Assembly (NCBI GenBank): GCA_964016885.1
Contig: OZ024745.1
Span: 63,798,001-63,862,000 of the forward strand
Direction of reading: 5' to 3'
Length of the DNA stretch: 64,000 bases
Source of the DNA: Eledone cirrhosa
Taxonomy: Eukaryota
The position numbers and the translations under genes are program-made. The notes beneath the pieces are model-generated. The model was not told where the DNA came from, made no database searches, and was given only the letters and a program-made list of their open reading frames with translations. This document shows, one piece after another, positions 1 through 64,000 of the stretch; position 1 is the stretch's first letter; each line of letters opens with the position of its first letter.

Positions 1-319
1 ACGATTGATTACTCTTTCATTGCATTTATTGATAGGTGACGCGCGTTTCGCCACTGATCAGCTCAAGGTTTGATCTGTATCGATACTACCCGACGCAATA
101 ATCGGCTGCTCGACGGATCCTTTTAAAATGCTATAAGAAAATGAAATACATGCTATGTGGTAAAGTCAGAGTTTCAAGAGTTTCCGTCTATCGCACACGT
201 TTGCGTAGCAATAGAGACAAAAGACATAACGCCAATAGATTACTTGGAACCACTATGACACATACGCCTGACAAAAACACACACAAACTACCACCCAACC
301 ACAAAAACCTCACTAAACA

Positions 320-1060
320 CCGCAGAAACCGAAGTAGACCTGTCACATGGTATAACGCCCCGTATACTAGACACGTCGCCACTAACATACTGGGAACCTT
401 CTTCAGGGCTCTCGAACACATAAATACCACAAACTCTTCAATAGACACACTGTAAAATTCTCTTTCTCCACAGCACCAAATCTAGGCCACACAATAGCAC
501 ACACTAATAGGGCAAAAATACGAAAACACATGGTTGCTCCACAACAAACCACCACCACAACCCAGAACGAAACCACACACACAACACAACACAACAACCC
601 ACACACCAGACCCACACCACATGACACCAACCGTCAACGTGCCACCACACCGGTTACACCCAACTGCAACTGCAAAAAAAACGGGCCGAATGCCTACTAA
701 ACGGGGAGTGCCTCGTTAAATATATTGTTTACCGGTGTGATGTCACAGCCGGCAATAAAGAGTACTCATATATAGGTGCGACATCCACTACGTTTAAGGA
801 GCGCTGGAATAACCACAGAAGCTCCTTCAAACATAGACTGAAACGACCCCAAACCAGACTGGCCGATTTGATCTGGGACCTAAATGACAGGAATATTGAA
901 CCCCAGATCTCGTAGTCAGTGAAAAGACGCGTGGCACAACTCCCCAGTGGCAGAAACCACAGCAGATTATGCCTGGTTGAGGCGGCGGAAATAATTAAAT
1001 TAAAATCCGCCATAAACTATAGGTCGGACATAATTGTCAATTGCAGACACACCAGGCTGA
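320..1060 (+). pseudogene. Frameshifted PLE linker + GIY-YIG endonuclease
   Basis: Pieces read VTWYNAPYTRHVATNILG..HKLFNRHTVKFSFS..CNC..CLLNGECL..IVYRCDV..YIGATSTTFKERWNNHRSSF..LCLVEAAEI..VNCRH, a typical PLE C-terminus. Stops and frameshifts are present. Confidence 0.85.
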
Positions 1061-2145
1061 ACACCTTTTCCGCACAAACATTCGGGGGAGGGCAACGCAC
1101 TAACCATGACCCACCATAATAATAACCACCTCTGCCCCGTATCACCATCGCCCATCTCAGCGAATTTATTAATTTTATTTTATTTTATCTTATTTTATTG
1201 TATTGCATGTAACCATTTGTAAGCCCGTATTTTGTATATCTTGCCGCATACATCACCCCCACCAAAAATCACACTAACCATGACCCAGCATAATAATAAC
1301 CACCTCTGGCCCGTCTCACCATCGCCCATCTCAGCGAATTTATTTTATTGTACTGCATGTGACCATTTCTAAGCCCGTATTTTGTATATCATGCCGCATA
1401 CATCACCCCCACCAAAAATCACATCGCCATACACCCCTCATCCTTGCAACATTGTGTTCGATCGGTCTTCTATGATAGGTTTTACCTTACAATCCATAGT
1501 AACATCGGATCTTGTAAATACAATGTCTATCATATCACACCATCGCCACCACCACCACCACACCACACATCGTCATATGTCTACCATACACATCCGCAAC
1601 CTTATCCCCCATGTTCCCTCTGTCTACCCTAACCTACAACTCCACGCTAAATTCGACCCTCTAAATGTACTGTCGCACACACCACCACCGCCACCACTAG
1701 ATACATCCACATACATCATTAACATCATCAGCACATATCATCCCTCACTCCCAGATCGACTGTATTATACCCCCCCCCCCGGCTGCCTTACCCTGTAACA
1801 TACCGTAACTTCTGATCATGTAATCATCTTGTCGAACATATCACCCCAGCACCACCACCACCACCATGACCACAACACACATCGCCATACGTCCATAAAC
1901 TCTTCTCCCCCGCGTTCCCTATGTCACCTTTTAACCTGTAACCCATCGCACTATTCGATCCTGTATATTTTTGTCGCTCACAACTCCACCACCACAAGAC
2001 ACAACACCATACTTCATCAACACCGCCAACACATACCTCCCCTCCAGAACCAACGCAAGTGTGTGTGTCTGTGTGTAAGTATTTTTTACATATACGAGCG
2101 TATATGTAAAATATGCGTGCGTGTACGCATATATAGGTGTGCACA

Positions 2146-2177
<32 letters not shown>

Positions 2178-3027
2178 GGTAAATCTGTGTGTATGTGTAT
2201 ATGTGAGCGTATATGGGCATGTATATGTATGTGTCTGTGTATATGTGTATATATATGTGTGTATACGTGTGTGTGTGTGTGTGTGTGTGTTTGTGTATGT
2301 TTATGTATACGTGTGTGTGTGCGTGTATGTGCGCATATCCGTATGTGTGTATGAGTGTATGTATGTGTATGTATATATGTATAACACCTTCTCCATTGCC
2401 TCTCACCATCCCTCCATCTTTGTCCTTCGCCACCCCCACCGATACTCCTCCACTCTCCCTATATGTGTCCGCATGCGCGCATGCACATACATGTGTGTAT
2501 ATATACATATGGCTGTATAAGTGTGTGTGTGGATATGTGTGGGCGAGGATGTGCGTATGTGTTGTGTGCGTTTATACATAAATATATATGCGCATATATA
2601 CATATGTGTGTATACATATATACAACGTATTTGTCAGACGAAGAGCGTCTAGCTATGTATCTCCGTAAGGACTCGATACCACCAACACATCCACCACACC
2701 ACCACAAATGCCACTACCATAAACAACAACACCACACCCACACCCTCACGCACGACAACCCGTCTACCGACAACCCACTAACCTCTTGCCACAGCCCATC
2801 CCAGTAAGCGACCATAACCACCATCATATCATCACATCCACCCCTACATACACTACAGGCCAAGGCCAACCCACCACGACCACAAGAGCCCATCTCATCC
2901 ACCGACCGTCACCAACATCTCACCATCACATCCATCCCGACATACACTACAGGCCAGTACATCCCTTTGATCCCACCAAACAAAACAACTCATTTTGTCA
3001 AACTCTTGAAACTCTGACTTTACCACA

Positions 3028-5278
3028 GCCATCAGGTCCTTCCCAGCTAGCAGATGCGGAGGTGTTGATGGTCTCCGACCAGGCCACTTCAAGGAGTTGA
3101 CATCCCTCTTCTCCGCTGAGGCCGGGCGCCGCCTTCTGAGTGCAATTGTGGCGCTCACCAATAGGCTCATTCATGGTGCCCTCGACCCTTACGCTTGAGG
3201 CCTCTTTTTTTCGGCCAGCCTCACCGCTCTCAGGAAGAAAGAGGGTTGCATACGCCCCATTGCTGTGGGCAATGTCTTCCGGAGGCTGGCTGCCAATGTG
3301 ATCTGCAAGTCCGTCACACACGAACTGGGTGAGGAGTTTAGTCCGGTGCAACTGGGTGTCGGCGTGTCCGGTGGCTGTGAGAGAGCCTGTCATGTAATCA
3401 GGCAGTTCTTCAGCAGCTGCCCATCGGTACCGGCATCCAGGGACTCCAGGCACCTCATTGACAAGCTTGACATGAGGAATGCCTTTAAGTCTTTACGCCG
3501 GAATCATCTGCTCGAGACCTGTCTCAGCCGAGCCCCCTCTGCCTACCCGCTGGCCTACCTGTCATATGGAGCCCCGAGCATGCTCCTAGCTGCTGATACG
3601 GTCATACCCTCGGCTACTAGGGTCCAACAGGGCGACCCTTTGGGACACCTCCTATTCGCCCTTGGTATTGACCACATCGCCCGGAGTATCACGGCCCCTC
3701 TCAACGTTTGGTATCTGGATGATGCTACGTTGGGCGGGCCCGTACGGACGGTCAGCCAAGACCTTCAATCGGTGATTCCTGTCCTGCAGGTCAACTCGGC
3801 CTAGTCGGAGGTGGTAAACGTCAGCCTCGATGCTGCGAGCTTTGCAGCCCAGTCTTGGACGTGCGGTCCATTCTCCGCCAGGTTCAGGTGACCCCCAAAG
3901 AGGATCTCCTCATCCTCGGGTCACCGATCCACCGGCCAGCCATCCGCTCCACCATCAGGTCCAGGCTTCAACAGCTCCAGACTCTCACGAGCCGACTGGG
4001 CTCTATTGACGGCCACCCAGCTCTCTTTCTGCCGAGGAACTGCTTCGCCATGCCGAAGCTCCTCTATACACTCCGCAGCGCTCCATGCTACACCCAGACA
4101 TCTCTCCTCGCTGACCTCGATACTTGTATCCGAGCAGCAGCCGAGGGAATATGCAACGTCAAGTTTGACGACATAGGGTGGAAACAGGCCACTTTACCGG
4201 TCAGGTATGGCGGCCTAGGCCTCCGATCCCCGATCTCACTAGCTTTGCCGGCGTATCTTTCGACGGTAACCTCGTGCAGCGTCCTCGTCAGCAGGGTTTT
4301 TCAAAACACAACAGAACCCTCTGTGTTCAGAGAACGTGGTGCCGCCTGTGAGACGTGGGACCAGCTGGGACTTAGCCCAGTAGACGTCCCTCCTCCTTCT
4401 TCCCCTGTTGACGTCAAGTCCCCCCAACACACTTGGGATGCCATCCAGTGCAGCCTGGCCTCAGACAGGCACGCGCCAGCTCGACCAGCACCGCCTTGCT
4501 TATTTTCGTGCGGCCTCCAAACCCCACAGTGGTGCCTGGCTCCATGCTCTGCCCTCCTTCTCCACTGGCACGCAGCTAGACAACCATAGACTGCGAATCG
4601 GCGTTTCCCTGAGGCTCGGCCTCCGGATCTGCCAGCCACACCAATGTCGCTGCGGTTCCACCGTGGATCTTTCGGCCTCCACTCGCTTTCCTGTCGCCAC
4701 CGTGCCGGCCGCATTCCACGCCATACTGCCCTCAACGAGGTCATTATGCATGGCTTGGACGCTGCAGGCTTCCCTTCCCAGCTCGAGCCGGTGGGGCTGG
4801 ATCGAGGGGACGGCAAAAGGCCAGATGGCATGACCATCTTCCCGTTCCGTGGTGGCAAACCCCTCGTCTGTGATGCCACTTGCACCGATACTTTCTGCAG
4901 CTGCAACCTGGTGCAGTCTGCGACTGACGCTGGTTCTGCTGCACGTCGGGCTGAGGGGGCCAAACTCCTCAAATACCGGTCGTTCTCCGACAGATTTGCG
5001 GTCGTTCCCCTGGCAGTGGAAACTTCTGGTGTCCTCGGCCCCATGGCTACCTCCTTACTAACCACCATAGGCGCTAAGCTGGCCAGCCGCAGGTTAGGGC
5101 CCCGCGAGTTGGAGTGGCTTTTCCAGCGCGTCTCCCTTGCCGTCCTCCGGGGAATCACCTTCTTCATTCAGTCTGCCGGGGCTGTGGGTGGGCCCCATCG
5201 TGTACCAATACATTAGTTAAATACCATTCTTTCATCGTTACAACTTATATCCACATTAATGACGTATTATCTTTGTTG
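3028..5278 (+). mobile_element. 5'-truncated CRE-clade non-LTR retrotransposon (RT + restriction-like endonuclease), frameshifted
   Basis: ORFs 3265-3804, 3855-4589, 4408-4833 and 4644-5216 carry RT motifs PIAVG, QLGVG, QQGDPLG and WYLDD, then ATLPVRYGGLGL, a CRCG..HSLSC zinc knuckle and RH..RPDG..CDAT..VPLAVET RLE motifs. The GC-rich block is flanked by CCACA (3023-3027, 5279-5283). Confidence 0.85.
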
Positions 5279-5475
5279 CCACATAGCATGTATTTCATTT
5301 TCTTATAGCATTTTAAACGGGTCCGTCGAGCCGCCGATTATTGAGTCGGGTAGGATCGATACAGATCGAACCTTGAGCTGATCATTGGCGAAACGCGCGT
5401 CACCTATCAATAAATGCAATGAAAGAGTAATCAATCATCCTTGTTATCCTTTCAATATATATATACATATATATA

Positions 5476-5950
5476 TATAAACGGAAAAAATGAAACGAAA
5501 TTTCATTTCCCACTCTTAGTACGGCTGTTACTTAAATATAAGTATGTACACGTACTAAGAGTGGGAAATGAAATTTCATTTCATTTTTTCCGTTTATCGT
5601 TTTCGGTGCACCCAGCCGATTAACCCACTCGATATGCAAATTGAGCTACTCAGCCGTTAATGTGCATAAGGTAAGTATATACGTTCAACAATCTGGCAGA
5701 AAGATATACGTTGTTGACGATAGCTAATAAGCTTGAAACTAGTACAGCGTTCCTTTGTCAGTGTTGAACAAACGAGAACGGTGGTTGCTAGACACTACGG
5801 CTTAATACGGGATGTTTGTTTACAAACACACCGAGCATTATAATAAATTTTCGGTGAATCCATACGTACATATATATATGTGTGCATATATGTATATATA
5901 TATACATACTACTGTACGTCTGTATACATATATGAATGTACGTGTACCTA

Positions 5951-5955
<5 letters not shown>
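5476..5955 (+). mobile_element. Dispersed, diverged copy of the 472-bp HHR repeat family with a short inverted left arm
   Basis: Homologous to the reverse complement of the 50.1-52.7 kb unit. Hairpin at 5476-5598, octamer ATGCAAAT at 5634-5641, flanked by (TA)n. Confidence 0.8.
5708..5750 (+). ncRNA. Hammerhead ribozyme, mutated core (UUGACGA)
   Basis: acgttg-TTGACGA-tagc taataa gctt-GAAA-CTAG-TA-cagcgt. Confidence 0.65.
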
Positions 5956-6003
<48 letters not shown>

Positions 6004-6109
6004 CATATATGTGTGTGTGTGTGTTTGAGCAACCCTTTGCGTGACACTTCTCTTAATCATGCACAGCATAGGATCCACCAACCTTTACACAGACGCACTA
6101 AGTTTACAG

Positions 6110-6500
6110 GGTCCTTGAGCATGTCGGTTCTTAGATGAATTCTAAGGCCTGCCTTACTTAGACATAACCGACCACATTCATTACAAGTTAAATAGATTTT
6201 CATGCCAAGATACTCAGGCAAACTGACCCAACTGGCAAGAGACCACCGCTTCAGCGGTTCATGCCAAACACGGTTTCTTTCAAATTCTTCCCTCCCATCG
6301 TGCACTGCCTTCCTTTAGTAGAGGCGATCTAGATCGAGGTCCTACCAGCCACTCCCCGATATATTCATATTCCCAAGTATGCTTCTAATGCAACCTTGAA
6401 CTCGATTTCCGTTTGTCAGCTGGTCGTTCACCTTCGACTAGCTCACTGCTGGAATATGACAGATTCTATACTGGTAGGATCGCTGCATACGAGGACGTCA
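6110..6500 (-). mobile_element. RTE-clade LINE 3' fragment
   Basis: ..DLDR..RKAVHDGREEFERNR..TCNECGRLCLSKAGLRIHLR, the terminal C2H2-like motif typical of RTE ORF ends. Confidence 0.7.
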
Positions 6501-6649
6501 GTGTCATTCACATACATGTTCCTCTATGCCCTATATATATGTCACGGCGAATGTTGGTAAATGTGCTCAAACATTTTGCGAAGTCACACATGCATACAGA
6601 GAAGAAAGAATTTTTATACTTGTTTTATAAATATATTTCATTATCCTTG

Positions 6650-7310
6650 CCATTCTGAGTTCAAAACCCGCCGAGGTTAACTTTGCCTTTCATCCTTACG
6701 GGGTCGATAAAATAAAGTACCAGTAATGCACTGGGTAATTGCTGGCCTTGTGCCAAAAGTAGAAACAATTATATTGATGATAGGATTGGTGGTGGATTGG
6801 CAGTATCGGTAGAGGGTCGGACGTCATGCTTTGACGCATAGAGTTACGGCCCTTTCCATTCTGAGTTCAAATCCCGCCGAGGTCAACTTTGCCTTTCATC
6901 CTTACGGGGTCGATAAAATAAAGTACCAGTAATGTACTGGGTAATTGCTGGCCTTGTGCCAAAAGTAGAAACAATTTTATTGATGATAGAAGCAGTATCA
7001 GAAGAGCGTCCGACAACATGCTTTGCGACCTAGCATAGTTACGTCCCTTTACGGTTTGAGTTCAAATCCCGTCGAGGTTAACTTTGCCTTTCATCCTTAC
7101 GGGGTCGATAAAATAAAGTACCAGTAATGTACTGGGTAATTGCTGGCTTTGTGCCAAAAGTAGAAACAATTAATGTCACTTTACGTTCTGAATTCAAATC
7201 CGGCCAAGGTTGGCTTTGCGTTTCATCCTTATGGAGTCGATATAATAAAGCACCAGTAAAGCACTGGGGTCGAATTATTTGACTTTTCCCTTCCCTCAAA
7301 ATTATGCCGG
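6650..7310 (+). mobile_element. Four head-to-tail partial copies of a tRNA-derived SINE
   Basis: Repeated GAGTTCAAATCCCGCCGAGGTYAACTTTGCCTTTCATCCTTACGGGGTCGATAAAATAAAGTACCAGT (box B-like GTTCAAATC) at ~6655, 6862, 7057 and 7189. Confidence 0.8.
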
Positions 7311-7644
7311 TCATCGGTGTTGTTTATAAATTCATATTGATAATTATATTGTCTCTGACTTCTTCGAACAAGCAAAGAGAAACAATTTAGAACTCCGAAA
7401 AAAAACAAAATTAGTTAAAATTACTCACCAGATTTCAACCCCGCTTCAATAGATAAAATGCTTACGTACATTATTTTGTTGTAATTAAATGGGATTAAAG
7501 GACGCACAAAAAAGAGAGATTAATATTATACTATAGGTGGTTATTAATCACGGCCAGTGGTGTAAATGAAAGGCCACAAACATGCATGAAAATATTTACT
7601 GAAGATATAGGTATAAATGTATACACACATATATCTATATATGA

Positions 7645-8490
7645 GTTTCGGGTTTAATCGGAGGTAACCACACTAAATAAGGTACTCAATACATTAATAG
7701 AGTGTAAATATCTTATGTTTAATATAGAAATGGCTTCTACAGCACTAGATCTGTTTCATTCTCAAGAAATCATCAGAAAAGCTTTCCTGGTGATTTATTT
7801 CTAATTTATAAATCACAATGATGTTTTGTAGCTTGTTTGCAGTTTTACATCTTTGGGGTTTGTGGTAGAAAAGTTATAATTTGAACGATTTATACTGTAT
7901 TCTTAGATTTGGTGTAATTCATTTTGTGTCCTCTATTTGATACATATATTACACTTAATTTGTGGTGCCTGTTGTTATAATCTGTATAGTGCCTGATATA
8001 TGTGTTGCGTTATTATGTGTGTGTGTTGTTTTATGACTTGATCTGAATGTTAGAAACCCATTGCTGATTAGTATTTATTTTACATCCAGATTTCTTTATC
8101 TAGGGTTTCATTTGCTGAGGAGAATCTAAATGCTTTTCTAAGTAGGTATTTTACTACTGACATTTTGTAACTATGCCTACATTCGATTTTCCATGTAAAT
8201 ATATGTATTTATGTGTGTCTTTGGCATACACTACCGTGTTGTATATGTTATTTTCTATCTAAAGGTTTATGACTAGAAATAGAGTCATTGTATTGACAGA
8301 AAGTTTATCTCCTTGGCTATGAGTGGTTATTTTAGTACAGAATTGTTTCTAGATTTTTCTTTAATTCCTCGACCTCTTCTGGAATACTAATTACAACGAT
8401 GATACCGTCCACATACCTTGTAAATGTTCTATTTGTATATCTTAATACAAATTTGCTTTCTTTTGTGGCCCCTTTGAAAACTACGAGATT
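7645..8490 (-). mobile_element. Degenerate Penelope-like element (RT palm/thumb remnant + HHR-bearing 3' end)
   Basis: The minus strand reads ESKFVLRYTNRTFTRYVDGIIV (RYVDD-like), TVVYAKDTH..YLH and KMSVVKYLLRKAFRFSS..LDKEI..ILISNGF. HHR at 7733-7782, and the element ends near a TA tract. Confidence 0.65.
7733..7782 (-). ncRNA. Hammerhead ribozyme (type I)
   Basis: gcttt(t)-CTGATGA-tttc ttga gaat-GAAA-cag atctagtg ctg-TA-gaagc, with a GUA triplet. Confidence 0.7.
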
Positions 8491-9389
8491 ACGCACAAAG
8501 TGAGAAGTCAAGGTTATTATTATTTCTTGCTGAAGTAATTTCTTTATTGACAGGACAATGACATTTTACTTGGGCACGACAGTAATATTTTTGCAGTATG
8601 CTTGCTTGTATATTAATTGGCTTTATTCGTTGGTATTGGTATATATTATTTAATATGGAATTTCTATAATTTTGGAGAGGATAAATAAATATTCTCTTTA
8701 CACTGTTTAATTGTGAACCAGTATGACATATATTCGATTGCAATAAAGAAAGCTGCAAATTCACAATCCCACTATTATGTTGCCCATAAAGTTACGACTT
8801 TCTTTCGTTAGTTCATCAAACAGTGATAATAAGGTCTAATCGCAATGCACTAGATCTCACAACACAACACCGAACTAAATGTGAAGGCGTTAGTGAACAC
8901 ACCTACATAGTACATAGCTTCCTACCATAAATCGGCGATTAACTAAGAGATCGATGCTCACAGCAGCACAATTCTAAAATGAACACACAGATAATACATA
9001 CAAAAAAATAAGGAAAGGACCTCCGTTCATTCGAAGATAAAAGATTCACTTGTTTGATCAGTGGAAAAAACCACTCACGAAGCTAACGTGCAGGTGGCTG
9101 TGCATTTCTGACTCTTATAGCCATAACTTAACTCCCTGTAGAGATTTAACGTCATACAATGTGTGACACAACTGATCTTTTGTATTTCAAGTACGGGCTT
9201 TAGGAGTTCTTTGCCCTGCTTATTCCGCACTCCCTGAACAAACCTAAAGGGATTTTCGATCTTGAAGTTTCGTACATAATAGTTCTTTGAAGATAATTCC
9301 AACTTGACATATTCAGACAACTAGACACTATTTATATGTATACACTAAATGCAAAGCGTACGCTACATGAATTTTCACACCTACTCGTA

Positions 9390-9426
<37 letters not shown>

Positions 9427-9467
9427 AAAAGAACAAAGGAACTATTATGACATTATAACCAGTTTAT

Positions 9468-9514
9468 TGCCGACAGCCGTTTCGTCCGACCCCATGGTAG
9501 GACTTATCAAGGCA
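9468..9514 (-). ncRNA. Hammerhead ribozyme, U3-A8 core variant
   Basis: tgcc-TTGATAA-gtcc..ggac-GAAA-C ggct G-TC-ggca. Confidence 0.75.
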
Positions 9515-10513
9515 TATAACATGTGATTGCAAGATCATTGTTTACATCAACGTATCACTCAAGGCTAGCAGTTTGAAATTGTTGTATACATCAGCAACTC
9601 CGCTTGTATGGTTGGGGTCAATATTCTAAGGGGGGCTCTTTTATATTAGTTGTCGGGGTCAGGGATTGAAGTTTAAAAATTAGACAAAAATATATAATTT
9701 ACGCATCAACATTAAACTAAAAGACTTGGGGTCCCGTAGAAGCACCTTAGAAAATCCCTCAATGAGTGCATAAAGCTTACAGGCTCCAATAAACCTATTA
9801 GACTAGAAGAAAATTAAGAGGCTAATAAAATAAGAAAATAAAAATATAAAGTTTCCCTAAAAACTATATAAAGTTCCTATGAAATTTCTTCTAGAGAAAA
9901 AAATTTTTTTCCGAAAGAAAAAAACCTTCTTCCCCCGAGATCACGTTTACAAAATTCAGAAAACTGAATTGAAAACTAGGTTGAAAGAAACTAATCAATT
10001 AGAGGTTTATTCAGAGAGCCTTCCATAAATCTCTCAGAAAAGGCCCCTTTAATATTTCCAATAGGAACTTCCTCCGAGAGACCCTTCGAAGAATTAAAAT
10101 TTTAGAGAGCCTTTAAGGATAAATATAAAAACGAATTGAGGAAAATTATACATTAAAAGTTAAAAATTAAAAATTACGGTATTTGGGATATCCGAGGAAT
10201 TTTCAAAGGGCTGCTTCAACAGATACAACTTAGGCATAATAGATACAATAATCTAAGCAAATTAAGTAATTTAATTAGGGAGCAATTCAAGGAGTTTATC
10301 AAGTTGGGCAAGATTAAAGAAAGCGGTAACTAAGAAAATACATAAGCAAAAAGACAATAATTATAAAATGTATCTTTAAGAAGGTATAAGAGCCCCCCTT
10401 AGAATATTGACCCCAACTATACAAGCGGAGTTGCTGATGTATACAACAATTTCAAACTGCTAGCCTTGAGTGATACGTTGATGTAAACAATGATCTTGCA
10501 ATCACATGTTATA

Positions 10514-10560
10514 TGCCTTGATAAGTCCCACCATGGGGTCGGACGAAACGGCTGTCGGCA
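10514..10560 (+). ncRNA. Hammerhead ribozyme, U3-A8 core variant
   Basis: tgcc-TTGATAA-gtcc caccatggggtc ggac-GAAA-C ggct G-TC-ggca. Confidence 0.75.
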
Positions 10561-10724
10561 ATAAACTGGTTATAATGTCATAATAGTTCCTTTGTTCTTT
10601 TTCACTAATATTTATGCTCTGCATATACGCATAGAGCTTAACTAGCTACCGTCACATATTTGGTAAGTCAGACGTGATCATCGCGATTCACATACGACCT
10701 ACCATACATCTTACTTATATATAT

Positions 10725-10805
<81 letters not shown>

Positions 10806-10807
<2 letters not shown>

Positions 10808-11011
10808 CAAGCAAATTATAAACGTAAACATGTAAGTATGTTTTTGAAGCGGTGCGCGAGTTTGAAATTAGAAATTAGAAATTATAAGCTTTCACCTTAT
10901 TTACGGCAACACCCATCTTTTTCCATTTCTCCGAGGGTTATACACCCCACTATCAGGCTAGAAATTTCTTTAGTCTAAAATACGGTGAAAGCTTATAATT
11001 TCTAATTTCTA

Positions 11012-11013
<2 letters not shown>
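10806..11013. repeat. Small fold-back insert between TA tracts
   Basis: ttagaaattagaaattataagctttcacc (~10868-10897) is inverted at ~10984-11012. Confidence 0.6.
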
Positions 11014-11067
<54 letters not shown>

Positions 11068-12097
11068 TAGCAGTGTATCCTGGCGTTGCACGGGTAAGGA
11101 CGGGTAAGGACGGGTTTCTCCAATGAGAAACGTTTATTTATGAGTGCCTGTTAAAAACTCACGAAAATATCCCGACAGGAAATTTGTTTTATTTGGAGAA
11201 AATTAAGAAGTTGAAAGTACAGTTTAGCTGTCTACGTGCATTGTTCATAGAAATATTGTTGAGCTCCTTCTTTTCATACTCCTCTGTTTTGGCCTATTGG
11301 AGTAAATGTGAAAGAGAAAGTCACAGGTTAAGTTGGCAGAAGGTTCCAGTGTCATAGCAGTAAGGCGTAGGCTACTTACCTCAAAATTTCATTCGCACTC
11401 TTTCCACTAAATTACTCTTTCTCTCTATCCCTCTCGGTGCAGTCCCTTGCGAATTTCTCGCGTTGGCCTGGTGTAGATTTGCACCCGATTGATCTCCCCG
11501 ATACACATGCCCGCTTTGTACGGCTTTTGGAGGAAGGAGTGACCAGCAGTACGTTGTTCGGTATTGTTACGAAAAGGTGTAGCAAAGAATCCTGCGTGAA
11601 CCAACAGCTCGGGAGGAAACACTATTTATATGTATAACAACGCCCCGTTTAGTTAGTATTTGTTGGTCTACAGTTAGACGAATGGGCGCACAAAGGGTTA
11701 ATGTTTATTGGCAAAAGGCTTTTTGATTAATAAAAGACGGGTTAAAGCGACCTACAATGTATCATTCTGCGTTGATGTTAGCGGGTTTCGTTATTGTCAA
11801 TGGGGTTTTTGGACGGCAAATTCAAGACCCTTCTGTTTCTCCCTCAATAAACTGACTACTGCGGATGGTAATGGGAGTCCTATGTAACAGCAGTAACATA
11901 GACATTGCTTACAACGTGTCAATCTGCGGCGGATATAGCAGTGGCCGTTTGATGTAGTGGAAATCTGTGAAAGGTTTCATCCTCTGCCTGTGGTTGTTTC
12001 CGAATTCCTGACTTATACCTGATTGCAGGAAGGATGGTAATATGAAGGTGTAAATACGAAATTGTATAGGAGCAGTAGTATAGAATCTTACCTTGAG

Positions 12098-15000
12098 TTA
12101 GTCCGTTTGAGCACACATGGCCTCTTGGCGTAAACCCTCTTGGTAGACAATGTTCTTTGTTTTCCCTCGTGGAGTGCACGCGAAAAGACTTCCTTTGCTC
12201 CTCACTCTGGAGCAGCCTACGTATAGTTGACCGTGTGATAAGCATGATTCTACCAAGTGAAGTCCTGCCACCGAAAGTGTCTGCCCCTGGAACTTGTTGA
12301 TAGACATGGCAAAACTTATGCGAAGCGGAAATTGAAGGCGTCTGAAGCTAAACGGAATTTCTGCACCTGATAGAATGAGTGGTATTCTGGGAACGAACAC
12401 ATCATCTCCTTTTCCACACCCTGAAATAATGGTGGCTTCACCGACGTGCTGCATTACCTTCTTTACAACCAGACGTGCGCCGTTGCAAAGTTTTGGAGGG
12501 TCCAAATTCCTAAGAAGCATTATTGGCGCTCCAAATTTTAGTCATAACCAATTCACGTCTTGTTAGTTATCAGGAATACTGGGAAACACTTGAGCCCTGA
12601 GGTCCTCGACTGTGTTGACAGTGGTACAAATCGGATTGAGTGACAATTCACCATCTCCATCGAGGGTGATACCATCGCCAAGTGATAAAATATCCAAAGC
12701 AAACTCTGCTGCCAGTTGTTCGCCGTGCAGTTGGGCTCTCATGTTAGTTGTCAGGGTCAACGTTGTTACCTTTTGCCACAACGGAGAGGACTTGAGGCAC
12801 GCCTGGACTTCATCTGCCCTGGTTCTATTTGGAGTGACGGGAAGGGTCTGTCGGAAGTCCCCGGATAGGAGAATGGTGACGCCTCCCATCGAAGTCTGGT
12901 AGTCTCTGATGTCTTGCAAAGTAGTGTCTAGTGTTTCCAGAGCTCGTTGATGGGCCATGGCCATGGTACATTCATCCCACACTATGAGCTGACACGTTTG
13001 GAGAACCAGTCCCTTGTCCGAAGTTTTGCTAATGTTGCAGGACGGTGTTTCGGATGTTGCCAAGTTCGGGGGGAGCCGAAAAAGCTGAGTGCGCTGTCTT
13101 ACCGCCGGGTAACAAAGTTGCAGCAATACCAGAGGATGCCACAGCTAACGCGATGTACTTGTGCTGCCTCACTTTGTCTAGAAGAAGCTTAGTTACAAAC
13201 GTTTTTTCTGTCTCTCCAGGTGCAACTAGGAAGAAGATTCCCCCTTTCCGGTTTCGCACATGGTCGAAAATAGTGTTGTAGGCCCGCTGCTCTCCCGGAA
13301 GGAGTTTTGGTTCTGTTTCACGGACGTATTAGGAAAGAACGTCAATATCATAGGCTGTTTCGGGAATGAGCTCTGTCGGAAGGTTATCCATCTCTGTCCG
13401 TACTGGTTGCGGCAGCCCGTACGTTGGCAAAGTATTCCCACCCAGTGAAACAGTCCTGTTTTCCACGTCAATCAAAGCACAGTTGTAGACGTCGTCACTG
13501 GCAGCATCAAGGCTAGGATACCGCAATTGTGCTTGGTGGTAAAAGTCTTCCGCCAGGTCATCTCTATACTTCAACCACAGAGAGACGGGATCTGAGACTT
13601 CGCAAATGTGCAGGAGCACTGCAAAGATAGCCCTGAGACTTTTCGGCGACTGTGAAACGGCAGCCTCCGCGAGCATAGCATCCCACTGTGCGCAGTCTTC
13701 TAACAGTCCATGTCTTAAGTAGGCCTCTCTGAGTGAGTGTAGGTTAAATCCACGCCCGAATGGACCATGAACCATGTTTGCCCGCACTATGTCAAAGAGG
13801 TTTTTGTCAACAGAGGGATTCGGGAGTTCTGCAGACATAAACCTGTCAATGTTGATGGAGTTAATCTTTGTTGACATCCAAATAACAATATGGGCATGTG
13901 GCAGACCCCTTTTTTTCCACTCAACTGTGTACATATCGCATTTTACAGGCCCAAATACCTGTCCTTTCTTGATAAGGTCCATGAGTTTCTGTAACTTCAG
14001 TCGGAAGACCCTGGCTAGAAGGTCATGCCTGTCTTTGACCTTCTGGCCTTGGAAGAGTTCAGCTTCGATCTCCTTCCACTTGGGGTTTCAGGTAAAGGTA
14101 ATGAATAAGTCGGGCCGACCGTAATGACGCACATATGTCTTGGCGTCTTGCGTCCTCTCATGCATATACCGCGGACCCCCGGTGAAGGTGGAAGGCAAAA
14201 TGCACACCTGGCCTAAGCCTCCCGGAGCAACGTCATTGTTGATACCATCTCGAAGGTGAGTGTAACTCTCTGAACGCAGCTTTTGTTGGTTGTACCTGAT
14301 ATAGCGCAGCCTCTCGGACTCCATTTTGGCGCACATGTCGACTACAAATTGATAGAATAGCTCGCGTGAACTGTGGAGATGATTCAGACAGTTGCTTCGG
14401 GTCATGAAGCAGTATGCGTAGAACTCCATGCAGGAAACTTGTTTGTTGCTACTCTCGTCTGGTCTGTGAGGATTACGCTGGTGAATGCCCAAATGGTAAC
14501 CGTCTTCTCCATTCACGAAGAGCAAGGTGTATTGTAGCGCGTCATAGGATCTGTGGGTTTCGCTGATTCGCTTAAGAGTGTTGTCGCGACACGTGAGAAC
14601 GATGTCCCTTGGATTTTTCTGCTCACCTTCAAGCACAATGGCGATTTCGTTGCATGTAGGCGGATTATAGCGGCCAGCATGCTCTCCAGATGGCCGTTTG
14701 TCAGCATTAATGACAACATTAAAATTGGGGATTGATGCTGTTTCTAACGCATACTTAAAATTCTGCACATAACTGTTTTTTTAATGTAACATCTCTTGGA
14801 GAAATTAGTGCCGGGTGATATACTGTTTCGTATTCTCGCTTGCTCTTGGTAGCTGCCAACGAAGTACAGTTGAAGAAACTCAGACTCTTAGTTCACAACA
14901 CACTGCCAAATATTTCTACGCTGGGCGATACTCTCCAGGTGATCCCGTCAGGCGTCGGAGGTCTCAGAAGCTCGGGCGGCAGCAGTTGGTGCAGCATTTT

Positions 15001-15450
15001 CTGCCTGACACAGAGCACGCTGTTCTGCACTCTCAGCAGCACGGGTGACAGCAGTTGACGCAGCATTTTCTGTTTGAGGTAGGGCACGCTCTTCTGCACT
15101 CTCAGCAGCTCGAGGGGCAGCAGTTGACGCAGCATTTTTTCTTAGATGCAGGTAACCCTGTTCTGCAGTCTCAGCAGCTCGGGCAGTGGCTTTTAATGCA
15201 GCTTTTCGTGCTTTTCGCAGGACACACTGGTCGTCATTCTCAGCAGATCGGGCGACGGTTTCTGATAAATCATTTGTTGCCGATCTAAGTCACGCTGTGC
15301 GTCACACTAAGCAGTTCGAGCATTGGGTGTTTATGCATCGTTTTGCAATTGGCTAATAGCTGCTTCTGAGGACTGTTCATTTGCTCTCCTTCATTTGCAG
15401 TTTTTTTGAAAAGGGCGTTTTTCTTCCGAAGCAAACTCTCTTCTTTGGGG
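12098..15450 (-). pseudogene. Helitron RepHel (HUH Rep + PIF1-type SF1B helicase), frameshifted with an internal deletion
   Basis: Rep motifs GRPDLFITFT and VEWKKRGLPHAH. Helicase motifs APGETEKT, VASSGIAATLL, IVWDECTM, GDFRQTLPV, RLQFPLRISFAMSINKFQGQT and HGQLYVGCSRV. ~57-bp N-terminal repeats at 14980-15250. The sequence jumps at ~13740, removing the catalytic Tyr region. Confidence 0.9.
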
Positions 15451-16124
15451 TCATAGCCTAGGATATATTAAACAACAACGTATAACTTGTGGATGCAGAA
15501 AACCAGGTGCAAGGGTGTGGGGGGTGGGGTTAGTAAGTTTAAGTATCTGCTCATGCTTAGGTTAGTTGATGTAGAAGAGGTTAATAGTTTTCAGTCTAAA
15601 ACTCACTTGGGTAATAGGTTAGTTGTGACCAATTGTCGAATCACCGTAAGTGTATGCATCATTCTTTAAACCTATGCCCTTCTACAGTGCCTCAACAACT
15701 ACAATTGTCGACTTAACTTAAGACAGTTTGCCTTAACACTATCCCGCCCCTTTGCACTGTATTGTCTGTACCAAGATAAAATAGAAATTACCGATTAACG
15801 CCAGCGTATGTGATTTTTAACATAGATGTGGGGATATTTTTTGGCGGGAGCTTTCTAAAAAGATCCATTATTTCTATCTATGTACGTAATGGGGGCATAT
15901 GGCTTGGTACTAACAGCAATAATAATGTGTGCAACGGGGGTAAGTGATTATGTCTCAGGAAGTATTGTAAAAAAATATTAAAGCAACTGGGGTAAGTGGG
16001 AATGTCTCAGGATTGTTAGCCAAAAAATTAGTAAATGACACTTACTGATTCAAAAATAAGCCGACCGTCGGAAAGGTATTCTCAAGCGCAATTGTTAACC
16101 TAGGCTAGCTTGGCTCGCTTATAT

Positions 16125-16322
16125 TATATATTAAAATAACAGATTAAAGTTTAAGCAAAGAATCGCTGCTTTCACCCTTAACGGGATCTTCTGAAACTAG
16201 AAAAATCAATCTGTGGACGCAGAAGTAAATATTTCGAAAAACGTTGCAACCGAAGGAAAACAGGAAGACGATACTTTGCTTCGTGAAGACGTTCCCTGGT
16301 AATGAACGGAAAATAGCGAATA
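16125..16322 (-). mobile_element. Fragment of the 31-32 kb HHR family nested in the Helitron 5' region; HHR-like fold at 16148-16198
   Basis: Matches 31701-31870 with some substitutions and sits on a short TA run. Confidence 0.75.
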
Positions 16323-16576
16323 TAAAACATCATCAATGTTTTTCAGAATGTTGTAATGCAGACAGTCAGACATACAGACAGATATTATAAGGGCTCGATG
16401 GAGCTCGATAACCGGCGCCTAACACCCCTTTAACAACAGAAAATTGAAAAATAAAAGCTGCGGTTAATATCTTTAGACCGCAAGGAATATATAAATGCAA
16501 GTAGAGATGTGGATTTGTATAGACTTTGCAAAAATGAGGACACACACACAGACAACTACAGTTTTATATATATATA

Positions 16577-16755
16577 TAACAAAGAAGGTCTGGTAAGATA
16601 CCAGGTGGACCATAACGCACCAGAATACTCAATACTTAGGGTAGTAGCGTGGGTAATAGTAAACGAGTCAGGACCCTGACGTCTGAGCTCCGGCCGTTCG
16701 AATCTAGATGTTGAAACGGCCGGAGCTCACCCGTCGGGGTCCTGACTCGTTTCCT
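16577..16755. mobile_element. Short inverted retro-insert (family also at 24041, 24380 and 61441)
   Basis: Shared GGACCATAACGCACCAGA.TACTCAATACTTAGGGTAGTAG body. Hairpin at 16661-16753. Confidence 0.7.
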
Positions 16756-16770
16756 CCCTCTCTCTCTCTC

Positions 16771-16898
<128 letters not shown>

Positions 16899-17179
16899 TG
16901 CGCGCGTGCGTGTGTGTGTGTTAGTGTGTGTTTGCCGGTAGCAGTGTTTAGTTGATACTCGTCACAAAACCTGTGCTTTTAACGCTGTGTCCCTTCTGGG
17001 CATGTAATTTCGTGCTTCGAAGAATAGAAATCGATAAAATAATTGCTATGATCGACGAAAATACTTGAATGCAATACTCAGGTATGTCCGTAGTCAAATC
17101 ATTGTAATAAACGGAAGAGTAAAAACCCGTATATCCGTATTCCTTTACGTATGTATATAAGCAGGTATGTATATATGTA

Positions 17180-17227
<48 letters not shown>

Positions 17228-20099
17228 TGTAAGATAGCATGGATATATGTGCATATGTGAGACCAAGCATGCATATGTGTGCGTTTATCTGAGTAGAAAC
17301 TTCCATTGCATATTGGTAATCGAGACAATAGTTTCACTTTAAATTCGGTAAAATAAATTTTAATTTTTATTGGAACAATCGACATATTATTGTTTTGTTA
17401 TTTAAAAAACACTCAGTTGACCAACATTCCCTAGCTTTTGTTTCCTATTTGGATGAAGGGGGCGACATCGATATTATGAAAAATATCACAACACGGACTC
17501 CAGCATAAAGATAACTACATTTCTTTTCATGACTGAAACAGAAGTGAAAAAATGGTTTTATGTTGCGAAGCATGCACGTAACAGATATGGTTTAAATAAA
17601 TAGCATTAATGTTTGAACTGTAGTTAAGTAACTGCACAGCGCTGCTGATAACTTGCAATTAAGTACAAACTGTCACATCGTGGGATCTTCAGCGAAGCAA
17701 CCAGCACTCCAAGCTTGTTTAGTGGGGAGAGTGATTTTTGAAAACCCTGCACAATGAGAAATAAACCCGTCAAAGGGTGGACAAACTCAAGAGAATCTAT
17801 GGCCATCTAATAGTGTGCAAAGCAAAACGGGTCGTCATAGTACGTTAGCCGTGGTTGTTAGTCTGTCTATGAAACGAGTCACGCTGATTTCAAAACCGGT
17901 TGAATATGGGACTCCTCAGTAATCTTGGTGATAACTTTTCAAATGGCCAATGGTTTTATCCTTGGGATAAAGGTGAATTAGCTGCGGCTTGGTAGTTAGC
18001 TTTCACGTAATGGTCCGAAGAAGATTCGAGCCCTACAGACGTCACTTTTTCATGGTACTATACACTTTCATAGGACCTCTTCTTTAATCTGATCTGATAG
18101 ATATATGATCAAGGTCGTTCGAATCGAAACTGTATGTGTTCGGGGGTATTTAGGAATGTATTCACTAATGTCTTCTTTACTTTCTAACTCTATGGGGATT
18201 TGAGGGATATTTGATTGATATTTCTATTTCCATGTTTAACGGGCCACGTAACCATGTAGAGGCTCACTCGGTATTTTAGATATTATGGTGGTTGAACAAC
18301 GAGCAAATTTATGATTAACATCATTCCAGCTGTAGCGATGCTCTCTGTTTCACCATTTCCACGGATCACAGGACATTTTCCGGTGTGCTAATTTGTAAGA
18401 TGGTAAAATATGATTTGAGAGGAATTTGGTTGTTATTTCTCACGTGTCATGGGAACTCGTTAGCTCTACTAGAGTGTAAATTGAAGGAGTTGGTGAAATC
18501 AGTAGTAACACCATCAAAAGGAGTCAACTATAAAATTGACAGATGGTATTAACTGTAGATAAAGAAAAAAGGAAATGTATTTCAACTGCGTAAATCGTAG
18601 ATTGAAATTAATTACATTTGAAATAAATATAATAAAGTATTAAGTTATCGTCTCTCATTCCATTCCTTTCCCAGCCTATGCCTCTGTTCCCCATAATCTA
18701 TATACATCTGGGCATACGTTTTCCTGCCTCTGTAATTGTTGATTAATGAGGTCAGTGAAACAGATGTCATGTGTGTGCAACTAAATGGTGTAGAGTTGCT
18801 CTTGACATCTTCCGAGCTTAGCAGCAGGAATCGTATTTTCAGCAAGTGTATCTATCAAACAGGGTCCTTTGTTTAAGAAGTGCGATTCGCAACCGCGTAG
18901 TCACGGTTACCACTCTAAAACAGCAAAAGCAAATAATCTTTTGCATACCATCAGTTTGTCTAATGGCTTCAGATGACTTTGGCGGGCGGCAACTCTCTGG
19001 ACCCCCCCCCCTCCTCATATATATATATATGTATGTATATATACATATATAACTATAAATATATATACAAATGTATGCGTATATAACTACCTACCTGCCT
19101 ACTTATCTACATACAAACCTACATTCATACATACATTTGTGTGTGTGTGTGTATATATATATATATGTGTGTGTGTGTATATATATCATAGGATTATTTT
19201 ACTTTTATATTTAGCCGTCTTCTGTATTTTGTTTTTTTTTCTTGCCTTAATATTTGTTTGAAATATGAAGCATTGTCTTGTCATTTCCTCTGATTCAGCC
19301 ATAGATAATCTAAAATACGTCTTATGGATTTAAAAGTAGTAACGACCTCCTAGCCAGCAACTATTAAAGTGATTTCTTTCTGATTTCAGCTCTGATTTCT
19401 ATTTAACTTAGCTAACCCTTAAAAGGAACTTCACATCTGCCTGTTGCACATTAATCGTTAGTTCTGTTTCAACTATATTTATTTAAGGAAAACCTGTGTC
19501 ATATTAATGTTTCAAATTAGCATTCAATATATAGAAGCGTCAGCTAAAAGTTTTCAGGCTAGTTTTCGTATTCTTTCTGTTTTGTTTTAGCCGATTTAAT
19601 AAAAAATAATGAATTTATTTATAATTGTTTCAATCACTTTTTTTATCAGCATATACGTTCATATTATGAGAACAGCTGGATTTGCTTCTTTCATTTTGAT
19701 ATATCAAATTTCTTTGTTTAAAATTATAATTTGAATTATGAGCAAATCATTAATTTAAAACATTATCCTACAAAATTTCTTTAATGGAAAATATTTCATC
19801 TTTAAATGTTTAAATAGTTTCTTGTCGATAGCATTGTTTTAATAGAAACAATTTAACAGATAAGAAGAGTAATAGGTTTTCAACTTGCTGAATTTACAAC
19901 CAGACTTTTCATGAGTTGTGCAAAACAAAAAACATACAATAACAAATTTCATATATGTAACAAGTTATAACACAAACCCTCGTATTCACCATTTATACAT
20001 AATATTTTCCCTTGCTAAAGATTTTTACTTGCTTAATCTGTTGCTTTCTAAGTATATTATCTTCGAAACGATAGCTTAAAATGAAACTATACTCTATAA

Positions 20100-22501
20100 C
20101 AGGGGTCCCCAACCTTTTTGGTCCGTGGGCCGGATAGCCATGCAGCGGTAGATCCGCGGGCCGGATACGCAATTAATACTACTTATATACAAATAAGTAA
20201 TCCTTTATTTATCCCTTATGTTAGATTTAAAACAAAATTCAATATTGATGTCCCAAGCAGAAAAATACATTTAAACATTGTTTTATTCGGCAATATCGAT
20301 AGATCGGGTGCGAATTTATTGCAAACTACTCTTTTTATGTACCACGAAATAATAAATTGAATAACTCAAAACACCAATCCTCCGGAATAATGAAAGCCAT
20401 TAAAGAAAATAAAGTTTTAATGAGAAATCTGTTTCTGTTTATCATTTGACAATTTTTCAATATCAGGTGAAATCGTTGTCGATGACAGAAGCAAGACATC
20501 ATCCAAATGATCGTCCCGTAATCTTGTTCTCAATCGATTTTTCGTGAACTTCATCTTCGAAAATAGTTGTTCGCAGGAATAGGTACTTCCAACTAATGAA
20601 GCCATCATTTTTTGCATTATACGGGAGGCTTGGATACTTTCCAGTTGGAAGAAGATACTTCTAGTGGAATTCAGTGATACTCTCAGATTGAAATTTTGAC
20701 TTTAAGAGATGATTACACTGTAAGTCTATGAAGTCTAACTGATATTTTTCCTCGACTATTTCTGCATCTGTTTCAAAGGGTAAACCAAATAGTTTCAATT
20801 GCGTTTCATGCTGTCGGAAGTCGGCAAATCGGGAAGAAAACTCATTTCTTAAAACTTGAATGGCCTTCACAAAAATACCTTGAGTAATGTCGTCTGTACG
20901 ATTTTGGAGATTCGGAAAATGACGGAAATTACCTTTCTGTAACTACAAGTCCCACAATTGAAGTTTACGTTCAAATGCTGTGACGTGGCGGAACTTATCA
21001 TAAATTAACTTATTTTGCCCTTGAAGTTCAAAATTCAATGAATTCAAGTAATTTGTCACGTCGACCAAAAACGCTAGTTTAGCCATCCACTTTGGATCAG
21101 TAAAGTGTCTTGTATCTTGTCCTTTTATCTCCAAAAATTGGACAATTTCTTCCCGCAACACGTAAACTATCTGCAGAATTTTGCTACGGCTGAGCCATCG
21201 GACGTTTTAGAAATAAGTTAAATCACCATATTCTGCTTCAACCTGCTTGAGGAACTCCTGAAATTGGCGATGTTTAAGCCCTCTTGAAAGGATGAAATTA
21301 ACTATTTTCACAACTTCTGTCATAATATCTTTGAACTCCAATGACTTTGCACAAAGTGCGTCCTGGTGGATAATGCCATGGAGTCTGGTTAATTGGCGAT
21401 GGTGTCCAATGTGCTATTGAAGTAGCGTAACGAACCCCTTTTGGTCCCCAATCATCGCTGGTGCTCCATCGGTGGTTACGCCAATGAGTTTTGATAAATC
21501 AATATTATTCTTTCTTGTCCATTGTATAATTTTCATGAAAGTATCGGCGCCTGTAGTCGTGTCCTTCGGGGGAATTAATTGTGCGAATTCTTCAACGATA
21601 TCAAACGTTGGTGTAACACCCCTTACAAATACAGCTAACTGAGAGGTATCAGTAATATCGGTTGTTTCGTCAATGGTCATTGTGAAGTACTCAAGTTTGT
21701 TCAACATATCCCCATATTACGGTTGTAGCTGATAAGCTGATGGAAGAAAAGAGATAGATTTTTTCTGGACAGACAGTATGAACAACTTTCAACATGCACT
21801 CTTTAATAAAATCAGAAAATGGTTTCATTCTCTCTGCTTGGGCAGTCCTGCCTGTTTCTTTAACCTTCTTAGTAAAAAACGATGTTTGTTTTGTGAAACA
21901 GCTTTTCAGACGTTCAACTTCCTCTTCTCGGGCCGCACCAATTAAATTGTTATAATGATCATGACGAGTTTCATAATACCCCTTGATATTGGAAACTTTC
22001 TTCATGGCAACAGTTTCATGACAAATCAAACAAATACATTTGCTTTGGTGCTCTATGAATAAGTAGGCAAATGTCCATTCTTGATTAAAATTTTGGCACT
22101 CAAAATCCACTTTTTTGTTATAAGTCAAGAGATCCTGGAAAAGAAGGCAAAATGTATGAAAAAGAATGATGGTGATCGTCAAACACAAGTGAAAAGTGAT
22201 TGTAGACAAAGCCTGCGCATGCGCTGTAGATGTTTTATTTTACCAAAAATAAGATGCCGTACACCTGCGCAGCTGTGTTGTGACATACGCAAACAATAGG
22301 GTCAACATCATTGGCGTTCACGCATGTGCGTCTCGTAAAAATAGACGGATAGGTAATGCGAAATACTGCTGAATTCTGGAGTGTGATTTGAGATAAATGA
22401 AATCTTGAAATTTACGAATTCCCGTAGAACATTCGCAGGGGCCGGATTGAAACCCTTTGCGGGCCGGATGTGACCCGTGGGCCGGTGGTTGGGGACCCCA
22501 G
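20100..22501 (-). mobile_element. hAT DNA transposon (Buster/Charlie/SPIN-like), near full length, decayed
   Basis: TIR CAGGGGTCCCCAACC at 20100 and GGTTGGGGACCCCAG ending 22501. Imperfect 8-bp TSD ctcTAtaa / ctcTAtgg. Confidence 0.92.
20417..22134 (-). pseudogene. hAT transposase (BED-like CxxC, DDE, dimerisation domain), multiple frameshifts
   Basis: CLICHET, IDETTDITDTSQLAVFVR, VTTDGAPAMIG, WMAKLAFLVDVT and GSTYSCEQLFSKM. A pyrimidine-rich acceptor ttttccag| precedes 22134. Confidence 0.9.
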
Positions 22502-23097
22502 CTCTATGGAGTAAGATGTAGAGAGAAAGTGTCAAATTGTTCATGTATGAAAACTATTTACTGATAGATATAGTAATATCAAAATACATAAATAGAAATA
22601 TAAGTAATGACATAAAACACACAAAAATAACATTAATATAAAGCATCAACATGAATAAGTCGAGGAAATTCTAGCGCTACTTTAAGCCAATGAAGTATTA
22701 AGGAAATTAATAAATACATAAATACGCAGAGATTTACACCAAATTATTTCACATATTTAAACCTACGTTGTATTGTTTATGTCATATCAGTAGCAATTAT
22801 ATCGCAGGTGTTATGACTGTGAGGTTGATTTTATCAAATGAATTTTATCAAATGAATTTTATAACCCTATCATATCAGATTTCATAGTGTTTGCAGCTTT
22901 AAAAAACCCTAATTGTAAACGCAAGAGATTTATGTTGTAAATTATATGGTATCAACTGGTCATAGTTAGTTGAAGGTAAGTTTTAAGTAAAACAACATAA
23001 TGTTTTTTTCTATAGAGACGTCATTGGCTTTTCATTATTCCAAATAATTTCCGTTTTAACAATTCACTCAAAATACATGTTTATATTTATCTGGTAT

Positions 23098-23138
<41 letters not shown>

Positions 23139-23139
<1 letters not shown>

Positions 23140-23300
23140 CAGTTCGACTCCTGGACCGGGCCATACGTTATGTCCTTGAGCAAGACACTTTATTTCACGT
23201 TGCTCATTCTACCTAGAGTTGCGACCGATAGATAGTATTAGCAATTGGAAAGACCAACGGAAACATTGTTTCCTCGGTCCGATTTGACGAAAGTCGATCG
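23139..23300 (+). mobile_element. SINE fragment (family also at 32452-32583 and 46873-47000)
   Basis: Box B-like GTTCGACTCC, then TGTCCTTGAGCAAGACACTTTATTTCAC and a shared tail GGAAAGACCAACGGAAACATTG. Confidence 0.7.
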
Positions 23301-23339
23301 ATATATGTGAGAGAGAGTATAGTAGTAGTAGTAGTAGTA

Positions 23340-23412
<73 letters not shown>

Positions 23413-23493
23413 CAGCAGCAGCAGCAGCGAACTGACAATGACCCAAAGATCTAAACATGTCAAAAACGTTTCCTAAATATACTCTTCATTGAG

Positions 23494-23612
<119 letters not shown>

Positions 23613-23979
23613 TGTAATATATATATAAGCTATATATATATATATATATATATATGCATGTATATGTAATATATAATATATCGGCAATTAAAACGTTCGT
23701 TTTAATTGTTTATTAATTGTTATTAACGAGTTATTACTTCAAACATATATTCGTGATAATATATTTGTATAATTGGTATAAACATCATCCTGCAAATGAC
23801 ATCCGGTAAAGGATAACTAGCAATAATATGATTCAAGTCATAATTGAATATCAGCTGCAAAACGCATTTCTAGGACTTCCGAAATGCTTCAAGGTTGGTA
23901 TATATAATTTCTATGGAGATGTTCAAGCTCGATAATATATCTACTTAAACATATGATTTTGTTTTCTCTATATATAATG

Positions 23980-24040
<61 letters not shown>

Positions 24041-24043
<3 letters not shown>

Positions 24044-24261
24044 AAAAAGTATGACCCCGACGGCAGAGCTCAAGGCGTTTCGTCGGCTATTTCTGGACTA
24101 AATTAGAATTTTAAAATTCTAATTTAGTCCAGAAATAGCTGTCGAAACGGCTTGAGCTCTGCCGTCGGGGTCATACTTTTTCCTATTACCCACTCTACTA
24201 CCCTAAGTATTGAGTACTCTGGTGCGTCATGGTCCGCTGGTTTCTTACCAGATTTCCTTCG

Positions 24262-24265
<4 letters not shown>
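24041..24265 (+). mobile_element. Short retro-insert in (TA)n with a ~70-bp-arm 5' palindrome; carries the 3' half of an HHR
   Basis: Palindrome 24041-24183. GAAA-cggc ttgagctct gccg-TC at 24144-24166. Confidence 0.7.
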
Positions 24266-24349
<84 letters not shown>

Positions 24350-24379
24350 AGTATAGCGATATTAATAATTTCACTATAT

Positions 24380-24535
24380 ATATAACGAAGAAGGTGGAGT
24401 AAGGAACCAGATGGACCACAACGCACCAGAGTACTCAATACTTAGGGTAGTAGAGTGAGTAATAGGAACATGTTTAGTCCAGAAATAGCCGTCGAAACGG
24501 CTTGAACTCTGCCGTCGGAGTTAAACATTTTCATA
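24380..24535. mobile_element. Same family, inversion without overlap (twin-priming pattern)
   Basis: 24380-24469 is the inverted 3' part and 24472-24533 is the adjacent upstream part in sense. TA lies on both sides. Confidence 0.7.
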
Positions 24536-25220
24536 TATATATATTTTCATTTTCATATATATATAATTTCAGCGAGATCGTATTTCGGCGGTGGCCAAAA
24601 CAAAACGAAACGCAATCTTCGAGATATGCCAACAAGCGCTCAATAGACATAGAAGAAACCAGAGCAATTAACAGGTGTTATAAAATCCAGATAAAATGAA
24701 AACAGGGGTTGTGAAGTCAACAGCCACGGTAGCCGAAAAAAGAATCAAGCTAAACAAGTTAACAAATAATTACCTGGGCCTTCCCGGGAGGTGTTGGTAA
24801 AATCCAGTGGGAGGTTTCTGTGACTTCTATTTCAAGTATACTCTCTGCTTTCGTTGTAAGCTTTTGGTATAAAGATCGAACAAGGTAGCCATTTCGTCAA
24901 CATATTTTCTGTTCTCAGCCGCCTACCGGCTTCCAATGAAGTAGCAGTGAAGTGACTACTCCACGTGGTGACCCTGCGAGGGAGGTAACTCGGGTTTTTG
25001 GCGGGGGCATACGAATTGTGTAAATGAATTGCAAAAAATTGCACAAATCGAAATAAGTTCTCGACTGGCTTGTTTTTATATAAACTTAAGCAATTAACAA
25101 GTCAATAGAATTGTCGAACTGATTTAACTAATTAATTGCTAGGCCCGGGAGATTAATACAAATATAATTGCAACGAGATATATATATCAAAGGTATCAAA
25201 GTTATATATATAAACATATG

Positions 25221-25257
<37 letters not shown>

Positions 25258-25285
25258 TTTTGCTATTACTTATACATACATGTAC

Positions 25286-25335
<50 letters not shown>

Positions 25336-25337
<2 letters not shown>

Positions 25338-25942
25338 TGGCTGCCAACTCGTTTTCGAGTACGGCCACTACTTTATATCCATGTAGGAGAACCCCTACTG
25401 ATGCGCTGAACGAGTGTGACTTTTTAGTCCAGCCAGCGACTTGAAAGCTCTGGTACAAACACTACACTTGTGACAATTATTGACACATAGTGCTGGGCCC
25501 ATGGTACCATGTGACGACAAATGCAGAGAGATCTCCAGATATAAAGCAATGCCTGTGCCGTGAAGCTTTTATAGTGAGCAAAGGCACTGCACAAAGCCAG
25601 TCCCACTCTCTTAACCAAGATGATATTTACCAAAAAGAAGAACAAGTCAACATCATTGGATACCATCAGGGTTGCAGGTGTTATATCAGAGTTTTCCTTC
25701 TCCTAGAATTCTGCCTTGACAAAGGCTAAGGGGTCATCTCTCCCGGTGATTTTGGATGGCCATTGACTCTTAAGAGCTCCTTTGCCTTTTGACAGGTTTT
25801 GTTTTTAGTCCTGCAGGATGTCCAAAGTCACCCTCCTCACCAAGAAACCTTGGTGGGGTTGCCAGTTTAGTCGCCAACGACCCGACCATGGGACAGGTTG
25901 TACTGGAATACATGTTACCAGTAGCACCAACTGGTGACCTGA
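25336..25942 (-). mobile_element. ~610-bp non-autonomous retroelement, probably RTE-derived (5'UTR + 3' stem-loop)
   Basis: Near-identical copy at 43257-43866. Minus strand has GGCGACTAAAC and CTAGGAGAAGGAAAACTCTGA motifs, which I recall from RTE 5'UTRs, and a 3' hairpin CTCG-AAAA-CGAG before a microsatellite tail. Confidence 0.6.
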
Positions 25943-26043
25943 CATAAATATATATATATATATATATATATACACACGTACATGTATGTATGTATAAGTA
26001 ATAGCAACAATAACAAAACAAATGGCACATTAACAGGACGGAA

Positions 26044-26081
26044 GTCGTAACGTTTCGGACACTAGTCCTTCATCAGAAGAC
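26044..26081 (-). ncRNA. Minimal PLE-type hammerhead ribozyme
   Basis: gtctt-CTGATGA-A-ggac tagt gtcc-GAAA-CG-TT-acgac, with palindromic AACGTT stem III. Confidence 0.7.
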
Positions 26082-26315
26082 AGTGTTAGAAATAGAAAAC
26101 AAATAGAAAGTAAAAGTGATGAGAGAAAAGAAACGGGGAAATGAAAAAAAAAAGGAGGGGGGAGAAACTTTCACGTGCGTGTTCAGTCGGTTATCTTAAG
26201 GAAATGCGAGGAAGCCTTAATAAAATTGATCCAAACTGAAATTTAGTTGTGTGTTCCATATAATATGTTTGAAGGAAAAAATCCTTATCTACACACACAT
26301 ACACACAAACACGCA

Positions 26316-26381
<66 letters not shown>

Positions 26382-26614
26382 TTAGAAACACACAGATACA
26401 TGCGGACACACACATATATACATGAATGCATCCGCACCCAACTGTGAGTTAAGGGTGCCAACTTCACCGATGTTGCTCAATGAATGACTGGGACAGGCCA
26501 ATTCAGTTGAACTAGACTGAACCAGTATCAGAGTTAAAAATACATTATGAAGAGAGAAGAAACATTTAGATATAATTAGTAATAAAATGTATCATACCTA
26601 AACTGCTCCTAAAT

Positions 26615-26698
26615 TCCTCGACCACGTAGTTTCGTGGCATAAACAAAAACAATATATCATAAAGATATATTGCGAGGTCTGCCGACTTATCAAGAGGA
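26615..26698 (-). ncRNA. Hammerhead ribozyme, U3-A8 core, long stem II
   Basis: Reverse complement of the 27368 motif with one G-U change in stem III. Confidence 0.75.
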
Positions 26699-27367
26699 TA
26701 CCTCATTTTACTAGTCTCAAGAACGCGTCTACACGACGTGAGAAAGAATCCCAAAAGGCGGAGGGGGAGATAGTCACGCGATATAACGGTCGAGAAACAG
26801 AGCTAAGCCTCTTATAACCCCGAAGAAAATACCACGGAGGCGGAGGGGGTATTTATATCGAGGCCGTAGAAGAGGTGGTGAAGAAGGCGAGAAGTATGAG
26901 TAATGGAAGCTTTCCAGCTGTCCCCACACTTCAAAGATTGCTCGACCAGAGGGAGTTATTAACAATATATTTAGAAACACACAGATACATGCGGACACAC
27001 ACATATATACATGAATGCATCCGCACCCAACTGTGAGTTAAGGGTGCCAACTTCACCGATGTTGCTCAATGAATGACTGGGACAGACCAATTCAGTTGAA
27101 TTAGACTGAACCAGTATCAGAGTTAAAAATACATTATGAAGAGAGAAGAAACATTTAGATATAATTAGTAATAAAATGTATCATACCTAAACTGCTCCTA
27201 AATTCCTCGACTACGTAGTTTCGTGGCATAAACAAAAACAATATATCATAAAGATATAGAGTTCTTGCGAGGTCTGCCGACTTATCGCGTGACTATCTCC
27301 CCCTCCGCCTTTTGGGATTCTTTCTCACGTCGTGTAGACGCGTTCTTGAGACTAGTAAAATGAGGTA

Positions 27368-27451
27368 TCCTCTTGATAAGTCGGCAGACCTCGCAATATA
27401 TCTTTATGATATATTGTTTTTGTTTATGCCACGAAACTACGTAGTCGAGGA
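27368..27451 (+). ncRNA. Hammerhead ribozyme, U3-A8 core, long stem II
   Basis: tcctc-TTGATAA-gt(c)ggca..tgccac-GAAA-CTA CG TAG-TC-gagga. Confidence 0.8.
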
Positions 27452-27956
27452 ATTTAGGAGCAGTTTAGGTATGATACATTTTATTACTAATTATATCTAA
27501 ATGTTTCTTCTCTCTTCATAATGTATTTTTAACTCTGATACTGGTTCAGTCTAATTCAACTGAATTGGTCTGTCCCAGTCATTCATTGAGCAACATCGGT
27601 GAAGTTGGCACCCTTAACTCACAGTTGGGTGCGGATGCATTCATGTATATATGTGTGTGTCCGCATGTATCTGTGTGTTTCTAAATATATTGTTAATAAC
27701 TCCCTCTGGTCGAGCAATCTTTGAAGTGTGGCGACAGCTGGAAAGCTTCCATTACTCATACTTCTCGCCTTCTTCACCACCTCTTCTACGGCCTCGATAT
27801 AAATACCCCCTCCGCCTCCGTGGTATTTTCTTCGGGGTTATAAGAGGCTTAGCTCTGTTTCTCGACCGTTATATCGCGTGACTATCTCCCCCTCCGCCTT
27901 TTGGGATTCTTTCTCACGTCGTGTAGACGCGTTCTTGAGACTAGTAAAATGAGGTA

Positions 27957-28046
27957 TCCTCTTGATAAGTCGGCAGACCTCGCAAGGACTCTATATCTTT
28001 ATGATATATTGTTTTTGTTTATGCCACGAAACTACGTAGTCGAGGA
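27957..28046 (+). ncRNA. Hammerhead ribozyme, U3-A8 core, long stem II
   Basis: Same as 27368 with 6 extra nt confined to the stem II loop. Confidence 0.8.
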
Positions 28047-28135
28047 ATTTAGGAGCAGTTTAGGTATGATACATTTTATTACTAATTATATCTAAATGTT
28101 TCTTCTCTCTTCATAATGTATATATATATATATAA

Positions 28136-29474
28136 CGGCGATGAATTAGTTTTGCGAGGTTTTTGATATGAAATCGTGTGTCGAAACAAATATTGTTATA
28201 CTTGGGGAGGGTCATATTTGTGTAATATTGGCAGAATTAATAACAGAACACACTCACTGTTTGGTTGGTTTTCGCTTTTCGCTTCTGCGTCCTTTATATC
28301 GGTTAATTTAATTTATTCGGTCCTCAATGTTGCCATTGACTGACCAACGGTCAAAAATACAGATACAATATAGTCTAACAAAGTTCTTTCGTTGCACATC
28401 TGCAACATCGTCAGTGGTGCTATTATGTTTCCTCCCGTTGTATTGTATGCTTACGCCAACTTTATTTAGTCCGTTTATTTATTTATTTGTTTATTTGTTT
28501 GTGTTCTCTGCGCATACGTTTGCGTGTGTGTATAGTGTTTTGTTTGATGTGTGTTCGTGTTTGGGTGACTGGCAATATTATTACACAAATATGACCCTCC
28601 ACAGTTAATTTATTCGGTCCTCAATGTTTACCATTGACTGTCCAACGGTCAAAAAATACAGATATAATATAGACACAAACACATATATATAGTTTATCAA
28701 AGTTCTTTCGTTGCACATCTGCAACATCGTCAGTGGTGCTATTTTTCCTGCCGTTGCATTGTATTTTCTACGCCATCTTTATTTAGTCTGTTTATATATT
28801 TATTTATTTGTTTATTTTTTGTCTTCTTTGCGCATGCGTTTGCGTGTGTGTATAGTGTTTTGTTTGATGTGTGTTCGTGATTGGGTGATTGTGTATTGGT
28901 TAATGTATTCTATCTTTACTAGTGTGTATTTATGTGTTTGTTGTTATTGTGCTTGTGTATGTATTTATTTATTTATCTATTTATTTATATATTTATACTT
29001 CTCTTAGGTCAGTATTGTTTGTTTGGGTGTTGTTGTTATTCCATTCATTTTTTCTGTTTAGCCTTGGCCTTCTCAGTTCTATTTCACTGGCCTCTTTTAT
29101 TTGCCTATCTGCTGCGTCATTTCTATGTTTAGATATTATTCTAATTTCTATGTTGTCTATGTTACCGTCGTGTTGTGGTCTGGCATGTTCGTATAGTACT
29201 GAACCGTTTTTTCGTCCTTTTAGTTCCCCCCAGTGTTGGTCTATCCTTTCACCTATGCTACGAGCTATCTCGCCTATGTATGTTGTTGTCATGTATCTGC
29301 AAGTACCCTCTGTTCATCTTATGCTATAGACTACTTTTCTAGTTTTACAGTTTATCCGGGGATTTACCTTACATATGATACATTTCCTATTAGTACAGCG
29401 AAAACCAACCAAACAGTGAGTGTGTTCTGTTATTAATTCTGGCAATATTACACAAATATGACCCTCCCCAAGTA

Positions 29475-29478
<4 letters not shown>
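28136..29478 (-). mobile_element. Penelope-like element fragment with ~80-bp inverted repeats (28196-28275 / 29398-29478) and an internal duplication
   Basis: GIY-YIG remnant inside, 28310-28570 duplicated at 28607-28890, flanked by TA tracts. Confidence 0.75.
28993..29345 (-). pseudogene. GIY-YIG endonuclease (PLE)
   Basis: VVYSI..TYIGEIARSIGERIDQH..SVLYEH..H..RQIKEASEI..RPRLNRKNEW. Confidence 0.85.
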
Positions 29479-29543
<65 letters not shown>

Positions 29544-29927
29544 GTGCTTATGTGTAGAAAACAAAGGTGATATATCTAATATAACATTAAGCAATGAACG
29601 AGTAGATTACATGCAGAACATGACAATTATTCTTGCTGGAGAGAAACAAAAACATGATTCTATTCCATTTGTATGTAACAAAATCATATAAGTTGTGTTG
29701 CTCTAGTCTAGGTTTCTATATAGAACGAAAATAAATGTAGATATAAAGTGTATATTACACTATAAACATATCTCCTGTTATATTGCTCCCCAAAACTATT
29801 CACGGTGGTTTAAAAGTTTCTTACAAGACAATACTAGGGCTGTAGATTGCTTGTATTTGATTGACATTTAAAAGATCGAGGGAACACAAGAGTGTACCCT
29901 ACATAATCTTAATCACGTTTATTCAGT

Positions 29928-30016
<89 letters not shown>

Positions 30017-30024
30017 CCCCCCCC

Positions 30025-30060
<36 letters not shown>

Positions 30061-31180
30061 CTCTATGTATATATATATATGCCGGTCCAGCAAAATGTAA
30101 GACTGATAGCGAATGGTCTTCTAAATGTTTTTTAATTAAACATACGGTATATTGCCAAATATATTATACATCGCTATTTCAGAGCACCAATCCTAATACC
30201 TAATTTTTGCTGGATTCTATAAGAACCCAGCTTCTATCATTTTAGGCAAAGGCAGGGGAGTGCATCGTTTTGATAAACACCAAACAGCGAGACACCGACT
30301 GTCAGCCTCTCGCCCTACCTTTGTCGAAAATAAGTAAGTGACATAGTCACTACTTTAAAACTGATAGTGACTGGTCTTCTAAATGTTTTTAATGAAACAT
30401 ACGGTATATTGCCAAATATAATATACATACATTCATATATAGGGCTAGATCGTATAACGGAAATAAAAGACCATGTGACCTCTGCGCCGCTGAGGCCCTG
30501 GAAATACTCTACGCTACAGACCACATCTTAAACAAAAAATCTGAGGCAATTTCGGCTTGTAAACATAAATTGCACAAAACTTTCCTGTATTACAGCCCCA
30601 CGTTATACCCTAACGGATAGCACGATCTATACGTAGATATTTTACGTCTTGATGTGGGAGCTAAGTATATGTTTTGTTTATTCCTTTACTTATTTGCATA
30701 GGTAAGTATATATTACCCGTATGTTTTGTGAAGGTATGTATACCTTCTCGTACGTATATTTGACTGTTATAGCGTATAATTTTTACATATTCTGGTATTT
30801 AGGGTTTGGCTATGTGTATACGGGAGTTTTGCGTCCGCGTGAGTGTGCAGGTTCGTACGTATGGTGGGTGTGTGTATATGTGTACTTCTTGTTTTAGTTG
30901 ACTTACGTCTCCGAACATTCGTGTATTTATATGTAGGTATGCGTGTGCGCTTGTTATATACGTATTTATTTACTTATATACGTTTATATAATTATTTATT
31001 TATTTGTACACAAGCATACACACACACACATATTTATATGTGCGTGGTTTTGTATACCCATGGTAAGGTTTTGCATATGCTTGTGTATGTACGTATCTGT
31101 TTGCGTGTATGTATTTATTTGTTTCTATTACTTCTGTATTGTATTTATTTACTTTGTTCTTAACTCTGTAGCGGAGATTC

Positions 31181-31616
31181 ATTTGGTCTCCTAGTTAGAA
31201 TTTTAGTCTACGCTTTCTGCTATACCATTTACGTGGTTTTGTCTTTGCGTTCTATTGTTCTCCACATATGACTCATTATCTTCGTTTTTTCGTTCATTGC
31301 CAGAGAACGTCTCTATGCACCACCTAAGAGAACATTAGTCTACGACCTCTTTTATACCATAAACGTGGTTTTGTCTTTGCGCGTAATTGTTTTCCACCGC
31401 TCCTATTAATGACGTATTATTCATTTTTTCCCGTTCTTTGCGAACGTTCCAGCGAACGTTACCACGAACCAAAGTATCGTCTTCCTGTTTTCCTCCGGTT
31501 GCAACGTTTTTTGAAATATCCAGTTCTGCGTTTACAGATTGACTTTGTTAGTTTCAGAAGATCCCGTTAAGGGTGAAAGCAGCGATTCTTTGCTTAAACT
31601 TTAATCTGTTATTTCA

Positions 31617-31704
<88 letters not shown>

Positions 31705-32140
31705 TGAAATAACAGATTAAAGTTTAAGCAAAGAATCGCTGCTTTCACCCTTAACGGGATCTTCTGAAACTAACAAAGTCAATCTGTAAACGCAGAACTG
31801 GATATTTCAAAAAACGTTGCAACCGGAGGAAAACAGGAAGACGATACTTTGGTTCGTGGTAACGTTCGCTGGAACGTTCGCAAAGAACGGGAAAAAATGA
31901 ATAATACGTCATTAATAGGAGCGGTGGAAAACAATTACGCGCAAAGACAAAACCACGTTTATGGTATAAAAGAGGTCGTAGACTAATGTTCTCTTAGGTG
32001 GTGCATAGAGACGTTCTCTGGCAATGAACGAAAAAACGAAGATAATGAGTCATATGTGGAGAACAATAGAACGCAAAGACAAAACCACGTAAATGGTATA
32101 GCAGAAAGCGTAGACTAAAATTCTAACTAGGAGACCAAAT
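31181..32140. repeat. ~440-bp apparently perfect inverted repeat centred on a ~80-bp (TA)n
   Basis: 31181-31621 is the reverse complement of 31700-32140. Confidence 0.9.
31550..31600 (+). ncRNA. Hammerhead-like fold with A4 core variant (mirror copy 31721-31771, minus)
   Basis: agttt-CAGAAGA-tccc gttaa gggt-GAAA-gca gcgattctt tgc-TT-aaact. Confidence 0.65.
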
Positions 32141-32394
32141 AACGGCATTCCTGTCTTAACGACACCAACACTTTCTCCGCTTGGCCTGTTTTCCCCCCTT
32201 TTGGAACTTTTCCCCCGTTGATGGGCGTGAGCCCGAAATATTGGGATTAAAATCTCTACTACGGTAACCCTTCTACCTTTGTTTTGTTTTCATCTTTGTC
32301 TCTCTCAACTTTCACTTTCACCTGTTTTTCCTATCTATATTTCACTTCCTACCTCGAGATTTCCCTTTGCATTGTTGTGGCTTTCTTAAATACG

Positions 32395-32452
<58 letters not shown>

Positions 32453-32588
32453 TTATGTCCTTGAGCAAGACACTTTATTTCACGTTGCTCCTTCTACCTG
32501 GAGTTGCGACCGATAGATAGTATTAGCAATTGGAAAGACCAACGGAAACATTGTTTCCTCGGTCCGATTTGACGAAAGTCGATTGCCA

Positions 32589-32627
<39 letters not shown>

Positions 32628-32710
32628 AAAGTTTTATTTAAAATTGTTGGGTTACAGCAAGTAAATATTTTATAACTGATATAAAGCACTCAACAAGTTT
32701 TGGAGTAGAT

Positions 32711-33258
32711 ATACGATATTAAACAAATGGAAACTATATTTATAAAACCATATTTATTTCATTATACATATTTCGGGGATACCATATTAAAAATATGGCA
32801 TGCCTTCTTCAGATAAAATACAATATATAAACAGTTTTATAAATAATTTTGACGTACCATAAATATTGATCAACTTTTATGTAAGAAGTTGGTTTGGTAG
32901 TGAAATGTTTATAAATATTTAGTGTTAAGCACAGTTAAAAAGAAAGACGGAGAAAAAGAAGAAATGTATGTAAAGAAAAACATTTCTCTCTGTTTTTCTT
33001 TACATACATTTCTTTTTTTTCTCCGTCTTTCTTTTTAACTGTGCTTAACACTAAATATTTATAAACATTTCACTACCAAACCAACTTCTTACATAAAAGT
33101 TGATCAATATTTATGGTACGTCAAAATTATTTATAAAACTGTTTATATATTGTATTTTATCTGAAAAAGGCATGCCATATTTTTAATATGGTATCCCCGA
33201 AATATGTATAATGAAATAAATATGGTTTTATAAATATAGTTTCCATTTGTTTAATATC

Positions 33259-33261
<3 letters not shown>
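32711..33261. mobile_element. Head-to-head palindromic insert (~270-bp arms) with HHRs at 32761-32817 (-) and 33156-33212 (+)
   Basis: Centre at ~32983-32990. Cores are CTGAAGA (left arm) and CTGAAAA (right arm). The family also occurs at 49880-50035. Confidence 0.75.
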
Positions 33262-33351
<90 letters not shown>

Positions 33352-33445
33352 CTGAAGTTTCCGTTGAAAATTGAAAAAGTCATAGGAGTGAAGAGTGCTC
33401 TATGTAAGTACCAGAGCAAAATTTAATGTATAATAAACAATACAA

Positions 33446-33520
33446 TATAATTACCTCATTACCAGAGGTTTCCTGAATAAGACGAATACGGAAAACGTTC
33501 TCATTAGTTCGTCGGACAAG
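33446..33520 (-). ncRNA. Degenerate hammerhead in a ~175-bp TA-embedded insert
   Basis: CCGACGA-a ctaatgag..cttatt(c)ag-GAAA-cctc tggtaat gagg-TA; stem I is weak. Confidence 0.5.
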
Positions 33521-33521
33521 G

Positions 33522-33590
<69 letters not shown>

Positions 33591-35587
33591 CAAAGTTGAG
33601 TTATTTTAAAACCTATTCGTTTGGAATATGATTCATTTCTATGTTATCAAACATATAAAGTACTATTGGAATATATGCTTCATTTTGTAAGGCAGCGGAT
33701 TCAGTTTCCAAGATATTTTGCTCTTAGCTCTAACATGTCAGCCAACCATGTAGTGTTTCTTTCATTATCTTTTTGGTGACATAGTGATTACGTTTTGGGG
33801 TTGTGAGAGCAGTATGTTAATACCAGATACACGGACAGTTTATAGAATGGCAGTAACTGGTCATAACTAATGTGTTTTAAATTTGAAGAAACATAGCGTT
33901 TGAGTAATAGTTTTCACTATTTTTTGAAGCCCATTTTGACGATATGGTTTAAGCAGCTTTGCCATATAACATTTCTCATAATAATTCAAAATAATAGCAT
34001 AAGTACTATGTCAATTTAACGAATCACCTATTAATTTAAAGTGTCCCCACTCACTTCATTGTCCACATTTAATTTAGCCGTCGACAAAACCTTTCGATTC
34101 TATACAATTAAATGCCATTTAGTGAGACTTGACAAGTGACAGAAGAATGTATTGATGGCCTCATTGACTCTCATTAATTATTTTGTAACAGCTTGGACAA
34201 AATATAATAGGATGTCAAGTGCCTTTTGACACGACCTAATAAATTGATTACAAAGATATAATATTTACGGCGTAAAACACTCTAAACGAAGCTTCGTACT
34301 TGAATACAGTTATCCTTAAGAATTTACTCTGCCTTTCAAGATGTTCATATAATTGTAATCTATGTTTCTTGACGCTTCGTGAGAAACTGTCTCTAAACAC
34401 GTTTTCTTCTAAAACGTATGGTGCTGGTAACTTATGGTTTTGTTTGCGAAATAGAAACAAAATTTTGTTGAAGTTTCCTTCCCCAAACTAAGTGGAAGTC
34501 GATTGCTTATAGTATTTTTTTGATTCCAATGTTTTCATCCTTTCCGTTTTATTTTTCAACATTTCAGAATGGAGAATAATTGATAGAAATTGTTTAATGC
34601 CAAACCAAACAACATAATGTTGTTAATTGATTTATCCTGTATAAAGAGTATTTCTATAATATGCACCAAAATTCTAACACATACTAAAACAGTTTAACCA
34701 GAAATGGGTAAAGGCAACCAAGTTAAAATAATAGACGGACATTTTACGACTGAACATCTAGGTGCCTTGAAACAGATTTCAACGAGAATATATTCCTCCG
34801 CTGAAAACGGAAAACGTACAATAATAATAACATATTTGAGAAAAGATACTGATGATAGATTTTTAATCATACGAAGTTCCACCGAACGGAGAAGGCTAAG
34901 ATCTCGATGCAACAATTTCAAATGATACAACAAACGTCGAAAATTATATGAGGTTCATTAATTTGACACTGAAATATATAGGTAATGGAAAATAATAGAA
35001 AACTTATCGAACATCTCTATTAATTTATATATTATTTCATTTCGCAATGCCATAAATTGGATGTATTTTAACTAAAATTTGACTGATTGATACATACAAA
35101 CGACGGATTCTGTGCACGTTAAACCCAGCTGATGCACATAGATATAGATTATTTTACAAAAGGTATGTTGACTTTCGATAACGTAAACCAGAATTAATTA
35201 ACTGACAAACATATGGTAAGATTGGTCTTGGTCTAAATAACTTTGATTATCAACGTGTTCGCTCAAGCGAGATGGATATTAAACAACAAGAACAACACTA
35301 TGGTCAACAACACAAAGATCAGCAGCAGCAATATCATCCCATTGAAATATATTGGTAGATATCGTTTAAAAATCAGCATTGGTTTTAGACGGTGAAGGTA
35401 ATATGCCTCCTGATTTTTAAAATCGTTTCAATGATAATAGCATCAAATATGGATTGCCATTGCTACAAATGTGTTCGAAATTAAATGTCAGATATTCCAG
35501 CAATTACTATCTGATGGCTTTACTACATATCTTTATCTGATTAAAAGGTCTGGTACAATTCTTCAAAATTGAACAAATGTTTATATA

Positions 35588-36482
35588 CGAGGTGTGTCAG
35601 AAAAGTTCCAGGACTGATGTCACAAAAGATTTATTTCAATCCCAAACTTCACACTAAGAGTTTTCTCCTTCAAAGTAATCTCCCTGGAGTCTAATGCACC
35701 TTTCCATCCTTTTCTGCCACGCTTGCATGCACTCCAGGAAGGATTCTTCCGGGATCCTCTGCAGTTCCGTCGTCACGGCCTTTTTGATGTCGTCCACGTC
35801 TTCAAAACGGGTTCTCTCCGGGTCGTACTCGAAGATCCATGACTCATCACTAGTGATGACTGTCCCTAGAAAGTCTGGTTCGGTTTCAAGACGCTCGAGG
35901 ATGTCCTGGTACACTTGCATGCGTCGAGCCTTCTGATCATCATTCATCAGTTTTGGCACCATCTTCGCGCAGACTTTCCGCATGTCCAAATCGTCAGTGA
36001 GAATCTTCCAGACGCTGTCCCGATTCATGCCCAGCTCATTTGCCATGAGTCGAACAGTCAGCCGACGATGGCTACGCACCATCTGACTGACGCGCTCAAT
36101 GCTGACCTCAGTCCTGGTTGTTGCGGGCCTTCCGCTCCTGGGTCATCTTCCACGTCCTCGCTTCCTTCTTTAAACCTCTTGCACTACTCCAACACACGTG
36201 AGCGTGACATCGTCTAATCTCCATAAACTTGCTGCAGCAATCCCTGTGCTTGTGACGGAGTTTTCAAGTTTGTTCGTTGCTCTGTGCTCATTGCTTGACG
36301 ACCTGAAACAGAGGACATGTATATAAAATTATGAAGAAAAAAGTTTGATCGCTGCTGAGAGCTAAGATTACAGTTACATACTCCAGGGGAATTACTTTGA
36401 AGGAGAAAACTCTTAGTGTGAAGTTTGGGTTTGAAATAAATCTTTTGTGACATGAGTCCTGGAACTTTTCGGACACACCTCG
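35588..36482 (-). mobile_element. mariner transposon, internally deleted
   Basis: TA-CGAGGTGTGTC.GAAAAGTTCCAGGAC inverted termini. Transposase remnant RKVCAKMVPK..VITSDESWIFEYDPE is fused directly to RFEDVDDIK..W.KRMERCI..GDYFEG, so the YSPDL region is missing. Confidence 0.92.
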
Positions 36483-36653
36483 TATAAGACAGTCACAGGC
36501 ATCAGCCTATAATTAAGAAGTTGCTTCGTAAAGAACTGATTGCGAGTTCGATTCCAATGACGAAACATTTGGACAAGAGTATCTAAATTGGACTAAGGTG
36601 AACCAATGGATTGTTTGTGGTAATTGGCAGGGAGAAATTGTACGGAGGCCCTC

Positions 36654-36716
<63 letters not shown>

Positions 36717-39700
36717 TTACACGAACGTGTATGTTCCCGCGAGTATATGTGTGCACACGAGTGGGTGTGTGCCTGTGTGTAAGTGCGGTTGCTTACTTGT
36801 GTCTGTTTATGCTTGTGTATACCGTTTTACCATGTTTCTTTGAATTGATTCTTTTCACAGCAAAATGCAGGTTATGCATCCGATAAATTGTGATCCATGG
36901 AACCTATTTGAAAATATGTACGGATATCAAATTATCTACTACAACGCATGAACGTAGGACCACAACACGGCCACAGTTTAATGAATGAAATGAATATATG
37001 TATAACCATGGCCCAAGTGTCCCAAGTGTCCCAAGTCAATAGAAAAATTAGTATATTCATAGAATTTGAATGATTTCTTAAGAAGAAAATAGAAACATGA
37101 TTTAAGGTTCGAAATTAAACACCATATACCTAAAGTGCTATTGTGTGAAACCAGAAATACGTTATCTACTGGTCATCAGGACTAATGTAAAGCCACAGAT
37201 CTTTTATATAATTCCCGAAACCTAAAGTATTTAATATTTTTCTCGTGACAAATATTTTAAAACAATATTTTTTATTAGAATATCAATAATCATGACCGGA
37301 ATTTCAAAACTAAAAATAACTAGATACTTTCTTTGACAACCAGCTGATATATCTTTTATTAATATCCAACATGTCTATGAAATAAAAAATAACGTATTTC
37401 AATTAATTCCTAAATCCAGATTCCAAATAAATTTGTTTTCGTGTGTTTTCGTCCTTGTTTCCAGATTCTAAATTTAGGATATATGTATTCTCACGATGTT
37501 TATTTTTTGCCTTTTATTTTAGCAGATTTTAGCATTTATTTAGCAGATTCTTGATATTTCCGTTATGTTAAGTTAGTGAGAGACCTTGGATGAAACCTCT
37601 GCTTGCGTGTCAGCTTTCATTTGTTACATACTGAAGCAGAGATATTTCAGCATGAGCAGCTGCTACCTCGAAGACAATTGAAACAATCTTGGTCACAGGA
37701 AAGTGTCACTATGATCTATTCATTGCAATTCCGGCAGATTTCGCAAAAGGCAATATAATGAAAAACATTACATTCATATCCACGAAATTATTACTTGATT
37801 TAAATACAACCTATATATCTGCTAACCGAAGATATTCTGAGTATTGCGAAGATCTCTATCACCACAAACTCTGACATGCCACCAGCAACCTGAATAAATA
37901 TTTATTAACATAATTTGCCTCATATTTTGTACTGAAGTTCAAAATATCTTATGTTCACATTGAGTTGTAAAACAAATGTCATACAACAAGGTATATATAA
38001 ATGAATATTTCTGTAAAAATACCCTTCGAACTTGAAGATCTCCGGACCAAATCCGGCTCTGGGAATGTATTGGCCATGTGACAATTTATTTTCTAATTTG
38101 AGGTGGCTATTTTAATAACACCACTAATGCCTTCTATAATGTGATCAATTATTTCCTGTTTCCTTCGTCCCACCGTCAAATATACTGCATTTGAAACTTA
38201 TTTTAACAAGCTATAATTTTGAAATGTAATATATAAGATTCCTTGCATTAACTGTAATAATTTTCTTAGCAGCCTAAACAATATTATGAGAGTACTGTAG
38301 GATAGTAATTTAAACTTCGAAAAGGAAATTCCCTGGACACATACCCTGAAATATTATTTTATGATTATAGATAGACTCAATCAGTTGCAGTTCCCAACAG
38401 CTGGACTTCCATTTCAAAGATTATGCAGAAAAAGGTTCGATAATCCAAGTCACTCTCTGAATAGAAATTTCAATGAAATTTGTTTATCACCCATGAGCAA
38501 TGAGTTAAATATGTACAGATAATACATTGGTATTTATTCGATTTATTATTATACACCATTATAAAATGTTTCATGTTCCTCATGAAACAACAATCAATTA
38601 TTTATGAAAACGAGATAACATATTATATCTATAGTGACGAAATGGAAGTTCATAGTTTCTCTGTCTTCTTCCATGGATGCTGCAATTCTGGATAGAGTAC
38701 TTATTCGAATCAGTATTGGAAAGCAATCAATATTTTAATTCAGCGATATGTCTTTGTTAATGTTTTTTTTTCATAAAACGTGAAGTGCGATTATATATGG
38801 GCTGTGCATATATGTATCATTCAAGGGATTTCGTGACAATTACCTTGAAAATTATGTCCACAGTTATCAACATTTTAGGAACTATCAATAATTATACTTT
38901 GTAGGAATAACATTCCGTTTATCATACATACGCTCAATGAAATTCGTAAAGGATGGATGAAATGTATTATCTGCTAAAAAAAACAATGATTGTATTACAA
39001 AAGTTTTTTTTATTAACCTTTACTTTCCTTAAAAGTTTATCAAAATCTACCTATAGTAACTTTCACATAGTGGAAAAGGATGGATGTTATCTTGGAAGCA
39101 TACCAAAGGTGATTATTTTAAAACTGTAACACGGTTAGATACTATGAAAGTGTGCCAAGGTTATAATTCGGGAAAGCTGCCAAAAATGATTTTAATAGAA
39201 TTAACCTTGTATATACGAGGAAAATTATATCATCATTTGCTTTTGGCATCCATCAAATTCTTACATTAGCAAAATAAATAGATAGAGTAAGAAAGGAAAA
39301 CGAAGTTTATATTTATATAACATTAATTCGAAACCTGAAGCAGAGTGGAGATGTTTGACAGGCATCTGAACGTTCTATAGATCGCATCCTAGCATCTAGC
39401 TATGATCATGATTATAAGTGCTAACACTTAAACATTGCCGTTCTTTTAACATAACCAGATGTATAGGTGAAGGGGATCATTACATAATTACTTTGTCTTT
39501 CGTACATGTTCTGTGCTTAATTCTTCTCTAGTTATAAGCGCAGATTAAAAAGGACTGGAATACACTAAGTTGATGTAATATAATAGACTGAATAAGAAGC
39601 TCACACTACGAGATAATGATATTTGTTAATTATTCAAGGTGAGTATTTTCAAACGTCACTGTGCGGGGTCCAGTGTTTTGGCTTGAGTTAAAGATTATGA

Positions 39701-40003
39701 CAATGATTACAATCTTATATATAAAATGTTTATCTTTTGACAATTTACAATTTGCAAGAGAAACGACACTGTTACATTGTCACAAAATGAAATTTCCCTC
39801 CTGTGAGTCACTGTAGAAAACGCCTACTCCAGCTTTCAATATTTCTGTAATAAAGATTATGGAAAACAAATTATTGAAAAATTTAACCCGTTTTTAAAGT
39901 CAAAGACTAAGTACCATAATATACTTACATCTGCACTGAACCATTTCGGCCATACAGTGCATTGAAAATAGATATTTTCCCATTAGCTTCAATGTAATAA
40001 CAT

Positions 40004-40108
40004 AATTGTTTCTACTTTTGGCACAAGCCCAGCAATTACCAGTACATTACTGGTACTTTATTTTATCGACCCCGTAAGGATGAAAGGCAAAGTTAACCTT
40101 GGCGGGGA
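40004..40108 (-). mobile_element. SINE fragment (6.7-kb family)
   Basis: CTGGTACTTTATTTTATCGACCCCGTAAGGATGAAAGGCAAAG. Confidence 0.75.
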
Positions 40109-41154
40109 TGTTATATTATGTAAGGAAAAGAAAATGAGACGTTATGACGTTAGACCTTTTCTAATAGCACCTTAAAAAATACAGCAACATTCCGCAGCGA
40201 ACAGCAATGAATTTGAGTAAATATATTAAGTTAATGGCAATTGTTTATACGATCATTGATTGTAATATTGGATCGAAGTTTTTAGATTGACTTCAAAATA
40301 CAAATGGAAATATCTGAAGGAATGTATGCAATATCAGAGAGTAAATAAAAAAACTCTCCTTCAACACACACCTTGTCTTTGTAAAAAGAGTAATACGACG
40401 ATCTATCAGGTTTAAAGAGGATATTAAAGAGGTACAATTTTAAAACCTGCACGATTCAATGAATTAATTGAATGGCTAAACATTTCATGGCTGGTACAAA
40501 AATATGTATTTCTAAATTGTCTATTTCATACTCAAGAAACGTCTAGTTGCTTAGCTGCTGATCTGCCTTCAAGAAATAGGTCTATTATAAAAACAAATTC
40601 AGTCGTGATCATCCGTCTTTCATTCAAGCATAGTAAATATTTGACTAGTTTATCAATACAAATACTTTTTTTCAAAACAAGAGAAAGTGATTTGAAGGTG
40701 TTTGGCTGTTATTTGTAACATATCTAACGCCCACATTGAAGCTCCTTCATTGATTTGTTTAGAGTCAGATATGATTAAACAAACTTTTGTGTGAGTTGAC
40801 GTTCCAACCGTTAACATTCTATTTTCATTCATATATTTGTATATGCGGTGACATTATTCCATGTGTATTATTTTCAAAGACAGTGCGCGTGATCATACTG
40901 TGTGGCATCTTGATCAAGTGTGGTCTAACATAGTCTCGGGTCGACTCAAATTTAATAGAAAAATCGTTTGACAATATTTGTCATACGATGTATCAGAATG
41001 TTTCTTTCTGAGAATTTCGTTACAATTATACAAGCCTGTGGAATACTCATTCACTTTCATGCTAATTCAATTAATAGATAGTTACGTTAATCAAACATAT
41101 AAAATAGTCATTATAGAAACAGATGGAGATCCATTTGATATATCTAAAATAAAA

Positions 41155-41292
41155 TGGTACTTTATTTTATCGACCCCGTAAGGATGAAAGGCAAAGTTAA
41201 CCTCGACGGGATTTGAACTCAAACCGTAAAGGGACGTAACTATGCTAGAAATCATGGCATCCAACTCTCTACCGATACTGCCAATCCACCAC
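41155..41292 (-). mobile_element. SINE (6.7-kb family)
   Basis: Same core plus GGGATTTGAACTC (box B, reverse). Confidence 0.75.
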
Positions 41293-41549
41293 ACATAATG
41301 AGGTGATAATTGATTCAATGGAGAATCAACCAACAACGTCAACGTCAACTTGGCTCAATAATATATCTTCACTCTTTGACAATATGAAAAGAAGCAAGAC
41401 GGTTGGTTCTGCTTGGGGACAATATGAAAAGAAGCAAGACAATATGAAAAGAAGCATGAACTCGGTTGGTTCTGCTTGGGGATGCAGTTGGTTAATTCAT
41501 ATAGGAGCGTCTGGAAAGCGTGTCAGAGGAATCTACTCCATGACCAACC

Positions 41550-41700
41550 GAAGAAGAAGAAGAAGAAGAAGAAGAAGAAGAAGAAGAAGAAGAAGAAGAA
41601 GAAGAAGAAGAAGAAGAAGAAGAAGAAGAAGAAGAAGAAGAAGAAGAAGAAGAAGAAGAAGAAGAAGAAGAAGAAGAAGAAGAAGAAGAAGAAGAAGAAG
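41550..41700 (+). repeat. (GAA)n microsatellite
   Basis: ~50 GAA units. Confidence 0.95.
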
Positions 41701-41714
41701 ATATTTAAGAACCG

Positions 41715-42410
41715 TATTTCTGGAAACCAAGGAATCGGAAACAGTTGCGAGTTAAAGAAAGAATCTGAAGGTCTAATCATGAGCACCCAATGGAGAAGCC
41801 GTACAGTCAAACTAAGCAAAAGGAGACAAACGTAGTAAGAATGTCACATGCAGACTATCCAATGAAAAAGACGAGTCCGTAATCCACTTTATAAGTGGTT
41901 GCATTGCTAAGCATGGAAATAATATATGCCTCGCTATGTTTGTGTAACTAGGTTTCTACAGTGGGACAACTTGTGAAAACGAGGATTTGAGTTGCGTGGT
42001 TCAGGGTATCAACACCAAACAGGGATTTTCGTTGAAAATGACATGTTAAAGGTATTTGCGGATTTCACGAACTACAGGCTAGAAGATTTGCCCTAGTTAT
42101 TGTAGAAATGCATAAAAAATATAAACTTATTAACATAGTCATTGCAGCTGACGCAAACGTAAGCAGCAGAGATAAGGATATTTTGAATGTCTTCCCGAAA
42201 GTAAGACCCGTTGTCATTGTAGAGCTAGGGATGTTACCAATAGAATAGAAAGATTCCTGAAAGCTATTGGAAAAACCATAGATGTAGCATTGATCCGAAT
42301 GTCTCCATTGCTGGGTATAGTAAGAAGAATCGGAAATGTTTTGAGCTCTAAGAAAACTTGTTTTTCCGAAACTTTAAGAAGAAATTTCCAATTTGTGCGA
42401 AACATAATAA
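41715..42410 (+). mobile_element. Decayed RLE-type non-LTR retrotransposon 3' part (R4/Dong-like)
   Basis: Fragments LKKESEGLIMSTQ, CRL..KDESVIHFISGC (CCHC), ENDMLKVFADF and PVVIVELG..LLG. Confidence 0.6.
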
Positions 42411-42414
42411 TTTG

Positions 42415-42600
42415 CAGAAGGCCAGAAATTTTTGTTATGGGGGGAAAGTCGATTAAATCGACCCCAGTGCGTGACGAGTACTTTATTTTATCGACCCCGT
42501 AAGGATGAAAGGCATAGGTAAACTCGGTGGCATTTGAAATTAGAACGCAAATGGCTATACCTCTGTAGCGTGAAGCATGGTATGCGGCGTTCTACTGATA
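42415..42600 (-). mobile_element. SINE (6.7-kb family)
   Basis: TTTATCGACCCCGTAAGGATGAAAGGCA. Confidence 0.7.
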
Positions 42601-42621
42601 ATAATAATAATAAAGAGTAGC

Positions 42622-42688
<67 letters not shown>

Positions 42689-43256
42689 ATCTGAAATGAA
42701 AGTATATCGTTTAAAAATGTTCATTCAGCTGTTTACTTACAGTGAATTAGAGGATTTAATGATTAAATGTAAGAAAATGTGTTCTCACGAGTTGCTGACT
42801 GCATTTGCCGCTGTTACACAATTTCTTTTTAAAACCACTGATGAGATTCTGGAGTTAATCAGTGCTTTTCCCATCTCAAAAGAAAAGCTACGCATTTATT
42901 TGCTGAATATATGGTGATACATTATTAGTAGTAAGGATGTTAATAACCGATTTCGATTTGCTCTTCATCCTTCATGTGGCATGTCAAAGAAGAGAGAAAG
43001 AATGAAGTCAAACTCATGAACCTGTAAATTTCCAACCTCATTATACACAAGTCACTTATAAACAATGGATGTAGCATGGTTGAATACACACCGACATACA
43101 CACACACATACACTCACATATATAGAGAGATAGATATACATACCTACATGCATACGTACATACATTCATACGTACAAATATACATATATTCACTCATACA
43201 TACATATATACACATATACAAACAGGCATACATACGTATATACATACATGCATACA

Positions 43257-44248
43257 TGGTGGCTGCCAACTCGTTTTCGAGTACGGCCACTACTTTATAT
43301 CCATGTAGGAGAACCCCTACCGATGCGCTGAACAAGTGTGACTTTTTAGTCCAGCCAGCGTCTTGAAAACTCTGGTACAAACACTACACTTGTGAAAATT
43401 ATTGACACATAGTGCTGGGCCCATGGTACCATCTAACGACAAGTGCAGAGAGATCTCCAGATATAAAGCAATGCCTGTGCCGTGAAGCTTTTATAGTGAG
43501 CAAAGGCACTGCACAAAGCCAGTCCCACTCTCTTAACCAAGATGATATTTACCAAAAAGAATAACAAGTCAACATCATTGGATATCATCAGGGTTGCAGG
43601 TATTACATCAGAGTTTTCCTTCTCCTAGAATTCTGCCTTGACAAAGGCTAAGGGGTCATCTCTCCCGGTGATTTTGGATGGCCATTGACTCTTAAGAGCT
43701 TTTTTGCCCTTTGACAGGTTTTGTTTTTAGTCCTGCAGGATGTCCAAAGTCACCCTCCTCACCAAAAAACCTTAGTGGGGTTGCCAGTTTAGTCGCCAAG
43801 GACCCAACCATGAGACAGGTTGTACTGGGATACATGTTACCAATAGTACCAACTGGTGACCTGACCATAATACATATACACATACATACAGGCAAGATGG
43901 CTGCCTCCTCGTTATCGAGTATGGCCATTGCACGATATACCATTATTAATAATTATTAAATAATTCTATCGTGCATTGCCTGTGCATGAAGATATTTTTT
44001 AAAGTGAGGAAAGACTGTGCACTGAGCCAATCCCACTCTCTGAGCAACAGTAGCTATAACCCGAAAAGAAGAAAAGATCAACATCATCGGTAACTACTGA
44101 GCCGCAGGTTTTCTATCGGAGTTATCCCAATTTCCTGAGTTGCTTTCTCCTAGAATAATGCCCTGAAAAAGGTTAGGGGTCCTTCACTCCCGGTGGCTTA
44201 ACCGCGCGGTACATGTTTACACACTTTTGGATGACCGTTGACTATTAT
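43257..44248 (-). mobile_element. Second copy of the 610-bp element (43257-43866) plus an older partial copy (43890-44248)
   Basis: Directly similar to 25336-25942. Confidence 0.7.
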
Positions 44249-44593
44249 GACATACATACATACATACATACATACATACATACATACATACATACATACA
44301 TACATACATACATACATACACACATACATACATGATTGCTCATTCCTTTCAGAATATTGCCGCCTCTTCAAAAATCGTTGGTTATTACTGCAATAAAAAT
44401 AACTTGTATAATGCCATTTTTATAAAATTTATGATTCAAGTGAAATGAAATGAAAATAAAAAACAAAAAATGTTATTGAAAGGTTCAAACCAGTTCAAAA
44501 TGAACAATAATATTGATGCGATTTGATTGAGCTTAATATAATTCAATTTTGTGGAAATTGGTATATTATCTGTAAGCAAATCCCCAAACTATG

Positions 44594-44634
<41 letters not shown>

Positions 44635-44852
44635 TATAGATATAGATAGATAGATATATATATGGATGTATATGTATATAGAAAAGAAATATGATTTCGC
44701 TTCAAGCATAGCTTTATACAATATGTATAGAAATTTCGTATTTCAAAAGAAATACGATTTTAGGAAGCCGTAGCTATGCGAACACCGTGTGGGGGGGGGG
44801 GGGGGGGTGCTAACACCCTCTGGTAGGTGTTGTCCAGAAAGCAAGGGAGACA

Positions 44853-44896
44853 ACCGTCTATGCATTTCAGGCTTGACTGGCCATCGTCAGGACGAT
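44853..44896 (-). ncRNA. Minimal hammerhead ribozyme
   Basis: atcgtc-CTGACGA-tggc cagtcaa gcct-GAAA-TGCA-TA-gacggt. Confidence 0.85.
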
Positions 44897-45093
44897 CCCT
44901 CCCACTGCTCTGCAACTGCTGGACTTGAAAACAGCTGAGAATATATACTTTTCTCGTCTGTGTAAATGAGGTGATTAATCTCATTTGCATATGAAGCTGC
45001 ATAAGTTGGCTCAACTTATAATAGAAATGAAATAGGATTTCGCTTCAAGCATATCTTTATACAATATGTATGAGCCAACTTATGCAGCTTCAT

Positions 45094-45170
45094 ATGCAAA
45101 TGAGATTAATCACCTTATTTACACAGACGAGAAAACTATATATTTTCGGCTGTTTTTAAGTCCAGCAGTC
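45094..45170 (+). promoter_or_regulatory. Putative promoter: octamer, TATATA, initiator-like GCAGT
   Basis: ATGCAAAT at 45094-45101, TATATA at 45137, and the A of GCAGT at 45167 (30 nt after the TATA start). Mirrored at 44990/44947/44917. Confidence 0.5.
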
Positions 45171-45187
45171 GCAGAGCAGTGGGAGAG

Positions 45188-45231
45188 ATCGTCCTGACGA
45201 TGGCCAGTCAAGCCTGAAATGCATAGACGGT
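45188..45231 (+). ncRNA. Minimal hammerhead ribozyme
   Basis: atcgtc-CTGACGA-tggc cagtcaa gcct-GAAA-TGCA-TA-gacggt, with palindromic ATGCAT stem III. Confidence 0.85.
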
Positions 45232-46299
45232 TGTCTCTCTTGCTTCTGCTGGACAACACCTGAGGGCGTTATCCCCCCCCCCCCCGGTGTTCGCATAGCT
45301 GCGACTTTCTAAAATCGTATTTCTTTCGAAATACGAAATTTCTCTCTCTATATATATATATAGAGAGAGAGAGAGAGCGAGAAAGTCGTTTGTGTATGTA
45401 TACCTATACGTATTCATCATGTGTGTGTACGTATACCTATACGTATTCATCATATACATTTTCAGTTTTATACATATTGGTGTTACCTTATATATACCAG
45501 CTCACCTCGACCAAAGTATGGTTCAACATAGATTTGAGGAGAAAGAATACAGCTCTTTAACTCATAAACGACAATCGGTCACGATATCTGGAACCTTCAA
45601 ATCTGTAAAATATTCTTTCGATTCAATGGATAAATGATTGCCCAACGACCAACGAAATCTCCTCTTTACCACCGTTCCACCGGGAAGGTTGCTGATCAAA
45701 CATAAACTCAAAATTAAGCAAAGGAAACAGTGTTTTACACATTTTAGGTCATTTGTTTTGAAATGAACTTTTCCTGGATATTATTTCAACGGTATTATGT
45801 AATCTTAATTGAAATAAATTTGAATTTTTGTAATGATTGTGTGTAGCAAGCACTCTTAATAGTGCATGGGATAAAAAAGACTTGCAATATGCATTTTGAG
45901 AAAGAAATACTATTAATCATATGACAACCCATTTAATATCAAGAGTCAAATTTGCCATATTGTCATACACATTCAGAAATAAAATAAACCAAGAAGAGTA
46001 CCATTATAAAACAAAATAAAAAAGAGTTATCACCTAATAAAATTGTCATAAATCATATAAATGTAACTAAACAGAAATGAAGGAATGGGGTTAGTTCTAA
46101 TGAAATATGACGATATTCTCAAGACATTGCATTCACATATTTTTCGATACAGTTACATCGACTTAGTTATGCAAATTATAAAGAGCATTAAATCACTATT
46201 CTGTATTCACAGTGGCAGCTCAACGATATGAAACATGCCCTCAAGAATAACTCGAGGTAGCAAGGAAGTGAAATATCAACTGCAAAATAATATATAAAT

Positions 46300-46378
<79 letters not shown>

Positions 46379-47002
46379 CAGTTGCACTGATATAGCGTGG
46401 TCCATAATGGCAGTGTATATGAACGCATAAATATATATATTTTGGTTAGGAATAATTAACATGAAAATCTATCACTATGAATGTATATTGCTGGGATCAT
46501 TTCACAGCTACTTCAATATTGGAATACCAGACACAAGCTTTTTAAATTTCATCCGTCATCATCGATATTACCCACTTGATACTGAGAAAAGGATAAGCTT
46601 GAACTTTACAGCTTTTATGATGTTGTTTTTTTCTATCTCTGAACAATTGGCTCGGGAAGCTCATTTGCGAACTTGTCTGTCTAGCAGTAACAGTAATAAT
46701 AACATAGCTTGGTTTATAGGGTGGATATGAAAGTATAGATTATGTGTTTATGTAAAAAAGAACAAAAAGCATATCGTATATGCCTTAATTACATCCCTAC
46801 TGAATATGGAAACATATATATATATATTCACATATATATATTCACATTCACACAAACGCTTATATATATTATTGGACCGGGCGATGCGTTATGTCCTTGA
46901 GCAAGACGCTTTATTTCACGTTGCCCCTTCTACCTGGAGTTGCGACCGATAGATAGTACTAGCAATTGGAAAGACCAACGGAAACATTGTTTCCTCGATC
47001 CT

Positions 47003-47073
<71 letters not shown>

Positions 47074-47092
47074 TGTGTGTGTGTGTGTGTGC

Positions 47093-47181
<89 letters not shown>

Positions 47182-49725
47182 TGTGTGTGTATGACTGTAT
47201 GTTTGCCTGATTTCACGTACATATATATGTGTCTTCAATATCGGAAGTTCAATGGCATTCGACAATGATCCTCAATATGAAATGTCAGGTATATCAGAAC
47301 TGAATCGATGTCCTCTGCTCATGCTTTCCTCTGCTGCGAAGATTCGATTTTAACCCCGGTTAACCACATCCTTGTATCTCGCCTGATTTCCTTTGTACCT
47401 AGAAAATCGTGAGTAGAATTTTTATCTTTGTCGTAGAAACCAAGATTCATTTTTGGAAATAAACTAGCTACCGGATATTTTCCTACGATAACATCATTTC
47501 CATGCTCTACTACTTTCTCGTCTTAGAGAATGCTAATTACTCTAGTCTAGAAATGCCCTCGTCATTCTAGGAAAATGTCATGATATCTTTTATGCGTCTC
47601 ATCATTAAAGCACGCAGATTGCTTATATGTTTGTAGTGTATCATCCATGATACGTGAGTTTTATTCTTATGTCCCTCCCATTTCAGTGTATTTCACTCCT
47701 CGCTTTCTCATTCTCACCCTTCCAAATTCCACGGTTGCCTTTCTCACTCTGCGATCTCTTTTGACATTGAACTATCCATCCTTACTGGGTTTTACTGCTC
47801 AAATATGTTATGCAGCTTGCCTCTACTTTATCCTGCCCTTCTAGTGATAAGGGTAGATTGTGCTATTTAATCAAATCAGGATATGACTAATAAAATGTGT
47901 TAATTTTCAAGAGGATGTTACTTTTCAAGAGGATTTTGTGTTTGCACTCCCAAATAGCATATTATCTGTACTGTCGATGGCTTGCATATAAATATCATGA
48001 AACAATAATCACCTCCACAAACATAGACTTGCTTTGATGTGCAATGGCCCCATTGTATCATCAGAATATGCTGAGCTGAAGTTCACATGCCTGGCATAAG
48101 CTATCATATCAGTATCTAGAATCCGAAACTTATGAATATCTGTCACATTGAATAACTTTTTAACGTCAACTGTATATGACATTTGAATGTTTATAGGTCG
48201 TTGGTCATATCTGACAGTGTGTGACGAACGCCAAATTCGGCTTCCACAACAAATGTTTAATGTTACACATGTGCTTATTGCTGTTGACATTATATATGTC
48301 CTCTATTCACAGTGTACGACGACACTCTTCAGTGTAACCTTCCGTTTTCTGACAGTAGTGTGCAATAAGAGAATTATTAAGATGTTAGTTTTAGTAGATC
48401 AATTTTTCACGAAAGATTTTCGTATTAATTTCTAATTATTTTCTTCATACAACTGTGTATACGGGGCACCATATACATAATCTTTTTGTTATTTTTAAAT
48501 ATAAAATATGAAACCTTTAATGCTGCAGATTTTGGATAAGAACAGAAATATTTTAAATGACATATTACAATGCCCTCGTTGATAAATTCGGAGCCGGAGA
48601 TTATAAACAACGCAGATATCATTCGAATAGTAAACTATAAACGTTCTTTCTCTTATCAATTTTCCATTGGTCATCTCTCTCTATCAAGAAGAAAGTAAGT
48701 ATGGTGATGGAAGAACTCTATTGCTGTCCTTAGAAATGAAAACTGGATAAAGGTAATATATGGGAAGTTAAAGATTCCACTAATGACAACGTATATTAAG
48801 TTAAATATCTTGCTTAAACTAGCACCCAAATCTTCAAATTACACTCTGCCGCCTTATATTGATTAGACACATTGACTCATGAAATCCTAATTATGAAATT
48901 CCTAGGAGAAAATTCGCATGAACCTCTTTTCATGATAAGAAAAAACTTACAATGCAATTTAGAAGATTTAACCATGTAGGTATAACATGTTTAAGAATCA
49001 AGTTCCTGGTTATTTTTTAGCAGCAGATAGTCATGAGAGGGCTATATTTGAACTTACACTGTACGAATATTTTTTCTTTGCATGAAGCGGAAAACAATTG
49101 CGTATCCATCTCATGGATGTTAAATGAAATGGCAGCAAACTGGAGTTTGCAGAATCAAACTCGTCCTCAATATATGGAGAACCACCCCTCTTAAATTGAG
49201 ATTTTCTATAATTTAAAAATATTGCACCTCTGATGATTTGCATCCTACAACGAATGTTCAGTGAGATTTGTTAAACATTGGCGAAAAGAAAACAATTAGC
49301 TAAATATTAAGTGGACTAGATAAGATTTATTTTACCAAATTTAATTGCTTTGATAATAAGCTTCTATATAACAATCGGATATAATAAGCATATTTTAATT
49401 CCTAAGAAATTTTGCGTTTGATCATTAACGATTTACCATTAAGTTGATATGGGAAATCATTTTTTAATTGATATAATTGGCAGTACCCATTAACTTATTA
49501 CTAATTTCTAGAATATTAAGCTTGATGTTTAACTATGCTTAATTCATAGTTAGCATCACCAGCTTATACTATTCGACCCAGATTCAGAATTGATGTTCAC
49601 ACAGTTAGTCGATGATTTATTATAAGGCCCATTGCGTTACATATACTTGTATATATTCACATATACTCATGTACATCTAGATATGAATATATGCGTTATG
49701 TATGCATACATACATAACGCATGTA

Positions 49726-49763
<38 letters not shown>

Positions 49764-49924
49764 TGCATGCATGTATATTTTTCTTTCTATCCGTCATTTT
49801 CTAATTGTCCTTAACACTATGACTTATTAAAGTTATATAAACAATTCACTATCCGGATGACTTCCAGAAACAATGGTTGCATTTTAATAGGGTATGTCAA
49901 AGCTTATTTGTAAAACTGTTATAT

Positions 49925-49980
49925 ATTGTCTGATGAAGGCATACCATAATTTAATTTGGTATCCCTGAAATATGTATAAT
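49925..49980 (+). ncRNA. Hammerhead ribozyme (33-kb family)
   Basis: attg(t)-CTGATGA-agg catacca..tggtatc cct-GAAA-tatg-TA-taat. Confidence 0.6.
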
Positions 49981-50032
49981 GAAATAAATATGGTTTTATA
50001 AATATAGTTTCCATTTATTAATATCGTATATC

Positions 50033-50103
<71 letters not shown>

Positions 50104-50345
50104 AGTATGCATGTATACGTACATACATATATGTATACAGACGTACAGTAGCATGCACATATATATATATATATACATATATACATACATATGCATACAG
50201 GTACACATACATATATGCACGTATCAGTTTAGCGGCGCTTATTATAACGTCGCTTTGTTCGTTTGTAAACAAACTGAACAGCCTGAATTTATGCCATACG
50301 GTGTTAAGGCAACCACGTCACCTTTTTGTTCAACACTGACACAGG

Positions 50346-50390
50346 AACGATGTACTAGTTTCAAGCTTGTTAGCTATCATCAGCACCGTT
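50346..50390 (-). ncRNA. Minimal type-I hammerhead ribozyme (unit 1)
   Basis: aacggtg-CTGATGA-tagc taacaa gctt-GAAA-CTAG-TA-catcgtt; 7-bp stem I, GUA triplet. Confidence 0.9.
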
Positions 50391-50396
50391 TACCCA

Positions 50397-50471
50397 TCTG
50401 CCAGATAGTTGAACGTTCGAAAGTATATACTTTCCTTATGAAAATTAACGGCTGAGCAGCCTAATTTGCAT
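50397..50471 (-). promoter_or_regulatory. Putative promoter in each array unit: octamer, TATATA, GCAG
   Basis: Octamer at 50471-50464, TATATA from 50429, and the A of GCAGA at 50399. Confidence 0.45.
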
Positions 50472-50823
50472 ATTGAGTGAGTTAAATCGGTCAGGCATAC
50501 CGAAAACGATAAATTGAAACAAAATGAAAACGAAATTTCATTTCTCACTCTTAGTATGGCACTTACTTAAATGTAAGTATGCATGTATACGTACATACAT
50601 ATATGTATACAGACGTACAGTAGCATGCACATATATATATATATATATATATACATATATACATACATATGCATACAGGTACACATACATATATGCACGT
50701 ATCAGTTTAGCGGCGCTTATTATAACGTCGCTTTGTTCGTTTGTAAACAAACTGAACAGCCTGAATTTATGCCATACGGTGTTAAGGCAACCACGTCACC
50801 TTTTTGTTCAACACTGACACAGG

Positions 50824-50868
50824 AACGATGTACTAGTTTCAAGCTTGTTAGCTATCATCAGCACCGTT
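50824..50868 (-). ncRNA. Hammerhead ribozyme (unit 2)
   Basis: Identical to unit 1. Confidence 0.9.
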
Positions 50869-51296
50869 TACCCATCTGCCAGATAGTTGAACGTTCGAAA
50901 GTATATACTTTCCTTATGAAAATTAACGGCTGAGCAGCCTAATTTGCATATTGAGTGAGTTAAATCGGTCAGGCATACCGAAAACGATAAATTGAAACAA
51001 AATGAAAACGAAATTTCATTTCTCACTCTTAGTATGGCACTTACTTAAATGTAAGTATGCATGTATACGTACATACATATATGTATACAGACGTACAGTA
51101 GCATGCACATATATATATATATATACATATATACATACATATGCATACAGGTACACATACATATATGCACGTATCAGTTTAGCGGCGCTTATTATAACGT
51201 CGCTTTGTTCGTTTGTAAACAAACTGAACAGCCTGAATTTATGCCATACGGAGTTAAGGCAACCACGTCACTTTTTTTGTTCAACACTGACACAGG

Positions 51297-51341
51297 AACG
51301 ATGTACTAGTTTCAAGCTTGTTAGCTATCATCAGCACCGTT
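51297..51341 (-). ncRNA. Hammerhead ribozyme (unit 3)
   Basis: Identical to unit 1. Confidence 0.9.
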
Positions 51342-51768
51342 TACCCATCTGCCAGAAAGTTGAACGTTCGAAAGTATATACTTTCCTTATGAAAATTAAC
51401 GGCTGAGCAGCCTAATTTGCATATTGAGTGAGTTAAATCGGTCAGGCATACCGAAAACGATAAATTGAAACAAAATGAAAACGAAATTTCATTTCACACT
51501 CTTAGTATGGCACTTACTTAAATGTAAGTATGCATGTATACGTACATACATATATGTATACAGACGTACAGTAGCATGCACATATATATATATATATACA
51601 TATATACATACATATGCATACAGGTACACATACATATATGCACGTATCAGTTTAGCGGCGCTTATTATAACGTCGCTTTGTTCGTTTGTAAACAAACTGA
51701 ACAGCCTGAATTTATGCCATACGGTGTTAAGGCAACCACGTCACCTTTTTGTTCAACACTGACACAGG

Positions 51769-51813
51769 AACGATGTACTAGTTTCAAGCTTGTTAGCTAT
51801 CATCAGCACCGTT
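51769..51813 (-). ncRNA. Hammerhead ribozyme (unit 4)
   Basis: Identical to unit 1. Confidence 0.9.
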
Positions 51814-52240
51814 TACCCATCTGCCAGAAAGTTGAACGTTCGAAAGTATATACTTTCCTTATGAAAATTAACGGCTGAGCAGCCTAATTTGCATATTGAG
51901 TGAGTTAAATCGGTCAGGCATACCGAAAACGATAAATTGAAACAAAATGAAAACGAAATTTCATTTCACACTCTTAGTATGGCACTTACTTAAATGTAAG
52001 TATGCATGTATACGTACATACATATATGTATACAGACGTACAGTAGCATGCACATATATATATATATATACATATATACATACATATGCATACAGGTACA
52101 CATACATATATGCACGTATCAGTTTAGCGGCGCTTATTATAACGTCGCTTTGTTCGTTTGTAAACAAACTGAACAGCCTGAATTTATGCCATACGGTGTT
52201 AAGGCAACCACGTCACCTTTTTGTTCAACACTGACACAGG

Positions 52241-52285
52241 AACGATGTACTAGTTTCAAGCGTGTTAGCTATCATCAGCACCGTT
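52241..52285 (-). ncRNA. Hammerhead ribozyme (unit 5)
   Basis: One change in loop II only. Confidence 0.9.
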
Positions 52286-52965
52286 TACCCATCTGCCAGA
52301 TAGTTGAACGTTCGAATGTATATACTTTCCTTATGAAAATTAACGGCTGAGCAGCCTAATTTGCATATTGAGTGAGTTAAATCGGTCAGGCATACCGAAA
52401 ACGATAAATTGAAACAAAATGAAAACGAAATTTCATTTCTCACTCTTAGTATGGCACTTACTTAAATGTAAGTATGCATGTATACGTACATACATATATG
52501 TATACAGACGTACAGTAGCATGCACATATATATATATATACATATATACATACATATGCATACAGGTACACATACATATATGCACGTATCAGTTTAGCGG
52601 CGCTTATTATAACGTCGCTTTGTTCGTTTGTAAACAAACAGAACAGCCTGAATTTATGCCATACGGTGTTAAGGCAACCACGTCACCTTTTTGTTCAACA
52701 CTGACAGTAAGTGCCATACTAAGAGTGAGAAATGAAATTTCGTTTTCATTTTTTTTCAATATATATATATATATGTGTAGATAAATCTACCAAGAGTTTA
52801 CGGTAGTGTCCAATCCGTATGAAGAACTCAATGTAATCCGGATATCATGGAAAGAAGAGATGCAATGAAAAATCACTTTCGGTGAAAGATAAACGGAATA
52901 CAGAGTCAAGATAAAATTTTTTTTTTTTTTTTTTAATATTTTAAAATTTTTAATTTTTTTAATAT

Positions 52966-53632
<667 letters not shown>

Positions 53633-53759
53633 GTGTGTGGTTGTATGAGAAAGAAGGTATATGTGGCTCTGTGTGTGTACACGCGGTTATGAATGCGTTT
53701 GTGAATGTTATTCTGTGTATACGTTCACAATGCAAACCCGGCCCGAGAATCGAACATGC

Positions 53760-53837
<78 letters not shown>

Positions 53838-53891
53838 ATTATAACGCAGATATTCATATCTAGGTGTGCATGAGTATAAATATTGTTATAC

Positions 53892-53943
<52 letters not shown>

Positions 53944-54650
53944 ATAACATACACACACAAGTATATACACATTCACATATACATGACTACATACATACTG
54001 TAAATATACATACACACTGTGAATACATACATACATACTGTAAATATGCGAATACCCATTTACTTGAATCTATTGGCTAATTTTACCAGCCAATGGACTA
54101 ATGCTTAACGTTCTGGAGACTGAGAACCGTTCCGGTTAGTCTAGAATGTTGTGTATCGCTTGCCTTTTTTAATCGTCTATTATATATATTAATCTCTTTA
54201 CGTAATGAACTCAACATTCTATATTCTGAGGTTGATAAGGTTGACAACATTTGTTTCATGTTTCATGTGAACTGGGATTCTGTTTTTATTATTTTGTTTT
54301 GTTTTTCTTTTTGTTGTTTCTTGAACTTCCGTGTCAATAAATAGATCGGAATTGCAATAGGTTAAATAAATTTCTGTTGAGCAATTCACATCTGCTTTAC
54401 TCTTTCATCTTTCGTGTAAGCAAGTCAGTATCGACTAATGTGTATGGAGACCACTCTTTCCCTTTTCTGCCTTTCCTACCCCTCCATCTTCTAGACCTCA
54501 ACATTATTATTATTATGAAAATCCCCACGTTACAACTACTGGTGTTGCTTCTCTGCTGTTGCTGCTGTTTATAGTGTTGCTGTCGTTGCTGTTGCTGTTG
54601 CTGAGGCTGTTGCTGCTGCAGTTTCAGCCATCTTTTGTTTATCTACTTAC

Positions 54651-54708
54651 GTCATCAAGGGCATTGAGCAATGTCCAGGGATCCTTCCTATTCTGAGGCA
54701 TTTGGTAC
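54651..54708 (-). other. Candidate 58-nt internal exon of an unidentified host gene
   Basis: cttcttccagttattctag| ... |gtaagt, with open frame YQMPQNRKDPWTLLNALDD in non-repetitive sequence. Confidence 0.35.
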
Positions 54709-57700
54709 CTAGAATAACTGGAAGAAGATTATTTTTCCAGTTAATTTAAACAATGGGAGCACTGTTTCCATCTCTTTCTCTCTCACTCACTTTCTTTCTT
54801 TCTCTCTCCCTCTGAAACCTATTTCAAGGTAGAATGGACTTAACAAGTAAGAGTTGAAATATGTACGTCAAGGACAGAATAAGGCACAGTGTCTATCCTG
54901 ATAAAGATATTAAACAAGACGACTCTGATGAAGGATACAATGACGTACGTTAAAAATTGAAATGAACCCTTTAAATAGAGAGAGAAACTAAATATGTAGT
55001 GAGAGTTGTAACTCACAATGAATATTTTTCATGAAAAAAATGCCTGAAGAAGAAGTAGACCGTTGATATCAAAGGATACATTTTCGTCTTACTGAACATT
55101 GTCAGTGGTGCATAATCAACACGAACCCGCTTGATCAGCATACAGATGTTTCCACTCAGTAAAAGGAGATTTTTGATTGGCAGTAGTTTTAAATAATAAA
55201 TAAGCCAATGCGAAGGATTAAGATAAACCAAATAAGAATTACAGATATTGATTGTTTGATCCTTCACACAACATAAAGAAATAATATCGAATAGGTAACT
55301 CGAAATCTTTCAAGAGAGGGAAGCACTAAATGCAATCAGGAGTATGAAGATACGATGTCGTATATGCAGAGTAGCACCCCCATCCCAGCTACAGATAGGA
55401 ATCTTGCAAGCGGGATTAGCAGGTGAATCTGCAGCCTATCATCCAATAAACACATCCACGACAGACATTAATGGTTTCACAGAAAAAGTAGTATATATAG
55501 AAGACATTCCGCACATCCCTAAGAGATTTGGATGAAAAATAACAAAGTTCAATCCTCCATTCAATCTAGAAATCTCAACGAATATTCCGAAGAACTTCTT
55601 GTCCCTAAAAAGGGAACACTTTCTATTTAGTCATAAGCACAAATTCTTTATCTCACACAATGTTAAGATTAGCAATTTCCGTTTAGATACCATCCACCTT
55701 CACATCACCTCACGGCTTCCAGAGGATCTTGCAGTGAGTTCAAGAGTACATTTAGGTGAAGAAATTGGGAGAACTCAACTGCCTTATCCCATTTCATAAG
55801 GAGACACCATGGACAATTTTCAAAGTACGAGTGACAGGTAATATAATACTAATATTGGCCTTGAGAAATCTCATAAACTTAAAAACAACCCATTTCTTTC
55901 TGAATCTCTGAAGGACTGTAAGGTGTTAATACTAAATACACAAATATATAAGATGCGTTTAAGAACGCCTGGTTAGTACCCTCCGAACTAAAGATGATGC
56001 TCTGTTTAACTACATCCTTTCAGTTATAATTTTATATTCTGCTGGGTAAGATCTGCCTTCCCTCACTCCCTTTTGTGTTCGATACAGTATTCTTTAGTGA
56101 ACAAAAGGAAATTGATATTAAATACTTACAAAAATGTCGCATGGTAACCAAGACATCATACAAATCAGCGTAAGGTGATGTTAATAGATTTATTTGCTGC
56201 TGAATAAATCAATACAATTAGTGTGCGATGTAAATTGGCTTCATGATACAAAAGAAAAACAATAAAACTATTTTTTTTTTCTTTTTATAGTCACGAGTTA
56301 TTTGATAAAGAACGAAAGTGTACTTTCTCTCTTTCATCAGTTCTCGTTTCTCAAATAACCTTTCGTTTGTCATGAGGCAAAGATAATGTTGTTTCTTTTA
56401 AGGAAATAATTATCGCTTACAGAGAAAAAACAATAAATTTCCCGAGGAAGATGAAAGGCGCGAAGAATGCAATACTGTGAGTGGGTGTTCATAAGAAAAT
56501 TGGTCAGTAGACCAGTAGGTATATTTTAGAGCTTGTAAGATAGCTTCACACGAAAACAACAAGGCCAAGAAAATATCAGCGAAAAACCTCGTGACATAGC
56601 ATCGGCAATTGAAATAGATGAAGAAACAAATACTCGTTTGATTTGTGGATGGAATTTATTGCAGTGTATCAAAGTTGTTTTTATTCTAAGCATATCGCTT
56701 TCTTTCATCTCACAGTCTCTTGAAGCTGGGACTTTGATTTATTTGTTTTCGTAGTTTAGTCTTTATCTACAGAGACGCCATAAGGAAGAGATTAGTTACG
56801 TATCGCTTTCGTTCGACTAATCAAACAGTAGAAATGAGCAAACTTTCCTTTTTTATTTACACACACTGTAAAAATAACAAGAATATTAACAACCGCGTAA
56901 ACATTAATGATAGTTTCTAAGTTAAGCACAAGGCCAGTAATGTTTTTTTTTCGTAATAATAATAATAATAATAATAATTTCCTTATTCATGGTATATCAT
57001 TATACAGTGTGTGTTTTCATTAAGAAGTCTATAAAGAATAACTAAAAGTAAAATAAAATTTAACAAAAGAAATCACCCAGTGTTGAGACAAAGTCCGATG
57101 GCTCATCCTAGAAAAATGTTCAAAAACAAACGCCACTCTGAACAATAAAGCAAACGCCCCCTCCTGGTTTTCTTCTACAAAACCACTGGTGCATAATCTA
57201 GGTGGGTCGATTGAGTCGAGCCATACTCTTCATTTACATCCAATTTCAACAAAATTTCTAGAAAACACCACGTCCCTCTCAACTTGGAGTTTGTTTTTCA
57301 AGAAAATGTTGAAAAAATTGATGAAGTCTTTTATACCTTTCATAGAGAAAGGTGTCAGTTTTCACAACTATTTCGTCACCAGTCATATAAAATCTACTAG
57401 TCCTTCGCCGCCGGACGAATGCAATCAGGTGATCTGCAGTGTCTCCTCAACGGTTTGATGGTGAGACATCTGAAACTTCATCCCAGCTCTTGTTTACCAG
57501 AAGGTCTGAAGCAAACCAAACGCAACTATACATACGTTTGTTTTTCTTATGTATTAATGACTAAGACTGACATTTAAAAACATGCATGGTTGGGTAAACT
57601 AGTTATACAAAAACGGGTGAAGTGTTAAAGATATACAATAATTAAGAACAATTTTTTATCATTTCATGAACGACCCAGGAATTAGCTAAAACGAGGATCA

Positions 57701-59674
57701 TAAAAACCACAAGGAAAACCGATTAAATTTATAATGAGGAAACCCACTGACACAGAGACAGGAATCCGCTTTCGCGTTGATCAGAATACACTAAATTCCT
57801 AATTAGGAACCCTTTTCTATTTTATACAGGAACCGTTCAAAGTGGACAAGTTCAAAATATTCCATCAAGAGTTTTTGGATGAGAGTAAACAGACAGAATC
57901 GCACGTTTTGTGGTTTTTCACTCGTCCTGTAAGGTAGCAGTAAACATGGAGTATATTATTAAGAATAGATATTTTCTATGGTCTTTAAGCCGGAGATGTA
58001 TCTATCACGCCTGCTGTATATTCACACTGTTCATACACGGATTCTAGCCCCTTTTTTTGGGGGGGGGGGTGTATTATACCAAGGCCTGCAATTTTTTTAT
58101 GGAAGAGGTGGGTCCTTTCCTCCTCATGAGATATGATCAACCTTTCATAGATGCATTTCTTCACATCAAAGTTAGGTTCTTCTTCAGCGAACATGCGTTT
58201 CGTATTTTCTGATGAACTTTTGAATCTTGATTGCCTTTTTTGTCAATATGATTCTTTTCTGTTTTTTATTTTGTTTTTGTCACCTGCAAAGATCTGACTA
58301 ATATTCAGCCTCCGTCGGGTCCTCATCTCAGACATTTATTGGATATTGGAAAAGTACTGCTGGGAGAAGATAATCAATATCATTGGTTTCCTCTAGAACC
58401 CGTTGCTGTTACTGCTTTTGTCAGCTACTCTCACCTACCTCGCTGCCAATGCTCATTATCAATGTGAATAACTCACTCAGCATCCTTGTTAACTTCTGAA
58501 CACGAGGACGACGTGATTTCTTCCGATGATTACGGAGATGCGACTATGGCTGCCTTAAGAAATACAATATTACTGTTGTTGCTACTTACTTATTTTCAAC
58601 ATTTCCGAACAACAAGCACTTAAATTAGTTTTACTTCCACATACGTGGAAGCTAAGCATTCTACAGTGAGTTGTCACTCGTAGAGTCTCTCCTTCGGTAA
58701 CTATTGGACCGTAAAACTTTGGGATCATATTATGGTCTTTTATAGTCGTGAGACCTTGCATTTCCATGGCGCTTCAAGCGCACCACTTAACATCGCGTAA
58801 ACTGCTAAATACCAACCCACACTGTGCAATATAAATTTTCACAATTCAATGAGTAGATATCCCTAACGATATTTTTTATCACAATCCTCATATTTCTCAA
58901 CAGTTTATATATATGTACTATTCAGGTTTGAGTTCTTTTCCATTCTTCTGTTTAAAAAGAATACACTAAAGGAGATTTCGCTCTAAATTACTGCGAGGGC
59001 AACCTCTAATTTCAGTTTAGAATAAGATTTATCTATTACGAATTTGGTGAGTTTCTTTCCTCTTCTCTTGGGTCAGGATGAAACATTCCAGCTGGGTGCG
59101 ACCATTTACGTAGCATAATACTGTGATGGATAAAAGAATCCATTTATTTAAATCTATTCGTAGTGCGAATGTCCTGCATCCAGAAAACATTCGTTTGATT
59201 AATGTATGCGTGTGCGCGCACATATATTATTGTTCCGGCTGTCAAACCTGTTGTTTACAATATTCCTATTTTTTGCATAAGTGTGTGTATGTGTGTGTAC
59301 GCGTATGTGTGTGTACGCGTATGTGTGTGTTTGCTTGTTTTCATTTCGTTTCCTGTCATTAGAAAGTGTGGTTAACGTTAATTTGGTTTGTCTTTTACTG
59401 TGTGGGAGCTGTTGAGTTCTGTGTAATTCTTACGGGTGCTGGTTCCCATGATGCTAGAGGTCATTTTTCACTTGAAATTGTATAGTGAAAGTAAAATGAA
59501 AATATTTTAAATAATGATCTTGGTATTTTACCGGGTAAACCCATAATAACTCTATAAAATGTCCCTGCACAACATAAAAACGAAATGACATATATGTTTG
59601 TTTTCCAATTCAATTTAAAGTATATCCAGAATTCTAGACGAAATTTTACATATGTCAGAATAATAATAATTTCT

Positions 59675-59882
59675 AACATAGGTACATGGCCAACAATTTT
59701 GGTGGAATGAGAAAATCGATATTATCGACCTCAGTAATTGACTGCTCCTTTATTTTATCAAACTCGGAATGATGAAAGGCAGAATTGAATTTGTCAGGAT
59801 TTGAACTGAGAACGTAAAGAGCCGGAACAAACACTGTGGTGCACTTATCCGACTCACTAAAGACTATGCCAAGTCACCACCA
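59675..59882 (-). mobile_element. Old SINE copy (6.7-kb family)
   Basis: GATGAAAGGCAGAATTG..GGATTTGAACTGAGAACG. Confidence 0.6.
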
Positions 59883-61440
59883 TGCTCGTTCAATTAATAC
59901 TAAGAAGAAATGTTTTCTAATTGCCGTTTCAATCCGCATTGACAATATATATATAAGAAATGAGGAAATGAGTTATATATAAAGATTTAGAGATAGATAT
60001 AACCCCGATATAGATGAGGAAATGAAAAAAACAACTGCTACAATAATAAAACTGATTTCTAATCTAGGTACAATGCTGTTGAGGTGGAATGATCGATTAT
60101 TATTGTTTCTCCAACACTTTATTGGCAGTATTTTGTCCGGACAAGATTGGCTGGAAAGTGAATCGACCCTGCTGAGACTTGGAATACACAGGACTGAACC
60201 GAACTAAGGGCAGCTTAATAAATACCGTAAGGTTTTTTGTCCAATACTCTATCGTATTTTCTATCCCCAGCTATATTCATAAAAAAGGAAGTGTATATTG
60301 CGAGGTGTGTAATCTTTGTATGAAATAAAGTAAGACAACCCGATGGAACGATATTCCAATGAACCATCGTCCATAGAAAGAAATATCAGGGACGAATACC
60401 AAACTTAAGAAATATTCGGTGACTGCTCAATACAAATCAGACAGTAAACTGTTCAATTTAGAGACGTATCTTAGAATAAATCTCACACGCACATAGATAA
60501 ACAACACAGTGTACAAAACATAGACCATTGAACAATAACATTAATCTTAATGATTCTGTATATAGAACAGCAGAGGCACTACTGGTAACATCTATTTAAA
60601 ATGCTATTTCCATTGCCGTTTTGCCACCTGAAACCCAACCATATCGCATACAAAATATATAGCAATAAACAAACTACTCAATGTTCAAACACACCGAAGT
60701 GTCGAATATAATACTATAAAACAATAAAAGCCGAATCACATACTAAGGAATAAAATTCATTACACAAAATGTGACATGCATGTTGCAATGATATATGAAG
60801 CAAACAGTACTTGAACTCTGAAATCTCTATTTACACCCCTAATGAGAACTGTTACATCAGTTTATATACTCCCTAAACATATGCAGTTATGTATTCCACT
60901 AATAAAGAGCGACAACAACAAATTTAAGATGGAAATATAGAAAATAAAACTATTCAAATGAATACAGTAAACAGAATAAAGAGATTCATGTCTCCACCAA
61001 CCCGATCAACCGGTCTAACGAGCCAGAAATCTGACTATAACTTCTAGCATGCTCTCATGCATTGTATTTGGAGAACACTTTGACACATACGATGCATCCT
61101 GCTACAAAACCTCAGTAATAAAATCAAAATGTGGAAGCACAATATCAATACAACTAAATCCACATTATATCGTAAATACCGTAAAGGAAAATAAACATAA
61201 ACCTCACCCATGTATCGACAATAATTCTTTTTTTGTGTGTCAATTTATTATTTACACACCTGGCTACCATAAACACATACCAAACACTCGACAGAGTTAA
61301 TGTAGACCATCTAACATCGACACACTTTCACACATTAATGAACCAAATTCAATCTTGTCTTTAGAAACTTTAAAGTGTAATTATTATTTCTAATGGATGG
61401 ATTTACACGACAAAAACCAATATATATATATATATATATG

Positions 61441-61640
61441 TAATAGGAACCAGTAAGACCCCGACAGCTGAGCTCAAGCCGTTTTGACGGCTAATTCTCT
61501 CAGAATTAGCCGTCGAAACGGCTTGAGCTCAGCTGTCGGGGTCTTACTGGTTCCTATTACCCACTCTACTACCTCAAGTATTGAGTACTTTGGTGCGTTA
61601 TGGTCCACCTGGTTCCTTACCACACTTCCTTCGTTATATA
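61441..61640 (+). mobile_element. Short retro-insert in (TA)n with 5' palindrome (24-kb family)
   Basis: Palindrome 61441-61559 centred at ~61500. Confidence 0.75.
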
Positions 61641-61809
61641 TATATGTATATATATATATATATATATATACTATATACACAGGGGCGGTGGAACTAGAGG
61701 GTGTAGGGGCCTGGCCCACCGAATAATTGTGTTTTTTTCCCAGACTACCAAAACACACATCTATTTGTATATGCGCTACAATGTATGTACATGTTATGTA
61801 GAGACAGAT

Positions 61810-62605
61810 GGGAGAGATTGATATAGATATAGAGAGGGGGAGAATTTGGTGGTAATTGATATAGAGAGGAAGGTTGGGAGAGTGTGTTGTATATTAGATA
61901 TAGAAAGGAGGAGATATTGATGTTTATTGATTAGAGAGGGGGAGAGTTTGGTGTTAATTGATATTGAGAGGGGGATTGGGAGAGAGTGTTGTATGGCTGA
62001 TGTAGAGAGGAGGAGAGGTTGGTGGTAATGAATAGAGGGAGAGGATTGATAGAGATAGGTATAGATAGATATAGAGAGGGGGGTAGTTTGGTAGTGATGG
62101 ATAGAGTGTGAGGGAATGAGAGAGATTGTTGTATGGTAGATGTGGAGAGAAGGATAGTTCGGTAGTAATTGATATAGAGAGTGGGGTTGGGAGAGTGATC
62201 CCTGTAGTAGATATAGGGAGGGGAAATGTTGGTGCTATTTGATATAGACAGGGGGATTGGGAGAGCGTTTTGTATGGTTGATGCAGAGAGGGGGAGAGTT
62301 TGGTATTAATGAATAGAGTGAGAGGTTTGATAGAGATAGGTATTGATAGATATAGAGAGGGGGAGAGTTTGGTAGTGATGTATAGTGTGAGAGCATGAGA
62401 TAGAGAGTGTTGTATGGTAGATATAGAGAGGGGGATAGTTTGGTGGTAATCGATATAGTAAGGGGAATTGGAAGAGAATGTTGTATGGCAGATATAGAGA
62501 TGGTGATAGTTTGGTGACAATTGTAATGGTGAGAGGGGCTGGGAGAGTGTGTTGTTTATTTGCTATAGAGTTTGCTGTTAATTGATATAGTGAGGGTGAT
62601 TGGAA
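61810..62605 (+). repeat. Degenerate GA-rich minisatellite (~30-bp unit)
   Basis: Repeated GATATAGAGAGGGGGAGAGTTTGGT variants. Flanked by a direct repeat ACTACCAAAACACACATCTATTTG.ATATGCGCTACAAT (61744 / 62650). Confidence 0.75.
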
Positions 62606-62788
62606 AATAATTCCATGAAGTAGTGTGTGTTTTGATAGAATCTCCCCAAACTACCAAAACACACATCTATTTGGATATGCGCTACAATCAATTTATGTAC
62701 ATTTTATGCTTATGGCATATCGAAGTTCTCTTACCATTTTAGACTGCAAAGAGCTAAACTGATCACTGCAATTAAATTGACCAAATTT

Positions 62789-62982
<194 letters not shown>

Positions 62983-64000
62983 GCTTTACATTTCAAAATA
63001 GTAAACACATATTCCTGAAACCATGTCATACAGTTTCATGAAAGGAACGATATGGAATTGCGTTCATGCCTACAGGAGGGAATAAGAAAACATATAGGAA
63101 CGTAAAGATACTAAAACAAATACACTTTGGTTCTTTTATGTATGAGAGACAAAACTGGTGGAAAGCATTTAAATCAGGTCTTCCATATAATATATATCAG
63201 TATTGGTGTTATATCTGTATATTAAACCAAAAAGACGGACCCAAGTTTGATACCAGTATACATAACAAAAAGCATAGTCCCATATTTGAACAGCAACCGG
63301 TACCAGGATGAAGATATGGTTGTGAGACTTGTTGCAGAAATAGCCTTCAGGCTAGCTAGTCAGATACCACTGACATTAAGATTGTCACATCATGACAGGA
63401 GGAGGGGAAAAACATATAAGCCCAAGGTTAGAAACTTAACTCATAGAAGAACATGGGCATCATTTAATGAACAGAAGTGTTAGAAGCCAGCATAACAAAC
63501 AAGTTGTTAACATGGAAATCCACGTACAAATTATGCATCCCACAAAACGTGTTGATATCTCATGTGAACCAAGAACTTCTAACACAGAAAGTTGGAAGAA
63601 ATCCTCTCTATTCTAACAAAATCTAATCTATTCCACAGGCATGAAAATTATGTCAACGTTAATAGGGAGTGTAACATCTCCTTGACTAATGACCCATACA
63701 TGCTTTCTAATTTAGAAGGATCTGCATTTGCAATCAAAGTAATAAAAATATATATATATATATTAAATACAACGATTATTAATACTTCAAACACAAATTG
63801 GCGTGAGTTAGAATACGGCTTATTTCACATTTCTGTAGATGACATAACACACATCGCTGCCGTTGTCTTTAGATGTAATCAAAGCGTTAGTTCTTATGAA
63901 GAGTAACTTTATTTCAAATGAAATATGCACTATCGTCTGCATGATGGACTTGTTATAGCTTATATCAAAAAACCATTACTAATTTGGAATATAATAAAAT

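What the first reader, a model, noticed from the sequence alone, without database searches (positions are those of the whole stretch)
45094..45231. Same octamer-TATA-initiator geometry upstream of the HHR in two unrelated families
Seen: the 45-kb family has ATGCAAAT, 35 nt, TATATA, then the A of GCAGT exactly 30 nt after the TATA start, in both arms. The 472-bp family has ATGCAAAT, 34 nt, TATATA, then the A of GCAGA also exactly 30 nt on. The intervening sequences are dissimilar. The predicted start lies ~10-20 nt before HHR stem I, and the 45-kb spacer has a PSE-like TCACCT. Known: the octamer is the Oct/POU site of snRNA and histone H2B promoters, and newt satellite 2 uses snRNA-type promoter elements. 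Inference: these elements carry their own promoter-ribozyme cassette, where the promoter at the end of one unit drives the next and the HHR trims the 5' end.
Basis: partly seen in the sequence, partly recalled or inferred. Interest (0 to 1): 0.8.

Follow-up and report, generated by a model that had tools for sequence, protein, structure and literature searches.

The report
Ribozyme repeats carrying snRNA-type promoters
Tens of thousands of short hammerhead-ribozyme repeats in this animal genome carry upstream motifs that match, in sequence and spacing, those in front of the host's own small nuclear RNA genes, so the repeats likely borrow that always-on promoter to make the RNA by which they would spread.

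Summary
The two families are not unrelated: older copies bridge them, so this is one inherited cassette in a non-LTR retrozyme superfamily with Penelope-type inversions. The host's own genes give independent support. U6 has the octamer at -76 to -78 and TATA at -30. U1, U2, U3 and U5 have a YCAGT-type element at -55 to -58 and a TATA-like box near -30. The repeats put a similar element 26-27 nt before TATA (best site in 10 of 18 representatives; weak in the 45-kb family itself). A distal host motif (-258 to -289) recurs inside ribozyme stem I, landing at -261 and -258 from the next unit's predicted start in two families. Best reading: an snRNA-type, likely Pol II, promoter built across head-to-tail units, as reported for newt satellite 2. 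Transcription and self-cleavage were not tested. The cassette is not general to hammerheads: 0 of 13 other types have it.

The parts
44678..45343 (.). Family A retrozyme insertion: a minus-strand arm of about 1.2 units (45071 to 44678) joined head-to-head to a plus-strand arm (about 45071-45343), flanked by (TA)n
   Evidence: arms 95% complementary over 175 nt; 44678-44728 repeats 45021-45071
45094..45101 (+). Octamer, -73 from predicted +1; followed by N-AG as in host U6
45110..45121 (+). PSE-like site (weak match), 27 nt before TATA
   Evidence: score -5.0, site p 0.055; not the best site in the scan
45137..45142 (+). TATA-like box at -30
45167..45167 (+). Predicted transcription start (inferred from host spacing; untested)
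45160..45256 (+). Type I hammerhead with extended stem I: core 45194-45200, stem II 45201-45215 with U-U at its base, GAAA 45216-45219, palindromic stem III, predicted cut after 45225 (AUA)
   Evidence: sequence; fold z -2.3; no Rfam hit
45230..45242 (+). DSE-like motif in the 3' strand of stem I; would lie at -261 of the next unit in a tandem
   Evidence: (8.8 bits, p 0.004 over 45 offsets)
44983..44990 (-). Left-arm octamer
44942..44947 (-). Left-arm TATA-like box; predicted +1 at 44917
44859..44890 (-). Left-arm hammerhead, core to predicted cut site (after 44859)
44842..44854 (-). Left-arm DSE-like motif
   Evidence: 15.1 bits, site p 8e-6
50099..52706 (-). Family B tandem array, 5.5 units of 472 bp, five octamer-PSE-TATA-hammerhead cassettes
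50353..50471 (-). One family B cassette: octamer 50471-50464, PSE-like 50455-50444, TATA 50429-50424, predicted +1 50399, core 50383-50377, predicted cut after 50353 (GUA)
   Evidence: PSE best site at 26 nt, site p 0.005
5634..5790 (+). Decayed family B copy: octamer and TATA intact, shorter spacer to GCAGA, mutated core

Best explanation
These are non-coding hammerhead repeats (non-LTR retrozymes) of one superfamily whose units carry motifs matching the host's snRNA promoters, and these motifs likely form a working SNAPc-type promoter, most likely for RNA polymerase II. Shown: octamer-N-AG (as in host U6), a YCAG-type element 26-27 nt before a TATA-like box (as in host U1/U2/U3/U5), and in families A, H and I a copy of the host distal motif inside the 3' strand of ribozyme stem I. 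Inferred: in head-to-tail copies the end of unit n starts transcription 16-27 nt before the core of unit n+1; the polymerase reads through the next promoter; two (probably dimer-assisted) cuts release a monomer that contains the whole promoter; it would circularise and be reverse-transcribed by a Penelope-like element into (TA)n tracts, giving permuted, tandem and inverted copies. The distal motif would work only across a unit boundary, which may constrain unit length (324 and 310 nt). A proximal octamer may compensate for a weak PSE (A), and is absent where the PSE is closer to the host form (H); this is speculation.
For: Pattern counts 20,601 vs 11 and 16,982 vs 15 for the PSE-type pattern without octamer; octamer-TATA spacing of 10-27 nt gives only 299, and of the 100 rows listed many are deletion copies or second TATA hits of the same families. 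Host U6: octamer at -76, -77, -78 and TATA at -30 at 3 independent loci. Host U1/U2/U3/U5: YCA(G/A/T)T at -55 to -58 in 16 of 16 non-redundant genes used, no proximal octamer. A matrix from those 16 peaks at 26-27 nt before TATA in 10 of 18 repeat representatives; the octamer searches did not require this element. RNase P RNA (T-run end) has the same element 32 nt before TATA, and U6 scores none at 26-27. Distal motif at -258 to -289 in 14 of 20 host genes; found 32-36 nt after the core in 5 of 18 representatives plus the left arm; lands at -261 (A) and -258 (H). GC then purine at TATA+30 in 9 of 18 while the distance to the core varies 16-27 nt. Penelope-type marks: inverted partner at 18 of 30 A loci, (TA)n at the 3' end of 19 of 29 scored. 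T6-T7 runs before the octamer in 16 of 24 B loci (7 from one array) argue against Pol III read-through. Precedent: newt satellite 2 (passage in PMC2220036).
Against: The families are homologous, so shared geometry is one inheritance, and the 18 representatives are not independent. The PSE match fails or is weak in A itself, one A' copy, G, E, F, I and one C copy (8 of 18); the matrix also fails U3 when U3 is left out. The distal motif is absent from B, C, D and G, and where present it is base-paired in stem I, so RNA structure could produce it. No host Pol II-type gene examined has a proximal octamer; no host gene with both octamer and YCAG was found (U4, U7, U11, U12, 7SK, MRP not searched). 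Only 3 U6 loci and 1 RNase P gene define the Pol III spacing; 14 other solitary U6 matches lack the proximal octamer and are assumed to be retrocopies. The one young autonomous Penelope-like family examined lacks the cassette and shows no clear link to family B.
Confidence: 0.62

Rival explanations
1. The cassette is a U6-like type 3 RNA polymerase III promoter.
For: Octamer-N-AG upstream of TATA is seen only in U6 among the host genes examined (3 loci). A and H units and the window's B array have no T-run longer than 4 on the sense strand in the units checked.
Against: Octamer-TATA spacer is 32-36 nt in the repeats against 38-40 in U6; PSE-TATA distance is 26-27 as in U1/U2/U3/U5, not 32 as in RNase P; T6-T7 runs in 16 of 24 B loci.
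Confidence: 0.15
2. An ordinary mRNA-type Pol II promoter (POU site plus TATA plus initiator, histone H2B-like) that does not use SNAPc.
For: Clear TATA and octamer; weak PSE match in family A (site p 0.055). The H2B comparison is recalled, not tested.
Against: Related lineages have strong PSE matches at host spacing (A', D: p 0.001 or less over three offsets); octamer-less H keeps PSE, TATA and the distal motif.
Confidence: 0.1
3. The motifs are an inherited relic or an RNA-structure by-product; transcripts come from read-through of outside promoters.
For: One ancestry; the TATA-to-core segment and the distal-like motif are both paired in the predicted RNA; AT-rich DNA gives TATATA cheaply.
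Against: Three motifs match host snRNA promoters at host spacing; octamer, YCAG and TATA persist between lineages whose 3' bodies no longer align directly (A vs B 282 of 500 shuffles); family E keeps the geometry with no other detectable similarity.
Confidence: 0.13

Closest known systems
Newt satellite 2 (Notophthalmus; Coats, Zhang and Epstein 1994)
   Same: Tandem unit of about 330 bp with a hammerhead and an snRNA-type promoter used by Pol II (stated in PMC2220036, passage; 330 bp from search listing).
   Different: The original paper was not held; its octamer-plus-PSE layout is recalled. Here there is a TATA-like box, the octamer abuts the PSE, and a non-octamer distal motif overlaps stem I. 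Homology to the newt element was not tested.
Metazoan non-LTR retrozymes (Cervera and de la Pena 2020, PMC7229834; Li et al. bioRxiv 10.64898/2026.07.22.740005)
   Same: Type I hammerheads in 300-470 bp non-coding tandem units, thousands of copies, U-U at the base of stem II as in one axolotl family, co-occurring Penelope-like elements.
   Different: Neither text names an endogenous promoter ('promoter' occurs twice as T7 in the first, never in the second). Circular RNA was not shown here.
Penelope-like element pseudo-LTRs (PMC4209133, PMC8557442, PMC11167929, PMC2377424)
   Same: Type I hammerhead with palindromic stem III, inverted 5' partial copies, partial tandems, AT-rich targets.
   Different: Drosophila virilis Penelope uses an internal TATA-less promoter (abstract). 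No ORF is attached to the cassette in the loci examined; the autonomous family found has a variant core and no cassette.
Host snRNA-type genes (U1, U2, U3, U5, U6, RNase P RNA of this genome)
   Same: Distal motif near -260, YCAG-type element near -57, TATA-like box at -30, U6-type octamer.
   Different: No host gene examined combines the proximal octamer with the Pol II-type spacing; the repeats must read through rather than stop at a 3' box or T-run.
Schistosome hammerhead satellite (Ferbeyre 1998)
   Same: Hammerhead repeat with its own promoter (passage in PMC2220036).
   Different: Reported as a Pol III promoter; not snRNA-type.

Membership tests
Non-LTR retrozyme | Type I hammerhead core and stems | tested here: met
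   CUGANGA, stem II, GAAA, NUH and stem I present; no Rfam gathering hit
Non-LTR retrozyme | Short non-coding tandem units, many genomic copies | tested here: met
   472-bp array, 324-nt A unit and 310-nt H unit; no protein-like ORF in the units
Non-LTR retrozyme | Self-cleavage and circular monomer RNA | not testable with these tools
   needs bench work or raw RNA reads
Non-LTR retrozyme | Mobilised by a Penelope-like element | tested here: inconclusive
   inversions 18 of 30, (TA)n ends 19 of 29; young autonomous family present but no shared ends seen
Pol II snRNA-type promoter (host U1/U2/U3/U5) | PSE-like element 26-27 nt before the -30 box | tested here: met
   best site in 10 of 18 representatives including B; weak in A itself
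Pol II snRNA-type promoter (host U1/U2/U3/U5) | Distal motif near -260 | tested here: inconclusive
   present at -261 (A) and -258 (H) across the unit boundary, absent in B, C, D, G; overlaps stem I
Pol II snRNA-type promoter (host U1/U2/U3/U5) | SNAPc dependence, capped start, Pol II | not testable with these tools
   none
Pol II snRNA-type promoter (host U1/U2/U3/U5) | 3' box | not tested
   a look-alike in family D seen by eye only
Type 3 Pol III promoter (host U6, RNase P) | Proximal octamer-N-AG plus TATA | tested here: met
Type 3 Pol III promoter (host U6, RNase P) | Longer spacing (octamer-TATA 38-40; PSE-TATA about 32) | tested here: not met
   32-36 and 26-27 in the repeats
Autonomous Penelope-like element | RT plus GIY-YIG ORF between pseudo-LTRs | tested here: not met
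   no such ORF belongs to the cassette units; nearby ORF pieces belong to separate insertions

The most novel reading that the evidence does not exclude
Animal retrozymes owe their constitutive, high expression to captured snRNA promoters, and in this lineage the promoter is split across the unit boundary with its distal enhancer written into the ribozyme's own stem I, so only dimers fire, unit length is tuned to enhancer spacing, and lineages trade a proximal octamer against PSE quality. Tens of thousands of such SNAPc/POU cassettes would then be a genome-wide source of transcription starts.
Probability: 0.3. Interest if true: 0.8.

Novelty: new variant of a known kind. Interest (0 to 1): 0.62.

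Why it matters
Retrozymes are reported to be expressed strongly in all tissues tested, which the authors call atypical for retroelements (PMC7229834, Discussion), and the retrozyme papers I read name no promoter. A host-matched snRNA-type promoter gives a direct, testable answer and would extend the newt result to a distant animal. It also explains how an upstream promoter survives retrotransposition. As a by-product, the comparison outlines this animal's snRNA promoter elements and three U6 promoters usable for guide-RNA expression.

Tried and rejected
RNA evidence: no RNA holder listed; laying four contig sets of unknown kind showed presence only and cannot show a start. Rfam scan: no hit. 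'Unrelated families' rejected. 'General to hammerheads' rejected: of 13 other core types, 12 lack a TATA 36-62 nt upstream, 1 has TATA without PSE score, none has an octamer within 140 nt (I picked these after setting aside A-I). Autonomous parent: ORF pieces beside B copies belong to a separate young Penelope-like family; B lay in 4 of its 30 loci, one by selection, and only that one directly upstream; Pfam gave no family for it, so its class rests on RT- and GIY-YIG-like motifs recognised from memory. Only one autonomous family was followed. Spacings longer than 40 nt were not searched. Earlier scan notes: none. Coats 1994 and Cremisi 1992 were not held. Literature searches listed no paper on snRNA-type promoters in mollusc or other invertebrate retrozymes; only top listings were seen, subscription papers and supplements were not.

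Full report
Observation. The coordinates and spacings are right in both arms of the 45-kb element (family A) and in all five units of the 472-bp array (family B). The octamer alone is not enriched in the window (11 vs 6.0 expected); 8 of the 11 belong to these elements, including a decayed B copy at 5634. The hammerheads are type I with a U-U pair at the base of stem II and a palindromic stem III; predicted cuts are after 45225, 44859 and 50353. Rfam did not call them, and the folds are only modestly better than shuffles (z -2.3 and -1.9 for the long forms, -1.5 and 0.0 from the predicted start). Cleavage is untested.

What the elements are. The genome is 3.0 Gb; I suspect a cephalopod from recalled genome features, which no call confirms. 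Family A has about 2,250 candidate places. Of 30 loci, 18 hold an inverted partner and 19 of 29 scored end in (TA)n, marks described for Penelope-like elements (PMC8557442 and PMC11167929, passages). The A unit is about 324 nt. The pattern octamer-N32-38-TATAWA-N40-62-CTGANGA has 20,601 matches against 11 for the reversed control; a shorter first gap gives 299 against 11. These fit the non-LTR retrozymes (PMC7229834, passages and Discussion; bioRxiv 10.64898/2026.07.22.740005, part 1 of 5 and passages).

The families are related. A second search gave 582 matches against 9 and showed further lineages A', C, D, E and F. A and B are alike outside the required motifs (z 3.5-3.9, 0 of 500 shuffles), though their first 3' stretches are not (282 of 500). 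Older copies L254 and L255 score z 6-8 to A, 10-12 to B and 7-10 to D. So the shared geometry is inherited, and copy counts are not independent evidence. Family E keeps the geometry with no other detectable similarity (two loci seen).

Independent test: the host's own genes. U6 has ATGC(A/T)AAT-N-AG at -76, -77 and -78 with TATA at -30 at three independent loci (two solitary, one array supplying 26 of the 30 loci, 6 of them with an insertion in the promoter; the variant octamer in the array was read by eye). Fourteen other solitary U6 matches lack it and most have altered 5' ends. U1, U2, U3 and U5 have no proximal octamer but a YCA(G/A/T)T element at -55 to -58 and a TATA-like box near -30. 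RNase P RNA has the same element 32 nt before TATA and ends in a T-run. A matrix from 16 non-redundant U1/U2/U3/U5 genes, scanned over 31 offsets, peaks at 26-27 nt before TATA in 10 of 18 repeat representatives (A' one of two, B both, D both, C four of five, H); it is weak or misplaced in A, G, E, F, I and two others, and it fails U3 when U3 is left out. Separate Pol II and Pol III layouts with a conserved PSE-TATA spacing are known in insects (PMC1761439, abstract and passages); applying that logic here is inference from four Pol III-type loci.

A third element. Fourteen of 20 host genes have a TTAYCTCCCTT-type motif at -258 to -289 (none of five U5). The same motif scores 32-36 nt after the core in A (8.8 and 15.1 bits), one A' (15.8), H (19.6) and I (8.1), not in B, C, D or G. 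Measured to the next unit's predicted start it lies at -261 in A (modal 137 from 8 values, range 111-167, plus 124 from 11 of 12) and -258 in H. It is also the 3' strand of stem I, so a structural origin is not excluded. H and I came from a structure-based scan that did not ask for an octamer. H is a young 310-bp tandem family that makes up 96 of the 100 listed rows of a 16,982-match pattern (control 15); it lacks the octamer and shares its 3' body with A' (0 of 300 shuffles).

Limits. Thirteen other hammerhead-core types show no cassette. The young autonomous Penelope-like family found beside B copies (about 1,720 candidates, 96-99% alike) has a variant core and no octamer or TATA, so the mobiliser and the origin of the promoter are open. 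No host gene examined combines the proximal octamer with the short spacing. T6-T7 runs in 16 of 24 B loci favour Pol II, but A, H and the window's B array have only T4.

Mechanism. Shown: motifs, spacings, homology, copy structure. Inferred: SNAPc-type initiation at TATA+30, Pol II, read-through, paired cuts, circles, Penelope-driven insertion. In the window's A insertion neither arm has a same-strand distal motif upstream; the arms form a divergent pair with predicted starts 250 nt apart.

Comparison and verdict. Newt satellite 2 is reported to use an snRNA promoter and Pol II (secondary passage, PMC2220036; the original was not held and its details are recalled). Penelope itself uses an internal TATA-less promoter (PMC2377424, abstract). 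PMC4209133, PMC6155905 and PMC13652810 were read in passages only; the last was not relevant. My eight searches listed no invertebrate case; supplements and subscription papers were not seen. This works like newt satellite 2, is a member of the non-LTR retrozymes on the features testable here, and is a new variant: interest 0.62, confidence in the Pol II snRNA-type reading 0.62, in an snRNA-type promoter of either polymerase about 0.77.

Noticed in passing
L063, L065, L072, L079, L084-L088 (family D), about 70 nt upstream of the octamer; L073, L075 (family C): The octamer-plus-YCAG module is triplicated with a period near 33 nt in D and duplicated in some C copies, as enhancer modules often are.
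   Followed up: no
L062, L077, L079 downstream of the core vs U1 flanks L132, L135: Family D holds a stretch resembling the sequence after host U1/U2/U5 genes (possible 3' box).
   Followed up: no
L087, 27 nt upstream of the octamer: One old family C copy has the host distal motif directly upstream of its octamer.
   Followed up: no
L258, L259 (G000:C1:168437812, 219106064): A further lineage with octamer, 23 nt, TATATA and a core-like CTGANGA; no similarity to A, B or D; hammerhead stems not checked.
   Followed up: partly
window 26076 (-), 32812 (-), 49930 (+), 28414 and 28733 (-): Other hammerhead-like cores of Penelope type without the cassette; a related type has a recalled YY1-like CAAGATGGCG upstream (L005, L050, L065).
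   Followed up: partly
L196 and L185-L214; window near 30699 (-): Young Penelope-like family with an open frame of at least 659 aa and a variant core (CAGAAGA); a piece of its 3' UTR lies in the window and supplies one incidental octamer.
   Followed up: partly
L096, L097, L099-L102 (U6 array, G000:C19:31.78-31.84 Mb): Six U6 array units have a repeat of about 190 nt inserted between octamer and TATA.
   Followed up: no
window 12098-14780 (-): Broken reading frames resembling a Helitron Rep/helicase (recalled resemblance).
   Followed up: no
window 3199-5216 (+): Broken reading frames resembling a non-LTR reverse transcriptase with a restriction-like nuclease; 35654-36142 (-) resembles a mariner transposase piece (recalled resemblance).
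   Followed up: no

Follow-up and report, generated by a model that had tools for sequence, protein, structure and literature searches.

Fixed, paired priming sites and multi-unit arms point to probable two-ended copying of a probably circular RNA in a hammerhead-bearing Penelope-like repeat of Eledone cirrhosa

How does an array of tandem repeats come to end in a short inverted piece of its own unit, with a (TA)n tract on either side? A locus in the window, the stretch of 64,000 nucleotides of Eledone cirrhosa DNA analysed here, raises this question, and an earlier note on the same DNA had answered it with twin priming of the L1 type on a multimeric or circular RNA. The locus (Table 1) reads as a two-armed, head-to-head insertion of a non-autonomous Penelope-like element (PLE) repeat that bears a predicted hammerhead ribozyme (HHR). 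Its long arm consists of 5.5 copies of a 472-bp unit with 98% matches. Read on the minus (HHR-sense) strand, it ends at CTTACAT and runs into (TA)n, as described in the earlier note, whose coordinates are accurate to one base; next to the left tract, G50101 is the first base that can be assigned to the element without ambiguity. The inverted piece starts with AGTAAGTGCC at 52706, finishes with TTTCAAT at 52760 and passes into (AT)8, measuring 55 nt with the A shared by both arms and 54 nt without it. With unit coordinates numbered from the predicted HHR cut, 254 is the last position of the long arm and 258 the first of the piece, which bears out the proposed gap of about 3 nt (TTA). The outer ends and this 3-nt adjacency are not due to chance. 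The GC content of the unit is 0.34, and no open reading frame of 150 aa lies in the array.

Table 1. Coordinates of the array, its predicted hammerheads and a second copy of the family (positions in the window)
Feature	Positions	Strand	Description
Left (TA)n target tract	50035-50100	none	read from the sequence
Long 'U' arm, 5.5 units	50099-52706	-	in RNA sense, 5' end at unit coordinate 12 and 3' end at 254 (site U, CTTACAT)
Predicted type I minimal HHR, unit 1	50346-50391	-	core 50359-50383, cut 50353|50352
Predicted HHR, unit 2	50824-50869	-	core 50837-50861
Predicted HHR, unit 3	51297-51342	-	core 51310-51334
Predicted HHR, unit 4	51769-51814	-	core 51782-51806
Predicted HHR, unit 5	52241-52286	-	core 52254-52278, one stem II substitution
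Units 3 and 4	51050-51994	-	two locus-private substitutions in common
Head-to-head junction	52706	none	1-nt overlap, A common to both arms
Short 'D' arm, PLE-type tail	52706-52760	+	unit coordinates 258-312, ends TTTCAAT
Right (TA)n target tract	52759-52774	none	(AT)8
Older second copy of the 472-bp family	5477-5983	none	~75% identical, U + D two-arm form

The surroundings are rich in other repeats. On either side of the array (49761-50034 and 52775-52915), a repeat from another family turns its end towards the TA tract; the left one bears an HHR-like motif close to 49930 and also matches a palindrome at 32706-33267. Head-to-head pairs of other families lie at 26376-28126, 28190-29483, 32706-33267, 44729-45343, 61440-61560 and 9421-10607; several of them have a one-sided tail and HHR-like motifs, and the window is dense in PLE-type insertions. 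A perfect 480-bp inverted repeat at 31181-32140 is arranged tail to tail around a central TA tract, so that its two sides show one and the same end; it is either a real fold-back or an assembly artefact. At 12563-14780, 3199-3804, 21691-22239 and 35584-36486 we found Helitron fragments (Helitron_like_N, PIF1), a reverse transcriptase (RT) fragment, a Spin-doc zinc finger and a 107-bp inverted repeat pair, the last resembling the ends of DNA transposons. Rfam microRNA matches in the window fell below threshold and were set aside as low-complexity noise.

The family is abundant. Exact-pattern counts in the 3.0-Gb genome gave 10,391 occurrences for a 36-mer spanning the HHR core, 10,113 for a 22-mer taken from the inverted piece, 741 for the U end and 1,018 for the D end. 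We drew 140 stretches from one contig, C1 (40 by an internal 22-mer, 80 by the U end and 20 by a D end without an exact U partner), so that every locus except the window's comes from this contig, in which assembly polishing could homogenise units. The script misses arms shorter than about 140 nt in the low-complexity part, fetches of 7-10 kb clip long arms, and L203 was excluded as a segmental duplicate of L201. The usual copy has two arms head to head, with both 3' ends pointing outward into (TA)n. Words from 50700-51045 (at least half of those sampled) also appeared in 17 public-run rows, covering 12 studies and 12 organism labels plus a wastewater metagenome; these matches reflect either close relatives or horizontal spread.

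The outer ends of these copies are fixed, at either site U (unit coordinates ~248-257) or site D (~310-316), about 60 nt downstream of U. Among the 78 distinct two-arm copies from the first two sets and the window, 14 were unclassed; all 64 classifiable ones were U+D, with not one U+U or D+D. When copies were picked by their U end (n=57), the partner was D in 48, U in none and unclassed in nine. The 20 loci chosen by their D end comprised 11 U+D copies, two more U+D by eye, a single D+D copy (L265) and six that were complex or had no readable partner. The older copy in the window likewise ends at U and D. A TA tract follows 64/64 U ends and 63/64 D ends, a count that was partly selected for. 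As the earlier note had supposed, each of the two (TA)n ends carries a primed 3' end. It had also seen AT microhomology at the outer end; an AT tract does adjoin, but in a TA target such microhomology is indistinguishable from chance. In the stretch L189 (1-9900), a young two-arm copy lies nested within a TA tract that belongs to an older array of its own family, whose unit resumes beyond it, and the TA on both sides is longer than in an intact unit; as read from the sequence, this one case shows that the TA target pre-existed. A flank search for paralogous empty sites gave 43 rows, with only repeat noise among the matches listed.

The inverted piece of 54 bp is the U-to-D segment, which is the known tail of PLEs. 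By its distribution among the copies, this tail reads as near-obligate in the 472-bp family and present on exactly one arm. The segment has a predicted hairpin fold (z -3.1). The window locus belongs to a class of D arms that halt at U on their first pass: stops at 250-262 number 9/117 by script, or 13 with four added by eye, where 1.4 are expected (p=1e-5), whereas later passes over the same coordinates give three stops against 2.8 expected. The adjacency of the two pieces, taken up by the earlier note as the signature of its mechanism, is thus real at this locus but typical of a minority class only. As the stop is limited to the first pass, a hairpin pause at U is disfavoured as its cause, and we interpret the block most readily as the partner RT, or the primer of that RT, occupying U on one shared RNA. 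In 56/64 copies the D arm reads through U, so strand displacement would be needed, and both arms exceed one unit in 23/64 insertions. Where the arms meet, an overlap of at least 1 nt is present at 27/31 loci compared with 71/150 simulated joins (p=5e-6). Fillers or short templated repeats mark the centres of L142, L146, L163 and L040 (those of L142 include tandem 12-mers), which hints at end joining in repeated steps.

What kind of template yields arms of many units? That such arms reflect reverse transcription of a more-than-unit template, as the earlier note held, is upheld by their lengths, which follow an exponential distribution (means of 1.26 and 1.04 kb) and are independent between the two arms (rho -0.05). 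Successive HHR sites are crossed by 55, 35, 24, 17, 11, 8, 5 and 3 of 64 U arms and by 44, 29, 16, 10, 7, 6, 3 and 3 of 64 D arms; about 65% of arms survive each further unit, and the rate is constant out to 15 units. HHR junctions are of full length and scarless in 476/477 cases. Inner ends are spread round the unit and fall within 5 nt of the HHR cut in 3/126 cases, with 2.9 expected. Mapped against that cut, as the earlier note proposed, the genomic copies therefore have fixed outer ends but inner ends indifferent to it. The long arm of the window locus does stop at coordinate 12, which leaves 11 nt to the predicted cut, but as inner ends show no excess there, this distance is correct yet uninformative and attributable to chance. 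The same lack of excess favours a circle over a cut concatemer, between which the earlier note had not chosen. What looked like a cluster of inner ends there proved to be an edge artefact of the monomer reference and disappeared after circular refinement. Template jumping between cut monomers is likewise disfavoured, given the scarless junctions and the lack of ends at the cut.

Variants among units point the same way. We found 36 locus-fixed variants, 25 of them present in all units of both arms and 11 at loci where one arm was covered; with a further 97 singletons and 14 intermediate variants, the units within a locus are star-like. Several locus-fixed variants are private to one of the 64 loci, and such alleles, fixed in all units, need a single-unit bottleneck. 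Non-fixed variants are common to both arms at only 3/64 loci, and two variants (L057, L069) are discordant between arms. Divergence is 0.0025 within an arm and 0.0029 across arms (31 loci, p=0.54), 0.0023 between adjacent and 0.0017 between non-adjacent units, and 0.0085 between loci. With arms no more alike within than across, and neighbours no closer than distant units, stepwise growth at the DNA level is argued against as the rule. The later unequal crossing-over that the earlier note allowed for keeps a place at the window locus itself, where units 3 and 4 share two substitutions absent from all other loci among the 64, making one later duplication or conversion likely there. The tail of the window locus differs from its own five long-arm units by one substitution (coordinate 305).

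One further locus speaks to the form of the template. In the D arm of L153:884-6550 (G000:C1:160404900-160412900), two unit types that differ at five substitutions and in length (484/482) alternate strictly over 12 units, or six rounds, and the single U-arm segment bears the allele of the adjacent D-arm type, as expected with both primers on the same unit. This one case is a candidate record of a two-unit, heterodimeric circular RNA.

Each unit carries a predicted type I HHR. The motif combines a stem I of 7 bp with a helix III that is minimal and palindromic, and its predicted cleavage site is GUA. The prediction is supported by the core (CUGAUGA/CUGACGA), intact in 500/505 regex motif matches, and by older copies in which G.U is exchanged for U.G within stem I. 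At the base of stem II, however, a U.U replaces the usual G10.1-C11.1 pair. The window HHR scores 18.5 bits against Rfam HH9 (E=1; gathering score 52), which is why we treat it as a prediction. Minimal HHRs of PLEs are reported to cleave poorly in vitro (PMC4209133).

On balance we think it probable that a (TA)n tract was cut by a PLE enzyme acting as a pair and that both ends primed at two fixed sites on one circular RNA. Its components differ in strength: two-ended priming at programmed sites is very probable, priming on one RNA is quite probable, and the circularity of that one RNA is fairly probable. A tandem transcript would be cut by its hammerheads and ligated into a 472-nt circle; a PLE RT/GIY-YIG dimer would bind the hairpin-rich U-D segment, one RT starting at U and its partner at D; each would roll round with strand displacement, which is assumed, at a constant drop-off of ~35% per unit; and the two cDNA ends would be joined via microhomology. 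At the window locus, the D-primed RT would have copied 55 nt before it ran into its partner at U and halted, and the U-primed RT would have completed 5.5 rounds. Counted against this reading are the U.U in stem II, the poor in vitro cleavage of minimal PLE HHRs, an anole PLE study in which uncut RNA sufficed and start sites were alike between strands (PMC11167929), the read-through of U by most D arms, the single D+D copy, the tail mismatch at 305, the discordance at L057 and L069, the sampling from one contig, the possible homogenisation by assembly and the search for a partner PLE described below, which found none.

An unlikely alternative keeps U and D priming on one RNA but makes that RNA linear, a multimer that was transcribed from a source array and left uncut. 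It would accommodate the atypical HHR and the finding that uncut RNA is the dominant substrate of the anole PLE in vitro (PMC11167929); homogeneous arms would likewise be expected if the source array was homogeneous, and L153 could have copied a source with a two-unit repeat. However, the lack of an inner-end excess at the HHR cut and a drop-off that stays constant out to 15 units speak for an endless template, non-fixed variants are rarely common to both arms even though source arrays carry singletons, and the locus-private alleles require their single-unit bottleneck. It is improbable that two RNAs served, one per DNA end, in an asymmetric complex starting one at U and one at D. Dual priming of this kind, proposed for L1 (PMC2837659), would spare the RT from displacing its partner's cDNA and would suit the many D arms that run through U, the D+D copy and the two arm-discordant variants; yet it leaves unexplained why D arms stop at U on the first pass only and why locus-private alleles recur in both arms while loci differ by 0.0085, and it gives no reason for U+D over random pairs.

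We regard as very improbable a short insertion, or a self-primed fold-back cDNA, that was later amplified by unequal crossing-over, in which case the arrays would be uninformative on the RNA template. Local amplification has been discussed (bioRxiv 10.64898/2026.07.22.740005) and the private changes of units 3 and 4 would fit it, but the HHR site has already been passed in 55/64 U arms, the number of units shows no relation to divergence (rho -0.13, p=0.48), and the unit comparisons above reveal neither closer neighbours nor closer units within an arm. Self-priming has been proposed for rotifer PLEs (PMC3846280), and some centres are palindromic (L038, L144, L179, L265); most centres, however, join unrelated unit coordinates, and a fold-back predicts equal outer ends rather than U+D.

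Much of the architecture has precedents. The two-arm form is already published, and its source is the PLE machinery and not L1, as the one-sided tail of published PLEs and the in vitro work indicate. In PLEs with an inverted pLTR, as here, a 5'-truncated copy lies head to head, the tail is often at only one end of the insertion, targets are biased to (TA)n and the repeat bears an HHR (PMC3846280, PMC8557442); the tail has been ascribed to endonuclease resolution, or the inversion to self-priming, and the tandem and inverted structures to still undefined features of the cycle (PMC8557442). Unlike those elements, the 472-bp element is without an ORF, its tail measures ~60 nt rather than 30-40, both its arms can be long multimers, and the tail, called optional in the available accounts of PLEs, is near-obligate on one arm. 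The Anolis Poseidon PLE (PAc) resembles it in having two adjacent internal RT start sites that flank the tail in vitro, an AT-rich target, and cleavage and extension of both strands by a predicted dimer; HHR cleavage was unneeded in vitro, and start sites were alike between strands (PMC11167929). The available text of that study covers neither pairing within one insertion nor circular templates.

The L1-type twin priming proposed by the earlier note (PMC2837659) shares with our locus the priming of one RNA by both cut ends and the joining of inverted arms at their cDNA ends, but gives way to a PLE-type process: both sites are fixed and paired in 64/64 classifiable copies, unlike the variable internal site of twin priming, and the piece is a PLE tail. 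There is no poly(A) at the window locus, whose ends lie in (TA)n, where a TSD is unreadable; the second site is not scattered, the paired form is the normal product and not a variant, and the arms overlap on the template by whole units, being adjacent on the RNA in only 9-13/117 D arms.

The element itself reads as a non-LTR retrozyme of PLE type, new to that group. Like metazoan non-LTR retrozymes, it is a non-coding tandem unit below 45% GC with one type I HHR each (PMC7229834, PMC7761336, bioRxiv 10.64898/2026.07.22.740005), present in thousands of copies in a genome where PLEs co-occur, and the route proposed for retrozymes is more-than-unit cDNA from a circle. At 472 bp it slightly exceeds the 150-450 bp quoted for them, its helix III is minimal and palindromic, and the two-arm insertions and priming sites seen here are not described in the available text of their papers. 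Earlier reports had proposed that the RNA circularises once the HHR has cleaved and is then copied over more than one unit, without junction evidence in their accessible parts (PMC4209133, PMC7761336), and the mechanism of retrozyme mobilisation has been called open (bioRxiv 10.64898/2026.07.22.740005).

Autonomous PLEs of the genome with RT and GIY-YIG share this asymmetry, one arm halting at an upstream site and the other adding ~35-80 nt before the TA tract. By eye, the one-sided tail is present in 11/13 inverted pairs, including 7 of the 9 that hold an ORF, and in 5/10 pairs in the window. Candidate intact PLEs, with open frames of 844-1096 codons and GIY-YIG plus RT-type motifs, lie at L231:4309-7122, L233:2775-6062 and L232:2988-5519; Pfam places RT and GIY-YIG in L231 and L233, and the PLE ORF matched no solved structure. 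Homology of the unit to the pLTR of an autonomous partner was found in none of 40 GIY-YIG loci (of 10,596 candidates), the matches in L241 and L245 being separate insertions.

Three features, namely the near-obligate pairing of U with D, the stop on the first pass and the signature of a single-unit, endless template, together make up a mechanistic variant of target-primed reverse transcription. We did not find these three features in the searchable literature, although older PLE reviews and supplementary figures may hold parts of them. The young 472-bp family offers countable records of single integration events (paired starts, collision, constant drop-off and single-unit templates) that sharpen two standing hypotheses, on more-than-unit copying of a circle and on the origin of the tail and the inversion. 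We lean slightly towards a broader proposal, in which PLEs integrate by obligate two-ended priming with an RT dimer that straddles the tail hairpin and, from the two ends of a double-strand break, begins a cDNA to either side of this hairpin, and circular retrozyme RNA undergoes double rolling-circle reverse transcription. If true, obligate two-ended priming alone would yield inverted pLTRs, one-sided tails, partial tandems and retrozyme arrays, and L153 would record a heterodimeric circle rolled six times. Developers of gene-insertion tools may also take an interest in a site-programmed RT pair that fills a break from its two ends, and two-ended copying would explain the long-unexplained shape of Penelope-like elements.
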